The position numbers were made by a program, and so were the translations under genes. A stretch of DNA of 64,000 bases. Origin: Chara braunii. Lineage: Eukaryota; Plantae; Charophyceae. Under the pieces are notes generated by a model. It had not been told where the DNA came from. It did no database searches and saw only the letters and a list, made by a program, of their open reading frames with translations. The first letter of the stretch is position 1; the number at the start of each line of letters is the position of its first letter. Shown one piece after another: positions 1-64,000 of the stretch. The stretch is taken from the NCBI GenBank assembly GCA_003427395.1, contig BFEA01000030.1, positions 2,223,722 to 2,287,721 of the forward strand, given 5' to 3'.

Positions 1-923
1 TGGACGCAACCTTGGGCGGTTGGGCAGGCTGTTCATCATCAAGATTTTTTTTTGTTCTGTTCATCTGATTGCATTTGGATTTGAATTTGGTTTTGGTTCT
101 GTATATTTCAACAGTTCACGCGGGCATGTTGGTCGGCGCTCCCAATTTTATTTTTTATTTTTGTCTGGAGGTGGTTGTATTTTTGTTGAATCCGTTGGCA
201 AATTGTGAACAGCGGGGCACGAGATTCAGTGCATTTGTTTGCCCTCACTGTGCTCCGCATTGTCATTCTAAACGTTCCTGGAGCTGGTACGTGTCACAGC
301 ACATTGATTTCTTTTTGTTCAATTAGTCAGAATGTATCTGGTCAGTGCGGCAGTCCAGATGTCGAAGGTGGAGTAGTGGACCCAACCCCTTAATATTGTT
401 GCTTGCTTGTTCCACCCATGATGTCGATCAATCAACAGATGTGTATTGATTTTGTTGTCGTGTGCCGATGATACATGTGTCGTCGTCTGCAGATGGCACG
501 AGCGCAGAGGAATGGCATCCTGACAGTTGTCGGCCTCGTTTGCTACTGGTACGTGCATGCGCCCCCCCTGTTTCTTGAATGAACTCCCCCGAGTAGTTGA
601 ATGAGGGGTGTGTACAGAAACTCCCATCTTCACCTGAATAGAATGACCTGCCATTTGATACGTATTAAAAAATAAAAGTGCTGTAAAAAAAAAAAAAAAA
701 AAAGAATGACCCACCATTATAGCTGTAGCTGTACTTTGATACACCTATGATGCTTGGGCGTCCTGTTCGGGTGGAAGGCGGTAGGGCCGCCTTTTTTTGG
801 CTTGATCTCTGGATGTCAGTTGAGGTCAGAAAAAATCTGTCAGATGCATCTGCAACTGGTCTTAATTGCAGACCGATACATCCAGAAAAGTCCCCTGTGT
901 GAGTTTGCTCTGGAGTCTTGCAG

Positions 924-1082
924 GTTTCACCATTGCCGGAACCCTCCTCTGTTTTACCCCTCGATACTTGTGGAAATTAGAAAAAGGCACCAAGCCCTGC
1001 ATCTGGAAGCCACTCGACGACTTTTGTTGGCAGCCTCGACTGAACTTCACTGCGTCAAAAGCTTTCAATCGAATGGAATCAG
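924..1082 (+). CDS. Putative host-gene exon (phase 1-1): GFTIAGTLLCFTPRYLWKLEKGTKPCIWKPLDDFCWQPRLNFTASKAFNRMES
   Basis: cttgcag| acceptor at 923 and AG|gtggga donor at 1083; 159 bp open frame; phase joins the next candidate exon. Confidence 0.45.
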
Positions 1083-1524
1083 GTGGGAGTCCGATGTGTC
1101 CTTTGTTTTCTCCATTGTATAATTATTATTATTATTATTATTAAATTATGTTGTTTTTTTTTTGTGTGTGTGTGTGTTTGCGTGAGTGATTTGTAGTCGT
1201 GGACTCGGCGTGTATTCGTCGTGTCGAACGCTCTGTGATTGTTCCAAGCATCTGCCTTTTCTTTTCTTCTCTCGTTTTTTTTACCTCATGCTATCAAACC
1301 TACATACCTTGCGCTTTCTACCTACAGCTCTTAGGAAGCAAATGTGTTTATCTACCCTGCGTAGAGTGGATAGACAAATGTTTCCTTCCTAAGCCGAATT
1401 CCTGAACCCCCAGCGAGGGGTGGTTGGCCTGGGGCAAGGCCTCTCAGAGAGGCCAGGCGCCTACCGAGAGCGGCCAGGGTGGGCAAGCCAAGTATGTCAG
1501 CTGGTGCACACCAAGCACGCCGCA

Positions 1525-1597
1525 GGCGGCCGTGGGTGATTGAACCTATGACCTCCTGAACACCACTTGTGTGTGAAACGAACTGCGCTATGCCGCT
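1525..1597 (-). mobile_element. tRNA-derived SINE head or tRNA pseudogene
   Basis: Minus strand reads GCGGCATAGCGCAGTT (A-box-like) ... GAGGTCATAGGTTCAATCAC (B-box-like) ... GCCGC; ends can pair like an acceptor stem; anticodon arm degenerate. Confidence 0.55.
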
Positions 1598-1716
1598 TGC
1601 GTCTTCCTAACGTTTGGCAGATTTCTTTCCTTGTCACCTTGTCCTTCGTAATTCGTCAACATAGAGGCTCGCCACCATGAAGTGTTTCTTTCCCTCCTGC
1701 CTGATCTCCTGCCTGA

Positions 1717-1748
<32 letters not shown>

Positions 1749-1749
<1 letters not shown>

Positions 1750-1786
1750 TGTCTCTTATACACATCTAGATGTGTATAAGAGACAG
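1749..1786. other. Nextera mate-pair junction adapter (assembly artefact)
   Basis: Exact CTGTCTCTTATACACATCT+AGATGTGTATAAGAGACAG, two Tn5 mosaic ends back to back. Confidence 0.98.
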
Positions 1787-1841
1787 GATTATGCCCATCA
1801 ATGGCCAGAAATGAAGGATCTTGTCCAGTGGGACTTGGCCC

Positions 1842-1885
1842 CAGGGGCCATGCTAATCTTCATTCATTCTCTGTATCGTTCCAAA
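1842..1885 (-). pseudogene. U6 snRNA core fragment
   Basis: Minus strand TTGGAACGATACAGAGAA[TGAATGAA]GATTAGCATGGCCCCTG equals the U6 core with an 8-nt insertion. Confidence 0.85.
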
Positions 1886-1908
1886 TTCGAATTAAAAAAA
1901 AATAAAAA

Positions 1909-1993
1909 AATTTGCGTAGGGGCCATGCTAATCTTCATTCATTCTCTGTATAATCGTTCCAAAGTCCAATTTTGAACGGATGTCCGTAAGGAC
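1909..1993 (-). pseudogene. U6 snRNA pseudogene with plant-type 5' stem-loop
   Basis: Minus strand GTCCTTACGGACATCCGTTCAAAATTGG...ACAGAGAA[TGAATGAA]GATTAGCATGGCCCCT-ACGCAAATT followed by a T run; internal stem-loop deleted. Confidence 0.85.
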
Positions 1994-2110
1994 GGCCGCT
2001 GTTTTCCATATCGCCAAAGGGCATCCGCTGGATACCTCCGACTGCAATCACGTCGAGAGCTGAGTCGGAAAAGTTCAGGGCCCCCCCCAAAAAAAAAAAA
2101 AAAAGTCCTT

Positions 2111-2182
2111 CCATCTTCCCCTGAATACAACGTACGGTAATGCATGCGCAATGACCGTACGTTGTATTCGGGGGGAAGAAGG
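2111..2182. mobile_element. Tc1/mariner-like MITE (TA|CCGTCTTCCCCCGAA.. TIR family)
   Basis: Palindrome ccatcttcccctgaatacaacgtacggt...accgtacgttgtattcggggggaagaagg|ta; related copies at 13074-13173 and 16545-17217. Confidence 0.7.
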
Positions 2183-2532
2183 TAGTGTGAGTATGCCCTA
2201 ATGGCTTATCCACTCGACTCCGAATCTATTTTAGAAATGGATTTTGGATTTTGGATTTTGTCTCACGGAATCGCTAGACCCGGGCCATGAATCTTTTTTT
2301 TTTTCTTTTTCTTTTTTTTTTTCGGCCGTCTCAATCCCAGCCCATGTATCTGAACGGCGCACGCGTGTAAGAGTTGATGAACAGAATCCCCTGATGAAAC
2401 AAGATGAATGCAAACATGTTAGGGGCTACCTCACCACCAAAAAAAAGGAGCAAAAGAGAAAAAAAAAATCACCACGACCCTGAAGCTGCTCCGCGTAGAG
2501 TGGACGGACATGTTCAATGTACCGACTGGCCT

Positions 2533-2738
2533 GCCTTGGGTCCAACTCGACTTTTTCCCGCCGTTATCGGGATCGGGATCCTGAAGCGCCTGCCTTGCTA
2601 TCGCGAGCTGTCACGACTGGCCAGAGTATCCCGATCCCCATAACGGCGGGAAAAAGTAGTCGTGACCACGGACTGTCACGAAGGGCCGAAGTATCCCGTC
2701 CCGATAACGGCGGGAAAAAGTCGATTTAACCAAGGGGC
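2533..2738. mobile_element. Foldback MITE-like element with duplicated right arm
   Basis: tcgactttttcccgccgttatcggga near 2547 is inverted at ~2699-2724; a second arm copy lies at ~2626-2657. Confidence 0.55.
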
Positions 2739-3039
2739 CTAGCCCACCCAGTCGGGACACCCATGAGCTGTTGAAATACAGGCCCAAGTTTGAATCGGGA
2801 TCGGGATGCAATCAGATTCTAAATTACCTGAGGGCCAGTCAGTTCAATGATTTTTTTTTCCCCCCCTCTTTTCTTTCAATGATGACGTCTCAAGGCCATC
2901 GCCCTTTTAAACAGAGGGAAAGAAGGGAAGGAGGATTTTTTTTCTTAAAAAAAAAAGAAAAAACAATACTCGTGGTATTTTTTGGAAAACATAAAAAATC
3001 ACCACCGCTACTCCTGGTATTACCTTTTTTGAATTAAAG

Positions 3040-3185
3040 AATCCCAGGGGCGAGGTGCCACTAGCAAAAAGGAGTGGATTAAGCTTCTGAATCTGGATGG
3101 GTTTATGCACAGATGCAGAAGAACATATCAATCCCTCGTCCACATTCAGGTGCTGGATCCTTCCGTAGTGGGCGACGTCCATGGA
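3040..3185. mobile_element. Foldback MITE family copy
   Basis: ccaggggcgaggt..ctagcaaaaagga..ctgaatctggatg..gcacagatgcagaa is shared with 4001-4178 and 16804-16961. Confidence 0.55.
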
Positions 3186-3371
3186 TAAGGACACACACTC
3201 TGTCCTGTGAATTATGAAGACGGACGGCAAACATGAAGAGAGACTGAGAACTGCCTGTGTGGCGATGCCTGAGTGTGGTGTTGTGTTTGTGTGGGTGTGA
3301 GTTGAAGGACACTACAGCCATGCAGGGGTGTGGTGGATGTCATGACCGGCATGGATCCACTTTTGTACACC

Positions 3372-3447
3372 CTGCCGTGGTTGTAGTGGTTTAAGAAAAT
3401 CGGCTCTTGAGGCTGAGGTCGCCTGTTCGAATCCGTGCATCCATGCA
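3372..3447 (+). mobile_element. tRNA-derived SINE head or tRNA pseudogene
   Basis: A-box-like TGGTTGTAGTGG and B-box GTTCGAATCC (3425-3434) at tRNA-like spacing. Confidence 0.55.
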
Positions 3448-3921
3448 TGCATGCACGGAGGAGGTCCGAGGCTGATAAAAGTACAGACTCTGTCCGGGGG
3501 GAAAAAAAGAAAAGTTTAGAAAACAGAGTTCGGAGGAAAAAAGAACAGATAGTCTGCCCGCCCGTAGTTAAGGGACATCGGGAGCAGAAAGTAAGAAAAA
3601 ATTACTCTGTCCGTAGAGAAAAAAAAAAAAAAAAAAAAAAGATAGGCGGTCTCTTGGATAGGAATGGGACACTGGACCAGAAGGCGCCTGGAAACCTCTA
3701 ACCCTTAGTGGTTTCCAGTCGCCGCGTTGTCTGAGCCTAATCTGGGTAATGGCCCCAGTTTTCCGGGTCGAATTGTGAGGTCCTCGGCCTTGTTCCTATG
3801 TTTTTGTAATAAAATTGTCCCCCCTTCCCCCCTTCCCCCCCCCCCCTTCTCTGTCCATAAGTGGACGCGTTGTGTATTTCTTTGTAGATGCTTTTGTTGT
3901 TTTGTACGAGTTCTGTGACAG

Positions 3922-3967
3922 CTTTGCGGTGCAGGTGTTCAGGTCTCGCCAGGGCTTGGGCCGATAA
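3922..3967 (+). CDS. Putative host-gene micro-exon (phase 1-2): LRCRCSGLARAWADK; alternative in-frame acceptor at 3943
   Basis: tgtgacag| acceptor and AA|gtgagc donor; phases bridge exons 924-1082 and 5070-5338. Confidence 0.4.
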
Positions 3968-4000
3968 GTGAGCTCCCGGTCTTTTGGGTAAGACTGAGGA

Positions 4001-4178
4001 ACCCGGGGACGAGGTCCCTTTAGCGAAGAGGATTGGATTGAACGAGTGGATCTGGACGTGCTTGTGGAGAGGTGCAGAAAATTGCGATGGATCTGCTTCT
4101 CTGCATCTCTGCTTTCAACACATCCAGATTAAGGTGCTCAATCCTATCCTCGGTGCTGGTGGGACCTCGCCCCTGGGC
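4001..4178. mobile_element. Foldback MITE, imperfect ~180-bp palindrome
   Basis: cccggggacgaggtccc...gggacctcgccctggg ends with internal inverted symmetry (atctgga/tccagat, tgcaga/tctgca). Confidence 0.65.
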
Positions 4179-4427
4179 CCAGCCCTGGTAACCGAAATTG
4201 GGTAGTGCTTCCAGTATTTTCGGGGTAGAGTGTGAGGAACCCCGCCTCAGATTGATCATTGTGATAGAGTGAAGTGGAATTTGTAGAAAAAAAGGGGGAA
4301 AAAGTAATTGCGTCTGTGTCGGGACAGAGACGCGGTGCGCCTTGGCTGTGGAATGCATCATCTATGCCATAGCCATTATCAATCTATTGCGACTGCCGCC
4401 GTCTGTCCTGAAGGGTGTCCAACATTN

Positions 4428-4497
<70 letters not shown>
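4428..4497. repeat. (GA)n microsatellite
   Basis: Direct reading. Confidence 0.95.
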
Positions 4498-4499
<2 letters not shown>

Positions 4500-4837
4500 A
4501 TACCCAAATGCGTTTTTGCGTGTCGGGTTACAGTGATTGTTTTGGAGGTTGGGCGTGTGTGTGAGGTTCAGGCATATGTGCCTCCACAGTCAGCTGCCCT
4601 AAAGGTTGTGGGTGAACATATGAAGAAAGGGGTGGCCGAGCAAGAGAAGATATAATCGCCAACGTTCAAAACAGTCAAAGATGATTATAAAATTATAATA
4701 AATCTTTGTATCGCATAACTGTGCAAAGGAATGTTCAATTTTCGTTCGAATCCCTTATTGGACGAACAGACCAACCTGCAGTTGTAGCATCCAACGGAAG
4801 AGAATCGCTCATGTCAAAGCGGTGCTGAAAATTCTAG

Positions 4838-5062
4838 GTGTAACTGGTCATGCTGTTTGGGTAAAGGGACTGGTGTATCTGGTCTTGCTGTTTGGGTAAA
4901 GGGACTGGTGTAACTGGTCATGCTGTTTGTGGCGTCATGCTGTTTGTGGCGTCATGCTGTTTGTGGCGTCATGCTGTTTGTGGCCTCATGCTGTTTGTGG
5001 CGTCATGCTGTTTGTGGCCTCGTGCTGTTTGTGGCCTCATGCTGTTTGTGGCCTCATGCTGT
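4838..5062 (+). repeat. 35-bp repeat x2 followed by 17-bp minisatellite (STCATGCTGTTTGTGGC) x~8.5
   Basis: Direct reading; the array runs into the 3' splice site at 5069. Confidence 0.9.
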
Positions 5063-5069
5063 ATTGCAG

Positions 5070-5338
5070 GTTGCTGTACCGATTTATTACCATTCAGCAA
5101 TGTATCTCACAGTTGGAGAACGATAAGTCGAAGAGTGACAACGAGGTGACCGCCCTGAGGAAGGAGCTTGGAGGTCTGCAGGATGATTTGGAGAAGAAGA
5201 AGTCTGAGATGAGAGAGAAGTTGATGCTCATTGAGAAGTTGGAACAGAAGGTCGATCTTGCCGACGAAGAGATTGCGAGGAATGTCAATCATGCCAATGA
5301 GCTGGAGCAGGAGCTTCGCCTGCGGAAGCATTCTACTG
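5070..5338 (+). CDS. Host-gene exon encoding a coiled coil (LLYRFITIQQCISQLENDKSKSDNEVTALRKELGGLQDDLEKKK...ELEQELRLRKHST)
   Basis: ttgcag| acceptor; clear heptad E/K/L-rich open frame; GT donor at 5339 is weak. Confidence 0.7.
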
Positions 5339-5809
5339 GTGCCATGCCTTGATTGGAGGAAAAATGGCCGGAAAAAAAAAAACAAAAAAAAACTGGACAG
5401 GTGAAGACCCTTTGGGGGTGATGACAGATTGGCTTTGATCAAAGCATCGCAGGGGATGGATACATTTTCTCTTCGAAAGGTAGGCAGGGGTGTGACGATG
5501 GACATGGAAGAGTGAGTAGAGGATGTTAAGCTGGCTGGCAGTGGGGGGTTGATATTGTTGCTGCAATCCTGGGACGGTGGAAGTGCTGGCTTATGTGAAC
5601 GACAGCCTGTTGTTGTTGTTGTTGTTATTGTTTTTTTTTTGTTTTGTTTTTTTTTTGGCCTCTTTTGGCTGAAAACTCGTGAAAAGCAGCTGTGGCAAGT
5701 ACTAAACATGTTTGTGTGTAGTTATTGAGTCCTTCCTCTATGCTTCTAGACAGCCACAACAGTCCTCTCCTTCCTGTGTTTCTCCTTAAACCAACTGTAC
5801 CTTGCCCAG

Positions 5810-5964
5810 GCAAAGTCGAGAATCGAAATCGTGACAATCCGGGTTCTGTGGATGAACAGTGCTACCGGACCGAAACGGCTCGCGGCACCATCCAGAAAAG
5901 AGAAAAATTGCACCGCTGGCGGCTCTTTTGCTTTTGGCATCTAGTGCAAATCCTCGTCAGGAAA
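5810..5964 (+). CDS. Putative host-gene exon (phase 1-0): GKVENRNRDNPGSVDEQCYRTETARGTIQKREKLHRWRLFCFWHLVQILVRK
   Basis: Pyrimidine tract then cccag| acceptor; AAA|gtgagg donor; phase matches the preceding exon. Confidence 0.55.
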
Positions 5965-6557
5965 GTGAGGCTCAGATGTACTGCTGGTTCGAACCACTCT
6001 GACTGAACGCTTGCATGTGGAGGGGGAGGGGGAAAGGGAGGGAGGGGGGGGGTGCGGGATAGGGTGGTTGGAGAGGGTAAGAGGGAAAGGGGATAGGGCG
6101 GTGGTGTCTGGTTAGACCTCAAGCCCTGGTTGTATAGCTGACCTTGTGCAGGGGGGAGGTTTTGCATTTTGTTGGTGTCAACAATTTCTTTACCCTATCT
6201 GTTTTTTAAGAGAGAGCGTAGAGGTTGCCTCGATCGGCGCCAGGCTCTCCGTGAGTGGACGCCTCGCACCGAGCTATTTTATAGGTAAAGGCAGATAAGG
6301 AATCCTCTATAAGGTTTTGTTGTGTGCGTGGTGGGTAGAGATGTTGTTGACGGTCGAGGATTAAGGGAAAGTTGGATTAAGGGAAAGTTTTGACTGACAG
6401 CTGAGTCGTGTGATGATGGAATGGTGGGATTAATCTTTGCCACTGTGTTTGCTTGAGTTTTAAGGGGGTTTGCGGGAGGCACGACAGGGCAGAGGGGGAG
6501 GAGGGGGGGCCGGGGGGGAGCGGAAGGGTGTGTCCGCTGTGCTGAATGGTTGGTGGG

Positions 6558-7329
6558 NNNNNNNNNNNNNNNNNNNNNNNNNNNNNNNNNNNNNNNNNNN
6601 NNNNNNNNNNNNNNNNNNNNNNNNNNNNNNNNNNNNNNNNNNNNNNNNNNNNNNNNNNNNNNNNNNNNNNNNNNNNNNNNNNNNNNNNNNNNNNNNNNNN
6701 NNNNNNNNNNNNNNNNNNNNNNNNNNNNNNNNNNNNNNNNNNNNNNNNNNNNNNNNNNNNNNNNNNNNNNNNNNNNNNNNNNNNNNNNNNNNNNNNNNNN
6801 NNNNNNNNNNNNNNNNNNNNNNNNNNNNNNNNNNNNNNNNNNNNNNNNNNNNNNNNNNNNNNNNNNNNNNNNNNNNNNNNNNNNNNNNNNNNNNNNNNNN
6901 NNNNNNNNNNNNNNNNNNNNNNNNNNNNNNNNNNNNNNNNNNNNNNNNNNNNNNNNNNNNNNNNNNNNNNNNNNNNNNNNNNNNNNNNNNNNNNNNNNNN
7001 NNNNNNNNNNNNNNNNNNNNNNNNNNNNNNNNNNNNNNNNNNNNNNNNNNNNNNNNNNNNNNNNNNNNNNNNNNNNNNNNNNNNNNNNNNNNNNNNNNNN
7101 NNNNNNNNNNNNNNNNNNNNNNNNNNNNNNNNNNNNNNNNNNNNNNNNNNNNNNNNNNNNNNNNNNNNNNNNNNNNNNNNNNNNNNNNNNNNNNNNNNNN
7201 NNNNNNNNNNNNNNNNNNNNNNNNNNNNNNNNNNNNNNNNNNNNNNNNNNNNNNNNNNNNNNNNNNNNNNNNNNNNNNNNNNNNNNNNNNNNNNNNNNNN
7301 NNNNNNNNNNNNNNNNNNNNNNNNNNNNN
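6558..7329. other. Assembly gap (N)
   Basis: N run. Confidence 1.
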
Positions 7330-8166
7330 TCTTCCATGTTTTTTCTTTTCAAAATGTCAGAGAAATCACTTCTGGTTTTCTTTGGTTGTCGTTTCATTAT
7401 GTGTTTCAGTTGACTTCATAAGTTCTGTCTAGATGCAACTGCAGGTCCAGGCGGCAGTAGTTGCAACTGCAGATCCAGGCTGTGGTAGGCATTAAGTCCT
7501 TGCAAGCAGGGCAGGGATAAGGTAGGTTGGATGCAAGCAGATGGTAGCATACATTCTACGTACATCTACGTGTCCTGCTATGGGCACTAAATGATTGAAT
7601 TGCTTGTCCCTGTTGTTGTGTTAGGTAGTTGCATTATAGTTTGTGTTTGGTCATATCATTCTTTCTTCTTTCTTTCTTTTTAAGTCCATCCTGCACGCTT
7701 GTGATGATGTACGTCTTTGAGATGAGATGAGATTTGTGTCTTCTGACAGCGCCATGCTCGCAATTGCATTCGATGCCTCACTACGCCATGCTGTTTCAAA
7801 CGATTTCTGTTTGGCTTTTTACTTCTTTTTTGTTTGCCTCTGTGTCGTTTGGCCTCGCCACACCAGTCTTGGACAGTCGTTTTCACAGGACTGCAGCTCT
7901 AGAAACTTTTCAAAACCCCGAGCCGAAAATACGCAACTTGTGTTAGAACTTAAAATTCTTCTCCAAGAGCTGCAGTTCTTCTCCAACCTCGTGAAACACT
8001 TCAGTTCCTCACAGGACCCCTGCAACTCACGGGACCCTTGATTTCAAGTGTCTTCGGTTGACCCCTCACAGGACCCTTGATTTCAAGAGGCGTCAGCTGA
8101 CACGTCTCGGAAAAAAAAAATTGGTCGTCTTTTCCGCATCGTCTGCTTCGACCAAGAAGTGTGCTG

Positions 8167-8377
8167 TTTAAACCACCTGAAATTTTTGACGACCGCCGAG
8201 CCTGGGAATGCCCTGCGTGTCCGGGGGGGCGGGGGGGGAGGGGAGGAACGATGCAGAGGGGACCTCCTTTTGGCTGGAGGCACGAGCCGTTTGCTCTGGT
8301 AGGCTGACCCCAGAAACTTGTGGCCGCATGCACACCACATTGGAGAAAAAAGGGTGGGAAACGTACTGGTGGTTTAA
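8167..8377. mobile_element. Single TTAA-bounded unit of the ACCACCAGTAC-TIR family
   Basis: ttaa|accacctg ... gtactggtggt|ttaa; internal sequence resembles other units. Confidence 0.6.
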
Positions 8378-9883
8378 TAGTCCCTCTTTCAAGCCTGCTG
8401 TGTCCGAGTGCCAGACGTGATGCGAGTGGGAAAAGAGGGATGAAGATCTGGATGTCGAGCAGGGCTGAGCTTGAAAGAGCTTTCAGGACTGCAGGGCTGG
8501 GTTGGCAACCCGCTGCTTCTGCCATGCCGGAGCTGACCAGATCAAACCGGTTGAGAGGTGGTTCAACCGGAATTCCAGTTGCTTCTGCCATGCCGGAGCT
8601 GACCAGATAATACCCCATCAGGGCCAGAACATGAATTTGCACAATACCCTCACAGGGTAGATTGCAAAGATTCAAATCGTAGAAGGTATTGCACAAACTT
8701 TTGGAATTTTGGAGCGGTATTCTGCTCGACCCACGACTTCCAGGCCTGTTTTAGCGTACACGTGAACTGACAGGGGGTTGCAGGGGTATTTTGCAAAATC
8801 TCGCTTTGTTTTGATGTTTTTATGAAGGTGGAATTCTTTTCCGTGTATCGCCGATGCTACGTGTCAGCAGGTTGCAGCGATCGTCACGAACATTGGCCGC
8901 TGCAAGGGTTTCTAGAGCACCTGATGATGTAGACAATGGCATTCGATTGGATGCCCAGAGCTCTTGGGGAGTTATAACATCGGGACATTTGGAGTTGTAG
9001 GGGAGTGGAGGTGGCTTGAGCAGCATGCATCTGCTGTGGTTTCTGTTCACTTTTTCGAATGTTATTGTGAGGGCGAATTCACATGAGGACTTTTTAAACT
9101 GGGCTCTGGACGTCCCTGAGCTCCAGATGTGTCCGGAGACGTCCTGGTCGGGTCGTAGTTGTGGTCAGATACATTTAAGATATGTGTGGTGCTAGTGTGA
9201 GTATGCTCTGAGAAGTGGGGCACAAATTTGACATCACTGCTGTTCGGTCTTCTGAAGTGATTGCGAAAGTGAAAGTATCGCGTTGCCTCTGCTGTGGTTG
9301 CTGCCATTCTCCTGCAAATAGAACACATGGTCGTTGTAGCTGTATCTGGACTGAGAATTGCCCAAATACTGGTACAGCGAAGGTGATGTTCTATTCAGGG
9401 AAAGAAGGTGCTGGTGGGGATTCTTAAACCGCAAGTGCACGGCCCCAGCCTTGCAGAAAGTTTTTGTTGCCACAAGCGAAACTCGGAGGGGCCGCATGGC
9501 GTGGGGCGCCATTGAAAAAAAAAAATTGGTGGCCTCCGAAGTGGTGTGGGTTTCGCGCTGACCGCTGGGGGCAGATGTGTGGTGTACTGGCGCTTTAAGG
9601 CGATACTCACAGTAGCACATTCAGAAATGTATCTGACTGCAATGGCAGCCAGACTCCGATGCATCTGACTGGAATCTTCTCCAGCCATATCAGGGGTGAT
9701 TCTTCATTTTTCTAACATGTATGTGAAAGTGTAATTTGCCAGCTATTTCGTCTCAAGGAAAGTCTTTGTTAAACCACCCGTACTCCCTTTCCCCATGAAT
9801 AGACTGGAGCATGTCTCAAACAAACAAAAAAAAAAAAAAAAAAAAAAAATCTCTTTCCCAGATTTTAAGTTTTGACGTGGCGG

Positions 9884-10311
9884 TTAAACCACCAGTACTT
9901 GGCCCAGCTATCGGCCGAGGAAAAAAAAAAAGAGTAGAAACGTTTCTAGTCGGATGAATTTGGGCGCTCTTGTAGTAGCCCGTACATTTCCTAGAATCGT
10001 GGTGCGTCAACGGGCCGCGACTCTAGGAAGTACTGGTGGTTTAAGTCACCAGCACCTTCGACCATGGAGTGCTGTGGAAATGCCCTGTGTGCCCAAAAGA
10101 AAAGTGAAGGGGGGCAGGCCTTCTTTTTGTTGGCCAGGCCAGCCATTCTCCTCCGGTTGCCCAACACCCAAACTGCAGGAGATGCGGTGCAGGCCTTCTT
10201 AGGGCTGGTGCTGCCAGCCATTTTGCTCATGGTAGCCCAACCGCAGAAATTCACGACGCAGAAATGGCTCGGTCGAAAAAGAAATGGCTGGGCGACGTAC
10301 TGGTGGTTTAG
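9884..10311. mobile_element. Two tandem TTAA-bounded TIR units
   Basis: TTAA 9884-87, unit 9888-10040, TTAA 10041-44, unit 10045-10307. Confidence 0.7.
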
Positions 10312-10492
10312 CCCGCGCCCTGCTTTTGCAGGGGCTCATGCAAAGCAGGGGCTCAGGCTACCTGACCAAAACGACTTGCAACGCCAGGCAAAATGCAAAT
10401 ATTATTATTATATAATAAAAATAAATAATAGAAATAATATTTTCCATACAGAGAATAGAAAAAGTTGTTAGCCAACCAACAAAGACGAGGAG

Positions 10493-12376
10493 CAAGCTGT
10501 TCCCTTCAGATAGACCGCGACCTTCAACGCTACACGAAGTGTTAAACCAGTATCGTTTTGAGAATCCTGGGATTGTAAAGGAAGATGGAACCCCCTTCAT
10601 GGCAGACAGCTCTAGAGGGTCCTTCGGAAGAATATGGGTAGAGAAAGGAGTTATCCAGATAAAAGACGTATGGGATCAGACAAGCGGCTGCTGGATGCAG
10701 GAGAATCAGTTGCGGAAGCTACTTCCTCGCTGCCAGAATGTGGAGTGGCATTTTTCGGAGACTAGGAAAGCCATACCGGATTTTTGGATGACTATTCTGC
10801 GGAATGCAAAGGACCCCCAGGCTGGGACCTGGCTAAAAGACCCCGATACACCCGGATCCTTTTTACGGGTGATAGGACCGGAGATCCCTCATGGGACCAA
10901 GGTTCAGGTGTGGCACACATTCACGGACAGAAAATTGATTACATGCTTGAGACATACGGGTAAGAAGGTGGTGGCTTCTACTGGGGTTTTTGAGGAAAGC
11001 AGAATCTGAATCTGGGCGCCAGACCCTGAGGGCAAAGGCAAAATACAAATCTTGTATGAGGATGCCTCGGATATATCAATTGAGCCTCTGCAGTTTGGCT
11101 GGGCAGGCCTAGACTCGCCATCCTCCTTTTCCCCGATTTTTCAATATAAACCAAGATGGGGGGTGAAGATCCTCAGAGCAAAGGGCAAGAAGCAGCCTAT
11201 CTCCATCGCTGTGGAGCGCCTGAGGAAGGAACCTGGATTTGAAGCGGGCTCAGTGGACCTCTCCAAGTTGTGGAAAGCCTTAAAATTTATTCCATCTCAG
11301 AGACAGGCTAGTCTGCAATGGCTACAATGGCTCCTAGCTACTCCATCGGCCAAATGGCTCTCGGACAAAGGTATGGCAGTGGATGTGCAATGTGTTCGCT
11401 GTCAATGGGGGTGGGAGACAGCCACGCATATTTGGCTGTATTGCCCAGTTTCTCTCCAAGTCTGGAACTGGTGGCAAGTTCATCGGCAGAATTGGACTAA
11501 GAGTGAATTCCCCTGGTCCCATGAATGGATTTTGTTTGGGGCCGCTCCGGTTGAAATGGATTTGAACGTAGGATGGGGTTATATTGCATTGGTATGTAGA
11601 GGAGTTATAATGGAAACTATCTGGAGAGGAAGAAACAGGGCAGTATTTAGCAAGGAGAGGTGTTCTTTTCATAGGATGGTGGCTGAGATAAAAAGTCAGA
11701 TTCGATTAGCTATTAAGGTAGATTGGAGGGAATCTAAGAGCCAGGGGGAAAAAAAACACAGGGCTTGGCTGGCCGAAGCTTGGCTCAAAAATAGCCTGTT
11801 AGCCTCTGTCTCCTCGGAAGGAACCTTGAACGTCTGTACCTGGCTGCAGCAGAATATCTTAGACGATGCGGCCAATAGGCCGTGATAGGTGATAGGCCCG
11901 GGTACCTTTTGGGTCATTTTAGGCCTGATGGAAACAAATAGACGGAGCTTGGATAAGGGAAATGGTTGGGGGTTAATTGGTCCGGATACGTTTGTTTTTG
12001 CCTTAGTTGCTTTTGGTGATCACAAATTGTTGTCGGACAGTGTTTTCCTGTGAACCGGAAAAGTTAGTGCCGTGTTAGGCCTGTAGGGTTAGCGGTAGTG
12101 TAAGTAGCTTATCATAAGAAAGTAGGATGTTGATTCGGAGGAATATGTAGAGATAGAATTGTCTTTGTCTCTATGAGGATGCACAGCTACTTCTTAGGAT
12201 AGGCAGTGGTTTTGTTTTTGTGTCTCCAGTGCTCACTGGGTCCTCTTGGTCCCGTAAAAAGCTAAACTGGCTGAGGCTGCCAGGATAACTCCGGGTTGAG
12301 ATGTGAGGTCCCTGGCCTCGTGTGGATTTTATGAATGAAGAAGGTTTTGATTTTTAAAAAAAGAAAAAAAAAAAAA
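10493..12376 (+). mobile_element. 5'-truncated L1-clade LINE (ORF2 C-terminus, 3' UTR, poly-A)
   Basis: TSD AAAGACGAGGAG at 10481-92 and 12377-88; poly-A at 12356-79; zf-RVT-like CVRC..ETATHIWLYC; homologous to ORF2 at 61.9-63.3 kb. Confidence 0.92.
10494..11885 (+). pseudogene. LINE ORF2 C-terminal part with one in-frame stop (11007-09)
   Basis: ORFs 10539-11009 and 11052-11885 are in the same frame; CCHC-type zf-RVT motif and W..RN..F motif. Confidence 0.85.
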
Positions 12377-12446
12377 AAAGACGAGGAGGATGTTTCTCGC
12401 TGATCGTTTTTGTAGTGATTCGTTTTTCGTTTTTGGCGCACTGCAG

Positions 12447-12478
12447 CGATCTGGGCCTTGCTGATCGTTTTCTGGTAG
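12447..12478 (+). CDS. Possible terminal host exon encoding a hydrophobic tail (AIWALLIVFW*)
   Basis: T-rich tract then ctgcag| acceptor; phase-1 reading gives a short TM-like C-terminus. Confidence 0.25.
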
Positions 12479-13073
12479 TCTTGCATCTGTGTAGCACTCT
12501 CCCACAGGCTTGCTTGTGCGCAGATGGGGCACTCTTCTGCCTCTTTCATCCATTATGATAGTCTTGTATGATGACGAGGTGGTATATAGCTCTTACCTTC
12601 TTCCGCTGAAAATAATGCACCCTGTGAATGAATGAATGCAAGCTACATTTCCGGTCTGGTACGACCGTAATGAGGGTGTGTGCTGTGGTCAGGGGAAGAC
12701 GGTTTATTTTGAGTGTGTCCAAGGGGGGCGGAGGGTCGAGGAGGGAGGGAATCGCGTACTACCTCAGTGTGTCCGCAGGTTGGTGTCCGTTTTCCAACGG
12801 ATGGATGTCCGAAGACTCTGAAAGACTACGGCATGTGGTGGATATCGACTTTGGAATATAAAGTCTGGGGCGAAATGGCAAAACCGCCGGTACGTTTCCC
12901 AGCTAGAATAACATTGAAGACGTGGTGTGCCTGCCCCCACATCTCTTGGGAAGCAAGCACTGGGGCGCTGTTTCGCTGGACACCCCGTCCGGACAAAAGG
13001 GGTCCCGCATGTGAGCTGTTTTCCTTGGATGGATGTGTTCCTGCCGTGGACTTTTGCGGGATTGACAGCGCTA

Positions 13074-13173
13074 CCGTCTTCACCCGAATAGAATGCCCGG
13101 TCATTCCAGAGAACTGTATTTGGCACAACTTTCGGTCCAGATGCAGCGATAATGACCGGGCGTTCTAAGACGG
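13074..13173. mobile_element. Tc1/mariner-like MITE with TA TSD
   Basis: ta|ccgtcttc...aagacgg|ta; internal gcccggtcatt/aatgaccgggc. Confidence 0.7.
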
Positions 13174-13242
13174 TAGGTCCCTCGGCACTGACCGGAGGTG
13201 GCGGAGTGTTTGCGATGGTAGGGGTGACGATGGAAAGCGTTG

Positions 13243-14060
13243 TTAAACCACTGCAGCAGTACTTCATAAAGTCGTGCCCGTTAATTAACAAGCCACACAA
13301 TTTTAGGAAACTTACGGGCCACTACAGGAGCGCCCAGATTCATCCGACTAGAAACATTTCTACTCTTTTTTTTTTTCCGCGGCCGATAGCTGGGCAAGTA
13401 CTGGTGGTTTAAACCACCAGTTCACTCGGGGCCGGACGCAACTCACTGCGTGCCAATCTTTGCCCAACTGCTGGCGGCGTACTTGTATTTGTTTTTGGCT
13501 GGCTCCGCCAGCTGTTGTGGCCCGGTAGGCCGCGGAGGTACGGTACGAAATCTCCGGAGTAGGCAAAGAACCATTTTTCCACAAGGCCGGGGCCGTGTAC
13601 TGGCAGTTCGAACCACCAGTCGAAAAAGCTCGTCGACTCGACAAAGCTCGTCGACTCGGGCCGGGGCCGGCAGTGAAGACAGAACTTGGTGAAGGCCACC
13701 ATGAGAAGTCCCAGTTGGGGGCTCATGTGCCTTGGGTTCGTCAACTCAAACTTCGACTGAACTGGTGTTTTACACCGCGAGTACCTATACCACGTTTTTA
13801 GGCAGTGGGTGAACCGCTGCGTCGCGCGGGTCTGTGTGCGTGCATTTGCGTCAGAGGGGGTGTAAGACCCCCTGAGGTACCGGTGTTCTAAACCACCGGC
13901 ACGTCTCCCAGCCATATTTCTCCGACGCGGCTGCACGCCCGCTACAACTTCCGGGAGTGGGCTGCCGCAGTAAAATGGCTGGCTCCACCAGCCAAAAGTA
14001 TGCCTGGACCTGGTCTTTTTTTTCTTGGCACGCAGGGCACATTTCAAGTGCGGTGGCTTT
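13243..14060. mobile_element. Array of five head-to-tail TIR units with palindromic junctions
   Basis: Junction cores at 13243 (TTAA), 13409 (TTAA), 13608 (TCGA), 13770 (TTAC) and 13888 (CTAA), flanked by GTACTGGTGGT/ACCACCAGTAC variants. Confidence 0.7.
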
Positions 14061-14159
14061 TCACGGGCAAGCGAAGTTGGACAAAGGTGTGTGTTCAATA
14101 ACGAAATTGATCTTCATATATTATTTGTCTTTGAATCGAAACTTCCGTCTGACAAAGGT

Positions 14160-14533
14160 GTGTGTATTCACGATTTGCAATTTGCAATTTGAACTCGTTA
14201 CCTGTTTGCTAACAGTTGCTTGTGTAGTGTTCGTCCATATGGGCTCCCCTTTTTTTTTTTTTGTAGGGATAATTTGTGAAATAAGTTGAGTGTATTCACG
14301 GTTTGCACTTCACAATTTGAACTCGTTACCTGTTTGCTAACAGTTGCAGGTGTAGTGTTCGTCCATATGGGCTGCCTTTTTTTTTTTTTTTTTTTTTTTT
14401 CTTCAGGGGATAATTTCAATTAATTTGTAAAATACCGCCATAAGTTGAGTGTATTCACGGTTTGCACTTAACAATTTGAACTCGTTCCTGTTTGCTAACA
14501 GTTGCAGGTGTAGTGTTCGTCCATATGGGAATA
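14160..14533 (+). repeat. Three tandem ~125-160-bp repeats that include the left end of the adjacent MITE
   Basis: gtgtattcacg..caatttgaactcgtt..cctgtttgctaacagttgc..tgtagtgttcgtccatatggg occurs three times. Confidence 0.85.
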
Positions 14534-14909
14534 GGGATAATTTGTAAAATGCCCGCATAAGTTGAGATACATGCCAAAAATGCCCCTAAAAGATGTGGGT
14601 AAAGCGGAATGACCGAAAAAATATTTTGTGAAATACCCCTGGCGTCAGTTGGACTCACAGCTTTGCAATATATCCCTACCGGGTACCGTCCAACTTTGCG
14701 AAATGCCCCAGTACTTGCCAACTTCTCCCAGGGGCTATTGCAAAAGGCCAAGGCCCAAACCGGGATGTCCAGATTGCAAAGTTGCACACCCGTCTGACAG
14801 GGGCACACCACAAGGATTTTGGCCCAAAAGGGCATTCCGCTCTACCCACATCTTGCAGGGGCATTTTGGCACAAATCTCAACTTATGAGGGTATTTTGCA
14901 AACTATCCC
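14534..14909. mobile_element. Mutator-like MITE with ~80-bp TIRs
   Basis: gggataatttgtaaaat..cataagttgagat..gccaaaa..agatgtgggta..gcggaatg is inverted at 14833-14909. Confidence 0.7.
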
Positions 14910-15225
14910 TTTTTTTTTATAGCACCACCTTTTCTTGTTGTCGAAACAGGGCCACCGCCTCGAGATATCGTCCTCTCTCTTGATCCAGCCCATGTGGATG
15001 CTGATAAGCAGAACAAGGTCGAAGCCGGATGGATGGAATCAGATTAAGTGAAATTTCTCTGAAATATTCGGAGGCAGTCGGCGCAATGATGATGCATCTC
15101 TTCTTTATTCTCTTCTTCTTCGTCGTCTTCTTTCGGTCAAACAGCTTCGCTCTCTGGTTTTGGCCCAAAAATGAAGGAAGTACAAAACGACGGCAGCATG
15201 GTAAAATTTAAACAAGCGCAAAATG

Positions 15226-15283
<58 letters not shown>

Positions 15284-15293
15284 GGGGAGGGGT

Positions 15294-15324
<31 letters not shown>

Positions 15325-16544
15325 GGGGGGAGGGAGAAGGAGAAGAAAGGAGCCTAACAATGGGAGGTGTGACCAGATATACTGGCCTCTATTCTATCTC
15401 TGTTTCCATAATTTCCATAGCCCCGAGTTTTTTATGCCGATTGATCTTTTTTATCCTTTTATTTTTGCAATGATGATTGAAGCGTGGGCGAAACGAAGTT
15501 GAACCACCAGTACTTGGGCCAGCTGTCGGCCGTGGGCTTGTTCGTTAACGCGCTGGGCTGCCGGTGGGTCGGGCAGTGAACGCCCGGTTGCCCTGAAAAG
15601 AAGTGAAAAGACAGGAGAATAAGAAGAAAAAAAAAGGGGATAGTAGTCTGAGAGGCTGTGGAAACGCTGGTAGAGTAGTACGAAATAAATGAATCATTCT
15701 ACTGAAAGTGGTGATTTTCATGATTTTTTTTTTTTTTTTGCTCATCTTTTAGTCCCCTGCCAGTGAGGCAGGGCGTGTGTTCCGTGATCTGCTCCAATGG
15801 GCGTACTCACACTGAGACATCGAAGAATGTATCCAACCAATATTAGGACCGCAGGGATGTTTCTTTTATTTTTGTTTTCTTTCATTTATTTCGTTGATTC
15901 TTTTCTTTTTTTTTTTCTTTTTTTTTTTTAACCATTCAGATTCATTTCACGAGAACAAGTTGTCTGAAGCCTGGGTCCTCACAATTCAACCCGGAGTTTT
16001 CCCGGCAGCATCAGCCGGTTTGGCTTTTTACAGGACCCCAAGGGACCCGGATTCCACATGTAATCACATTCACTGAACTGAGAAGAAGAAGCTTAATTCC
16101 ATTCCTGACCAACAGTCGTTCAGCCCGTGTCATTGGGCCTACTGCACCGAAATCCCCCTACTCCCCTCACCTCCGTTCTCCCCTATCCTATCTGCGTATC
16201 CTATCTACCTATGTACGTATTAAATCTACCTACTGTACCCCGCCCAAAACTCCCCTACTCTGACATCCAGACATCCTCTACGAACGCTTGAATCCCCTAC
16301 ACCCCTACTCGGTTAACTCCCAACAGGCCGGTACCTCGACCCTCAGTACCGCCCCCCGAGTCCAATACGACTCAGCTTCTACTCTGTCTCCTCTGTAGCC
16401 CGTGGCTTCGGTCCTCCTGCGAACCTATACGCAGGACCGAGGAGCCAGGTCCTTATTTTGTTAATTCTGGAATTTCTGAGAACACAGAGACGCTTCTTTT
16501 CTTTTTTTTGTCTTTTTGTGCTCTCCGAGTCTAGATCCTGACAA

Positions 16545-17217
16545 CTATGTTCTTCGCCTGAATACAACGTATGGTCATGATAGCTGTATCTAGACAGAAA
16601 GATGCCTCAAATACAGCTATAATGACCGTACGTTGTATTCGGGGGAAGAAGGTAGGGAACGGTGCTGATACACCCTCACGAGGAGCGTGGTCCCACTGCC
16701 GTCTTCCCCCGAACATAACGCACCCTGAAAAGGAAAGAATACAAGGTATGTTTCCGGCCAGGTACAGTCAGAATGAGGGTGCGTTGTGTTGGGGGGAAGA
16801 GGGTAGCAAAAAGGATAGGATCGAGCTCCTGAATCTGGATGTGTTTTAAGCACAGATGCAGAAAAGCAGTTCAATCTTGATACCCTGCCCATTTCCTTAA
16901 ACTCGCCCAGATTCAGGCATTCGATCCGATCCTCTTTGCTAGTGGGACCACGCCCCAGGGGCACGCTCACACTACGACTTGGGAGAATATATGGAACTGC
17001 TTTCACGTCCCTACCGTCGTCCCCAGAACACAACGCACCCTTATTTTGGCTGTTTCTGGCCGGCAATATAGCTTGTATACATTCATTTCTAGGGTGCGTT
17101 ATGTTCGGGGGAAGACGGTAGCGTTGTTTCTCTTTTTTTCTTTTTTAAGCTACTGGGTTTTTTCTTTTTCTACGGTAGCGTTATTTTTAGGGTGCGTTAT
17201 GTTCGGGGGAAGACGGT
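16545..17217. mobile_element. Cluster of Tc1/mariner-like MITEs (16545-16652, 16699-16803, 17014-17118, partial 17190-17217) plus foldback MITE 16804-16961
   Basis: Repeated ccgtcttcccccgaa..aacgcaccct / agggtgcgtt..ttcgggggaagacgg|ta TIRs. Confidence 0.7.
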
Positions 17218-17464
17218 TTTTTCTTTTTTTCTTTTTTAAGCTACTGGGTCTTTTTTTCATTTTTAGGCCGCCTCGGCATACCGGTCACCCGAGGGTTGGC
17301 CTGCATAGCTGGGCCTAGTGCTTGTGGTTTAAGGTGGACTCCATATTCATGAGTTGTGACTCAAAACTATAAGAGCATACTCACAGTAGCTCTTTTTCAC
17401 TTGTTTCTGGATGGAATTGCGGCCAGGTGCATACACGTCCAGATGTAAATGCGGGCAGATAAAT

Positions 17465-18160
17465 TTAAGCCAACAGTACATTTCCCAGGCATTTTTAGCC
17501 TATGCCGCAATGCGTACTACCGCGAGTTTTGGGGGTTGGCCTACAGAGCAAAAGGGCTGGCGGCGCCAGCCGAAAGAAGTGCTGCACTGCTTTTTCTTTT
17601 TTTGGCGTGCAGTCAGTGCAAGGCTTGGCACTGCACGCCCGCGCAAGTAGTTGAGTAGTTTAAAAGTTAAAACCACCAGTACTTGGGCCAGCTATCGGCC
17701 GTGGGAAAAAAAATAGAGTAGAAACATTTCTAGTCGGATGAATTTGGGTGCTCCTGTAGAAGCCTGCCCGTACGTTGCCTAAAATTGTGGCGCGTTAATG
17801 GGCGTGACTCTAGGAAGTACTGGTGGTTTAGCTATCGGCCGCGGAACTTCCCCGTTAACGTGCCGCGCCTTTAGGGCTTCGGGGTACCGGACCACAATGG
17901 CTGGAAGCGCCAGCCAAAAAAAAATCGAAAAGGTATCCCGGCGCTTCGGCAAAATTTGGCGTGCAGGGGCACTCAAGGCTCGGCATCGATAGCTGGGCCA
18001 AGAACTGGTGGTTTAAGCAACCGCTACCCCCGCAGAAAGCGGTACGGCGGCGACTGTTAACGGGGCCTAAAGTCGACTTCCCGGGGAGGTAGGGCCGCAG
18101 AAAGTGGTACGGCGGCGATCGTTTTTTTTCGGAGTGGGACGGTTCCCGGTGGTGGTGCTC
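17465..18160. mobile_element. Array of about four TTAA-bounded TIR units
   Basis: Junction cores at 17465, 17660/17667, 17828 and 18013; unit 17672-17827 is a close copy of 9888-10040. Confidence 0.65.
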
Positions 18161-18749
18161 TCCCCTTGAGGTGAAACTCAGGGGGGCGACGCTCCGGTGA
18201 CAGTGGGGGGGGGAGAGTGTTTCCATAGCCTCTGCTGCTACTCGATGAAGGGTGGGGGACGATGAGAAAGGGAGGCACAGCTACTGGCAGCTCTCGGTCT
18301 TTTTGTTAGCCAGACCCCCACTGGCGGCTCCAACCCTATACCCTAACCATTAGGGGCAAGGGGCAACATGAAATCTCTCCTTCACAGAGAGAGGAAACTA
18401 TGCTTGCAGGGGTCCCCTCTAGATAATCTTACGAGTAGGGGTCTCGTTAGACACTCCTAAAAGTGCCTGTTTTTAGGATTGCGTCTTGGTTGCACGCAAT
18501 CCTAAATCCAATTTTGAGATCGAAAATGTGAAAACGGCGTTAGGATGAGTCCTAAAGGATTTAGGATTTCCCAGGCGAAATTGTCCTAAATTTTCCAGTA
18601 GCCCCCGACCTACTGAAAAATTTAGGATTCCCGCGTTTCACGCACTCGTTGCGTCACGCGCATGGCACCGTCAACACGGAGTTGCTGGTGCAGAAGCGGT
18701 CCGTCGGGTCAGTGGTCAGACATCGGAGGTTTTCTGCGGGTTGACGTGG

Positions 18750-22656
<3,907 letters not shown>

Positions 22657-22675
22657 ACCTGCCCACACCCCATTT
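22657..22675 (-). other. Polypurine tract
   Basis: Minus strand AAATGGGGTGTGGGCAGGT immediately precedes the 3' LTR. Confidence 0.7.
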
Positions 22676-22966
22676 CTCGCCGTCCCCGATGAGTTCTAGT
22701 GACCCCTAAGCCCTTTTCCCACACCCAAGGGCCCCCCTTTTCCTTTCTTGACTAATTATGGTACAGTCCCGTCATATTCATTCCTTTGGAGCTATGATAC
22801 ATATTTCTTCCAACTATGGTACAATCCCCCTTTCCCCCAAGGAATGCTACACTCGTCCCCTTCTCTTCTTCCTTTTCTCTCGCCTTTCTTTCTTTCGTTT
22901 TCTCTCTTCTCTCTCGCGTCTGACTCTCAAGGCTTTCCTCGAAGCGCTCCTCCTCTCCCCCCACCT

Positions 22967-25900
22967 TCATTTGTCTAAATGGTCGGTATCCCCGTCATCT
23001 TCCCTTGGCCGTTTCCTCCTTCTAGGGGTCTTCGGCAGGGGAGGTTTCCGAACCTTGTACCCCCTCTTTGGAGACCGAGAAGAGGCTCCCTGCCTCGAAA
23101 TCTCTCCCTTCTCGTCGGTGGCAGTCACTTCCGCGTCGGTCGCCTCCTTGCCCTTCCTTTTTGACTCCTCTCTAAGGCTTTCTCTGCATCGAAAAAGTTT
23201 GAGGCGGGCCCCCGCGATAGGGTCTTGTAACCTAGTCCCGTCCAATTCGGCAAGGAGGTACGCCCCCCTATCCAATCTCTTTTGGACTCGGTACGGCCCC
23301 ATCCACCTGTTGGGTAGCTTCCTGCTCCAAGTTTTCTCCAGCGACGAGTCGTACATTAGGACAAGATCGCTAGTCCCTATTGCCGTTTGACGGACCCGCA
23401 AATTCTTGTCCCACCTTTCCTTCCCTTTTATCCTCTCCTTCTCAATGTTCTTTCCTGCCTCGGCAAGCCTGACGTCCAGGTTCTCAACTATTTGTTGTAT
23501 CCTCGCCTCCAATAATTCCCCCCTTGTCATGTTAATCTTCCATGAGACACTCGTCCAAGTGTCGACGTGGAACTCGATGGGCAAGGGGCAATGTCTACCG
23601 AACCAAAGGGTGTAAGGAGGATAACCCGTACTCGATTTAACCGTGATGTTATCCGCCCAAACTGCATAACGCAAATACTTTGGTCATTGTTCCGCACGTC
23701 CTTTGCACCATTTCGCCAAGGCGTCTACAAGGGTTTGGTGACCTCTTTCGATCGGAGCGTTGCTTTGGGGGTGATAGGCGGTTGTGTAGGCCGCCTTAAT
23801 CCCTGCCTTCTCCAATATCACCTTGACCCTTTGACTTAGGAATTTCGTCTCCCTACCCATAACTATCTTTCCGACGCAACCGTACCGGGCAATGTACTCC
23901 AAGAAAAAGTCACTCATCTCCTCGGCCGTCTTCTTCTTAATAGCTATAACCTCCACGAATCCGGTGAGGACATTGCGGGCATTGATTACGTACCGAAGCC
24001 TGCCGACTCCTTTAGGCATGGTTACTAGGTCAACATGGACCTTTTCGCCGGGCACAGTGGGGAGCGACGGAACAAGGGGTTCCTTGTAGCGAACTGTCGC
24101 CCTCTTTTGCCACACCTCATAGGTCGCACAATACTTCTCTATTTCTCCGTACTGCCCATCCCACCAATAGAGTCTGCGGACCTTATCAAAAGTCCCTTTT
24201 ATCCCCCTATGTCCTCCGACGACTCCGTCGTGCAGCTCTTCTATGACCGCTCTCCTTTCCTCCGGATCGCAAAGCACCCTCATGGGAATTGCAAACTTGG
24301 TTGGTCTCTTAAAGAGGTGCCCTCCTGTTAGGCAGTACCCGAGCGCTTCTTTCTTAATCACCTTGGTACCTTCCCCCCGGCCTACTAGGTATAGTCCTAT
24401 GTCGAGGTACTTCCCGTCGTAGAGGTTAGCGAGGAACGTCCCAGGGCTCCCACCTTCCTCTCGGTTGGTCACCCCCACTTGCGCTTTGTTAGCAACCACT
24501 TGGATCACCTCCTCCTCGGGCATTGCTGCCCTTGCTTCCTCCATCCTCGGATAATCCTCCTCTCTGATCGGGAGTCGGGACAGTTCGTCGGTGACCTGAT
24601 TTTTGGCCCGGAGATCCTCTCGACCCTATAATCGTAGAGTCCAATATGGATCATCCATCTAGCGATGGTCGGGTCGATAAGCGAGAAGTCCTTTTGAAGG
24701 ACAAGCGCTACCGCGGTCGGGTCCACTCTCAGGAGGAAACGTCTCCCGTCGATGTAGTGACGGAAGGTTTTTAGGCAATGTAACACCTAATAAGGACTTC
24801 TCGCTTATCGACCCGACCATCGCTTTTTGAATTGGCTATAATTCCTCTCGGCGGGATTCAAGGCCCGACTCTCAAATCGGAGGGGCCTCTCCTTCCCGTT
24901 TGGATCCTTATGCGACAAATGTCCTCCTAATAAGGTCCCGCGTCCGTCGAAACTATAAAGGGGCGGTTCTCCTCGTCCTCGAAGAAAGGAACCCCTAAGA
25001 CTTGTCCACCTTCGCGGAATTCCTCCTTAAGGGCTTCCATGGCCGCGGCCTGCTCCTCTCCCCAGATCTATTCCTCAACTTTCCTAAGCAACCGCCTAAG
25101 GGGTTCTGCCTTCTTACTGTAGGTCATTATAAAGATTCTCCAGTAGCCCATCACCCCTAGAAATTGTCTAGCCTCCGTGATTGACTTAAGTGGCGACGAC
25201 CAGGTCGTCAACTTTTCTGAGCTAGCGGGATCAGGTTCGGCCATCCTTGTCACTGATGAAGCCCAATATTTTGATCGCCGACACTCCCCAGCGGCTCTTT
25301 GTCCCGCTCACAGTAAGGTTGGCGTCTTCTAATTTTGCAAGGACTTCCCCGACATCCTTCATATGGTCCACCACGAACTTTCTCACTCCGGGTAAGACCT
25401 CCATCTCGTCCCGTTCGACCGACCCTTTTATCGAGAAGTCGTCTAGGAAGATATCCACCTTTTCAGGTATGAACTCTTTGAGGACCGCGATCATGGCTCT
25501 TTGAAATACTGCGACGCCGTTCGTCCACCCCATCGGTACCACCATTATTTGGACGAGCCCTAGAGGCGGTCAGGTGTCTATCTCGGTAGTCCAAGGGGAT
25601 CTCATCATAGCCCGAGAAGAGATCGCAGATCGAGTAGATCGAGCGACCTGCCGACCCTTCCGCAAGGTGATCAGCCTCAGGTATGGACCCCACGACCCTT
25701 ATAGTGACCGCGTTGGTCCTTTGGAGGTTTTGAATCCACCTCAATTTATTGCTACCTCCTTTTCTCAAAAAGAACCATTTGTTGGAGTAGGCACTTTCAC
25801 AAGGTTCGGCGACGAATGTCCTTATCTTTTCTTTGATGAAGACCACTATCTCCTCCTTCTCCTTTTGAGCATACTTCCACTGGGATCTATCTTTCCAAGG

Positions 25901-26864
25901 TACTCGAGGTATCGTATGGATTTGGGCGGGCTTAGCGTACCTCGGGTTGTCTCCGAGTCATCGAAGGCTATGACCTTATCGCAGCCCCTTAGGGTCATCG
26001 CTACGTACTCCTTCTCTTCCCCCATGAGGTTCCCATCTCCTATATCCATTTTTGCCAACCTATTGGCCGTAATTCTTTGTCCCTCGGTCTCTTTCCTTTT
26101 TCGGATGATATTGACGATTTCCTCCTCCGATATCGAAGTTTCCTCCGTTCTATCCCAACTGACTGCAACGGGTTTCACTTTCTCAACCACGGTTTTATGT
26201 TTCTTGACTTCGCCGACTAGGGGGATTCCTCCAGAAAAGACAGCCTTACGTATCCACCGAACTCCTCTTCCTCGTCCTCTTTCTCGTATCCTACCCGATT
26301 GATCACAACCCGGCCCCCGACATCCTCGACATGTATTTGGTTCCCCGAGGGTCCCTTATCAGCTAAGGGTGACTCTTCTAGACGAACTGGGCACACCCTT
26401 GACTGGGCTTCCTTCCACCTTGGAATACTGGTCCGGTTCCGCTCATCTTGAGCGTCCACAGTTTTTAGGACCACTCGGATCCCATCCAGACTCTGGATCG
26501 AGAGGGTCTGACTCCGGTCCGGAAGGTCAACCGTGGTTGTGTGGACTGCGCTCAGCCAAGTTTTCCCTAGGATCAATTCGGAGGAACACTCCCTTACCAA
26601 GAATATCGGGACCGTGGCTTCGACGTCGGCGACCTCGATCATGGGGTTATGACACACCCCCTCGGCCGGCTGCAGCTTGTTATCCGCAACTACCATCGAC
26701 ATGGACACCCCTCTATCTACTTCTAAACCTAACTCCCTGGCAATGGAGTCTCTACACACCGTGGATTCGGACCCGTTATCCACCAGAGCCCTCATCTTCT
26801 TTCCACTCATCACTGCTTGGAGTTGGCCGCTCCCTAATACATAGAACCTTTTGATCTTCTCTCC
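22967..26864 (-). pseudogene. pol: pol (aspartic protease, RT, RNase H, integrase) with stops and frameshifts
   Basis: ALVDNGSE (PR); ICDLFSGY, PMGWTNG, IFLDDF (RT); FIVSTDAG (RNase H); H..GGHRG, VHVDL, PQSNAPIER and WMGPY (IN, GPY/F); basic tail, no chromodomain. Confidence 0.95.
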
Positions 26865-29226
26865 TCAGAAGAATTTCGTCGGCAGTTCCTCCATAGTGAT
26901 CCGGGAGGACTGCACTTCTTCTTTGGCTGGTCCATCCCCAGGAACCGTGGGCCCCCCTGAGAGCGGGATTCGCACTTTCCTTGTGATGCTTAGGAGCTCA
27001 TCTCTAGCGCTCTTGCTGGCCGCTAAGTACTCCAGAAGGGTGCATTGCATATGTTGCATCAGGGTCCTCCATAGAGGAGCTACCGTGTCTATTTCGTCCA
27101 AGGTGCATTTCATCTCGAACTTTTTCGCCCCCTTTTTCCTAGGCGACTTAGGTGAAGTGGGTTCCTCCCCCTTCCTCTCTTCCGTGCCTTTGGCGTCGAC
27201 CATCGGTTGGTCATCGTCGCTGCTCCTTCTTCCTCCACCCTCCGTCGCGCTTTCCTTGCCTTTAGACGGCGTGACCCCAACTTGAGTCCTTACCCTTAGG
27301 CAAGGCCCTTCCTCTTCGGGCTGGGTCTCAATGAACTTGATGCTCGACAGCTGGGGCTCCCTTATGGACACGCCTCCCTGTGGTTCTGTCATTTGGACCT
27401 GGGACGAGTTAGAAGTGCTCCCACCCTCGGGCTTCTTCCCCAATCTTGCTTCTTGGAAGGCTACTCATTGAGGGATTGAAGGAGACTGCTTCCCCATCAT
27501 CCCCCCAAACTACCCACTTATTCTCTTTTAATTTTACCACCCCCAACCTTAGGGCTTCCGTAAGGTAAGGGCACTCTCGTTTGATGTGACCCTCCTCATT
27601 GCAATAGACCCACCCGCTTCGAGGCGGCGGGTTGTTAGGGCGGGGAGCGACTTGATGGGGCGCTCCCGTTGCCGGGAGGCCCGGGAGGCGGTGGCATTCT
27701 AGCCTGACTTACCTCTGGTCGAACCCCCATGGCCCTAGCTTGGGGAGGGTCTCCCCATCTTCCATCCCTTGCGTCCTTCCATCGGGAGTTTCCCCATTTC
27801 GAGGCCCTATTTCCTCCGGTCTCTCGGTCGTTCCTCCAGCTCCATTAGTTGCCGGGCGTGTTTCACCAACCTGGGGGTCTTCATCCCCAGCGTTGGGCGG
27901 AAGGCCCAGGAGGCCGCCTTTCGTTTCCGTGTGGACCGTCCCCCTTTTGGGAGCGCATACTCCGGAGAGCCATGTCCAGACTCTCTTTCATGTACTCCTG
28001 TACGTCCACACCTCCTCTAGTGAAGACCACTTCGGCGACTCTTTCGAAATTAGCGGAGTCCCTAGGGGCCTTTTCGAGGACCTCCCTCCTCTTCTCTTCA
28101 GGCAGGTGCAACATGAACAATGCGCACATGTCGACTTCCGAAAGCATCCCTCTATCCACCAAGGCCTGCGATAAACGTTTGAAGCTTCGAGTAAAGGCCA
28201 CCAGGCTTTGTTGCTCTCCTCTCGCTACCCGACGCAACCCTTCTATCGTGGGGATCATGTCGTCACACACAAAGATCCTCAACAGGCTGCTCTTGAAAGT
28301 CTTCCACCTCCCATCAGACAGGTATACGACCCTAATGGCCTGGTCCAGCTCGGGGTCCGAATGTTGTATGAAGTGGTCGATCCACTCTTTCTCCGAAAAC
28401 TTCTTCCGGTAGGCGTAATGCTCCCATTTCTCCACGAACCCGGTCACGTCCCTTCCGTTAAAATAGAGCGACTCTAGCCCCAGGTTCACATCGTAGTAAG
28501 GGACTCGACAGTCGTTATACCGACGGAAATAAGGTTCTTCTGCCGGCCCATCTATCGTTGGATCGTAAGGCTTGTACCAAGAAGGGTCCAAATCTTCCAT
28601 CCGGGGTCGAGGTCTCAGAGGTCCCCATTATTCCTCTTCCCGACGACCTCTATAACCTGGGTCTTCACGTTTCCAGTGCATGGACTCCGGGCCCCAAGCC
28701 CCTCTTCAGATGTCTCCCATATTCCTTCCTACCGCCTCTTCTTGCATCCATGCGGGACCAGTTTCCCTGCCGGCCCATCTTCGCGTTACTCCCCCAATTT
28801 CGATTTGTCGTCCTTCCCCAAGTTCCCTCCTTCTTAGGCGACCTTCCTCGCCTCTCCTCGGCCCCCAGCATCCAGCCCTGTCACGGGGGCACTCCTGCCC
28901 TTCGTCGACTCTTTCTTCCGTGTCCACGTGGTTCGCCCATTGGGTTTCGACTGGGAAACCCCTTGTGTTCAGACCCTTTCTCTCACAGGCACACGTGGTT
29001 CTATCTCTCGGTGCAAATGCTCGTCAGAGTTCGTATGCGGCTCCGTAACTTTTTCTCCGAGGGGTTCTTCCAGGTTCCTTAAGGCCGTACCCGTAGATTC
29101 TACCCCTTCAGTCACTCCTTCGACTGTCTTGCTCAATCTTGCCCCCAATTCGGTACCCTCCTCGGTTCGCCACATAGCAGCGGGCGTAAGTGATTGGGCG
29201 ACCCCGTGCTCAACCACACTTTCCAT
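26865..29226 (-). pseudogene. gag: gag, degenerate; in frame with pol across the TGA at 26865-67
   Basis: YFNGRDVTGFVEKWE capsid-like block in ORF 27881-28600; degenerate zinc knuckle WVYCNEEGHIKREC near 27570-27615; probable start ATG at 29226. Confidence 0.75.
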
Positions 29227-29236
29227 GCACCAGTTC

Positions 29237-30091
29237 TTAGTCGCTCTCTTCGCCAGAATCACTCCCTCGGCCTTTTGTCCCGCTACTCTCCTTCGAGCCT
29301 CCTTCTCCTTCACTCGATCCTTGTGCCTCACTGTCTCCTTCGGACTCCTCACTAGTCACAGTCCACCAAAAGTCTCGTATTTGTTTCTCTTCGTAAGCTG
29401 CTAGCGCAAGGTTGACAATTTCCAGATCCGAGACACCCCTAGTCCCTTCCTGCGAGCACCGTCTAATTAGGCCTCTATCTACTTCTCCGGCCTATCCCGA
29501 GAATAGGGGCTTGATGAAATCGCCAACCAGAGCCCACCAGTCAAAATTCGTATGCTCTAGGGACTCCCATCACAGGGTGAACAACTCGTGCCCCTTCTCT
29601 TCCCTCAGGGGAAATTTCTCAATTATCGGTCCTTTAATTTGGATTTTCCTCACCGCTGCGTCGTTGGGGTAAAGCAAACGGTAGACCCAAGCAGGGACTT
29701 CCCAGGTCCGGCCGTGGGCTGCCCGCGGAATTTCTAACCGTCCTCGGTACTCGACCTTCTCTATTTCACGCCTTCCCACGATTCCCCCTCTCAGCCTTCT
29801 AAGTCGGTCTCAAGTTCTCTCTACGATACCCAGCGGATCCTTTCCTTCCGCTAACTCGGTGGCAAAGAACTGTCTATCATCGTGAGACAAGAAGATCTCC
29901 GCCCTTCGCATGTGGGTACCCTCTCTCGAAACTATCGAGAAACGAACTAGCGTTTCCTGCCCATATTCGAAGAACTCCGTAATAATCTCCCCTTCTTCCT
30001 CATCCTCGGGGAGGGTCACTCCATACCTAGATCCCGACTTCCAAGCCCTTTCCAAGGTCCCGACAGGGTTCCCCCTGTCGAATCTAATCAT
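29237..30091 (-). pseudogene. Accessory ORF B5 (~284 codons, three in-frame stops), family B
   Basis: Read-through translation aligns with B4 (GKDPL..DRLRRL vs GEDPL..DRLERL; VPAWV..YP vs VPRFI..YP; acidic tail); ATGA overlap at start. Confidence 0.7.
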
Positions 30092-30660
30092 TGGCCGGCT
30101 CACCTTACCCGAGCTATTCTCTCCGCCGCCTCGACCAGTGAATCCTCGCACCTCTCTCGAGAGCCCTCGCCTTGATCGAGTATCGTCCGACGCAAGGCTT
30201 GCTCGTACTCCCTCGTCCTGACCCAGAAACACGCCTCCACCAGGTGCACCCTGACTTCGAGTGGGTTTCCAAGCCACCTAGAGTCCTCCTCAAACCTTCG
30301 CTCGACCTCCGACAAAGGTTCCCTCCATGTTCTAGAGAACCGTTCTCCTCTCGCCTCCCTAATAAAGATTGAAAACCTAGCTAAGGTGGTCCACGACCTC
30401 CTTTTCCACAAGGTCAGTCGCCGAACTTCGACGAGGAAACTCTTCTCGGCTCGAGCCACTCGTTCTTCTCCAAGGCCTGGCCCAAGATCCGCTCCTCCTT
30501 CTACCTCGACCTCGGGGCCGTCGTCCCTTGTCTCCAACTCCCAAATTATCGAGTTTGAGGTGTAGGTAGCTCTCATGCCTTTCCTCCCCCGAAGAATAGT
30601 TCCTCTTTTAAATCGTAAAGTATCTTTATCGTGACCCTCTCTAATAACTTGATCTTTCAT
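30088..30660 (-). CDS. Accessory ORF C (MKDQVIREG..., 186 aa), possibly a distant family B member
   Basis: Long open frame; ATGA at 30657-60; a second in-frame TGA at 30088-90 overlaps the B5 ATG. Confidence 0.6.
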
Positions 30661-30768
30661 AAGGACCCTGGTCTCGCCCTCCTTTCCTCTTCCCAGCAAA
30701 GGGTCAAAATTCTATATAGCTCCACCTTAACCCTTTCTAGACCCACCAGTTCGCTGGTGTCGGGCTCA

Positions 30769-31508
30769 CTAATGCCTCAAGTTCCTTCGACGACACGCTA
30801 TAGCTATTCGTATGAGATCCGAGGGGTCTAATCCTTCTAACCCCGCCTCACAGATCTTTCCCAAGTACCTCCAGGTGATGGTCGACACCTTCACGTGTTG
30901 GCCCCAGCCCTCAAAGGCGTAGCCCAGACCCTCTAGCGACGACCAATTGTCCTCGTATGGACTTTGAAGGCACCACGTTAATAGGGAATGCAGGTCCGAC
31001 CTTGTGAACCGAAATTGGTTCAGGATCGAGATCCTACGTTCCACCGCCTTCCTGACCGTTTCCGAGGGATAAACTCGCTCAAGTATGAAACGAGGGACTC
31101 CGACGGGGTCACTGTTGAAAAACAGAGGCACTTCTTCCCAACCCATGTAGGTCACTCGGTTGATCCTAGGGTACTCCTCTCGAGGACTTGCCTCTTCCAC
31201 AAGCCTCTCCAGACGGTCTTGAATCGCCTGTGCGTCTATGAGCGGGTCCTCCCCCAACTTCAAGCTGCGGACTACCTCTAGAAAACTCTCCTAAGGAACA
31301 ATGTGGCCTCTTCGATCACCAACCCCTCCCCGCTGCTCACTGTCAACCGAACGAATGCTTTCCCTCGGCGGATCTCGGCTACTTCCCCTCGAATGACCCT
31401 CGTCGGATGTCTTTGACTTTCCTTGGGCAACGAGACATGGACAACCTCTCCTTCCCCACTCACAGGCTCTATCGAGGCCCAAAGAGTTCCGGGGATTCCC
31501 CTTATCAT
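30769..31508 (-). pseudogene. Accessory ORF B4 (frameshift near 31278)
   Basis: ATLFL..LKLG and EEYPR..VPRFI..LHSLLTWC motifs; its ATG overlaps the B3 TGA. Confidence 0.7.
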
Positions 31509-32233
31509 CGAGCTTCGAACCCCCATTGGTTAGCCACCTGCTCTTCCCCAAAGAAGCGGGCATACGGGACGTCAACGACGTGAACTCGGATCCCCTCAAA
31601 CTCTCTCAACCTCTCGAATATAGGGGGTTGTTCTCCCCTAGGGGGAACCCCAGCGTCCACACACTGCGTGTAGAGCCAGAATAGCCCTCTTGTCCGCACT
31701 CCGGACTCATGAGCAGCTCTGAGTACCGCCACTACTTTCTTTTTTCGGGTCTTTAAGAATGAGCGTGTCAGGAATTGGGGCAGGTCCACATGGAGCACTC
31801 CGGACGCCCGAGGGACCTCACCTGGTTCGGCGAAGGATACCTGTGTCCACGATTCGAAGGTTCCCTCCTCGTAATCACCCAGTACCAGATTGTTCGCTAC
31901 TAGCCTAGCGGACTCACGGTACTCCGTATGGGTCTCTCGCCCAGTCACTAAGCCCCTCCAAATCTCGGTCCATGTCTCCTCGTCGAGGAAAATTGTAGCC
32001 TGAATCTCTAGGAACCGACCGAGGTCAGGCGTACCTCCTCTTTGCACCCCTTCTTTCCAGGTAAGCCTGTGAGTTCGAACCCACACGTAGGCGCCTTCCC
32101 TGACGGCCCCTCCTTTCTCAACACTCATCCAGTAGGGCGTCACTCGAGGGTCCCCTAGGATGAAGACTTTCCCCGCGTCACCGGCTTCTATCGCCTCTAC
32201 CACTCCGTTTTTGCTGAGCACAAATCTCACCAT
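31505..32233 (-). CDS. Accessory ORF B3, intact 242 aa, unknown function
   Basis: Intact ORF; paralogous over its full length to B1 (MVR.V..K.G.V; ATIFL..W; EVPR; LFWLYTQCVD). Confidence 0.8.
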   Translation of the reverse strand: MVRFVLSKNGVVEAIEAGDAGKVFILGDPRVTPYWMSVEKGGAVREGAYVWVRTHRLTWKEGVQRGGTPDLGRFLEIQATIFLDEETWTEIWRGLVTGRETHTEYRESARLVANNLVLGDYEEGTFESWTQVSFAEPGEVPRASGVLHVDLPQFLTRSFLKTRKKKVVAVLRAAHESGVRTRGLFWLYTQCVDAGVPPRGEQPPIFERLREFEGIRVHVVDVPYARFFGEEQVANQWGFEAR

Positions 32234-32789
32234 TGACAGGTGTCGTTTTGAAAACCCACTTGCGGTATCTCTCCGGCGAGAGGGTAAAGGGTTTTTCCAG
32301 GGACCCTAATCTCCTAAGAATACCCCAGAGTTTTCTTCGCGGCGGGATTCCCTGATCGATACAATGTGTGTATAGTATCCACAGGGCCCCAAAGGGTAAT
32401 CCTAAACTGCTTCCCCTTTCCAGGAGTTTCAGCACTCTTCCCTCGTTCACGCCTGAGAACACAAAGTCAGGGACCCACGTGGTCACGGGGTAACTCGCCC
32501 TTGGGAGTTCGCCCTCCCTAGCGAACCTCTCTGCCTTTATCGCCACAAACTTTCCGGATCCTATCTATCCATCTTCTTCTGACTGTTGTAGCCTCTCCGA
32601 TTAATAAGTCCAGCCCACCCCCTTGGCCCAAGACCAGGGGTACAATAACCTTCGACCAGGCCCCCGGCTTGACGAAGATTATCGAGGTGACTTCGAGATG
32701 CACCTCAGTCGTTCTCCTAAGCTACACACCCCTCGCTCGACTAGAGGGGACTCGACAAACCTACCGATGCTTCGGTCAAACAGAACCAT
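32178..32789 (-). pseudogene. Accessory ORF B2 (frameshifted)
   Basis: SIIFV..AW..PLVLG and GELPR..VPDFV..LWILYTHCIDQGIPP motifs found across frames. Confidence 0.65.
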
Positions 32790-32794
32790 TCATT

Positions 32795-33519
32795 CTAACC
32801 TACCTTTTGACGGACTCCGAATACGTTTTGGTAACGGTAGTCTCTCCCGCCCTCGCGGTCCCGCTCCGACTCTAGGGATATCCCTTCTGAGATCCGGTTG
32901 GCCCTAACCCCGTACGGCACCGGGTTGTCCACACAGTAGGTATAGAACCAATGAAGCGAACGAAAGGACAGCCCCCTCCTTCTCTCTCGCCTTATAGACC
33001 TCACGACTTTCTCGTATGCGGTCCCCAAGACGTAAGAAGGAAATATAGCCTGGATGCAACCCGCGACACGGGGGTATTCCTCGTCCCGAGTGCAAGTCAC
33101 TCGCAAGCGGAACGGCAGGCTATGCTGAAGGGGCACCTCCTCGAAGAACCGCCTCAGGAAAGGCCCTGCGCGTAACTCCTCGTGGTCCGTCCGATAGTAC
33201 CCTAATGCCAGTGGGTGACGTACTCAACCCACGCCTCCCGACTTAGATAGATCGTGCCCTCCACACGAACTGCCGCCCGCCGGGCCTTTCCCCCGTTCCT
33301 TGGTCTATTCCTGGTCCACTGATCTCCTTCCCAAATGCCTACGGCGAACCGTGCCCAAAGAAAAACTCCCTTCTCAAGTTCCACCCCTCTCTCATGCCCC
33401 GCTAGGTACCTCTTAGTACGATGATCCAAGGGGACACTAAAGCATTCTCGTTTCTTGAGAAGGTCAGCCTTCTCGATTTTTACTCTGCCGTCTTTTCCTG
33501 CTTCGACAATCCTAACCAT
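32795..33519 (-). pseudogene. Accessory ORF B1 (~241 aa, one frameshift near 33205)
   Basis: Joins ORFs 33202-33519 and 32795-33136; EEYPR..PSYV..LHWFYTYCVD motif. Confidence 0.7.
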
Positions 33520-33886
33520 GCCCCTCCTGGCTTTGCACTACCTTCTTAATGATTCCCACCAATACCTTCCACCCGTCCGACCCGTCGAGATAGGCCTCCG
33601 GTATGATCGGTGCGGGTCACTCTCCTCGTCGGAAGGTCCTATAACCTAGTGTATAGAAGTACCAGGTCTCGTAGGCCCCCAAAAGTTCCCTTTCTAGTTG
33701 CGCGACACCAACCGCCTCCTCCCAACTATTAAGAAAACCCTTTCCTTGATCCGTCCACTCTTCTACATAGAGGGAGATGTCCCAATCCCCGGTTCTCAAG
33801 AAGAACTTGTAACACCACCCGTCAATTCCCCCACAATCACCCACGCTAACGCCTGCCGGCTCAAATTCTAATACCCCTAGGCTCAT
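33512..33886 (-). pseudogene. Accessory ORF A3 (one internal TGA)
   Basis: MSLGVLEF..WCY.F.L.TGD.DI.LYVEE..YFYTLG..PEAYLDGSDGW; its stop overlaps the B1 ATG (ATGGTTAG). Confidence 0.75.
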
Positions 33887-34223
33887 AGGTTCTCCACTAT
33901 CTACTATGATCGCTACTAACACTCTTCACCCGTCCGACCCATCCAAGATATGCCTCTGGTATTACCGGGGAGGGTTGTTCCCCTCGTCGGAAAGTTCGAC
34001 ACCCCAGTGTATAAAAATATCTGATCCCGTAGCCCCCTAAAAGCTCCCTCTCTAGCCGAGCATGGCCAACCGCTCCTTCCCAACTATTTAGGAAGGCTTC
34101 CCCTTGGTCAGTCCCTTCTTCTACGTAAAGTGCTATATCGAAATCCCTGGTCCACAGGTAAAAGTTGTAGCACCATACCACGCTAATGCCCGCTGACTCA
34201 AACTCCAAAACCCCTAAGCTCAT
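33883..34223 (-). pseudogene. Accessory ORF A2 (small indels near the 3' end)
   Basis: Paralogue of A1/A3; CTATGAGC junctions at both ends. Confidence 0.75.
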
Positions 34224-34573
34224 AGGCGTTCCACTATCTCCTCGACGATTCCGACCAACACTCTCCACCCGTCTGACACGTCGAGATAAGCGTCCGGAAT
34301 CACCGGCGCAGGTCGGCCTCCCCTAGGATAAATCTTGTACCCTAGAGAGTAGAAGTATCTAAATCCGAACCCTCGCAACTCTGCTCTAGCCGCACGGGAG
34401 TTATCGATCACCGCCTCCCATCCGCAGAGGAAATTCTCCCCCTTGTCTCGCCCCTCTTCTACATAGATGGCGACGTCGAAGTCCCCCGTCCACATGCGGA
34501 AGGTATAGCACCACACGTCGACCCCACCGTAACTACTTACGCTAATCCCTTCCGGGACCGCTTCTAGGCTCAT
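34220..34573 (-). CDS. Accessory ORF A1, intact 117 aa, unknown function
   Basis: Intact ORF; its TGA overlaps the A2 ATG at 34220-23. Confidence 0.8.
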   Translation of the reverse strand: MSLEAVPEGISVSSYGGVDVWCYTFRMWTGDFDVAIYVEEGRDKGENFLCGWEAVIDNSRAARAELRGFGFRYFYSLGYKIYPRGGRPAPVIPDAYLDVSDGWRVLVGIVEEIVERL

Positions 34574-36221
34574 TCACCCTTATCAAAAATTTTCTTTTTG
34601 TCACCTTTACTAGTTGGCTACTCGAGAGACCACTCCTACCCTGCAAGAAGAAGGTGCCTGTGAGCCCAGCAGGATCAAATGGACCAGAGAAGGAACGCCG
34701 TCCCACTCGGCTACCTTCCTGTCCTCCCCCGCTGAGAGGTCCTCCCACGTCCTGGTATAAGGACTAGCCGCGAACACAGGTTATCCCCGAAGAAGGGTGG
34801 CAACCCCTCCTCCGGAGTCGGATCGTAGTCACACACCCGTGCCCTATGTCCCCCCCCGAACCGACCCCTAGTCCTAAGTTAGCCTATCCGGAACCACGCC
34901 CCTACTCGGCCCACCTCGAGCGTGGAATTACCCGGGTCCCAGGACTTTATCCGCCTATCGATCCGAGATCACTAGCCTGTCTACTCCCTCCCATTTTCCT
35001 TCTCGCATCGTGAACCCTTCTCACATCGTTCCCTTTTTCCCTTTTCGCCTCCGGCTGACTCTTTTCTCTCTCGGAATCAAGGAATTTAATCGGGGTATTC
35101 GAAGAAAAGGGGTGGGGAAGCAGAGTTTTAGGAAGAGTCTCTCAGGTTAAGCAGATATATATACGTACCTTGTGGTCCTTGAATTCTTCAAAATTCGTTT
35201 TCGTAGTCCCAATAATCCCCCAGGTCCGCGTCCGAGAAATCGGCAAGGCACCGGTCCACCCAAGACCCGTCCCCCGATCCCTCGTCCACGGCGCCCCACG
35301 TATCTCTCACCTCTTCTTCCCGAGGTAGCCCCCTATCCCCCCCGTTAATAATGGCGGTTAAGGTTTACTCGCCCCCTTGTCCCGGATCACGAAACACCAC
35401 TCTCCTCACCCCCAAGTCCCGAACGGCCCCCGCTTGAGAACTCCGCTCCCTCGCGGGAGGTGCCTCTCGAGCGGGCCCCGTCCACAACCCGCGAGGGGCG
35501 AGAACCGAAAACTCAAACCCCTCCCGCGAAACCCTTTCCGACGCGGAAGATATACCCCGCGCGGGTGCCGCCCACAACCCGTGTGGGTCGAGGATATTTG
35601 GCGACCCCCTTGGATCCCAAATTGATAACGCTCCCGGACCCTCTCGAACCCCCTTTTCCTCTCTTCCCCTCAAGTCCACTCTCTCTCCCCCGTGTGCGGA
35701 CCCTATCACACTATTTTCCCTTACGGCTCGTCTTACCCCCCTTTGGTTGTTTTTCACCCTCATTCAAACCCCCACAAACAAACTGTTTCGCCCTCTTAAT
35801 TAGTGGATTTTAGAAATAAACACACTAAAAATGTCACACTCCCCAGCAAAGACGGACCTGAATTGTCTTGGAGCAGCAAGGGCCACAAGCGGGGCCAAAG
35901 CGGACCTGCAAAACCGAGAGTTTCCGACACCCCAAGTCCCTTGCACCCAAACAAGCCCAGCACCCCCTTCTCACGCTGAAACAAGGCCCCCAATGGAACC
36001 CTCACCCCAAAACAACCCAATAGAACCCTCACCCCCAAAGTCGCCAAGAGAAAAAACGTTGTCGAAGAGTCGCCGCGTAGACCCGAAGAAAGTTGTAGCC
36101 GAAGAAAAAGAGGCGGAAAGGGAAATGCCGACTCCGATAGGCCCCTAAGAATTGATGCCGATGAGAAACTCGATGCCGAAAAAAAAAACCCCGAAGAACT
36201 TGATGCCGGAACTCAAAAAAA

Positions 36222-36231
36222 CTCTCCACCA
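36222..36231 (-). other. Primer-binding site, tRNA-Ala-like
   Basis: Minus strand LTR..CA-GG-TGGTGGAGAG; TGGTGGAGA is complementary to the ..UCUCCACCA 3' end typical of tRNA-Ala. Confidence 0.7.
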
Positions 36232-38229
36232 CCTGTCACGCCTGTTCTCCCTCACCCCGCAGTACTTGAGCCGGCCGAGGCCGTGGGAGAAAGCCCATCC
36301 CCGACAACGGCGCCACTTTGTTGGGCGGTGTCTTCCTCCACGTGCTACCGCCCCCCCCCCCCACTTCTTTTGCCCCTGCGCAGACCGACCCTGCTCCCCC
36401 TTAACTCTTCCCCCAACTGGCCTTCGAAGTCTCCCCTGCAACACAATCCTCATCGCCCGTTACCCGTTGCCTTTGCCCCCTTTTACGAGTTACTCTCCCG
36501 AGGCTGCAGCGGACCCCGATGGGGACTCGGACCCGACACCCATTAAACGACCCTCAACCGAGCATTAGACAGGGTGCGACTGTAGCGAGCCTCTGCCGTG
36601 GAACGGACCGGGTATTCGGTTCGGAGATGGGAAACACCCGAAGCGAACCGCAACTGAAAACTAGGTCGGGTGCTCTGCTCGGAACAAGGGGAGTCTGCAA
36701 CGAACATTCAACGGAAAAAACAGACCTGACTCTCAGTTTGGTATTAAGCAGCGAGCTGTCAACAGGAACACACGCCGGATACTCAATTTTGAATGGCAAA
36801 CGTTTGCAGCGAATTATCGAAGAGGAAACAGATCAAGTGTCGGAAGACGTCCGCGGCGAAAGAAAAACTCCCAGCTAACTCTCACAGGAAAACAAACGGA
36901 CCCGGTGCCCGGTTTGGAACGAGAAGCTTTTACAGCGACCTCATCCGACCGCAACGAAAACCCCTTGCCAGTTACCCCTGGAAAACAAACAGACCGTGTA
37001 CTCGGTTGAACTGAAAGCAGACCAGGAGCCGAGCTCCAAAGGGGAAAGAATTTTGACCGGGAAAACGGTCTTGGTGCTGTCGGTGCGAATACCCTTACAA
37101 GGGTATCCGCCCTGTTTTTTGCAAAAGACAGGAAATAAGTTTGGCTTAAAGTTTAAGTATACCGCGCGAGGTGCGTCTGCGTCTGTGATTTACGTTGACC
37201 GGATGGGTGACTAGAGTAGAGAGTGTGTGGGCGCGCGGATTTGAGGCGCTTGTGATCCTTTTATTTGTTGATGATTGAAGAGTCGCCGTGATCGCCGACT
37301 GAAATTCTTTATTTCTGATTAAGTAGGGACTAAAAAGATTATGTCTCGTTGATTGGTGTGCTTGCCTATGACCTATGCGTACACGCGGAGGACGGCATCG
37401 ACAACAGTGTGGCTTATGAAGTCGTTTTGGGAGATCGGCGCGTCGTGCAGTGCCTGTTTATTTAAACGTCCGTCAGAGTAAACCCAGACTTGGGCCTAGC
37501 ACTATTGGTTACGATGCCGAACTTTCGTCGGGGAGGTTCAGGATCAAGGACGAGCGGCGACAACGCGGAATGTCGGAGTGGCGCGAAAGGGCCGAGGGGT
37601 TGAGGGTCTGGCGGGGCTATCCCCCTTGGTTTTGTTGTCGGTGGCGTGAAGGCGGGGCTATCCTTATTGGTTTTGTCGTCGGCAGTGTCCGACTGGTGGT
37701 GGCGTTTTCTAAATTTTTTATTTAGTGTTGTATTTTTATTTAGTTTCCTGGGCACTCCGTCGCGCCACTGACTTGGACGCGACGCCGGGCTTAATGGTCG
37801 TCACGGCAGCCGGGGGCCTTGAGTACGTGGCCCATCCGACGGGTTGGCGGGTCCCGGTTGCTGGCGAGAATCAGCCACCTCGCCGCAGCAAGGGGGGCTA
37901 CGGCGCGGTCACAGTTTGAGTTGCAGTAGCACGTAAGGCCGAAGGGCCGGTAATGCTGAATGTATATGACCTACGTGTCGGGTCAGGCGAGGTCGCGTCG
38001 GGATGTGTTGTATTCACGGGATTGCCAGAAGTGCAATTACAAACTGTTTTCATAACGGCATCGGGGTTACCCCTTTCGTAGTGTTACGGGGAACCCCGTA
38101 GCAGCCACACCTGGGCTCAGGCCTCCAATAAGGGAGCGTGTGGGAGTAGCGCCCACCAGTAGGTGCGATGCCTACCGTAGCAGGTGGGAGATATCAGTTG
38201 GGGGAGCCGCGGGGCATTGCCCCGGTCGA

Positions 38230-38322
38230 GTCCTTCGGGACATCCGTTAAAATGGGAACGCTGCCAAGAAGACTAGCACGGTCCCTTCGCAAGGGACGAC
38301 CTGTATAATAGGAGGACGGCCC
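38230..38322 (+). ncRNA. U6 snRNA-like sequence with altered ACAGAGA box inside the 7.7-kb element
   Basis: GTCCTTCGGGACATCCGTTAAAATGGGAACG-CTGCCA-AGAAGACTAGCACGGTCCCTTCGCAAGGGACGAC; about 12 differences over 71 nt from the recalled plant U6; also matches the copy at 1909-1993. Confidence 0.8.
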
Positions 38323-41300
38323 GGCGACCGAATGCTTTTTGCTCAGCATTCGGTAGCCCGTCGGGCTGCGCAGTTCGGGACGTCAACAACGGTCGGAGTA
38401 GACAAGCAGCGGGGAGAAGAGGTGGGTGAATCCGGGCGAGGAAGGGCGCCGGATGCAAGCGACGAAGAGTGGAGCGGGCTGGTGGTAAGGCCGACTGTGC
38501 GCAGCAAAGTAACAGGCAGCGGGAGAGCTGAGTGCCGGGGTAGCGGAGTGGCGACGAGCAATACGGGGTGGAAGCGACGTGCTGTGAGGGAAAGCGGGGC
38601 TGGATGAGCCTAGGCGGGGGACCGTGCCAGGTACATGGGAGATGAGTCAGGGAAGGCGGAGAGGCTGGTTGGGCATAGCCAGAGGTGGTAGTAGCGGACC
38701 GAAACTGGGCGGGCACTAAGATACTACGGGATAAGCGCAGCGGGCAACGAAGAAGGGCGACAGGTAAAAAAAAAAGGCGGATGAACCTGGCCGGGGTTTG
38801 GCGCGAGGTGCATTCGAAGTTTACAAAGATGGCGGAAGGAGAGTCGGACGCAGTCAGAGAGAAGGGGGTTCGTTCTATCCTTCGCGAAATCGAACGAGTG
38901 AAGGATGGTTATGGAGGTTCTGTGGGCCTGCGAGCGTGATTATGGAGTCAGATTTGGGAGAGAGGTGGATAAAACAGATGATTAGTGTGGAAAACGATGC
39001 GTGGAGGCTATGGCGGAGGGGAGAGTAGCGGGGTAGAAGAATGGAGTTACCACTCGATTCTTGATAGAATCGAGCGGGGAAAAGACTTAAAGTAAAGGTT
39101 TTAGGATCATGCGAATCTACTGGGAATGTCAGTTTTGGCTAAAGGTTAGTATGTAAGAAGTTAGTAAGAAGATCTGCTGCGCGGAGCAAGGGGAGTAGGC
39201 GTCGAGTCCACCCATCTCTTGACGAAAAAGAGTGAGAGGAGGCTTGCTATAGGGGCTTTGACAGGCAGCGAGTGCAATGGGGAACAGAGATAGTGGGATG
39301 GGTGAGGGAATCCTGTGTGGAGGAGAGCGGCAGTTGCGCCAGGAGGAGTTGGCTGAATTTCGACTGAGTAGGGAGTGAATCTGGCCGCCTTTGCAGGCAG
39401 GTTCACTCGACTACAGTACACCCCTTCAAGCAAAGTGGTGAACGAACAACCGCTGTAGGTGGGAGACTTACCTGCGGGACACCCCGCTCCAGCCTAGTGG
39501 CAAGGGTAGCAAGAAGAAAGTGCTTTGAGGGGCTAATGTACGTAGCCGGCATGTGGCGGAAGATTCGTTTGGTTTTGCTCGGGGTGGGCCGGTCTCACCG
39601 CACTTAAGGATGGATAGCGGTGCGGCCCTCCCACGCTAGAACGGCGGGCACATTCAACTCTTGCTCGTCTTGTCAAACCTCCCTATCCCCTTGCGTATGC
39701 AGCCGGTCCTAGCAGAAAAAGGCGGGGGAGGCGTGAGAGTTCAGAATGGCTGCGTATATTTTCGTGTTTTAGCCGAAGATTCAGTCTCATTTTGTACTTT
39801 TCTTTAGGAAGTCTTCTCGATCGCTCGCAGTCTCCGACGCCATCGTGGTTGATTATAACGCTGCAGTCCTTCCATCCGTCGTGCAATGCGTTCCCGGAGC
39901 AGTCGACTTTCTCAGCTAAGAAGCAAGGGACGACGTGAATCAGCGAAGGGAGAACCGGGTGGATTTGCTCGTCGTTTACTGCAAGCGGGTAGAGATGGGC
40001 ATTTACCTGCGAGTGGGTGGAAAGGAGCCGTAGGCTGCAAGTTTGTTCCGCCCATGGACCACTATCTGCAATAAGAAGCTGAGTGTGAGCCTGCCTGTCG
40101 GGCGTGCAAACAGATTGAGCTTTAGCAAAGAGAAAAAGTTGGGGCAACGCAGGGCACCTGTTTGAAAAAGGCATAAGGCCCGGCCGGAGACTGCTGAGTT
40201 AGACAGTCTGTTGAAGCGGACTGTTTGGAAGACTGCTGACCACGAGCCGAAGTCCGTAGGCTGTGGACTACGGGCCGCTGTGTTGCGTTGTTGCCGTCTG
40301 CTGGGTTATACCGTTGCATATCGCCGGTACTGGTGAAAGTGTATGGATTGTAGCTGCAGGTGATTGCTGATGATACTGTTAACCGCCGTCAAGTACTGTT
40401 GTTGCGGACTAGGGACGGACCGTTACTACCATTGCTGGCCACTGCTGTGTATTGATGATGCCCTTAGCCGTGTGCGAGCGTGATGGTGGAGGTTCCTGTA
40501 GTTGAGTCCGATTGGTGTCGCTGTTGCCCGGTGGTGCTTTGGATTGCTGTGGGCCGAGGCGCCTAGCTGCTGCATGTGGCACCCTGCGCACGCTGTTCTG
40601 GAAGGGTTACTGCGGTCATCATAAGGATATGATATTGTAAGAGTGAGGGAGAGGCTGGACTGCAAAAGGGACTATTGTGGCAATTTAGGAGTTCGTCGGA
40701 GGAGTCGAGCTCAACGGTTTGACTTTGGCTTGATCAAGCCCATACGACTTGGCTGCCATTGCAGGGCCCTCAGGCGTTGAAGATACCAAGGCCCTCTCCT
40801 GCGAGTCTGAGAGCACCCTCCTCGGATCTGAGAGTCTGAAATCTTTCTCCTCCTGCCTTTCTTACTCTAAGTCTGGTCTTTTGGTTCTGAGAGGAAGGCG
40901 GCAGGCGGGATTGCAACCCGTAGGTCCGCATCAAGACTCTGTGGGGAGTCAGCCCACTGATTGCGGGAGCCCTGCCGGAACTCAGGAGGAGTTTTGGAGG
41001 CAGGGAACTGAGAGGTAACCATTGCTTTCCTGCTAGAAACCCGAGTTATAGCCCCTATCTGTATTACCCATTGCATGTTTGACTGAGTATATGGTGTGAA
41101 GCCTTACCTTTATTTTTTGTTTGACTTTCAGGACGCTGAGCAAGATTAAGTAAAGAAATGTTTGTCCAATCTCAGTTTCAACTTTATTTGTTGTATGAAA
41201 TCAGATTGTTGAAAGGAATCGCATCTGGGGAAGGCAGGATGGAGGAATGTTTTGATTGAGGGTTTGACTGGGTCATCAAGGATGGGAAGTCCCCATAAGT

Positions 41301-42199
41301 TTAGGGAGACCCAGTGCTATGGTTTTGCGTGGAGGGTCAGGTTGTTCTATAAGTTTAGGTGGCCTTACTGCTCTGGCTTGCGAGGGCTGCTTGTGATTGA
41401 CTTTTTCAGGGGCCAAGTGCGTTCTGTAAGTTCAGGTGCCTTGGTTGTCTTGGTTATTTCGGGTTTTCTCCTGTTTATTTGGTTACGAACGAGGAGGCCT
41501 AAGTTGTTCTATAAGTTTAGGTGGCTTAGCCTCTTCCTGCCTTTATTTTGAGAGAATGAACCTGATAGTGGGAAGATTGTTATGTAAGTTCAGGTGATCT
41601 AGCCCAATGTCATGCACATATTGGATCAAAGATAAATGAATCAGGCAGAGAGTCAGACTATTCTGTAAGTTCAGGTGGTCTGACTCAAAGCCTCGCACAT
41701 GTTGGAACCTAATGGTTATAACTTGACTATACTTTACTATTATTTTATTTAAAAACGAGCTAATCAAACTGTTCTATAAGTTTAGGTGGTTTAACTATAG
41801 CCTATCACAACTTGAAGAGAGTATAATTAAGAATAAAATTAATGGTAAGTTGGGGCAGGCTGAACTTAAGTTGGTTCAGTCATATGCAACCTTAGAAGAC
41901 AAAGGGGAAGACATGTATATATAACTTGGATATCTTAAATAGTTCAGGGCGACTAGAATGGTGTAGTCATGTGCCCAAGGAAGAGAAAAATAGTTTTGCC
42001 CTCTGTTTTGTGTATACTCTTTGGCAAGTTCGACTCACTCCATAAGTTTGGGTGACCTGACCTTATGCCTTATGTAAGCAGGGTATAAGGGGTTAAGTTA
42101 CTCAAAGATTATGAACTATCGTCTGTCCAGATGAACCTCGGATGGTGAGAGTACTTACATCTGTGGTTTGGCCTGCATGTGGCCGAGTGAGGTTACTAC

Positions 42200-42482
42200 T
42201 TGGTCTGAGTTTCAGTTTGATAAGTAGTTGTTTTAGTTGCTCGCCATGTGCTAGAGCGATAGGAGTTAGTTTCAATTCCTGCATTTTCTGAGCTAAGTTT
42301 TTTTACTTAGATCAATTATCGTATTTTCTGGGATCGTTTTTTGGTCTGAGTTTCAGTTTGATAAGTAGTTGTTTTAGTTGCTCGCCATATGCTAGAGCGA
42401 TAGGAGTTAGTTTCAATTCCTGCATTTTCTGAGCTAAGTTTTTTTACTTAGATCAATTATCGTATTTTCTGCGATCGTTTTT
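42200..42482 (+). repeat. Near-perfect 141-bp tandem duplication
   Basis: ttggtctgagtttcagtttgataag... at 42200 and 42341. Confidence 0.92.
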
Positions 42483-42489
42483 TGTACTT

Positions 42490-43060
42490 GGCTTTGTATA
42501 AATCTTGACAAGCTATTTTCTCTACGGGAAGCGCTGCCGAAATTTCTACAAATCCAAGGAGTTAGTCAATTGTTGACTTGTCAAAGTTCAACTTGTCTTT
42601 TCTTTATATCTGACGTGGTAAAAATCTGGAAAGTCTCCTTTTCTAAAGGGAGCGCTGCCCAAATTTTTGTTAATTCAGGGAGTTAGACAAAATTGGATTT
42701 TGAGAAGTCAAAGTTATTCTCAAGTTCTGGACTTAGCTTTGTATAAATTTTGGAATAACACTTTTTTAAAAGGAGTGCTGCCGAAATTTCTGCAAAACTA
42801 AGGAGTTGGTTAAATCTTGTCTGAGTTGAACTCGAGTCGTCTTTTGAGTTCATATCCGACTTAGTATAAATCTGGGAAGTCTCTTTTTAAAAGGAGTGCT
42901 ACCCAAATTTGTACTAATTCAGGGAGTTAAACAAAATTTGACTTTCCAGAATTAAAGATTATTGGTGCTTTCATATTTGGACTTATATAAATTCTGAAAA
43001 TGCGCTTTTCCTATGGGAAGCGCTACCGAAATTTTCTTTGTTTAAAGGAGATGGATTATA
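42490..43060 (+). repeat. Diverged ~122-bp tandem repeat x5
   Basis: gtataaat..gga(a)g(c/t)gct(g/a)cc.aaattt..ggagtt at 42497, 42618, 42741, 42864 and 42985. Confidence 0.8.
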
Positions 43061-45574
43061 TTTTGACAGGTGGCGATTCTGGTAGTTCACCATGAATAGG
43101 GGACATCCTGCCATGAGTCTACCTTTGTTTGCGCACTTGCTTAGAGGTAGACTTAGATATAGTTAACCAGGATGATTTGAGTGAGATTATGATATGGAGA
43201 TTGTTCCCCATGGACTTATAGGTCTAGCTTGGGACATTGACCTGTCATGTGTTACAGGTCCTCTCGATCGTTTGATTCAATTTGAGGACTATATTCAGCT
43301 TGATCCCTCGAGGGTCATCCTCTGTTATCACTGATAACAGGTCGGTTGCCGATTCGTCGGTTTATGATTCAACTCCAATTCACTCCTGCCACTCAACCTA
43401 AAGGCTTAAGCCCTATGGTTTGATCTGTTTTGTTGTGTTTTTACCCCGACTTTATTGAATGACCATTTAACAAAGTTACTGAGTATTGTATTGCTGGGGA
43501 GGTTGCGCAGAGGTTGAGGTTTGCATGGTTAAAGCAAGGGGTATGCGTACAGAGAATGGTTGAAGTTGACCCTGTGTACTGCATGGACTTTCTGGTTGAA
43601 TCTTTGATGTGATTGCAGGTACGCTTGGTGATTCGAACTTGGGATTTGACTGCCTGCGCTCACATACATATATATATGGCTGAGAGGAGTCCCACTGTGA
43701 CTGTGAGAAGTGATTGTCCTATATTAATAATCCTAATTATATATGTGTATATATATGTCTCGAGTATTTCGTGAGGCCTACTTGGACCGCGCGTAAGGGT
43801 TAAACAAATTTGCTTTTTAGAGATTTTTATAGTCGGACGTTGGTCCTGGGCCGGGATTCGAGGTCCTTGTCTAGGACATCCCAAGCCCTAGGCTCTGCAG
43901 GGAAGGAATCTGCCCCCGTGCAAAGCCTATTTGCCTTGCCTACCGAGACGCTCTAACCAAAGGCCGAAGGTCTCGTGGCGGTTGCACGACTATTCCTTCA
44001 GCCATGCAATGTCGTGAGGGATTAAACCCTCACGACACTTCGAGTCTGACACTTGAGTGTCATAAGCGGAACTCGGATCCACGAGGGACCGCTTGATTAT
44101 GGGAACTACATAGTACGCCATCATTGCGACTGCTTGCGTACGCTTGCATTGCGAGTCGATATGAGTTAGCCCTGTGTCCGCGCGATTTTATACTAAGTCT
44201 CGCGCGCGATGCCCATTCGATTTCCGCATTGGAAAGTTATGGGTTGGCTACTGAGGGGCTAGGAGCGTTGTCGCGTTGTTTGTGATTGTGTTTTTTCGTA
44301 TGTGTGTGTGTGTGTGTGTGTGTCTTATTTTTGTGTTCCTAAAGTGGTGTGCGTGTGGTGTGTGGGATGCGTCCTAGTCGACCGACGACGAGTCGCGCTT
44401 GGGACCTCAGCCCCCCAAGATGTCGGCCCGCGTGCGGGTCCGATAGAGGCGTATTACCGCGCGTACCCCCTATGCTACAGCGAACGAGAAACGCCCTCGG
44501 CTGGTCGACCTCTACGATTGCAACTGATTAGCTTTCGTACTGTGGACTGGTAGCTCGGCGGGGATACGCCCACCGAAGGGAGGTGACAACTCCCGTAAGG
44601 TGGAGGTAAGTTATGTCTCACGTAGACCTTATCCTGTCGTAGGGGCTCGCGAGTGGTATGGATGGCGCACTCGGCCGGAGCGGCTTGCTGAAGCTCCATG
44701 TATATTCGCGACGAAGGATTTAAAACCAACTCTTGCGTGACGCGGTCGGGAGGGTCCCGCGCTGCCGTGTCCGGTGCCAGACCGATGCGCTCGACAGCGC
44801 TTGACTCCAAAAAGAACAAAGAATGAACTTCAACAGAAAAAAAAGCACTCGACTTTGAAAAAGAACAAACTTCGGAACAGACTGCGCTTTGGAAAAGAGC
44901 GAACTTCTACTGAAAAACGGACCGGGTACTTGACAGACTTCAACTGAAAAAACAGGCCAGGTACTTGACCTCGACAAGATCAAATTTCGGAATAGATTGC
45001 GCTTTGAAAAAGAACGAACTTCAACTGAAAAACGCACTAGGAACTTGACTTCGGAAAGAACAAGTTTCGGAATAGACCTCGCTTTGACAAGGGTGCGAAC
45101 TTCAACTGACCTGGCCTTCCCTCCTTTGCTCTTTCTTGATCCATTCACTTAGCATTCTCTCTCTCTCTCTCTTCTCTCTCTCTTCTCACTCTCTCTCTCT
45201 CCCTCTCTCTCCCACTCACACACGCACTCTTCGGAAATGTCTGTCTTAGGCATGCTTTTCTTGGAGTTTCGTGTTAGCGAACATCTCTCTGTCTCTGTCT
45301 CTCTCTCTCTCTCTCCCCCTTCCTCCCCCTTGTGCGACCTCACAACCTCCTCGTCCCCCCTCGTGGGCCCCTCCTCCCGCTGTCGAACCCGACCTGTGTC
45401 GTCGCTCGTACGTCGTACCGGGGGTTCTCGTACGGGCCGTACGGACGGACGTACAGCCGTCCGTACGGGCGTACAGACTCCCCCCGTCCGAACGTGCCAC
45501 GGGCCGTAAGGGGGGTGCTGTGGGGGTTCCAAGGGCCTGGGGTGTGGGGATTGGTGTTGGGGGTCACTGCTATG

Positions 45575-46450
45575 NNNNNNNNNNNNNNNNNNNNNNNNNN
45601 NNNNNNNNNNNNNNNNNNNNNNNNNNNNNNNNNNNNNNNNNNNNNNNNNNNNNNNNNNNNNNNNNNNNNNNNNNNNNNNNNNNNNNNNNNNNNNNNNNNN
45701 NNNNNNNNNNNNNNNNNNNNNNNNNNNNNNNNNNNNNNNNNNNNNNNNNNNNNNNNNNNNNNNNNNNNNNNNNNNNNNNNNNNNNNNNNNNNNNNNNNNN
45801 NNNNNNNNNNNNNNNNNNNNNNNNNNNNNNNNNNNNNNNNNNNNNNNNNNNNNNNNNNNNNNNNNNNNNNNNNNNNNNNNNNNNNNNNNNNNNNNNNNNN
45901 NNNNNNNNNNNNNNNNNNNNNNNNNNNNNNNNNNNNNNNNNNNNNNNNNNNNNNNNNNNNNNNNNNNNNNNNNNNNNNNNNNNNNNNNNNNNNNNNNNNN
46001 NNNNNNNNNNNNNNNNNNNNNNNNNNNNNNNNNNNNNNNNNNNNNNNNNNNNNNNNNNNNNNNNNNNNNNNNNNNNNNNNNNNNNNNNNNNNNNNNNNNN
46101 NNNNNNNNNNNNNNNNNNNNNNNNNNNNNNNNNNNNNNNNNNNNNNNNNNNNNNNNNNNNNNNNNNNNNNNNNNNNNNNNNNNNNNNNNNNNNNNNNNNN
46201 NNNNNNNNNNNNNNNNNNNNNNNNNNNNNNNNNNNNNNNNNNNNNNNNNNNNNNNNNNNNNNNNNNNNNNNNNNNNNNNNNNNNNNNNNNNNNNNNNNNN
46301 NNNNNNNNNNNNNNNNNNNNNNNNNNNNNNNNNNNNNNNNNNNNNNNNNNNNNNNNNNNNNNNNNNNNNNNNNNNNNNNNNNNNNNNNNNNNNNNNNNNN
46401 NNNNNNNNNNNNNNNNNNNNNNNNNNNNNNNNNNNNNNNNNNNNNNNNNN
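45575..46450. other. Assembly gap (N)
   Basis: N run. Confidence 1.
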
Positions 46451-46488
<38 letters not shown>

Positions 46489-46869
46489 GGCGGAGAGGAG
46501 GCGGTGAGTTTCCCTCTTCCTAAATTTCTTCTTCTTCTTCTTTTTTTCTTCGTTTTTTTTCTTTCTCTTCTTTGTTTTCATCCTTCTACTTTTTTCTTTT
46601 CCTTCTTGTACTTCTTCCTTTTTTTCTTGTTCTTCGTAAGTTCTGGATCTTCTTCTTCTTCTTCTTTTTCTTTCATCCTTTTTTTTGTCATGATTTTAAA
46701 CTTTCTTTCTTCTTCTTCTTATTAATAATATTGCTATTAACATCATCTTCTTCTTCTTCTTCTTATTTCTTCTTTTTCTTCTTCTTCTTCTTATTTTTTG
46801 TCGTGATTCTTCTTCTTCTTCTTCCTATTTCTTCTTCTTCTTCTTCATCATCTTGGTTTTCTTCTGTTG

Positions 46870-46965
<96 letters not shown>

Positions 46966-47272
46966 CTAAGACGAAGACGATGGCGATGGCGACGGCGACG
47001 TTTCCGACGACGACGCTGACGGCGTGACAGAGGACGGCGGCGCGACGGTGCGCAGTGTTTGATGGCGCACACGTATGGCCCGTCCATACGCACGCGCCCG
47101 TACGTACGACCCGTACGCCTATACGTGCCGGTGAACGGGCCGTGCGCGGCGCAGAGGTTGTCGCTGTTCTGGCCCTGCTGGGCGGTGGGGGGAGGAGACC
47201 GGGCCTGGGGACGGACATCGGCGCTGTGCTGCGTACTCTGCTTCGAGGTCTGTGGGCGCAAGGCTGCCTGCA

Positions 47273-50200
47273 ATGGCTCCCAGGAAAGGGAGGGGAGAGC
47301 AGCCATTCGTCCCGGTTGGTAATGAGAAGCAGAGGGAGGCGGAGCTGAAGTTTTGCGGTTTTAAGTGCATTAGGAAGGGCCAGACACTGCCGAATTTGAA
47401 TGACAATTTCCTCATGGAGTGCAAGTTGTGTGACCAGGGGTTTCAGGGAAGCCAGACGAAAGCCGAACAACATTTCACGATCAAGAACAATTGCGCCAAA
47501 ATCTCCGTGGAGCAGATGGCGGGGATCTGGAACAAGACAAAGTACGCGTTCGATCATAGCCATCACCGGAAGATCGTGGACTTTTTGAAGTCTCGTGGGT
47601 TTCGAGACAACAGATGTGGTTCGGGGAGGGAGCCGGAGGGGGAGGAGGAGTTCGAGGACAACGAGGAGGATAGGAGGGCGGTCGAGGGTGGAGCTGATGA
47701 TGGTGACAGTGGTACATAGGACATGGAGGTGCGGCGAGAGGTGGAGCGTGCCAGGGGAAAGATGAGGAGGGAGAAGGCCGTTGACGAGGAGAGCACCCCT
47801 GACGAGGACGAGGACGGCGACGATGACGATCAGGGAGCAGACATTGGGGCCTCTCTGGATGGGGGCCTGATGGCCGATGGCCGTCGTGGCCAAGAGGGGG
47901 CAGCCAAGGCGATGAACGAGGCTGCGGGATCGAAGAAGAGAAAGAGGAAGGCGAAGATGACTCCCATTGAGGCGAGATCACCACCTTCTCAGCCGAAGAA
48001 GAGCAGAGTTCTTCGACAGACGTCCGTGCTGGAGACCTTCAATCCGGTGTGGCAACGAGATTTTTCCAACTCCTTTCTGCAGTGGTGGTACGTGAGCGGT
48101 ATTCCATTTGAGGCGGCGAGGAGGCCAGAGTATCACACGATGAGGAAGAAGTTGCTCGAGTGTCCGCGGTACACACATCCGGCATTGCCCACGCACAATG
48201 TCATCTCCTGCGATGGCATCCCTCAACAGCAGCGAGTTGTGGCGGACATGGTGGCGGTCGTCCGCAAGGACATTGAGGCGACGGGAGCGACCATCCTCAC
48301 GGATGGTCGCAAGTCCATCACGAGTGACCAGATAGTCAACTTCCTTGCTGTTGGGCCAACTGGAGCGTACCTTTTCAGGACTGTGCAGTGGGACGGTGCT
48401 GTTCAGGAAACAGCAGAAGCCGTCGTGGAGCGTTGGAAGGACGTGTTTGACAGGTTCGGTGTCGACAAGGTCAACGCCATCTGCACTGATTCGGCATCTG
48501 CATACGTGGCTGCATCCAAGCTCCTCGCGCAGGAGGAAGTCAAGTACAACCACATCACTTGGCTTCCGTGCGCGGTCCATGTCTGCAACTTGTTGTTGTC
48601 AGACATGGCGAAGGACGGGTGCGACGGGAACCTTGGGAAGAGGGAGGACACCATCAACAGGGCTCGAGCTGTCGTGCGTTTCATCAGAGAGCAGGGGGCG
48701 TCTCTCAACCTTTATCGACCGTTCTCTGTTGCCCACCCTTCTTCTGCCTCCACGGCGGCGGGCAGTTGTAGCGTTGCGCCAGCCCCGTCTCAACGGCGAG
48801 GCAAGGAGCTTATATACCCTGCACAGACGAGGTTTGCCACTCACTATTTGATGCTGGAGAGGTTGTTGGATCGTCGCAGAGCGTTGGAGGCGTTGATGAT
48901 GAGCGACGATTGGCTGCGGACTGCATGGAGGAGGTCCATTTTTTTGCAGGCTATGTGAGTGCGTCATCAGGTGCGGTACGCGCCATTCTGGGAGCACGTG
49001 GAGGACATCGTGGAGTTGATGACGCCTGTGATGCAGTTGCTACGACGTTTGGAGAGGGGGGGACGCCTGATGACTCGCATGTGGTCGTGGGGTTTAGCCA
49101 TGGTTGATAGGGTGGCGATAGCGAGCCTAAACAGGACGTGGAAGGACGAGCTCCACATCGTTGTTCAGGCTTGTCAGGCGAGGGTCGCTCATATGTTGGA
49201 GCTCGCACATTGCATGGCCCACCTCCTCAACCCGCGACACAGGAGCATTACATTTTTTGGAGCGGCGCAGCGATCCGAGCACGACAAGACACTGACAGAC
49301 GAGTCGCTGCGATACCTTCGCCAACAGACTGGTGGTGACAAGGATCTGTATCAGACGTTACACACGCAACAGGCGGAGTTTCATTGTCGGGAGGGTGATT
49401 GGACGTATGGAGGGGTTGAGGGAGACAGGGACGCGGCCTCCTGGAGAGGGGAGGAGGAGACGTCACAGGTGGGGCAGTGGTGGGTACAGCACGGGGACGG
49501 GGTCCCTCTCCTTCAGAGTCTCGCCATTCGCTTGACGCACAAATGGACGTGCGCCTCTGCGACGGAAGAGGCGTAACCAGCTTGGTTTCATCAAGCTGAC
49601 TCGTTTGGTGGAGATATCCACCAACTTGAGATTGAGTCGTTGTCAGGGGAGGGGTTCATGGTACGTTCTTCCATGGGAGGATGGTGAGGAGGAGACAGAG
49701 GACGTTATTCCTCCGCCTCGTGACGAGGGTGTTTGGCCAGCTGACCGAGTCACCGAGGCACAGCGCGACCGGCAGGTCCAACGCGGGCGGAAGGATCACC
49801 TTTCGAAGGCACCACCCAGCGTTGCGACGTATTTCGGTCGTCGCGCCACAGTGCTCATGGCGACTGAGTTAGAGTCGGTCTACGATCCCGAGCCTGATCC
49901 CATGGCTCAGGACCCGATGGAGGCCGAGCCGTGGTCGGATCCGGACGACCTGGCCGTGGAGTTAGAGCCTGGAGGTTCTGATGATGATGACGATGACACT
50001 CCTCTCATCCTGATTCCACGTCCTCGCACACGTGCATCCACGGCGACCGCTGCACCGTCTCCCGCAGCACGCCCTCCTTCGAGTACTCCTGGCGTCCCGC
50101 TACGAGGCCCAGTGGACAGTGCTGAGGGCACGACGCCACACCCTTCAGCCGATCGTCGTAGACATGGTGAGCAGAGGACTCGCGAGTACGTTGAGGAGGG

Positions 50201-51827
50201 AGACGACGGCGACTACAGGGAGGGATACGAGGGCAACAATGAGGATGAGGATGATCCCGGCTATTCCCCGACACGCCGACATGGTGACGACGACGACGAC
50301 GACGAGGGCGGCGACGGTACACAGCCTGCGGGTGGTTTGCGGAGGTCCGAGAGACAGCGTGGCGACCGATGCAGTAGTGCAGGCAGGGGAGGCAGTGGGC
50401 CGGGTGTTGGGGGTGCAGGGCACACAAGCGGTGCAGGGCGTGGTGGCGGAGGACAAGCGAGGCGCGAATCTGCATCGTCCACTCACACTGTGCACTGGGT
50501 TGATGAGGGGAAGCGCACCGTGTCAGCTGAGGTTGCTCCCTCCCCTACAGAGGTCGGTTCGTCCCCTGCAGAGTTCGCAGCGGCGTCTGCGGAGGGCGCA
50601 GGCGGGTTTGCAGATGTTGGTGGCGAGGGTGTACAGGTTGGGAGGCCATCTGCACAGTTGGGTGCCAGTTTCAGCGACGACATTTTTGATGTTTCGTTAA
50701 GGCTTCCCACGACACCGGCAGGGGAGCGTGTTACTGGCGATGCGGACGCAGCGGCTACGCCCGTCAGTCAGATACTTCGTGGTATACCTTCATGCAGCGA
50801 GGGTGACATCAGTAGTAGCATGTTGCAGGAGGCAGCAGAGGGGACACAGGGTTCGTCGGGGCAGCACGAGCATGCAACAGGGGATGATGGGGAGTGTCGA
50901 CCTTCGCAGGAGCGGGCGGCAGAGTTAGAGCAGGATAGGATCGACCGCGAGGAGAAGAGGAGGGCGAAGGACTTGGCTAGCCACTGCGAGATGACACAGA
51001 GTATTGCGTCGAGGGCACGTGCAGAGCGGATGCTCGAGACGGGCATTGCGGCAGGAGATGCACAGGTCGAGTGCGGCGGTGCGGGCGGAGGGGATGCAGG
51101 CGAGAGACCTGCGTCGCCAATTCAGGGTGTTTGCGTATTGCCTCTCGGTGGGGCCATGTCGGCGGGGGAGTTGGAGCGGCAGGCACGGGAGGACCCATTG
51201 CAGGCAGATCGCCGCGGGTGGATGGATGAGGCGTGGAGGAGGTTGATGGCAGAGGGCCCAACTTACGTGCCTTGCAGCCTGTCAGTGCCATCGTCCACCA
51301 CTGATGTCATCACACCCGCATATGTGGAGGGTCCAGGCGCGGCACGGAGCCCCACACCTGCACCTGCTGCCCCCCCGGCACCTGCTAGGGAGTCTTCGTC
51401 TCCTCAGTCACGGAAGAAGAAGATGAGAGCAGGGAAGAGTCTTAGTACCGTGAGGAGGGTGACGCAGACGATGCGGGCGAGTCAGCCCGGGTTGGCCGGT
51501 TTACATCCGCGGACTCTGGCGTCTTTGGGCGGGGACGTTGTCGCGGACGCAGTGGGATGGTAGGAGAGGGCCTCCACCCGCGCAACGGAGCAGCCCATGA
51601 GCGCACCTGCTGAGGCGACGGCGCTACGTACTGGAGGGCGTAGAGCGGGTATGGGCGACCACGCCGAGCAAAGTGCCCCCCCCGGGAGGAGCATGGGTGC
51701 ACTTATATTGCGGAAGGATGTGAGGGCAGTGCCTGCGCAGCGACCGTCACAGGCATCAGTCGTTTGGGAGTCTGGCACAGACGATTTGGAGATGCCTCAT
51801 GGTCAGCGGAGGAGGGTTTCCGTGTAA
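47273..51827 (+). pseudogene. hAT transposase (BED finger, DUF659-type DDE core, hATC dimerisation domain) with a long low-complexity C-terminal extension; disrupted
   Basis: CKLC..QHF..C; ILTDGRK; ICTDSAS; WLPCAVH; TRFAT; WWVQHG..LAIRL..ASATE; stops at 47717, 48956 and 51561; deletion/frameshift near 49570. Confidence 0.9.
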
Positions 51828-52817
51828 GACCTTCTTCGAGCACGGGGCGGGGTTGAGGCAGCCCCACAGGGGGAGATTCATGCTCCGGATATTGCGCACG
51901 CACCGGCAGGCGGCACACGTGGTGGGGATGGTGTCACAGGTGTGCTGCTGCAGAGGAGGAGGAAGGACATTGTGGACGACGATGATGCATAGTTCCACCA
52001 TTGGTCTTCTTTCATCCTCTATTTCGTACTAGTGTACAATATATTTAGTGCTTCGGATGAGGTCATGTGTTCGTAGGTGTCGTCTGTGCAGGTCGTTATG
52101 ACTACATTTGTATTCGTATAGGTGGTTAGACTATTGTATACTATTTCCATGCACGAGTGCAGTTTGTTTTTCTTTCTTGTTTTATTTCTCCATCGTGGCA
52201 GTGTATAGTGTATTTAGTGCTTCGGATGAGGCCGTCATGGTCATGTGTTCATAGGTGTAGTCTGTGCAGTCGTCATGACTGCATTTGTATTCGTATAGAT
52301 GGTTAGAGTATTGTACACTATTTCCATGCACGGGTGCAGTTTCTCTTTATTTCTCGTTTTATTTTCCCATCGATGTTTCAGAGGATTGCAATATTTTAGA
52401 GTTTTTCTTCATACACGGAGGCAGCAGGTGCAGTGCTCACAGTTTCCTTTTTTGTTTCTCCTTTTATTTTTGTATCGATGTTTCAGACGGTTCCACAGTT
52501 TCTTCGTACATTATTTGACTGAGTCCAGTGTGCATGTGTCTTTTATTATCGTGTGTGTACGGTGCAGCTGTTTCGCCGTGTTCTTTCGTTGGCCTGTAAT
52601 GTTATACTTTCAAAACTTGTGCAATGATTGTTACTCGGAGATTGTTACTTGAAAATTGTGTTTAATTGTTGTCGTTCGAACTCATGAACTTCATGCAGTC
52701 TTGTACTTGTTTCGTCGTTTGTTAAGTTCGCCTCTGTTGCATTTGTCAGCAACCCCGACAGAACCCTCCCCAACCCCAAAACATGACCTTGGCAACGCCT
52801 TCCCGAACACCCCCCCC

Positions 52818-53219
52818 NNNNNNNNNNNNNNNNNNNNNNNNNNNNNNNNNNNNNNNNNNNNNNNNNNNNNNNNNNNNNNNNNNNNNNNNNNNNNNNNNNN
52901 NNNNNNNNNNNNNNNNNNNNNNNNNNNNNNNNNNNNNNNNNNNNNNNNNNNNNNNNNNNNNNNNNNNNNNNNNNNNNNNNNNNNNNNNNNNNNNNNNNNN
53001 NNNNNNNNNNNNNNNNNNNNNNNNNNNNNNNNNNNNNNNNNNNNNNNNNNNNNNNNNNNNNNNNNNNNNNNNNNNNNNNNNNNNNNNNNNNNNNNNNNNN
53101 NNNNNNNNNNNNNNNNNNNNNNNNNNNNNNNNNNNNNNNNNNNNNNNNNNNNNNNNNNNNNNNNNNNNNNNNNNNNNNNNNNNNNNNNNNNNNNNNNNNN
53201 NNNNNNNNNNNNNNNNNNN
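52818..53219. other. Assembly gap (N)
   Basis: N run. Confidence 1.
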
Positions 53220-56040
53220 CCAAAAAAAAAAAATTGTTTTTTTTTTTTTTTTTTTCCCAAACAGACTCTCCCCGGCACCCGGCACCCACCCACCAGGAAA
53301 TCACTCCCAAACCCCCCCTCCGAGACCACGTACGGACGGCCGGAAGTTCGTACGTACGGCCCGTACGGGCAGCCGAGGTCCCATACGTACGGTCGTACGG
53401 GGGTGCGTACGGGCCGTATACGTATGGACGACCACACAGAACCCGACCAGCGACTCCGCGATTGCCCCTTTGGGCACTCTCGCTCTTCTAGCTGTCGTAC
53501 GCTTCTCGACCTCTCAAGCTTCTTTGAAAGCGGGGTGAGGCATACTTCCTTGCAGTCGCTTGCCGAGCCCTCTACTTCTCGTGCGCGAACACTGAATGCG
53601 GCTTCATCTTTGCCCTCCAAGTTCTTCGAAAGCGGCCTCGCAGCTGGTCTTTTACCGTACTCACTTCTCCAAGGCGAGTTGTGGCAGGCATCTTCGCGCT
53701 GGCCCACCGAAAGCTCTCTTATCTCCCACGTGCGCCGCTGTGCGCGGCCTCTCGATCGGCCCCCTTTGAACTCGAGTATCCGCGCCTTGCTTCGTAACCG
53801 CACTCTCCCTTCCCGATCATGATTTCTCGTGCGCAGCCCTGTGATCGCCCTCCGAACGCTGTCACGTGCCACCTCTCAAAAAACGTCCTCCCCTCTCGAG
53901 CGAGCATTCCCTTGCGCTGTCTCGTGATACGTCCCCGACCGCCCCCCCCTTTTTTGAAAGCGCTCCGTACACGACCTCGTCCCTCTCTCTCGTCCTCTCG
54001 TACGTCCCACGTTCGACTGGTATCGCTTGCCTGCCAAAAAGCCTACCTCCGTCTCTCGCACTCCCGAGCGCCCCCGTCCGTTTCCGAGCGCTTTGCGAGC
54101 GCAAGTGTACGCCTCGTGCGTACGTGCGTCTTCCTCGAGCGCGAGTACTCCTCCCTCTCCTCTCTGTCCTCCCTTCTTTTTTTGTCGCACGTCCCGCCTT
54201 CCTTTTATACTCTTCTCCTCTTTCCTTTCTCCCTCCTTCTCCCCCGTTCGTATGCAAGACCGACCAAAATTTTCACAATTTTTGTCTCTTCCCGCCTCCT
54301 TCTCTTGTTCCCGCTGACCCTCACTTCCATCCTCTCATCCGTCCTCTCTCTTCCTCCTCCAATGAGATCTTCCTCAGGCCCGCCCTTCGGATCAACCTTG
54401 GCCCACACTCACCTCTCAATCCCCCCTTCCTTCCAAGAAGTCATGCGCTTTTCTTTCTCTATCCGCTTCCCGTTCATACTAAAGTTCATCCCTCCCTCGC
54501 GCCTCGCCCGGCTTGCCTTCTAGCGTTTTCCCGCTGGAGATACTAACCACCCTCGGTAGTTTTCCCGGCCAGGTACACTGCAAGACTTAGTAACAGCCCG
54601 GCGTTTCGCCTTCCTTCCCGCACCCAGCAGCTGTCAAGGGGACTGCAGCCCGCGCTCCCCTTCGTTCGGTCATAGAGACGCGCTCGTTCGCCCCACCCCC
54701 TTTCACACGATCGCCGAGGCATTTCCCCTTATTTACCTGTCGGTCCCTCGCGATTTGTCCCTCCTCGCAGTCTGACAAGCCCTCCGATCAGCCAATCCAG
54801 AACCTTAGATTGTTCAAGCTACTCCTCAACAGGATTCGGCAGATAGGCGACCCTGCCTTCTTGCAGCTCCTATCTGGACGTCTCTTCACCTTCCCCCCCT
54901 TCGAGTGGCCGGATCGATGGACACCGACGGAAGAAACCAGTCCCTTCCTGTCGAAACCTCCCTGATCCACCCCGTTTTGTTTTTTTTTTCATCTGTGCTG
55001 TCCACACCTCCCTCCTTCCTCTCGCTCCGCTTTCCCGCCCGTTCTATCTTGGATCTTCGAAGGTCTCCTTCTCCCAATTATCTCTCACTGATCCTCCACC
55101 GTCCTCTTTTCTTCAATCACAGACTTCTCTGGGGATCACTTGCCTCCCTCCGCCGTCTCCACTTCCGTGATTACTGCCTGGGACCCATCTCACGCGCAGC
55201 ACACAGCTATCAAGAAGAGCGAGTACGCGCCCTTCTGCAACCGATCCTATGATGTTCTTTGTTCCGCCCTTTCGTCCCGGCCAGTCCCCTGCTCCCTTCG
55301 TCGCCGGGCCGGGTTGCTTCTCTGGCCCCGCCAAAGTCAACCCTCGACGGTTGAAGCTACCAACCCGTTTCAACTTGTTTTCCGTCCCTTGTTCTCTTTA
55401 GTCCCTGCGTTCGCTGTGCCCCGATGCCGTTCCGCCTTCTTCCCAGCGGCTTTTCTGTTTCGCCTCCCCCCCTTTTTCTCATTGGGGTCATTCCCTTGAT
55501 TTTCTCCGCACCACCGCCCGTTCCATCAGGCGAGACCGCAGTAGTTCAGGTGCCGCGTGCCGCGTGTTGCCCAGGGCCGGGTCCCTCACTGGCCCCCCCT
55601 ATCTTTGACTTCTCACAAGGTCCGCCTGGTTGTAAGCCACCGAGCCCCGGTTCCCGAGCTTGGGCCCAAAGCCAGCTGACTCTCCCTTGTTGTCTTGAAA
55701 CCTCGGATCTTCGGTTCGCTCTCGGCACCACTCATGACCTTGCTTCGACACCTTCACCCCTGCTCGTTTCGATCGTTAGTTTAAATCAAGAGAACCCCAG
55801 ATCCCCTCTTTCCCCGCAGGCCCCATGCACTCCATGCATCCAAACATGCAAAAAGAGAAGAAAATACGACAAAAGGATACGCCTGGGTGAAAAGTGACGG
55901 CTCGGCTGGTGGCCAGCCGCCCGACAACGGTAGCCGTTGGCGGGGGCGGAGCACGGGGGCCCGAGCAGGGGCGGGTTGGCGTCCGTAGTGGACCGTTGGC
56001 TGGGTTGCGGGAAGCAGAGGATGTGCCCGCTGCTCTACGC

Positions 56041-56078
56041 CTGTCTCTTATACACATCTAGATGTGTATAAGAGACAG
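56041..56078. other. Nextera mate-pair junction adapter flanked by an artefactual ~97-bp duplication
   Basis: Exact adapter; 55944-56040 is repeated at 56079-56175. Confidence 0.97.
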
Positions 56079-57467
56079 GGGCGGAGCACGGGGGCCCGAG
56101 CAGGGGCGGGTTGGCGTCCGTAGTGGACCGTTGGCTGGGTTGCGGGAAGCAGAGGATGTGCCCGCTGCTCTACGCTGCCACAGGAGAGTATGCACGCCGG
56201 AGCCAAAGATGCGCCCGCTGCTCTACGCTTCTACAGGAGAGTACGCACGCCGGAGGTGAAGATGCGCTCGCTGGTCACAACTCGCGCAGACTCGGAAGAT
56301 GGATACCGACGCCGAAGGGTTCGACAGCGCCGTTTTTTCTACGTCACACGCGTCGCCTGGCCGTCGTCCTCCACCCCGCCACCCTGCGTCCGCAAAAAAA
56401 TGAATTTGAATTTTTGAACTTCTGGCTAACCACGCTTTTCACCGACCCATCCTCACCCGCCGACGGCCCACCGCAGTGTGTACCACGGACACCAGCCAGG
56501 AATGGACGGACATTGGCGACACGGCTGCTTATATGCATATGAAAACCGACCGCTTCCCCCCTAAATTCTGCCCCGTTGTCTGTCAGAATTTCCTCGGTGT
56601 CTTAATGCATCCCGAGGAAACGGTTGACGTATCGCGCGATTTCAACCGCCTGTCGCGTTCAGCATGGATACCTCGCGATCCATTTTGAAAAATGNTCCAC
56701 AAATAGAATTGAATACTCGCAGCTATTCGGTCCAGAGGGCACCATGATATCGGTCGTGTCCATACTAACTCTCTAAAAAGGCCGTTCGACTACTGTGGGC
56801 ACTACCGACCTTGGAGGCTGGATCAGCGCCTTGTCGACGGGACAAACCTGACAGTTTCGGACGATGAATTTGACATCGTCGCGAATATTGGACCAGTACC
56901 ACTCGTTTTTTGTCGATCGCCGTTTCGGTGATCCGGACAAGATGATTTTTAGGATTGCGTGTAATCCTCAAAATCCTTTAGGACTCGTCCTAAAAATTTT
57001 ACGATTCTTTTAGGAGTGCCTAACGAGACCCTAGGTAGTGGAAGGTAAAGAAACAGAAGTTGAGAGAAGAATATAGAAAAAAAAAGAAAAAAAAAAATAA
57101 AAAAAAAATTGAGTAGCGTGCTAGGTTGATGTGGGCGAGAGCCGAAAGTGGTGTTTAAAAAGGCGAATGAGGGTTGTGAGACTTTTCTTTTGAATTGGGC
57201 CATCCTCTTGGTGATCATGCGAATTAGGATGGAGAGAATGTTCTTCTTGAATTGGATGGGTTGAGATAGGGTAACAAGAGACTGTGTGACTCCTTTTCTT
57301 TGCGGCCTTTGGAAAATGGAATCCATATTTCGAGTTGATGAACACGGAGCGGTGTCATAGAAGAGAACGGGTGAGGGAGATTAATCACGTAGGTTGTTCG
57401 AACTGTGATTGGGATTATCGTGTGAATTAAAGTACAAAGTGGGATAATTGGTTAAAATCGCAGGTAT

Positions 57468-58787
57468 TTGGAGCAATTGGAGTGTGTGACTACAAATATA
57501 CACGAAAGAAGAATGGACCAGCAGCGTGAACAATTGTGTAATATGGTGCGTGAATGTTTTATAACTGGAAAAGAAAACCCAAATGTCGCGGAGCAATATA
57601 TTGCGGCTACTAGGGATGCGTCGAATGACATGGTGGTCGTAGACATAGACCCTAGGGCGGCGGAGGTCACGATGGAGTACTTGCGTAGGCATGGAGTGTT
57701 GGTGATTTTTCGAGGACTTGATTCTGGAGCGCCATTTGCCAAAAAAGAGGAGTGGATGAGGGCCATTGAATCCGGTTGGGATTTGACCATGAAGCAAGGA
57801 CAGAAAGGACGAGTTCGTCCTGAAGGAGCCAATATGGTGACCTACCTTGCGGTCAACCATGTCTTGCGAGACTGGTTGATTAACACCTTGCAGAAAGAAG
57901 AGAAAGCAGTGGTGGGTGGGAAGTCGTGTAAAGTACTTTACAAACAGTGGGCAACTCCGGCGGAACAGGCCAAAGCAAGGGAAGATCTGCAGACCCAGAG
58001 ATTTTGGATCAGGGTTTTGAGGGTCCCTTTCTTGGCCATGCCCTTTTTGGAAGCAGCGATAAAAAGAGAGTACGGACAGGTTCAAAAAGCCTACCCCCCG
58101 GAACGGAATCAGGCAGCACCCCGATTGGTTAATCGCAGATTTGACCTCCATCCCCGGGCAAAGTCGAAGATAACCAAATACCTCAATTTTCGTTCCCCGC
58201 AGGGATGGCATAATGTGGAAGTGGTCACACAGGATTCCCCATGGTGTCATGATTGTCGCTGGTATGGACACAGGACTAGGGAATCTGCCTGCCCAAAAAA
58301 AGGAATTGGGATAGTGTCTGTCGGACCATCAGCCACAGTTGGAAAATCTTCGGGACCGACAGTCGCGACAGGGGCCCCGTCATCATCAGGCCAGCCCTCT
58401 ACCCGCTCCTTTAATCCTGCTTTGTCCACTCCAATGACAGAATCGGTGGCTCTGACTGCTCTAATGACAGAATCGATGGTTCTGACTGTTCCAATGACAG
58501 AATCGGCGACTCCAGCCCCAATGAATCTTGTGTCAGCCTCAGTCAGTTTAGCGTCGGGCTCTTCGGGATCTGGCCCTATGAAGGGCTTGGTGTCGGCAAA
58601 GCCCGCCTCCGCCACAATCGTTGCAACAACAGTAGCAACGACTGTGGCGGCACAGGGAACCCTACTGATGGAACCCTTGGTGGCAGTCACACAACAACAG
58701 GCTACACCGGGGCCAGAAGTGCGAATGATGGCACCGAAAGAACCAACGAAAACTCTCAGGGTCGCACCGACATCCTTTGTTTCCTGA
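57468..58787 (+). CDS. LINE ORF1 (RRM-like region, zinc knuckle CHDCRWYGH..C, S/T/P-rich tail with 30-bp PMTES repeats)
   Basis: FWIRVLRVPF and CX2CX4H motifs typical of plant L1 ORF1; lies upstream of ORF2; true start uncertain. Confidence 0.8.
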   Translation: MEQLECVTTNIHERRMDQQREQLCNMVRECFITGKENPNVAEQYIAATRDASNDMVVVDIDPRAAEVTMEYLRRHGVLVIFRGLDSGAPFAKKEEWMRAIESGWDLTMKQGQKGRVRPEGANMVTYLAVNHVLRDWLINTLQKEEKAVVGGKSCKVLYKQWATPAEQAKAREDLQTQRFWIRVLRVPFLAMPFLEAAIKREYGQVQKAYPPERNQAAPRLVNRRFDLHPRAKSKITKYLNFRSPQGWHNVEVVTQDSPWCHDCRWYGHRTRESACPKKGIGIVSVGPSATVGKSSGPTVATGAPSSSGQPSTRSFNPALSTPMTESVALTALMTESMVLTVPMTESATPAPMNLVSASVSLASGSSGSGPMKGLVSAKPASATIVATTVATTVAAQGTLLMEPLVAVTQQQATPGPEVRMMAPKEPTKTLRVAPTSFVS

Positions 58788-59026
58788 TCATTGATGCGAT
58801 TGTCAATCCTGCGGCAAAAGGAGCTGCTCCACTGACTGGTTTGAGATGGATCTCGCTGCAGTTGTTCAAGAATCCGGGCGGACAGACTGCAATTGATATT
58901 AGAGTATATGACTGTTGGAATGCGGCGCTGCTCACCCAAGTAGATTCACATATCCCATGGCACAAAAGCATTTTTTCGAATCAATTCCTTATACTGAAAT
59001 GTGCAGATTGGCCTGATCAGTAAACC

Positions 59027-62000
59027 ATGGACAAGATCAGACTAGTATCATGGAATGTTAGAGGATTAGGATCGAGACGAGTAGCAATAAAACGGTCTCT
59101 GATTAAGTCTTTGGCGAGAAACAAAGGAATACAGATTGTGCCGCTGCAAGAAACTAAGTTAAATGATACGGCGATTGCTGAGCAAATGGGTTGGTGGTTG
59201 GGGGAACAATTTTGGGCCCCAGCGCAAGGGACCAGCGGTGGAGTCGCGATATTAATTGCTAGGACAGCGACATTCGAAGTAACAGATCATTGTGTTGACC
59301 CGTTTGGGCGTTGGGTGTGGGTTAGAATAACAGTGGGACAGGAACAGTGGACAATTTTCAACATTTATGCCCCAATTTCGCAATCAGAGAGAGTGGAATT
59401 GTTCACATCGTTGTCATGGATGATACCTGCAGTGGACAACCTCATTCTTGGTGGTGACTGGAATACAACCCTTGTTCCTGGGATTGACTCCATGCGGCAG
59501 GGACCCGATGGAAATGATGCCACCCAATTGACGAACTTCATGTATTCCAATGAATTTTCTGATCTGTTTCGGACGCTGCATCCTTTTGAGAAAGGTTTCA
59601 CCTTCTTTTCGGTTGGTGCCCCACACAAACACTACCTACCTCGGAGCCGTATCGACTTGTTTTTTGCATCAGACACTTTGATGCCTAGAGTCTCGAGATG
59701 CTTCGTTGTACCATATATAGGATCAGACCACCAGCCTCTATTTTTAGAATTTTTTCTTCACATCACCGTCAGAGTGGGTAGGGATAGGATTACTTTGCCG
59801 GAATGGGTAGTGCAGACACAAGTTTTCTCACAATTCATGTATGAGTTTTGGCCCAAATGGAAGTCTGCTAAAGTCTTATTTCCTTCTTTGGGAGACTGGT
59901 TTCAAGGCGGGCAGCAAATAGTGTTGCAGAGAGGCCTGCTAATCAAGAAGTCAATTTTTTTGGCCAATCGGACAGAGTTGCAGATAATAAATGAAGAATT
60001 GGCACGAGTTATGTGTCAGGCATCGGTGGCGACACAGCCACAAGAGGAGCTTGCATTGATGATCCGGATGGACGAGCTTAAGCAGCGATGGACAATACGG
60101 ATTCAGCCTACAATGAGGAACGCCATTCATAATAGGAAGATTGGCTAGTTGGTGAAAGGTGATAGAATGACGTCCTCCTTTTTTGCTGCTCACCGCCCAC
60201 CTCTCCAAAAGCAGATGATATCAGCCATTAGGAACCCGTTTGATGCCTCGGCACCGATGGCAGTTGAGACACAAACGATTATTACTAACGTATCCTTATT
60301 TTATGAGAACCTGTTGACTTTGCAAGCACAATTCACTGAGGAGCAATTGCTCCAGCAGTATCATGAACATGTTTGGTCTAAAGTGGACAAGAAACTGTCC
60401 GACTATCAAAGGCAATTGCTGAAGGCTGAAATTGTTATGCAAGAGGTTGTGGATGCGACTTCATCCTTGTCGCAGCACAAAGCACCAAGATTGGATGACC
60501 TTCCTGCTCAATTCTTTAGGGGCTTTTCACTGCATCTACTGCCGGAGCTGCTTTCAATCTGTCAATCTGTTTGGAATGGAGCATCATTGCCGGCATTGGC
60601 ATTGCAAGGAATTATTACCTTTGCGTATAAGAAAGGTGACCGATCTGATATAGCAAATTATAGACCAATAACACTCATGCTGGTTCTTTATAAAATACTG
60701 TCCAAAATAATGGAGGCTAGACTACAGAAGGTTCTACCTTCCTTGATTCATCAAACTCAAGGTCGACAGATTTTACACAACGTAATGATTGTTGAACAGC
60801 TAGCTGAACTCATAGCTCAGGGAGAGGACAGTCTAGCCATTGTGTTGTTGGATTTGGCAAAGGCCTATGACAGAGTAGGCTGGGAATTTTTGCAGGCAGC
60901 CCTTACCGCTTTTGGATTTGGGCCGAAATTTAAACATGCAGTAGACTGTCTTTTGCATAATGCCACTTCGCGAGTCTGTATCAATAGGGCATTATCAGCC
61001 CCAATCCGATTAAGTCGGTCGGTTAGACAGGGTTGTCCTGTGGCACCGTACTTGTATCTGATATACATGGAAATAATGCATATTTGAATCAGATCCAATC
61101 CGGAAATTCCAGGTTTTACTCTGCCCTCTGGAGAAAGACTGAAGTCTGAAGCGTTAGCTGATGACTCCGTGGCCTTTACCCCTGTCAACGATCAAGCCTT
61201 CTTTGCACTCAAAGAAACCGTGGACTTGTTTTGTCAGTTGTCACAAGCTAAGGTCAATTGGTCTAAATCCTCAGTCCTGATACCCCCGGGTGAACAGCCC
61301 CCACACAATTCGGGACTCAGGATAGTGGTCCCGGGCGGACAGGAAAGACTCCTGGGACACAGAATTTCTTTCGATCCACTGTTGGCACAAGATTCCTCAG
61401 CCTCAATAGCAGGTCTGCGTTCGGCGCTGTCTCCTTGGGTCAAGTACAAAGGTGTCAGCCTGTTTGGTCGAGCAGCAGTTATTAACAATGCAGTGTTATC
61501 TACCTTGTGGTACCGTCGGGCTATTCATCAAGTAGATAGAGCATCTTTGCAGATGATACGCCAGTTGTTAACTCATTATCTGTGGAAAGAAGATATCGAT
61601 GATGAGAAATTTCTGCCTAAAGTGGCATGGGAAACGATAACTCAACCAAAACGGAATGGAGGATTAGCAATACTGGATCCTGAGCGACAGATAGCTGCAC
61701 TTCTGGTCAGATGGGTTCCATGGGCAATCTTACAAAGCCCGCGCACAGCTTGGAGACAATTGGCGGAATTTTATATTCACACCTGGTTAGAATGGTCCGA
61801 TATCCGCTGTATTTGGTTGGCTGTACTTAATCCGGATTATCAGAGGAAGAGACTGCCTCCGGGGATATGGGCAGGAATTTTGAAAGCCTGGAGAGGCGTC
61901 TGTCCGAAATTGCAAACCCCTCCGTTGATTTTTGAAAGACTGATGACTCAACCGTTGTTCAACAATCCGTGCTTGCTCAATCCGGAAGGGAGACCATTTC

Positions 62001-63264
62001 GTTGTTTTGGGCCAAGAGAGTTTGGTAATGCATGGATGTCAAGAGGAGTTGGTACTGTGGCAGAAATTTGGGACGTCACACATTCGGATTGGATCTGGCC
62101 CACAGATTGCAAGGACTTTGGCATAGGGAAGTGCATATTCAACAGTTGAAAAACGCTTTTCCGCAACAATGGCTGGATGTGTTGAGAATGGGACTGCTGC
62201 CAGTGAAAGGGCTGTGGTATAAGGATGCACAGCAAGAGACTCCGGATTATATTTGGAAGATAGAAGACTACTCAGAGGTGGTGGAGACACCGNCAACCTG
62301 TTGGAGGGTGCGAGGAGGAGCTGATTCATTAGGGGAGCCCTTGCAGCTTTCTGAACATTAGCTCCCTCTCCCCCCACCTGAGCAACTACAGCCTGTCTGT
62401 GTGTTAGAGAATAAACAAAGCTACAGACCCTATTCTCTGAAAGCATCGCTCTACAGTCTGACAGTGGACCCCAGGGATTGGGGGTGGGAGCACCCGCTGC
62501 ACAGGTCTGAACAGGTGGGAATAGCTGATTACACAACGAAAGTGGGATATTTGCTAATGACGCCATATACAGACGTCAACTGGTTGGTGGTCAGACGATG
62601 GATGGCAACAGGATGGGTGAGAGACACTTTAACAAGGCTAGTGACTGCCCTCCCGACATTCTGGAAACAACTGATGGAGCTGGTGGTAAGCAAGCATGCG
62701 AGCTTGCTTTGGCTACTGATGCATATGGCACTGCCCATCGACTCTTGGTGTGCCCGGAGAACAGCAAAGGCTTTACCGGAATGTGGTCTGTGTCTGGGAA
62801 CGCGAATTGAGGACATTCATCATTTTGTATTGCAATGTGAACTTTCCAGACCCTTTTGGGACTGGTGGAGGCAATCTGGAGTTCCGATACCGGGTGCGGA
62901 CTCAAGGTGGGAGGATGAATTCATCCTCTTGGGCGTAGCGGCCAGGAGAAGGAGGACACAGATTCAGTTTTCGCATGCAGAAGAGACTATCAGAGGTGCC
63001 ATTTTATGGACCCTCTGGAGCCTCCGCAATGCCAGACTGAGGAAGAACGAGCAGTTGACACCGCCAATGGTTAGAGCAGAAGTCAAATATTCAATCAAGC
63101 AAGCCATATCAGCAGACTGGGAATACCGAGTGCAGAAAAAAGGATACTCTGCTAAGGCTGTTAAATGGTTTGGGAACAGATGGGGAAAGTTTTCGGGACT
63201 GGTTGCAATAGAGGCAGCTCAGGAAGGCTCACTCTTCTTGCGGTTCTCAAATTTCTTCATATAA
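59027..63264 (+). pseudogene. LINE ORF2 (AP endonuclease, RT, zf-RVT), disrupted
   Basis: SWNVRGL, LQET, GGDWN, RIDLF, SDH; YRPITL, DLAKAYDRV, VRQGCP, LADD; CGLC..EDIHHFVLQC; stops at 60146, 61085 and 62359; frameshift near 62100. Confidence 0.95.
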
Positions 63265-63497
63265 CTTTAGTGGTGATTGGGTTCAAGGTTTGGTTGATGA
63301 TGTAGATTAGGAAGTTCGATTGTATGATATTTTGAATAGGACAAATTCTGCTTCAATAGATTGGACTTGTTTGNGTGCTCTAAGGATAGCAGGTTAACTG
63401 TGGCCGGGATGGGTTTGGCCGGGAGTGCCTTACTCAGCCCGTACGGCCGCAGCGTACATGTAAGGGACACCGGACCCGTTTTCCGGTAATAAAAAAA

Positions 63498-63532
<35 letters not shown>

Positions 63533-63946
63533 AAAGCTGCCGGGGCCGACTTTGCGACTTTCCAAGGAGTAGAGGCCAAAAAAAAAAAAAAAACTGTATG
63601 CGGGAATGGATGAATGGATTGCTGCGGATGTGTCTATCCGTGTTGGATGGGAGTATTCACTTTTGTGGATATTGTTTCGAGAGCAGGAATGCGCCGCCGG
63701 GCCAGCAGCACTACTCCCGATTTCCTACCCAAAGGGAAGGAAAAAAAAAACGACCAACAAACAAACAAAAAAGCCTCACACGCCGCCAAGTGCCTGGGCG
63801 GTACACATGCGCTGCTATGAAGGAGATGCCCCTCTAGCCGTGGCTCTCGCTTTCGTGTACGCACTGTACGGACCGCTTTCCATGTATGGGTCCTCGCCAT
63901 TGCCAGCATGGTCGTGTTGTTGTTCGCGTCAGTGCCTGTTCCGCTG

Positions 63947-63947
<1 letters not shown>

Positions 63948-64000
<53 letters not shown>
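63948..64000. repeat. (CT)n microsatellite
   Basis: Direct reading. Confidence 0.95.

Follow-up and report, generated by a model that had tools for sequence, protein, structure and literature searches.

A Ty3/gypsy retrotransposon family of Chara braunii carries a genuine array of accessory open reading frames (ORFs) ahead of gag, and on balance we think it probable that leaky scanning along one long RNA expresses both gag and about ten such ORFs, probably aided by reinitiation where stops and starts abut. That this amounts to a ten-gene operon, one capped RNA whose weak starts, clearance of AUGs, and coupling of stops to starts would apportion ribosomes over more than 5 kb and yield three orphan protein families and Gag-Pol, is a proposition to which we give even chances. 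The array lies in a 64,000-nt stretch of contig BFEA01000030.1 (the window), and further copies of the family are represented by gene models, by tables of contigs and reads, and by a single contig, L001.

The Element

The element occupies ~21.5 kb of the minus strand and has two direct LTRs of 3.9 kb (Table 1) separated by a K2P distance of 0.057. The 5' LTR is interrupted by two later insertions, and the final ~25 nt of the LTRs are unlike each other, with no exact target-site duplication of 4–6 nt resolved. Minus-strand Pfam matches follow the Ty3/gypsy order of gag, protease, RT, RNase H, and integrase, the last having C. braunii gene models as its nearest relatives, and gag-pol in this copy is disrupted by numerous stops and frame breaks. 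A PBS-like word, TGGCGCC, which we take to resemble the Athila type, is located in the leader at 36315, as are a donor-like splice site at 35170 and an acceptor-like site at 34641.

In the passages of PMC6317226 that concern Tat/Ogre elements, these are recognized by an additional archaeal-type RNase H. Pfam searches at E 0.1 found one RT_RNaseH across the broken pol pieces and no second, archaeal-type domain, and by this criterion the element is probably not Ogre/Tat. The integrase tail gave a weak SH3_Tf2-1 match alone in Pfam, with no chromodomain after the integrase, which would make the element a non-chromovirus gypsy, and no Pfam match to the plant mobile domain, Transposase_28, or Athila ORF-1, a domain borne by some Athila members, was found.

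Table 1. Features of the element in the window.
Feature	Positions	Strand	Description
3' LTR	18758..22658	-	~3.9 kb; polypurine tract before it
gag-pol	22967..29226	-	Retrotrans_gag (weak), zf-CCHC, protease, RT, RNase H, integrase, SH3-like tail
B5	29237..30091	-	284 codons, three internal stops, acidic tail; 10 nt ahead of gag ATG
C	30100..30576	-	158 aa from ATG 30576
D	30573..30776	-	probable tenth ORF, about 66 codons; without ATG; one stop 30659-57
B4	30766..31508	-	about 245 codons; frame break near 31290; B5 paralog
B3	31505..32233	-	242 aa, intact; ATGA with B4
B2	32178..32789	-	two frame breaks; about 40 codons short of relatives; overlaps B3 start
B1	32795..33519	-	about 240 codons; frame broken once, near 33205
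A3	33512..33886	-	A1 paralog; one internal stop 33619-17
A2	33883..34223	-	A1 paralog; ATGA with both A1 and A3
A1	34220..34573	-	117 aa, intact, weak start context
leader	34574..36330	-	1757 nt, 5 ATG, observed/expected 0.35
5' LTR	36354..55928	-	three pieces: 36354-37068, 44797-45394, 53439-55928

The Accessory Array

Co-oriented minus-strand ORFs tile the 5.3 kb before gag, in the positions and orientation given by the original prediction, which had counted nine. They form three duplicated groups (A1–3, B1–3, and B4–5), to which are added C and, probably, a tenth ORF, frame D, between B4 and C; the count of nine had overlooked D and likewise the overlap of B2 with B3, and a reading of 30766-30657 as a tail of B4 was rejected. 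B4 and B5 are paralogs (E 1e-10), and their link to B1–3 is weak (B1–B4 E 0.003, with 2 of 200 shuffles equally good). Ten ATG-initiated ORFs of at least 70 aa are present against 1.6 ± 1.2 in shuffled sequence, and three stop/start pairs lie within 10 nt against 0.01, neither figure being reached in 1000 shuffles (0/1000 each). In the shuffle comparison the word ATGA is not itself enriched (13 against 18).

With the exception of B2/B3, which overlap by 56 nt in the window and by about 23 nt in L001, all ten junctions have distances of 10 nt or less; four are ATGA overlaps and five more are gaps or overlaps of 5–10 nt. As predicted, the ATGA words at A1/A2 (34223-20) and B3/B4 (31508-05) stand at the ends of intact ORFs, A3 and B1 overlap by 8 nt (33519-12), and gaps of 5 and 10 nt separate B1 from B2 and B5 from gag. 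Another ATGA, at 30576-73, sets the end of D on the start of C. The ATGA claimed for A2/A3 (33886-83) is supported by the match between this junction and that of A1/A2, which persists though synonymous sites between the genes are near saturation (pS 0.73–0.92), but the repair of a single lesion that it was said to need is not, because paralog comparison places two frame breaks and a stop in the A2 tail near 33945-33900 (the gap at 33945 is carried by 26/52 of contig depth). The starts of A2 and A3 are not independent of each other.

Two other claimed ATGA junctions did not survive comparison with further copies. That at B4/C (30660-57) depends on an ATG at 30660 which most copies lack, another letter being found there in 264/400 and 407/539 of contig depth and in six of seven RNA reads, and at 30659 in 367/400, 465/539, and seven of seven, respectively. 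That at C/B5 (30088-91) would give way to an 8-nt gap, the C stop at 30102-00 being probably common to copies, with no difference at 30088-30102 among the best 40 of 58 variant rows.

A1, B3, and C alone are unbroken in the decayed window copy, and other copies differ from it at most of the checkable breaks in the remaining seven of the ten ORFs. Nine contigs diverge from the window at 33208 in B1, B2 is open over 198 codons in L001, and two of the B5 stops differ in other copies (1041/1092 and 488/494 of contig depth). Against intact frames in every copy stand a 1-nt insertion in B5 (118/278 of contig depth), an in-frame stop and missing ATG at the B3 start in L001, and an 8-nt gap in D in four of seven RNA reads. 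Variant places in D fall 0/2/6 over the three codon positions in its first part and 2/3/0 in its second. A1 shares its start with the related sequence P0013, to which it is 84% identical across 64 aa, and C has 64% identity over 149 aa in the predicted spliced model P0011. A single fused accessory polyprotein was considered and rejected, as the A genes and the B genes are distinct paralogs, each with a start of its own, and B2 and B3 lie in different frames in L001.

Selection

Among themselves, A1–3 give pN/pS values of 0.16–0.46, and B2 and B3 give a dN/dS of 0.10 against the diverged contig L001 (226 codons for B3). The ratio is far below 1, as had been anticipated, where measurable, and such codon comparisons show purifying selection on A1–3, B2, and B3 and, more weakly, on C, in which 14 of 25 variant places fall at third positions (p 0.016). 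The direct measure covers A1–3, B2, and B3, with C assessed by variant places; values of 0.56–0.71 (pN/pS) for distant B pairs were set aside owing to bias from protein-guided alignment.

Start-Codon Avoidance

Internal methionine occupies 4 of 1752 accessory codons as opposed to 45 of 2035 in gag-pol (p 8e-9), and it is the sole residue so depleted (ratio 0.10, the next residue 0.52), isoleucine being unchanged. The depletion recurs in four related sequences, with 1/399 accessory codons against 19/704 in the gag-protease part of P0011, 0/63 against 13/493 in P0013, 0/183 in P0009, and 1/426 in L001. Observed/expected ATG is 0.62 on the sense strand of the array, 1.40 on its antisense strand, and 1.15 in gag-pol. 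Base composition was ruled out as the cause, since the antisense strand and isoleucine codons are unaffected. Out-of-frame ATGs number 23 in the ORF pieces (4.3 against 7.6 per kb, p 0.03, neighbouring starts counted in), and 7 of 27 non-start ATGs have a strong context. Some stray ATGs, such as that at 30660, are products of decay.

The contexts of the ten starts are weak in five cases, moderate in four, and strong in one (B1), so that eight of nine accessory ATGs are weak or moderate, and a pyrimidine is found at -3 in 8/10 (p 0.017). When the leader was examined for the short uORF and stem-loop shunt that go with leaky scanning in rice tungro bacilliform virus (RTBV), its 3' part gave z -2.84 (0/20 shuffles) and its 5' part z 0.58. 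TGGGA, presumably a TURBS-type motif and the one such motif scanned, is not enriched before starts, and among the ten starts of the originally predicted set it occurs within 120 nt of two, neither at a valid ATGA junction.

Transcripts

Family RNA spans the whole array. In run X6, 303 reads occupy 29 of 30 bins, with 80% of depth in one orientation (sense-biased, library strandedness not being recorded); this RNA comes from one of three runs, the others having 2 and 1 reads with 6–13% of each run read, and RNA depth follows that of DNA (rho 0.47). Among the 303 short X6 reads, a sample in which splicing could be missed, neither splice joints nor clustered ends were listed. A splice-site scan found five acceptor-like sites, including 34641, 33763, and 31112, with none below 31112 and so none near gag; most starts have no pyrimidine tract, and the strand is purine-rich.

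Accessory Products

A B-family profile matched 4 representatives among 1.84 billion sequences, of which three are real relatives (two of them named C. braunii models) and the fourth was dismissed as a repeat-rich chance match, while an A profile matched one longer protein, a Chara model. For B3, no protein of comparable length was found, nor any match in the ESM Atlas or, using its model, in Foldseek at E 0.001. A1 drew unnamed bacterial clusters from the ESM Atlas at 0.93, a weak lead with recognition below threshold, and found no relative among viral contigs. Pfam returned no family for 14 accessory-region pieces, and a kinase match of one D piece (E 0.088) was taken as chance. AlphaFold models were poor (pLDDT 48 and 42), VIA-align with the A1 model reached a best Z of 5.9, and the idea of a PC4/PUR-like fold gained no support from Foldseek or VIA-align on these models. 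No membrane helix was apparent in the eight of ten ORFs scored (A1, A3, B1–5, and C), the best 19-residue hydropathy being 0.70–1.53, highest in B2. Duplicated, fast-diverging accessory genes are often host-facing helpers, and our guess is that the products may be soluble alpha/beta proteins of this type, engaged in counter-silencing or RNA handling.

Expression of the Array

In the mechanism that we favor, small subunits would load at the cap and traverse the AUG-poor leader, some initiating at each weak or moderate AUG and the remainder continuing to scan. In-frame internal AUGs, by committing subunits to long frames, would have been selected out, while out-of-frame AUGs would mostly open short frames that allow rescanning, and ribosomes terminating one gene may restart at the next where stop and start abut. 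The loss of internal AUGs, together with weak start contexts, suggests that leaky scanning is a better fit than reinitiation of the calicivirus type by itself. Under assumed capture rates, a toy model that ignores stray ATGs brings 1–10% of subunits to gag. The length of the array, six times the distance known from RTBV, counts against scanning. The strong B1 start also counts against scanning, as do the out-of-frame ATGs that remain. The original prediction of a virus-like polycistronic accessory set is retained as regards tight packing, selection, and RNA over the array, but its mechanism of termination-reinitiation is not, in the form proposed, given ATGA at four of ten junctions, the loss of two that were claimed, TGGGA near so few starts, and a methionine depletion that it does not explain.

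Serial termination-reinitiation alone, with each gene made by ribosomes finishing the preceding one, is improbable in our estimation: the ATGA junctions, the short gaps and overlaps at five more, and the retention of the A junction through duplication speak for it, but it offers no reason for a ten-fold internal methionine loss, lacks TGGGA enrichment, must cross the 23–56 nt B2/B3 overlap, and at an assumed 20% for each of ten steps would leave 1e-7 for gag, unless rescued by a viral-type activator among the ORFs, of which none was identified. Somewhat less doubtful, though still unlikely, is that the cassette is scanned while Gag-Pol is made separately, from an RNA that is spliced or started internally, or in certain subfamilies as a B5-Gag fusion. 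Few ribosomes would be left for the protein in greatest demand after ten genes ahead of it, and the leader has its donor-like site; yet the scan found no acceptor-like site near gag, and AUG avoidance runs through B5 to the gag ATG, 10 nt past the B5 stop. As regards the fusion, B5 and the main gag frame share one frame in the window, and P0011 continues from the tail of B5 into sequence resembling gag and has no stop where B5 ends in the window, but its joints are no evidence of fusion because this model also links B2 to C.

It is more doubtful again that the genes are expressed singly or in small groups from separate spliced or subgenomic RNAs, tight packing being a matter of economy. The donor-like site and the acceptor-like sites at 34641, 33763, and 31112 would serve such RNAs, which might go unseen in so thin an RNA sample, but the lack of pyrimidine tracts at most starts, the purine-rich strand, and the 0 joints in 303 reads stand against them, as does an AUG avoidance needless on monocistronic RNAs. 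Hardly credible is an array that does nothing for the element, being a relic or a captured sequence, a reading already contradicted by codon comparisons for A, B2, and B3. Seven broken ORFs, the absence of homologs outside the lineage, and best-supported copy differences of 13/10/6 by codon position (29 of the best 40 of 58 rows), a neutral-decay pattern, are as it would have them, but gag-pol is equally broken in the same old copy, the ratios for the A genes and against L001 are low, and the gene order B2-C-B5-gag is kept in P0011.

Comparison With Known Systems

In the passages of the literature cited below, LTR elements carry a single extra ORF or a pair of them ahead of gag, and our literature search found no account of such an array. 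To our knowledge, it is uncommon for eukaryotic ribosomes to translate over two or three long ORFs from one RNA. An array of some ten ORFs that is under selection and cleared of AUGs would push both limits, and would mean that several orphan protein families have been kept and duplicated by a successful multi-copy element.

Among retroelements with large extra coding capacity, the planarian giant gypsy Burro holds most extra domains in one polyprotein and the rotifer Terminons, giant Penelope-like elements, are not LTR elements; AUG-cleared coupled genes before gag are not described in the relevant passages of PMC6431247. Ogre elements, in the parts of PMC6317226, PMC7264820, and PMC6431247 devoted to Ogre, Tat, and Athila, have one or two extra ORFs, and these groups resemble the Chara element as large non-chromovirus plant gypsy elements with multi-kb LTRs and extra ORFs of obscure role, from which it differs in the domains missing from Pfam searches (second RNase H, plant mobile domain, Transposase_28, and Athila ORF-1). 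Drosophila MDG1-group elements, as far as described in the sections used of bioRxiv 10.1101/2025.03.14.642691, carry two co-oriented, selected ORFs of 70–110 aa between LTR and gag, sORF1 and sORF2, on unspliced full-length RNA, and one encodes a membrane protein; the Chara array instead has about ten ORFs, 66–284 codons long, that fall into duplicated groups and show no clear membrane segment, and no small protein with a membrane helix, as in sORF2 and FAST-like fusogens, was found among the eight ORFs scored.

Termination-reinitiation in caliciviruses (TURBS) and non-LTR elements takes place at AUGA overlaps, at one junction in the portions of PMC5902531 consulted; the array shares the stop/start word but has it at four of ten junctions and has no recurring TURBS-like word. 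A close likeness, in the same portions of that source, is with RTBV and badnaviruses, reverse-transcribing and of the green lineage, whose polycistronic RNA is demonstrably read by leaky scanning; ahead of their capsid/RT polyprotein, long ORFs follow one another with brief overlaps or gaps, their starts are weak, and internal AUGs are scarce. There, two ORFs and 900 nt are involved, whereas here the mechanism is inferred for about ten ORFs over 5.3 kb in an integrase-bearing LTR element, and in the window copy in-frame AUGs are cleared but out-of-frame AUGs halved. If true, this would be a scanning polycistron that far exceeds those of plant viruses in length, and nature's own design for expressing many genes at once in plant cells; it would link gypsy elements with polycistronic pararetroviruses and offer natural junctions for probing the reach of scanning and reinitiation in the green lineage.

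Structure and class of the host element

The accessory open reading frames (ORFs) lie on the minus strand of a single LTR element, the 5' LTR of which has been broken up by later insertions. The LTRs have diverged by a K2P distance of 0.057 (3542 columns), and subtraction of the insertions gives an element of ~21.5 kb. Pfam matches to gag (weak), zinc knuckle, protease, RT, RNase H, integrase, and an SH3-like tail follow the gypsy order, with every piece broken, and the best four of eight integrase matches, at 54-80% identity, are to gene models of Chara braunii, which makes that alga the likely host. The element is of the Ty3/gypsy type and is neither a chromovirus nor, since a second RNase H is lacking, a member of the Tat/Ogre group.

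Positions of features in and around the element (window coordinates)
Feature	Position	Size	Remarks
3' LTR	18758-22658	~3.9 kb	self-comparison
5' LTR, three pieces	36354-37068, 44797-45394, 53439-55928		self-comparison
Insertions inside 5' LTR	37069-44796, 45395-53438
Tandem array	42480-43069	~122 nt unit	5 copies
Tandem array	4901-5087	17 nt
Leader ORF (-)	35365-35763	132 codons	ATG start; no Pfam match
Candidate donor-like and acceptor-like sites (-)	35170, 34641	530 nt between	68 nt before A1
In-frame ATG ahead of B4	31526		18 nt before B4's ATGA start
Probable ORF D	expected start 30771, single stop 30659	~66 codons	between B4 and C; shares an ATGA (30576-73) with the next ATG of C at its end
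Contig joints in A genes	33895-34233, 33902-34257

Layout of the accessory ORFs and comparison with other copies

The original prediction of nine ORFs joined at five literal stop/start junctions is borne out in the window copy, where all are found at the positions claimed. Such tiling exceeds chance, with 10 ATG ORFs of at least 70 aa against 1.6 expected and three close stop/start pairs against 0.01, neither of which was matched in 1000 dinucleotide shuffles. Duplication has produced three paralog groups (A1-A3, B1-B3, and B4-B5; grouped with X placed at every break); similarity between B1 and B4 is weak, and C matches no other accessory ORF of the array. In this copy, every ORF but A1, B3, and C is broken. 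The additional in-frame ATG ahead of B4 could extend the B3/B4 overlap. The products gave no known family, no fold match, and, in the eight of ten ORFs scored for it, no clear membrane segment; a role as host-facing helpers would be a guess by analogy.

In a DNA run that may be the window's own source, 4213 contigs align to the stretch, most of them 80-95% alike, which shows that the family is present in many copies; contig depth itself gives no copy number. Among the 40 of 739 differing places listed, the window stops at 29570, 29812, and 30771 are replaced by another letter in 1041/1092, 488/494, and 1159/1176 of contig depth, respectively. Other copies are listed with gaps where A2, B2, and gag have their frame breaks, and nine contigs diverge from the window at the break in B1; the comparison leaves out A3's stop, the other two breaks of A2, the first of B2, that of B4, and the third of B5. 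The 29 classified top differing places fall 13/10/6 by codon position, as expected if the differences represent decay of the window copy. Several contigs have one A unit skipped or replaced (33895-34257), which may mean that copies differ in how many A genes they carry; alternatively, the joints may be paralog cross-matches.

A second contig and read alignment (30060-30810; 40 of 58 differing places listed) was aimed at the two weakest junctions; of their predicted ATGA overlaps, one fails and the other probably does. The B4/C overlap is private to the window copy, since most contigs, and 6-7 of 7 RNA reads, carry other letters at two positions of its ATG (30660). C and B5 are probably separated by an 8-nt gap, since none of the listed differences touches the stop of C or the start of B5. 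A further frame, D, is probably a real ORF; its variant places by codon position favor the frame in the first part (0/2/6). The grade stops at probable because the pattern in the second part (2/3/0) is unfavorable and four of seven RNA reads have an 8-nt gap within D.

Selection on the accessory ORFs

Substitution patterns indicate selection on five to six ORFs, and the predicted dN/dS below 1 holds wherever measured. A DNA-level alignment of A2 with A3 shows 12 differences at first, 11 at second, and 41 at third codon positions, with a pN/pS of 0.16 (0.09-0.24); values are 0.27 for A1/A2 and 0.46 and 0.34 for two pieces of A1/A3. A diverged 1261-nt public contig (L001) carries the B2 end, open for 198 codons, and B3, which contains one stop and lacks an ATG where the window's B3 begins. 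In comparison with L001, dN/dS is 0.10 both for the B2 tail (76 codons; 0.06-0.27; 713 of 1000 bootstraps unsaturated) and for B3 (226 codons; 0.06-0.16; 953 of 1000). Third codon positions account for 14 of the 25 variant places in C (p 0.016). The related gene model P0011 follows the order of the window, with B2, C, the B5 tail, gag, and protease in succession. For B1, B4, and B5, paralogy and open frames make up the case.

RNA evidence and the leader

Three RNA runs were aligned, 6-13% of each being read. One (X6) gave 303 reads in 29 of 30 bins, and the others (X5 and X7) two reads and one. Just 1 of the 303 is 99% alike to the window, so the RNA derives from other copies of the family. 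First mates lie on the plus strand in 80% of array depth, indicating sense RNA if the library was stranded the usual way; strandedness is unrecorded and RNA depth follows DNA depth (rho 0.47), and some DNA carry-over is therefore possible. No splice joints or end clusters were listed for these 303 reads, a weak negative at such depth.

Removal of the leader segment between the candidate donor-like and acceptor-like sites would drop three of five leader ATGs, and the predicted fold of this part of the leader beats 20 of 20 shuffles. Contig depth at 34612-35000 (5466 and 3785) is about five to seven times the array mean of 778, with RNA reads on both strands; this part is common to more elements, perhaps non-autonomous ones, or is perhaps a conserved cis signal. 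The leader ORF would impede scanning if common to other copies.

Start codons and the proposed mode of expression

Internal methionine occupies 4 of 1752 accessory codons against 45 of 2035 gag-pol codons (p 8e-9), a depletion that no other residue approaches and that recurs in four related sequences. Sense-strand ATG is depleted in the array (O/E 0.62) and leader (0.35), whereas the antisense strand and gag-pol show no such depletion. Out-of-frame ATGs are merely halved, and most open frames of less than 35 codons. Start contexts are weak or moderate in nine of ten ORFs, that of B1 being strong.

Leaky scanning predicts both that in-frame AUGs are cleared and that short out-of-frame ORFs are tolerated. 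The termination-reinitiation originally inferred for the array, if serial and acting alone, predicts neither, and at an assumed 20% per step would pass only 1e-7 of ribosomes to gag. We therefore lean, by a modest degree, toward a single RNA that would carry the cassette, with ribosomes scanning leakily past weak starts and stop/start junctions helping reinitiation. The chief doubt about leaky scanning is the supply of ribosomes to Gag, for which a toy model, its capture rates being assumed, lets 1-10% pass. The chief rival, that Gag is made from a separate gag RNA or as a B5-Gag fusion, seems to us rather unlikely. A gag N-terminal motif occurs twice in P0011 (residues 400-545) and once in the window (29237-28900), and the first gag segment of the window is absent from P0011; the start of gag may vary from one subfamily to another.

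Comparison with known elements

Full-text literature searches returned no multi-gene coupled array before gag and no mention of this family, although the Chara genome paper, the 2011 extra-ORF survey, or supplements may mention it. In the parts of the sources consulted, extra ORFs mostly follow pol (PMC7264820; PMC6317226), Ogre elements carry one to two (PMC6431247), and the MDG1 group has two before gag (bioRxiv 2025.03.14.642691), whereas the window element has about ten. The array is remarkable for its scale.
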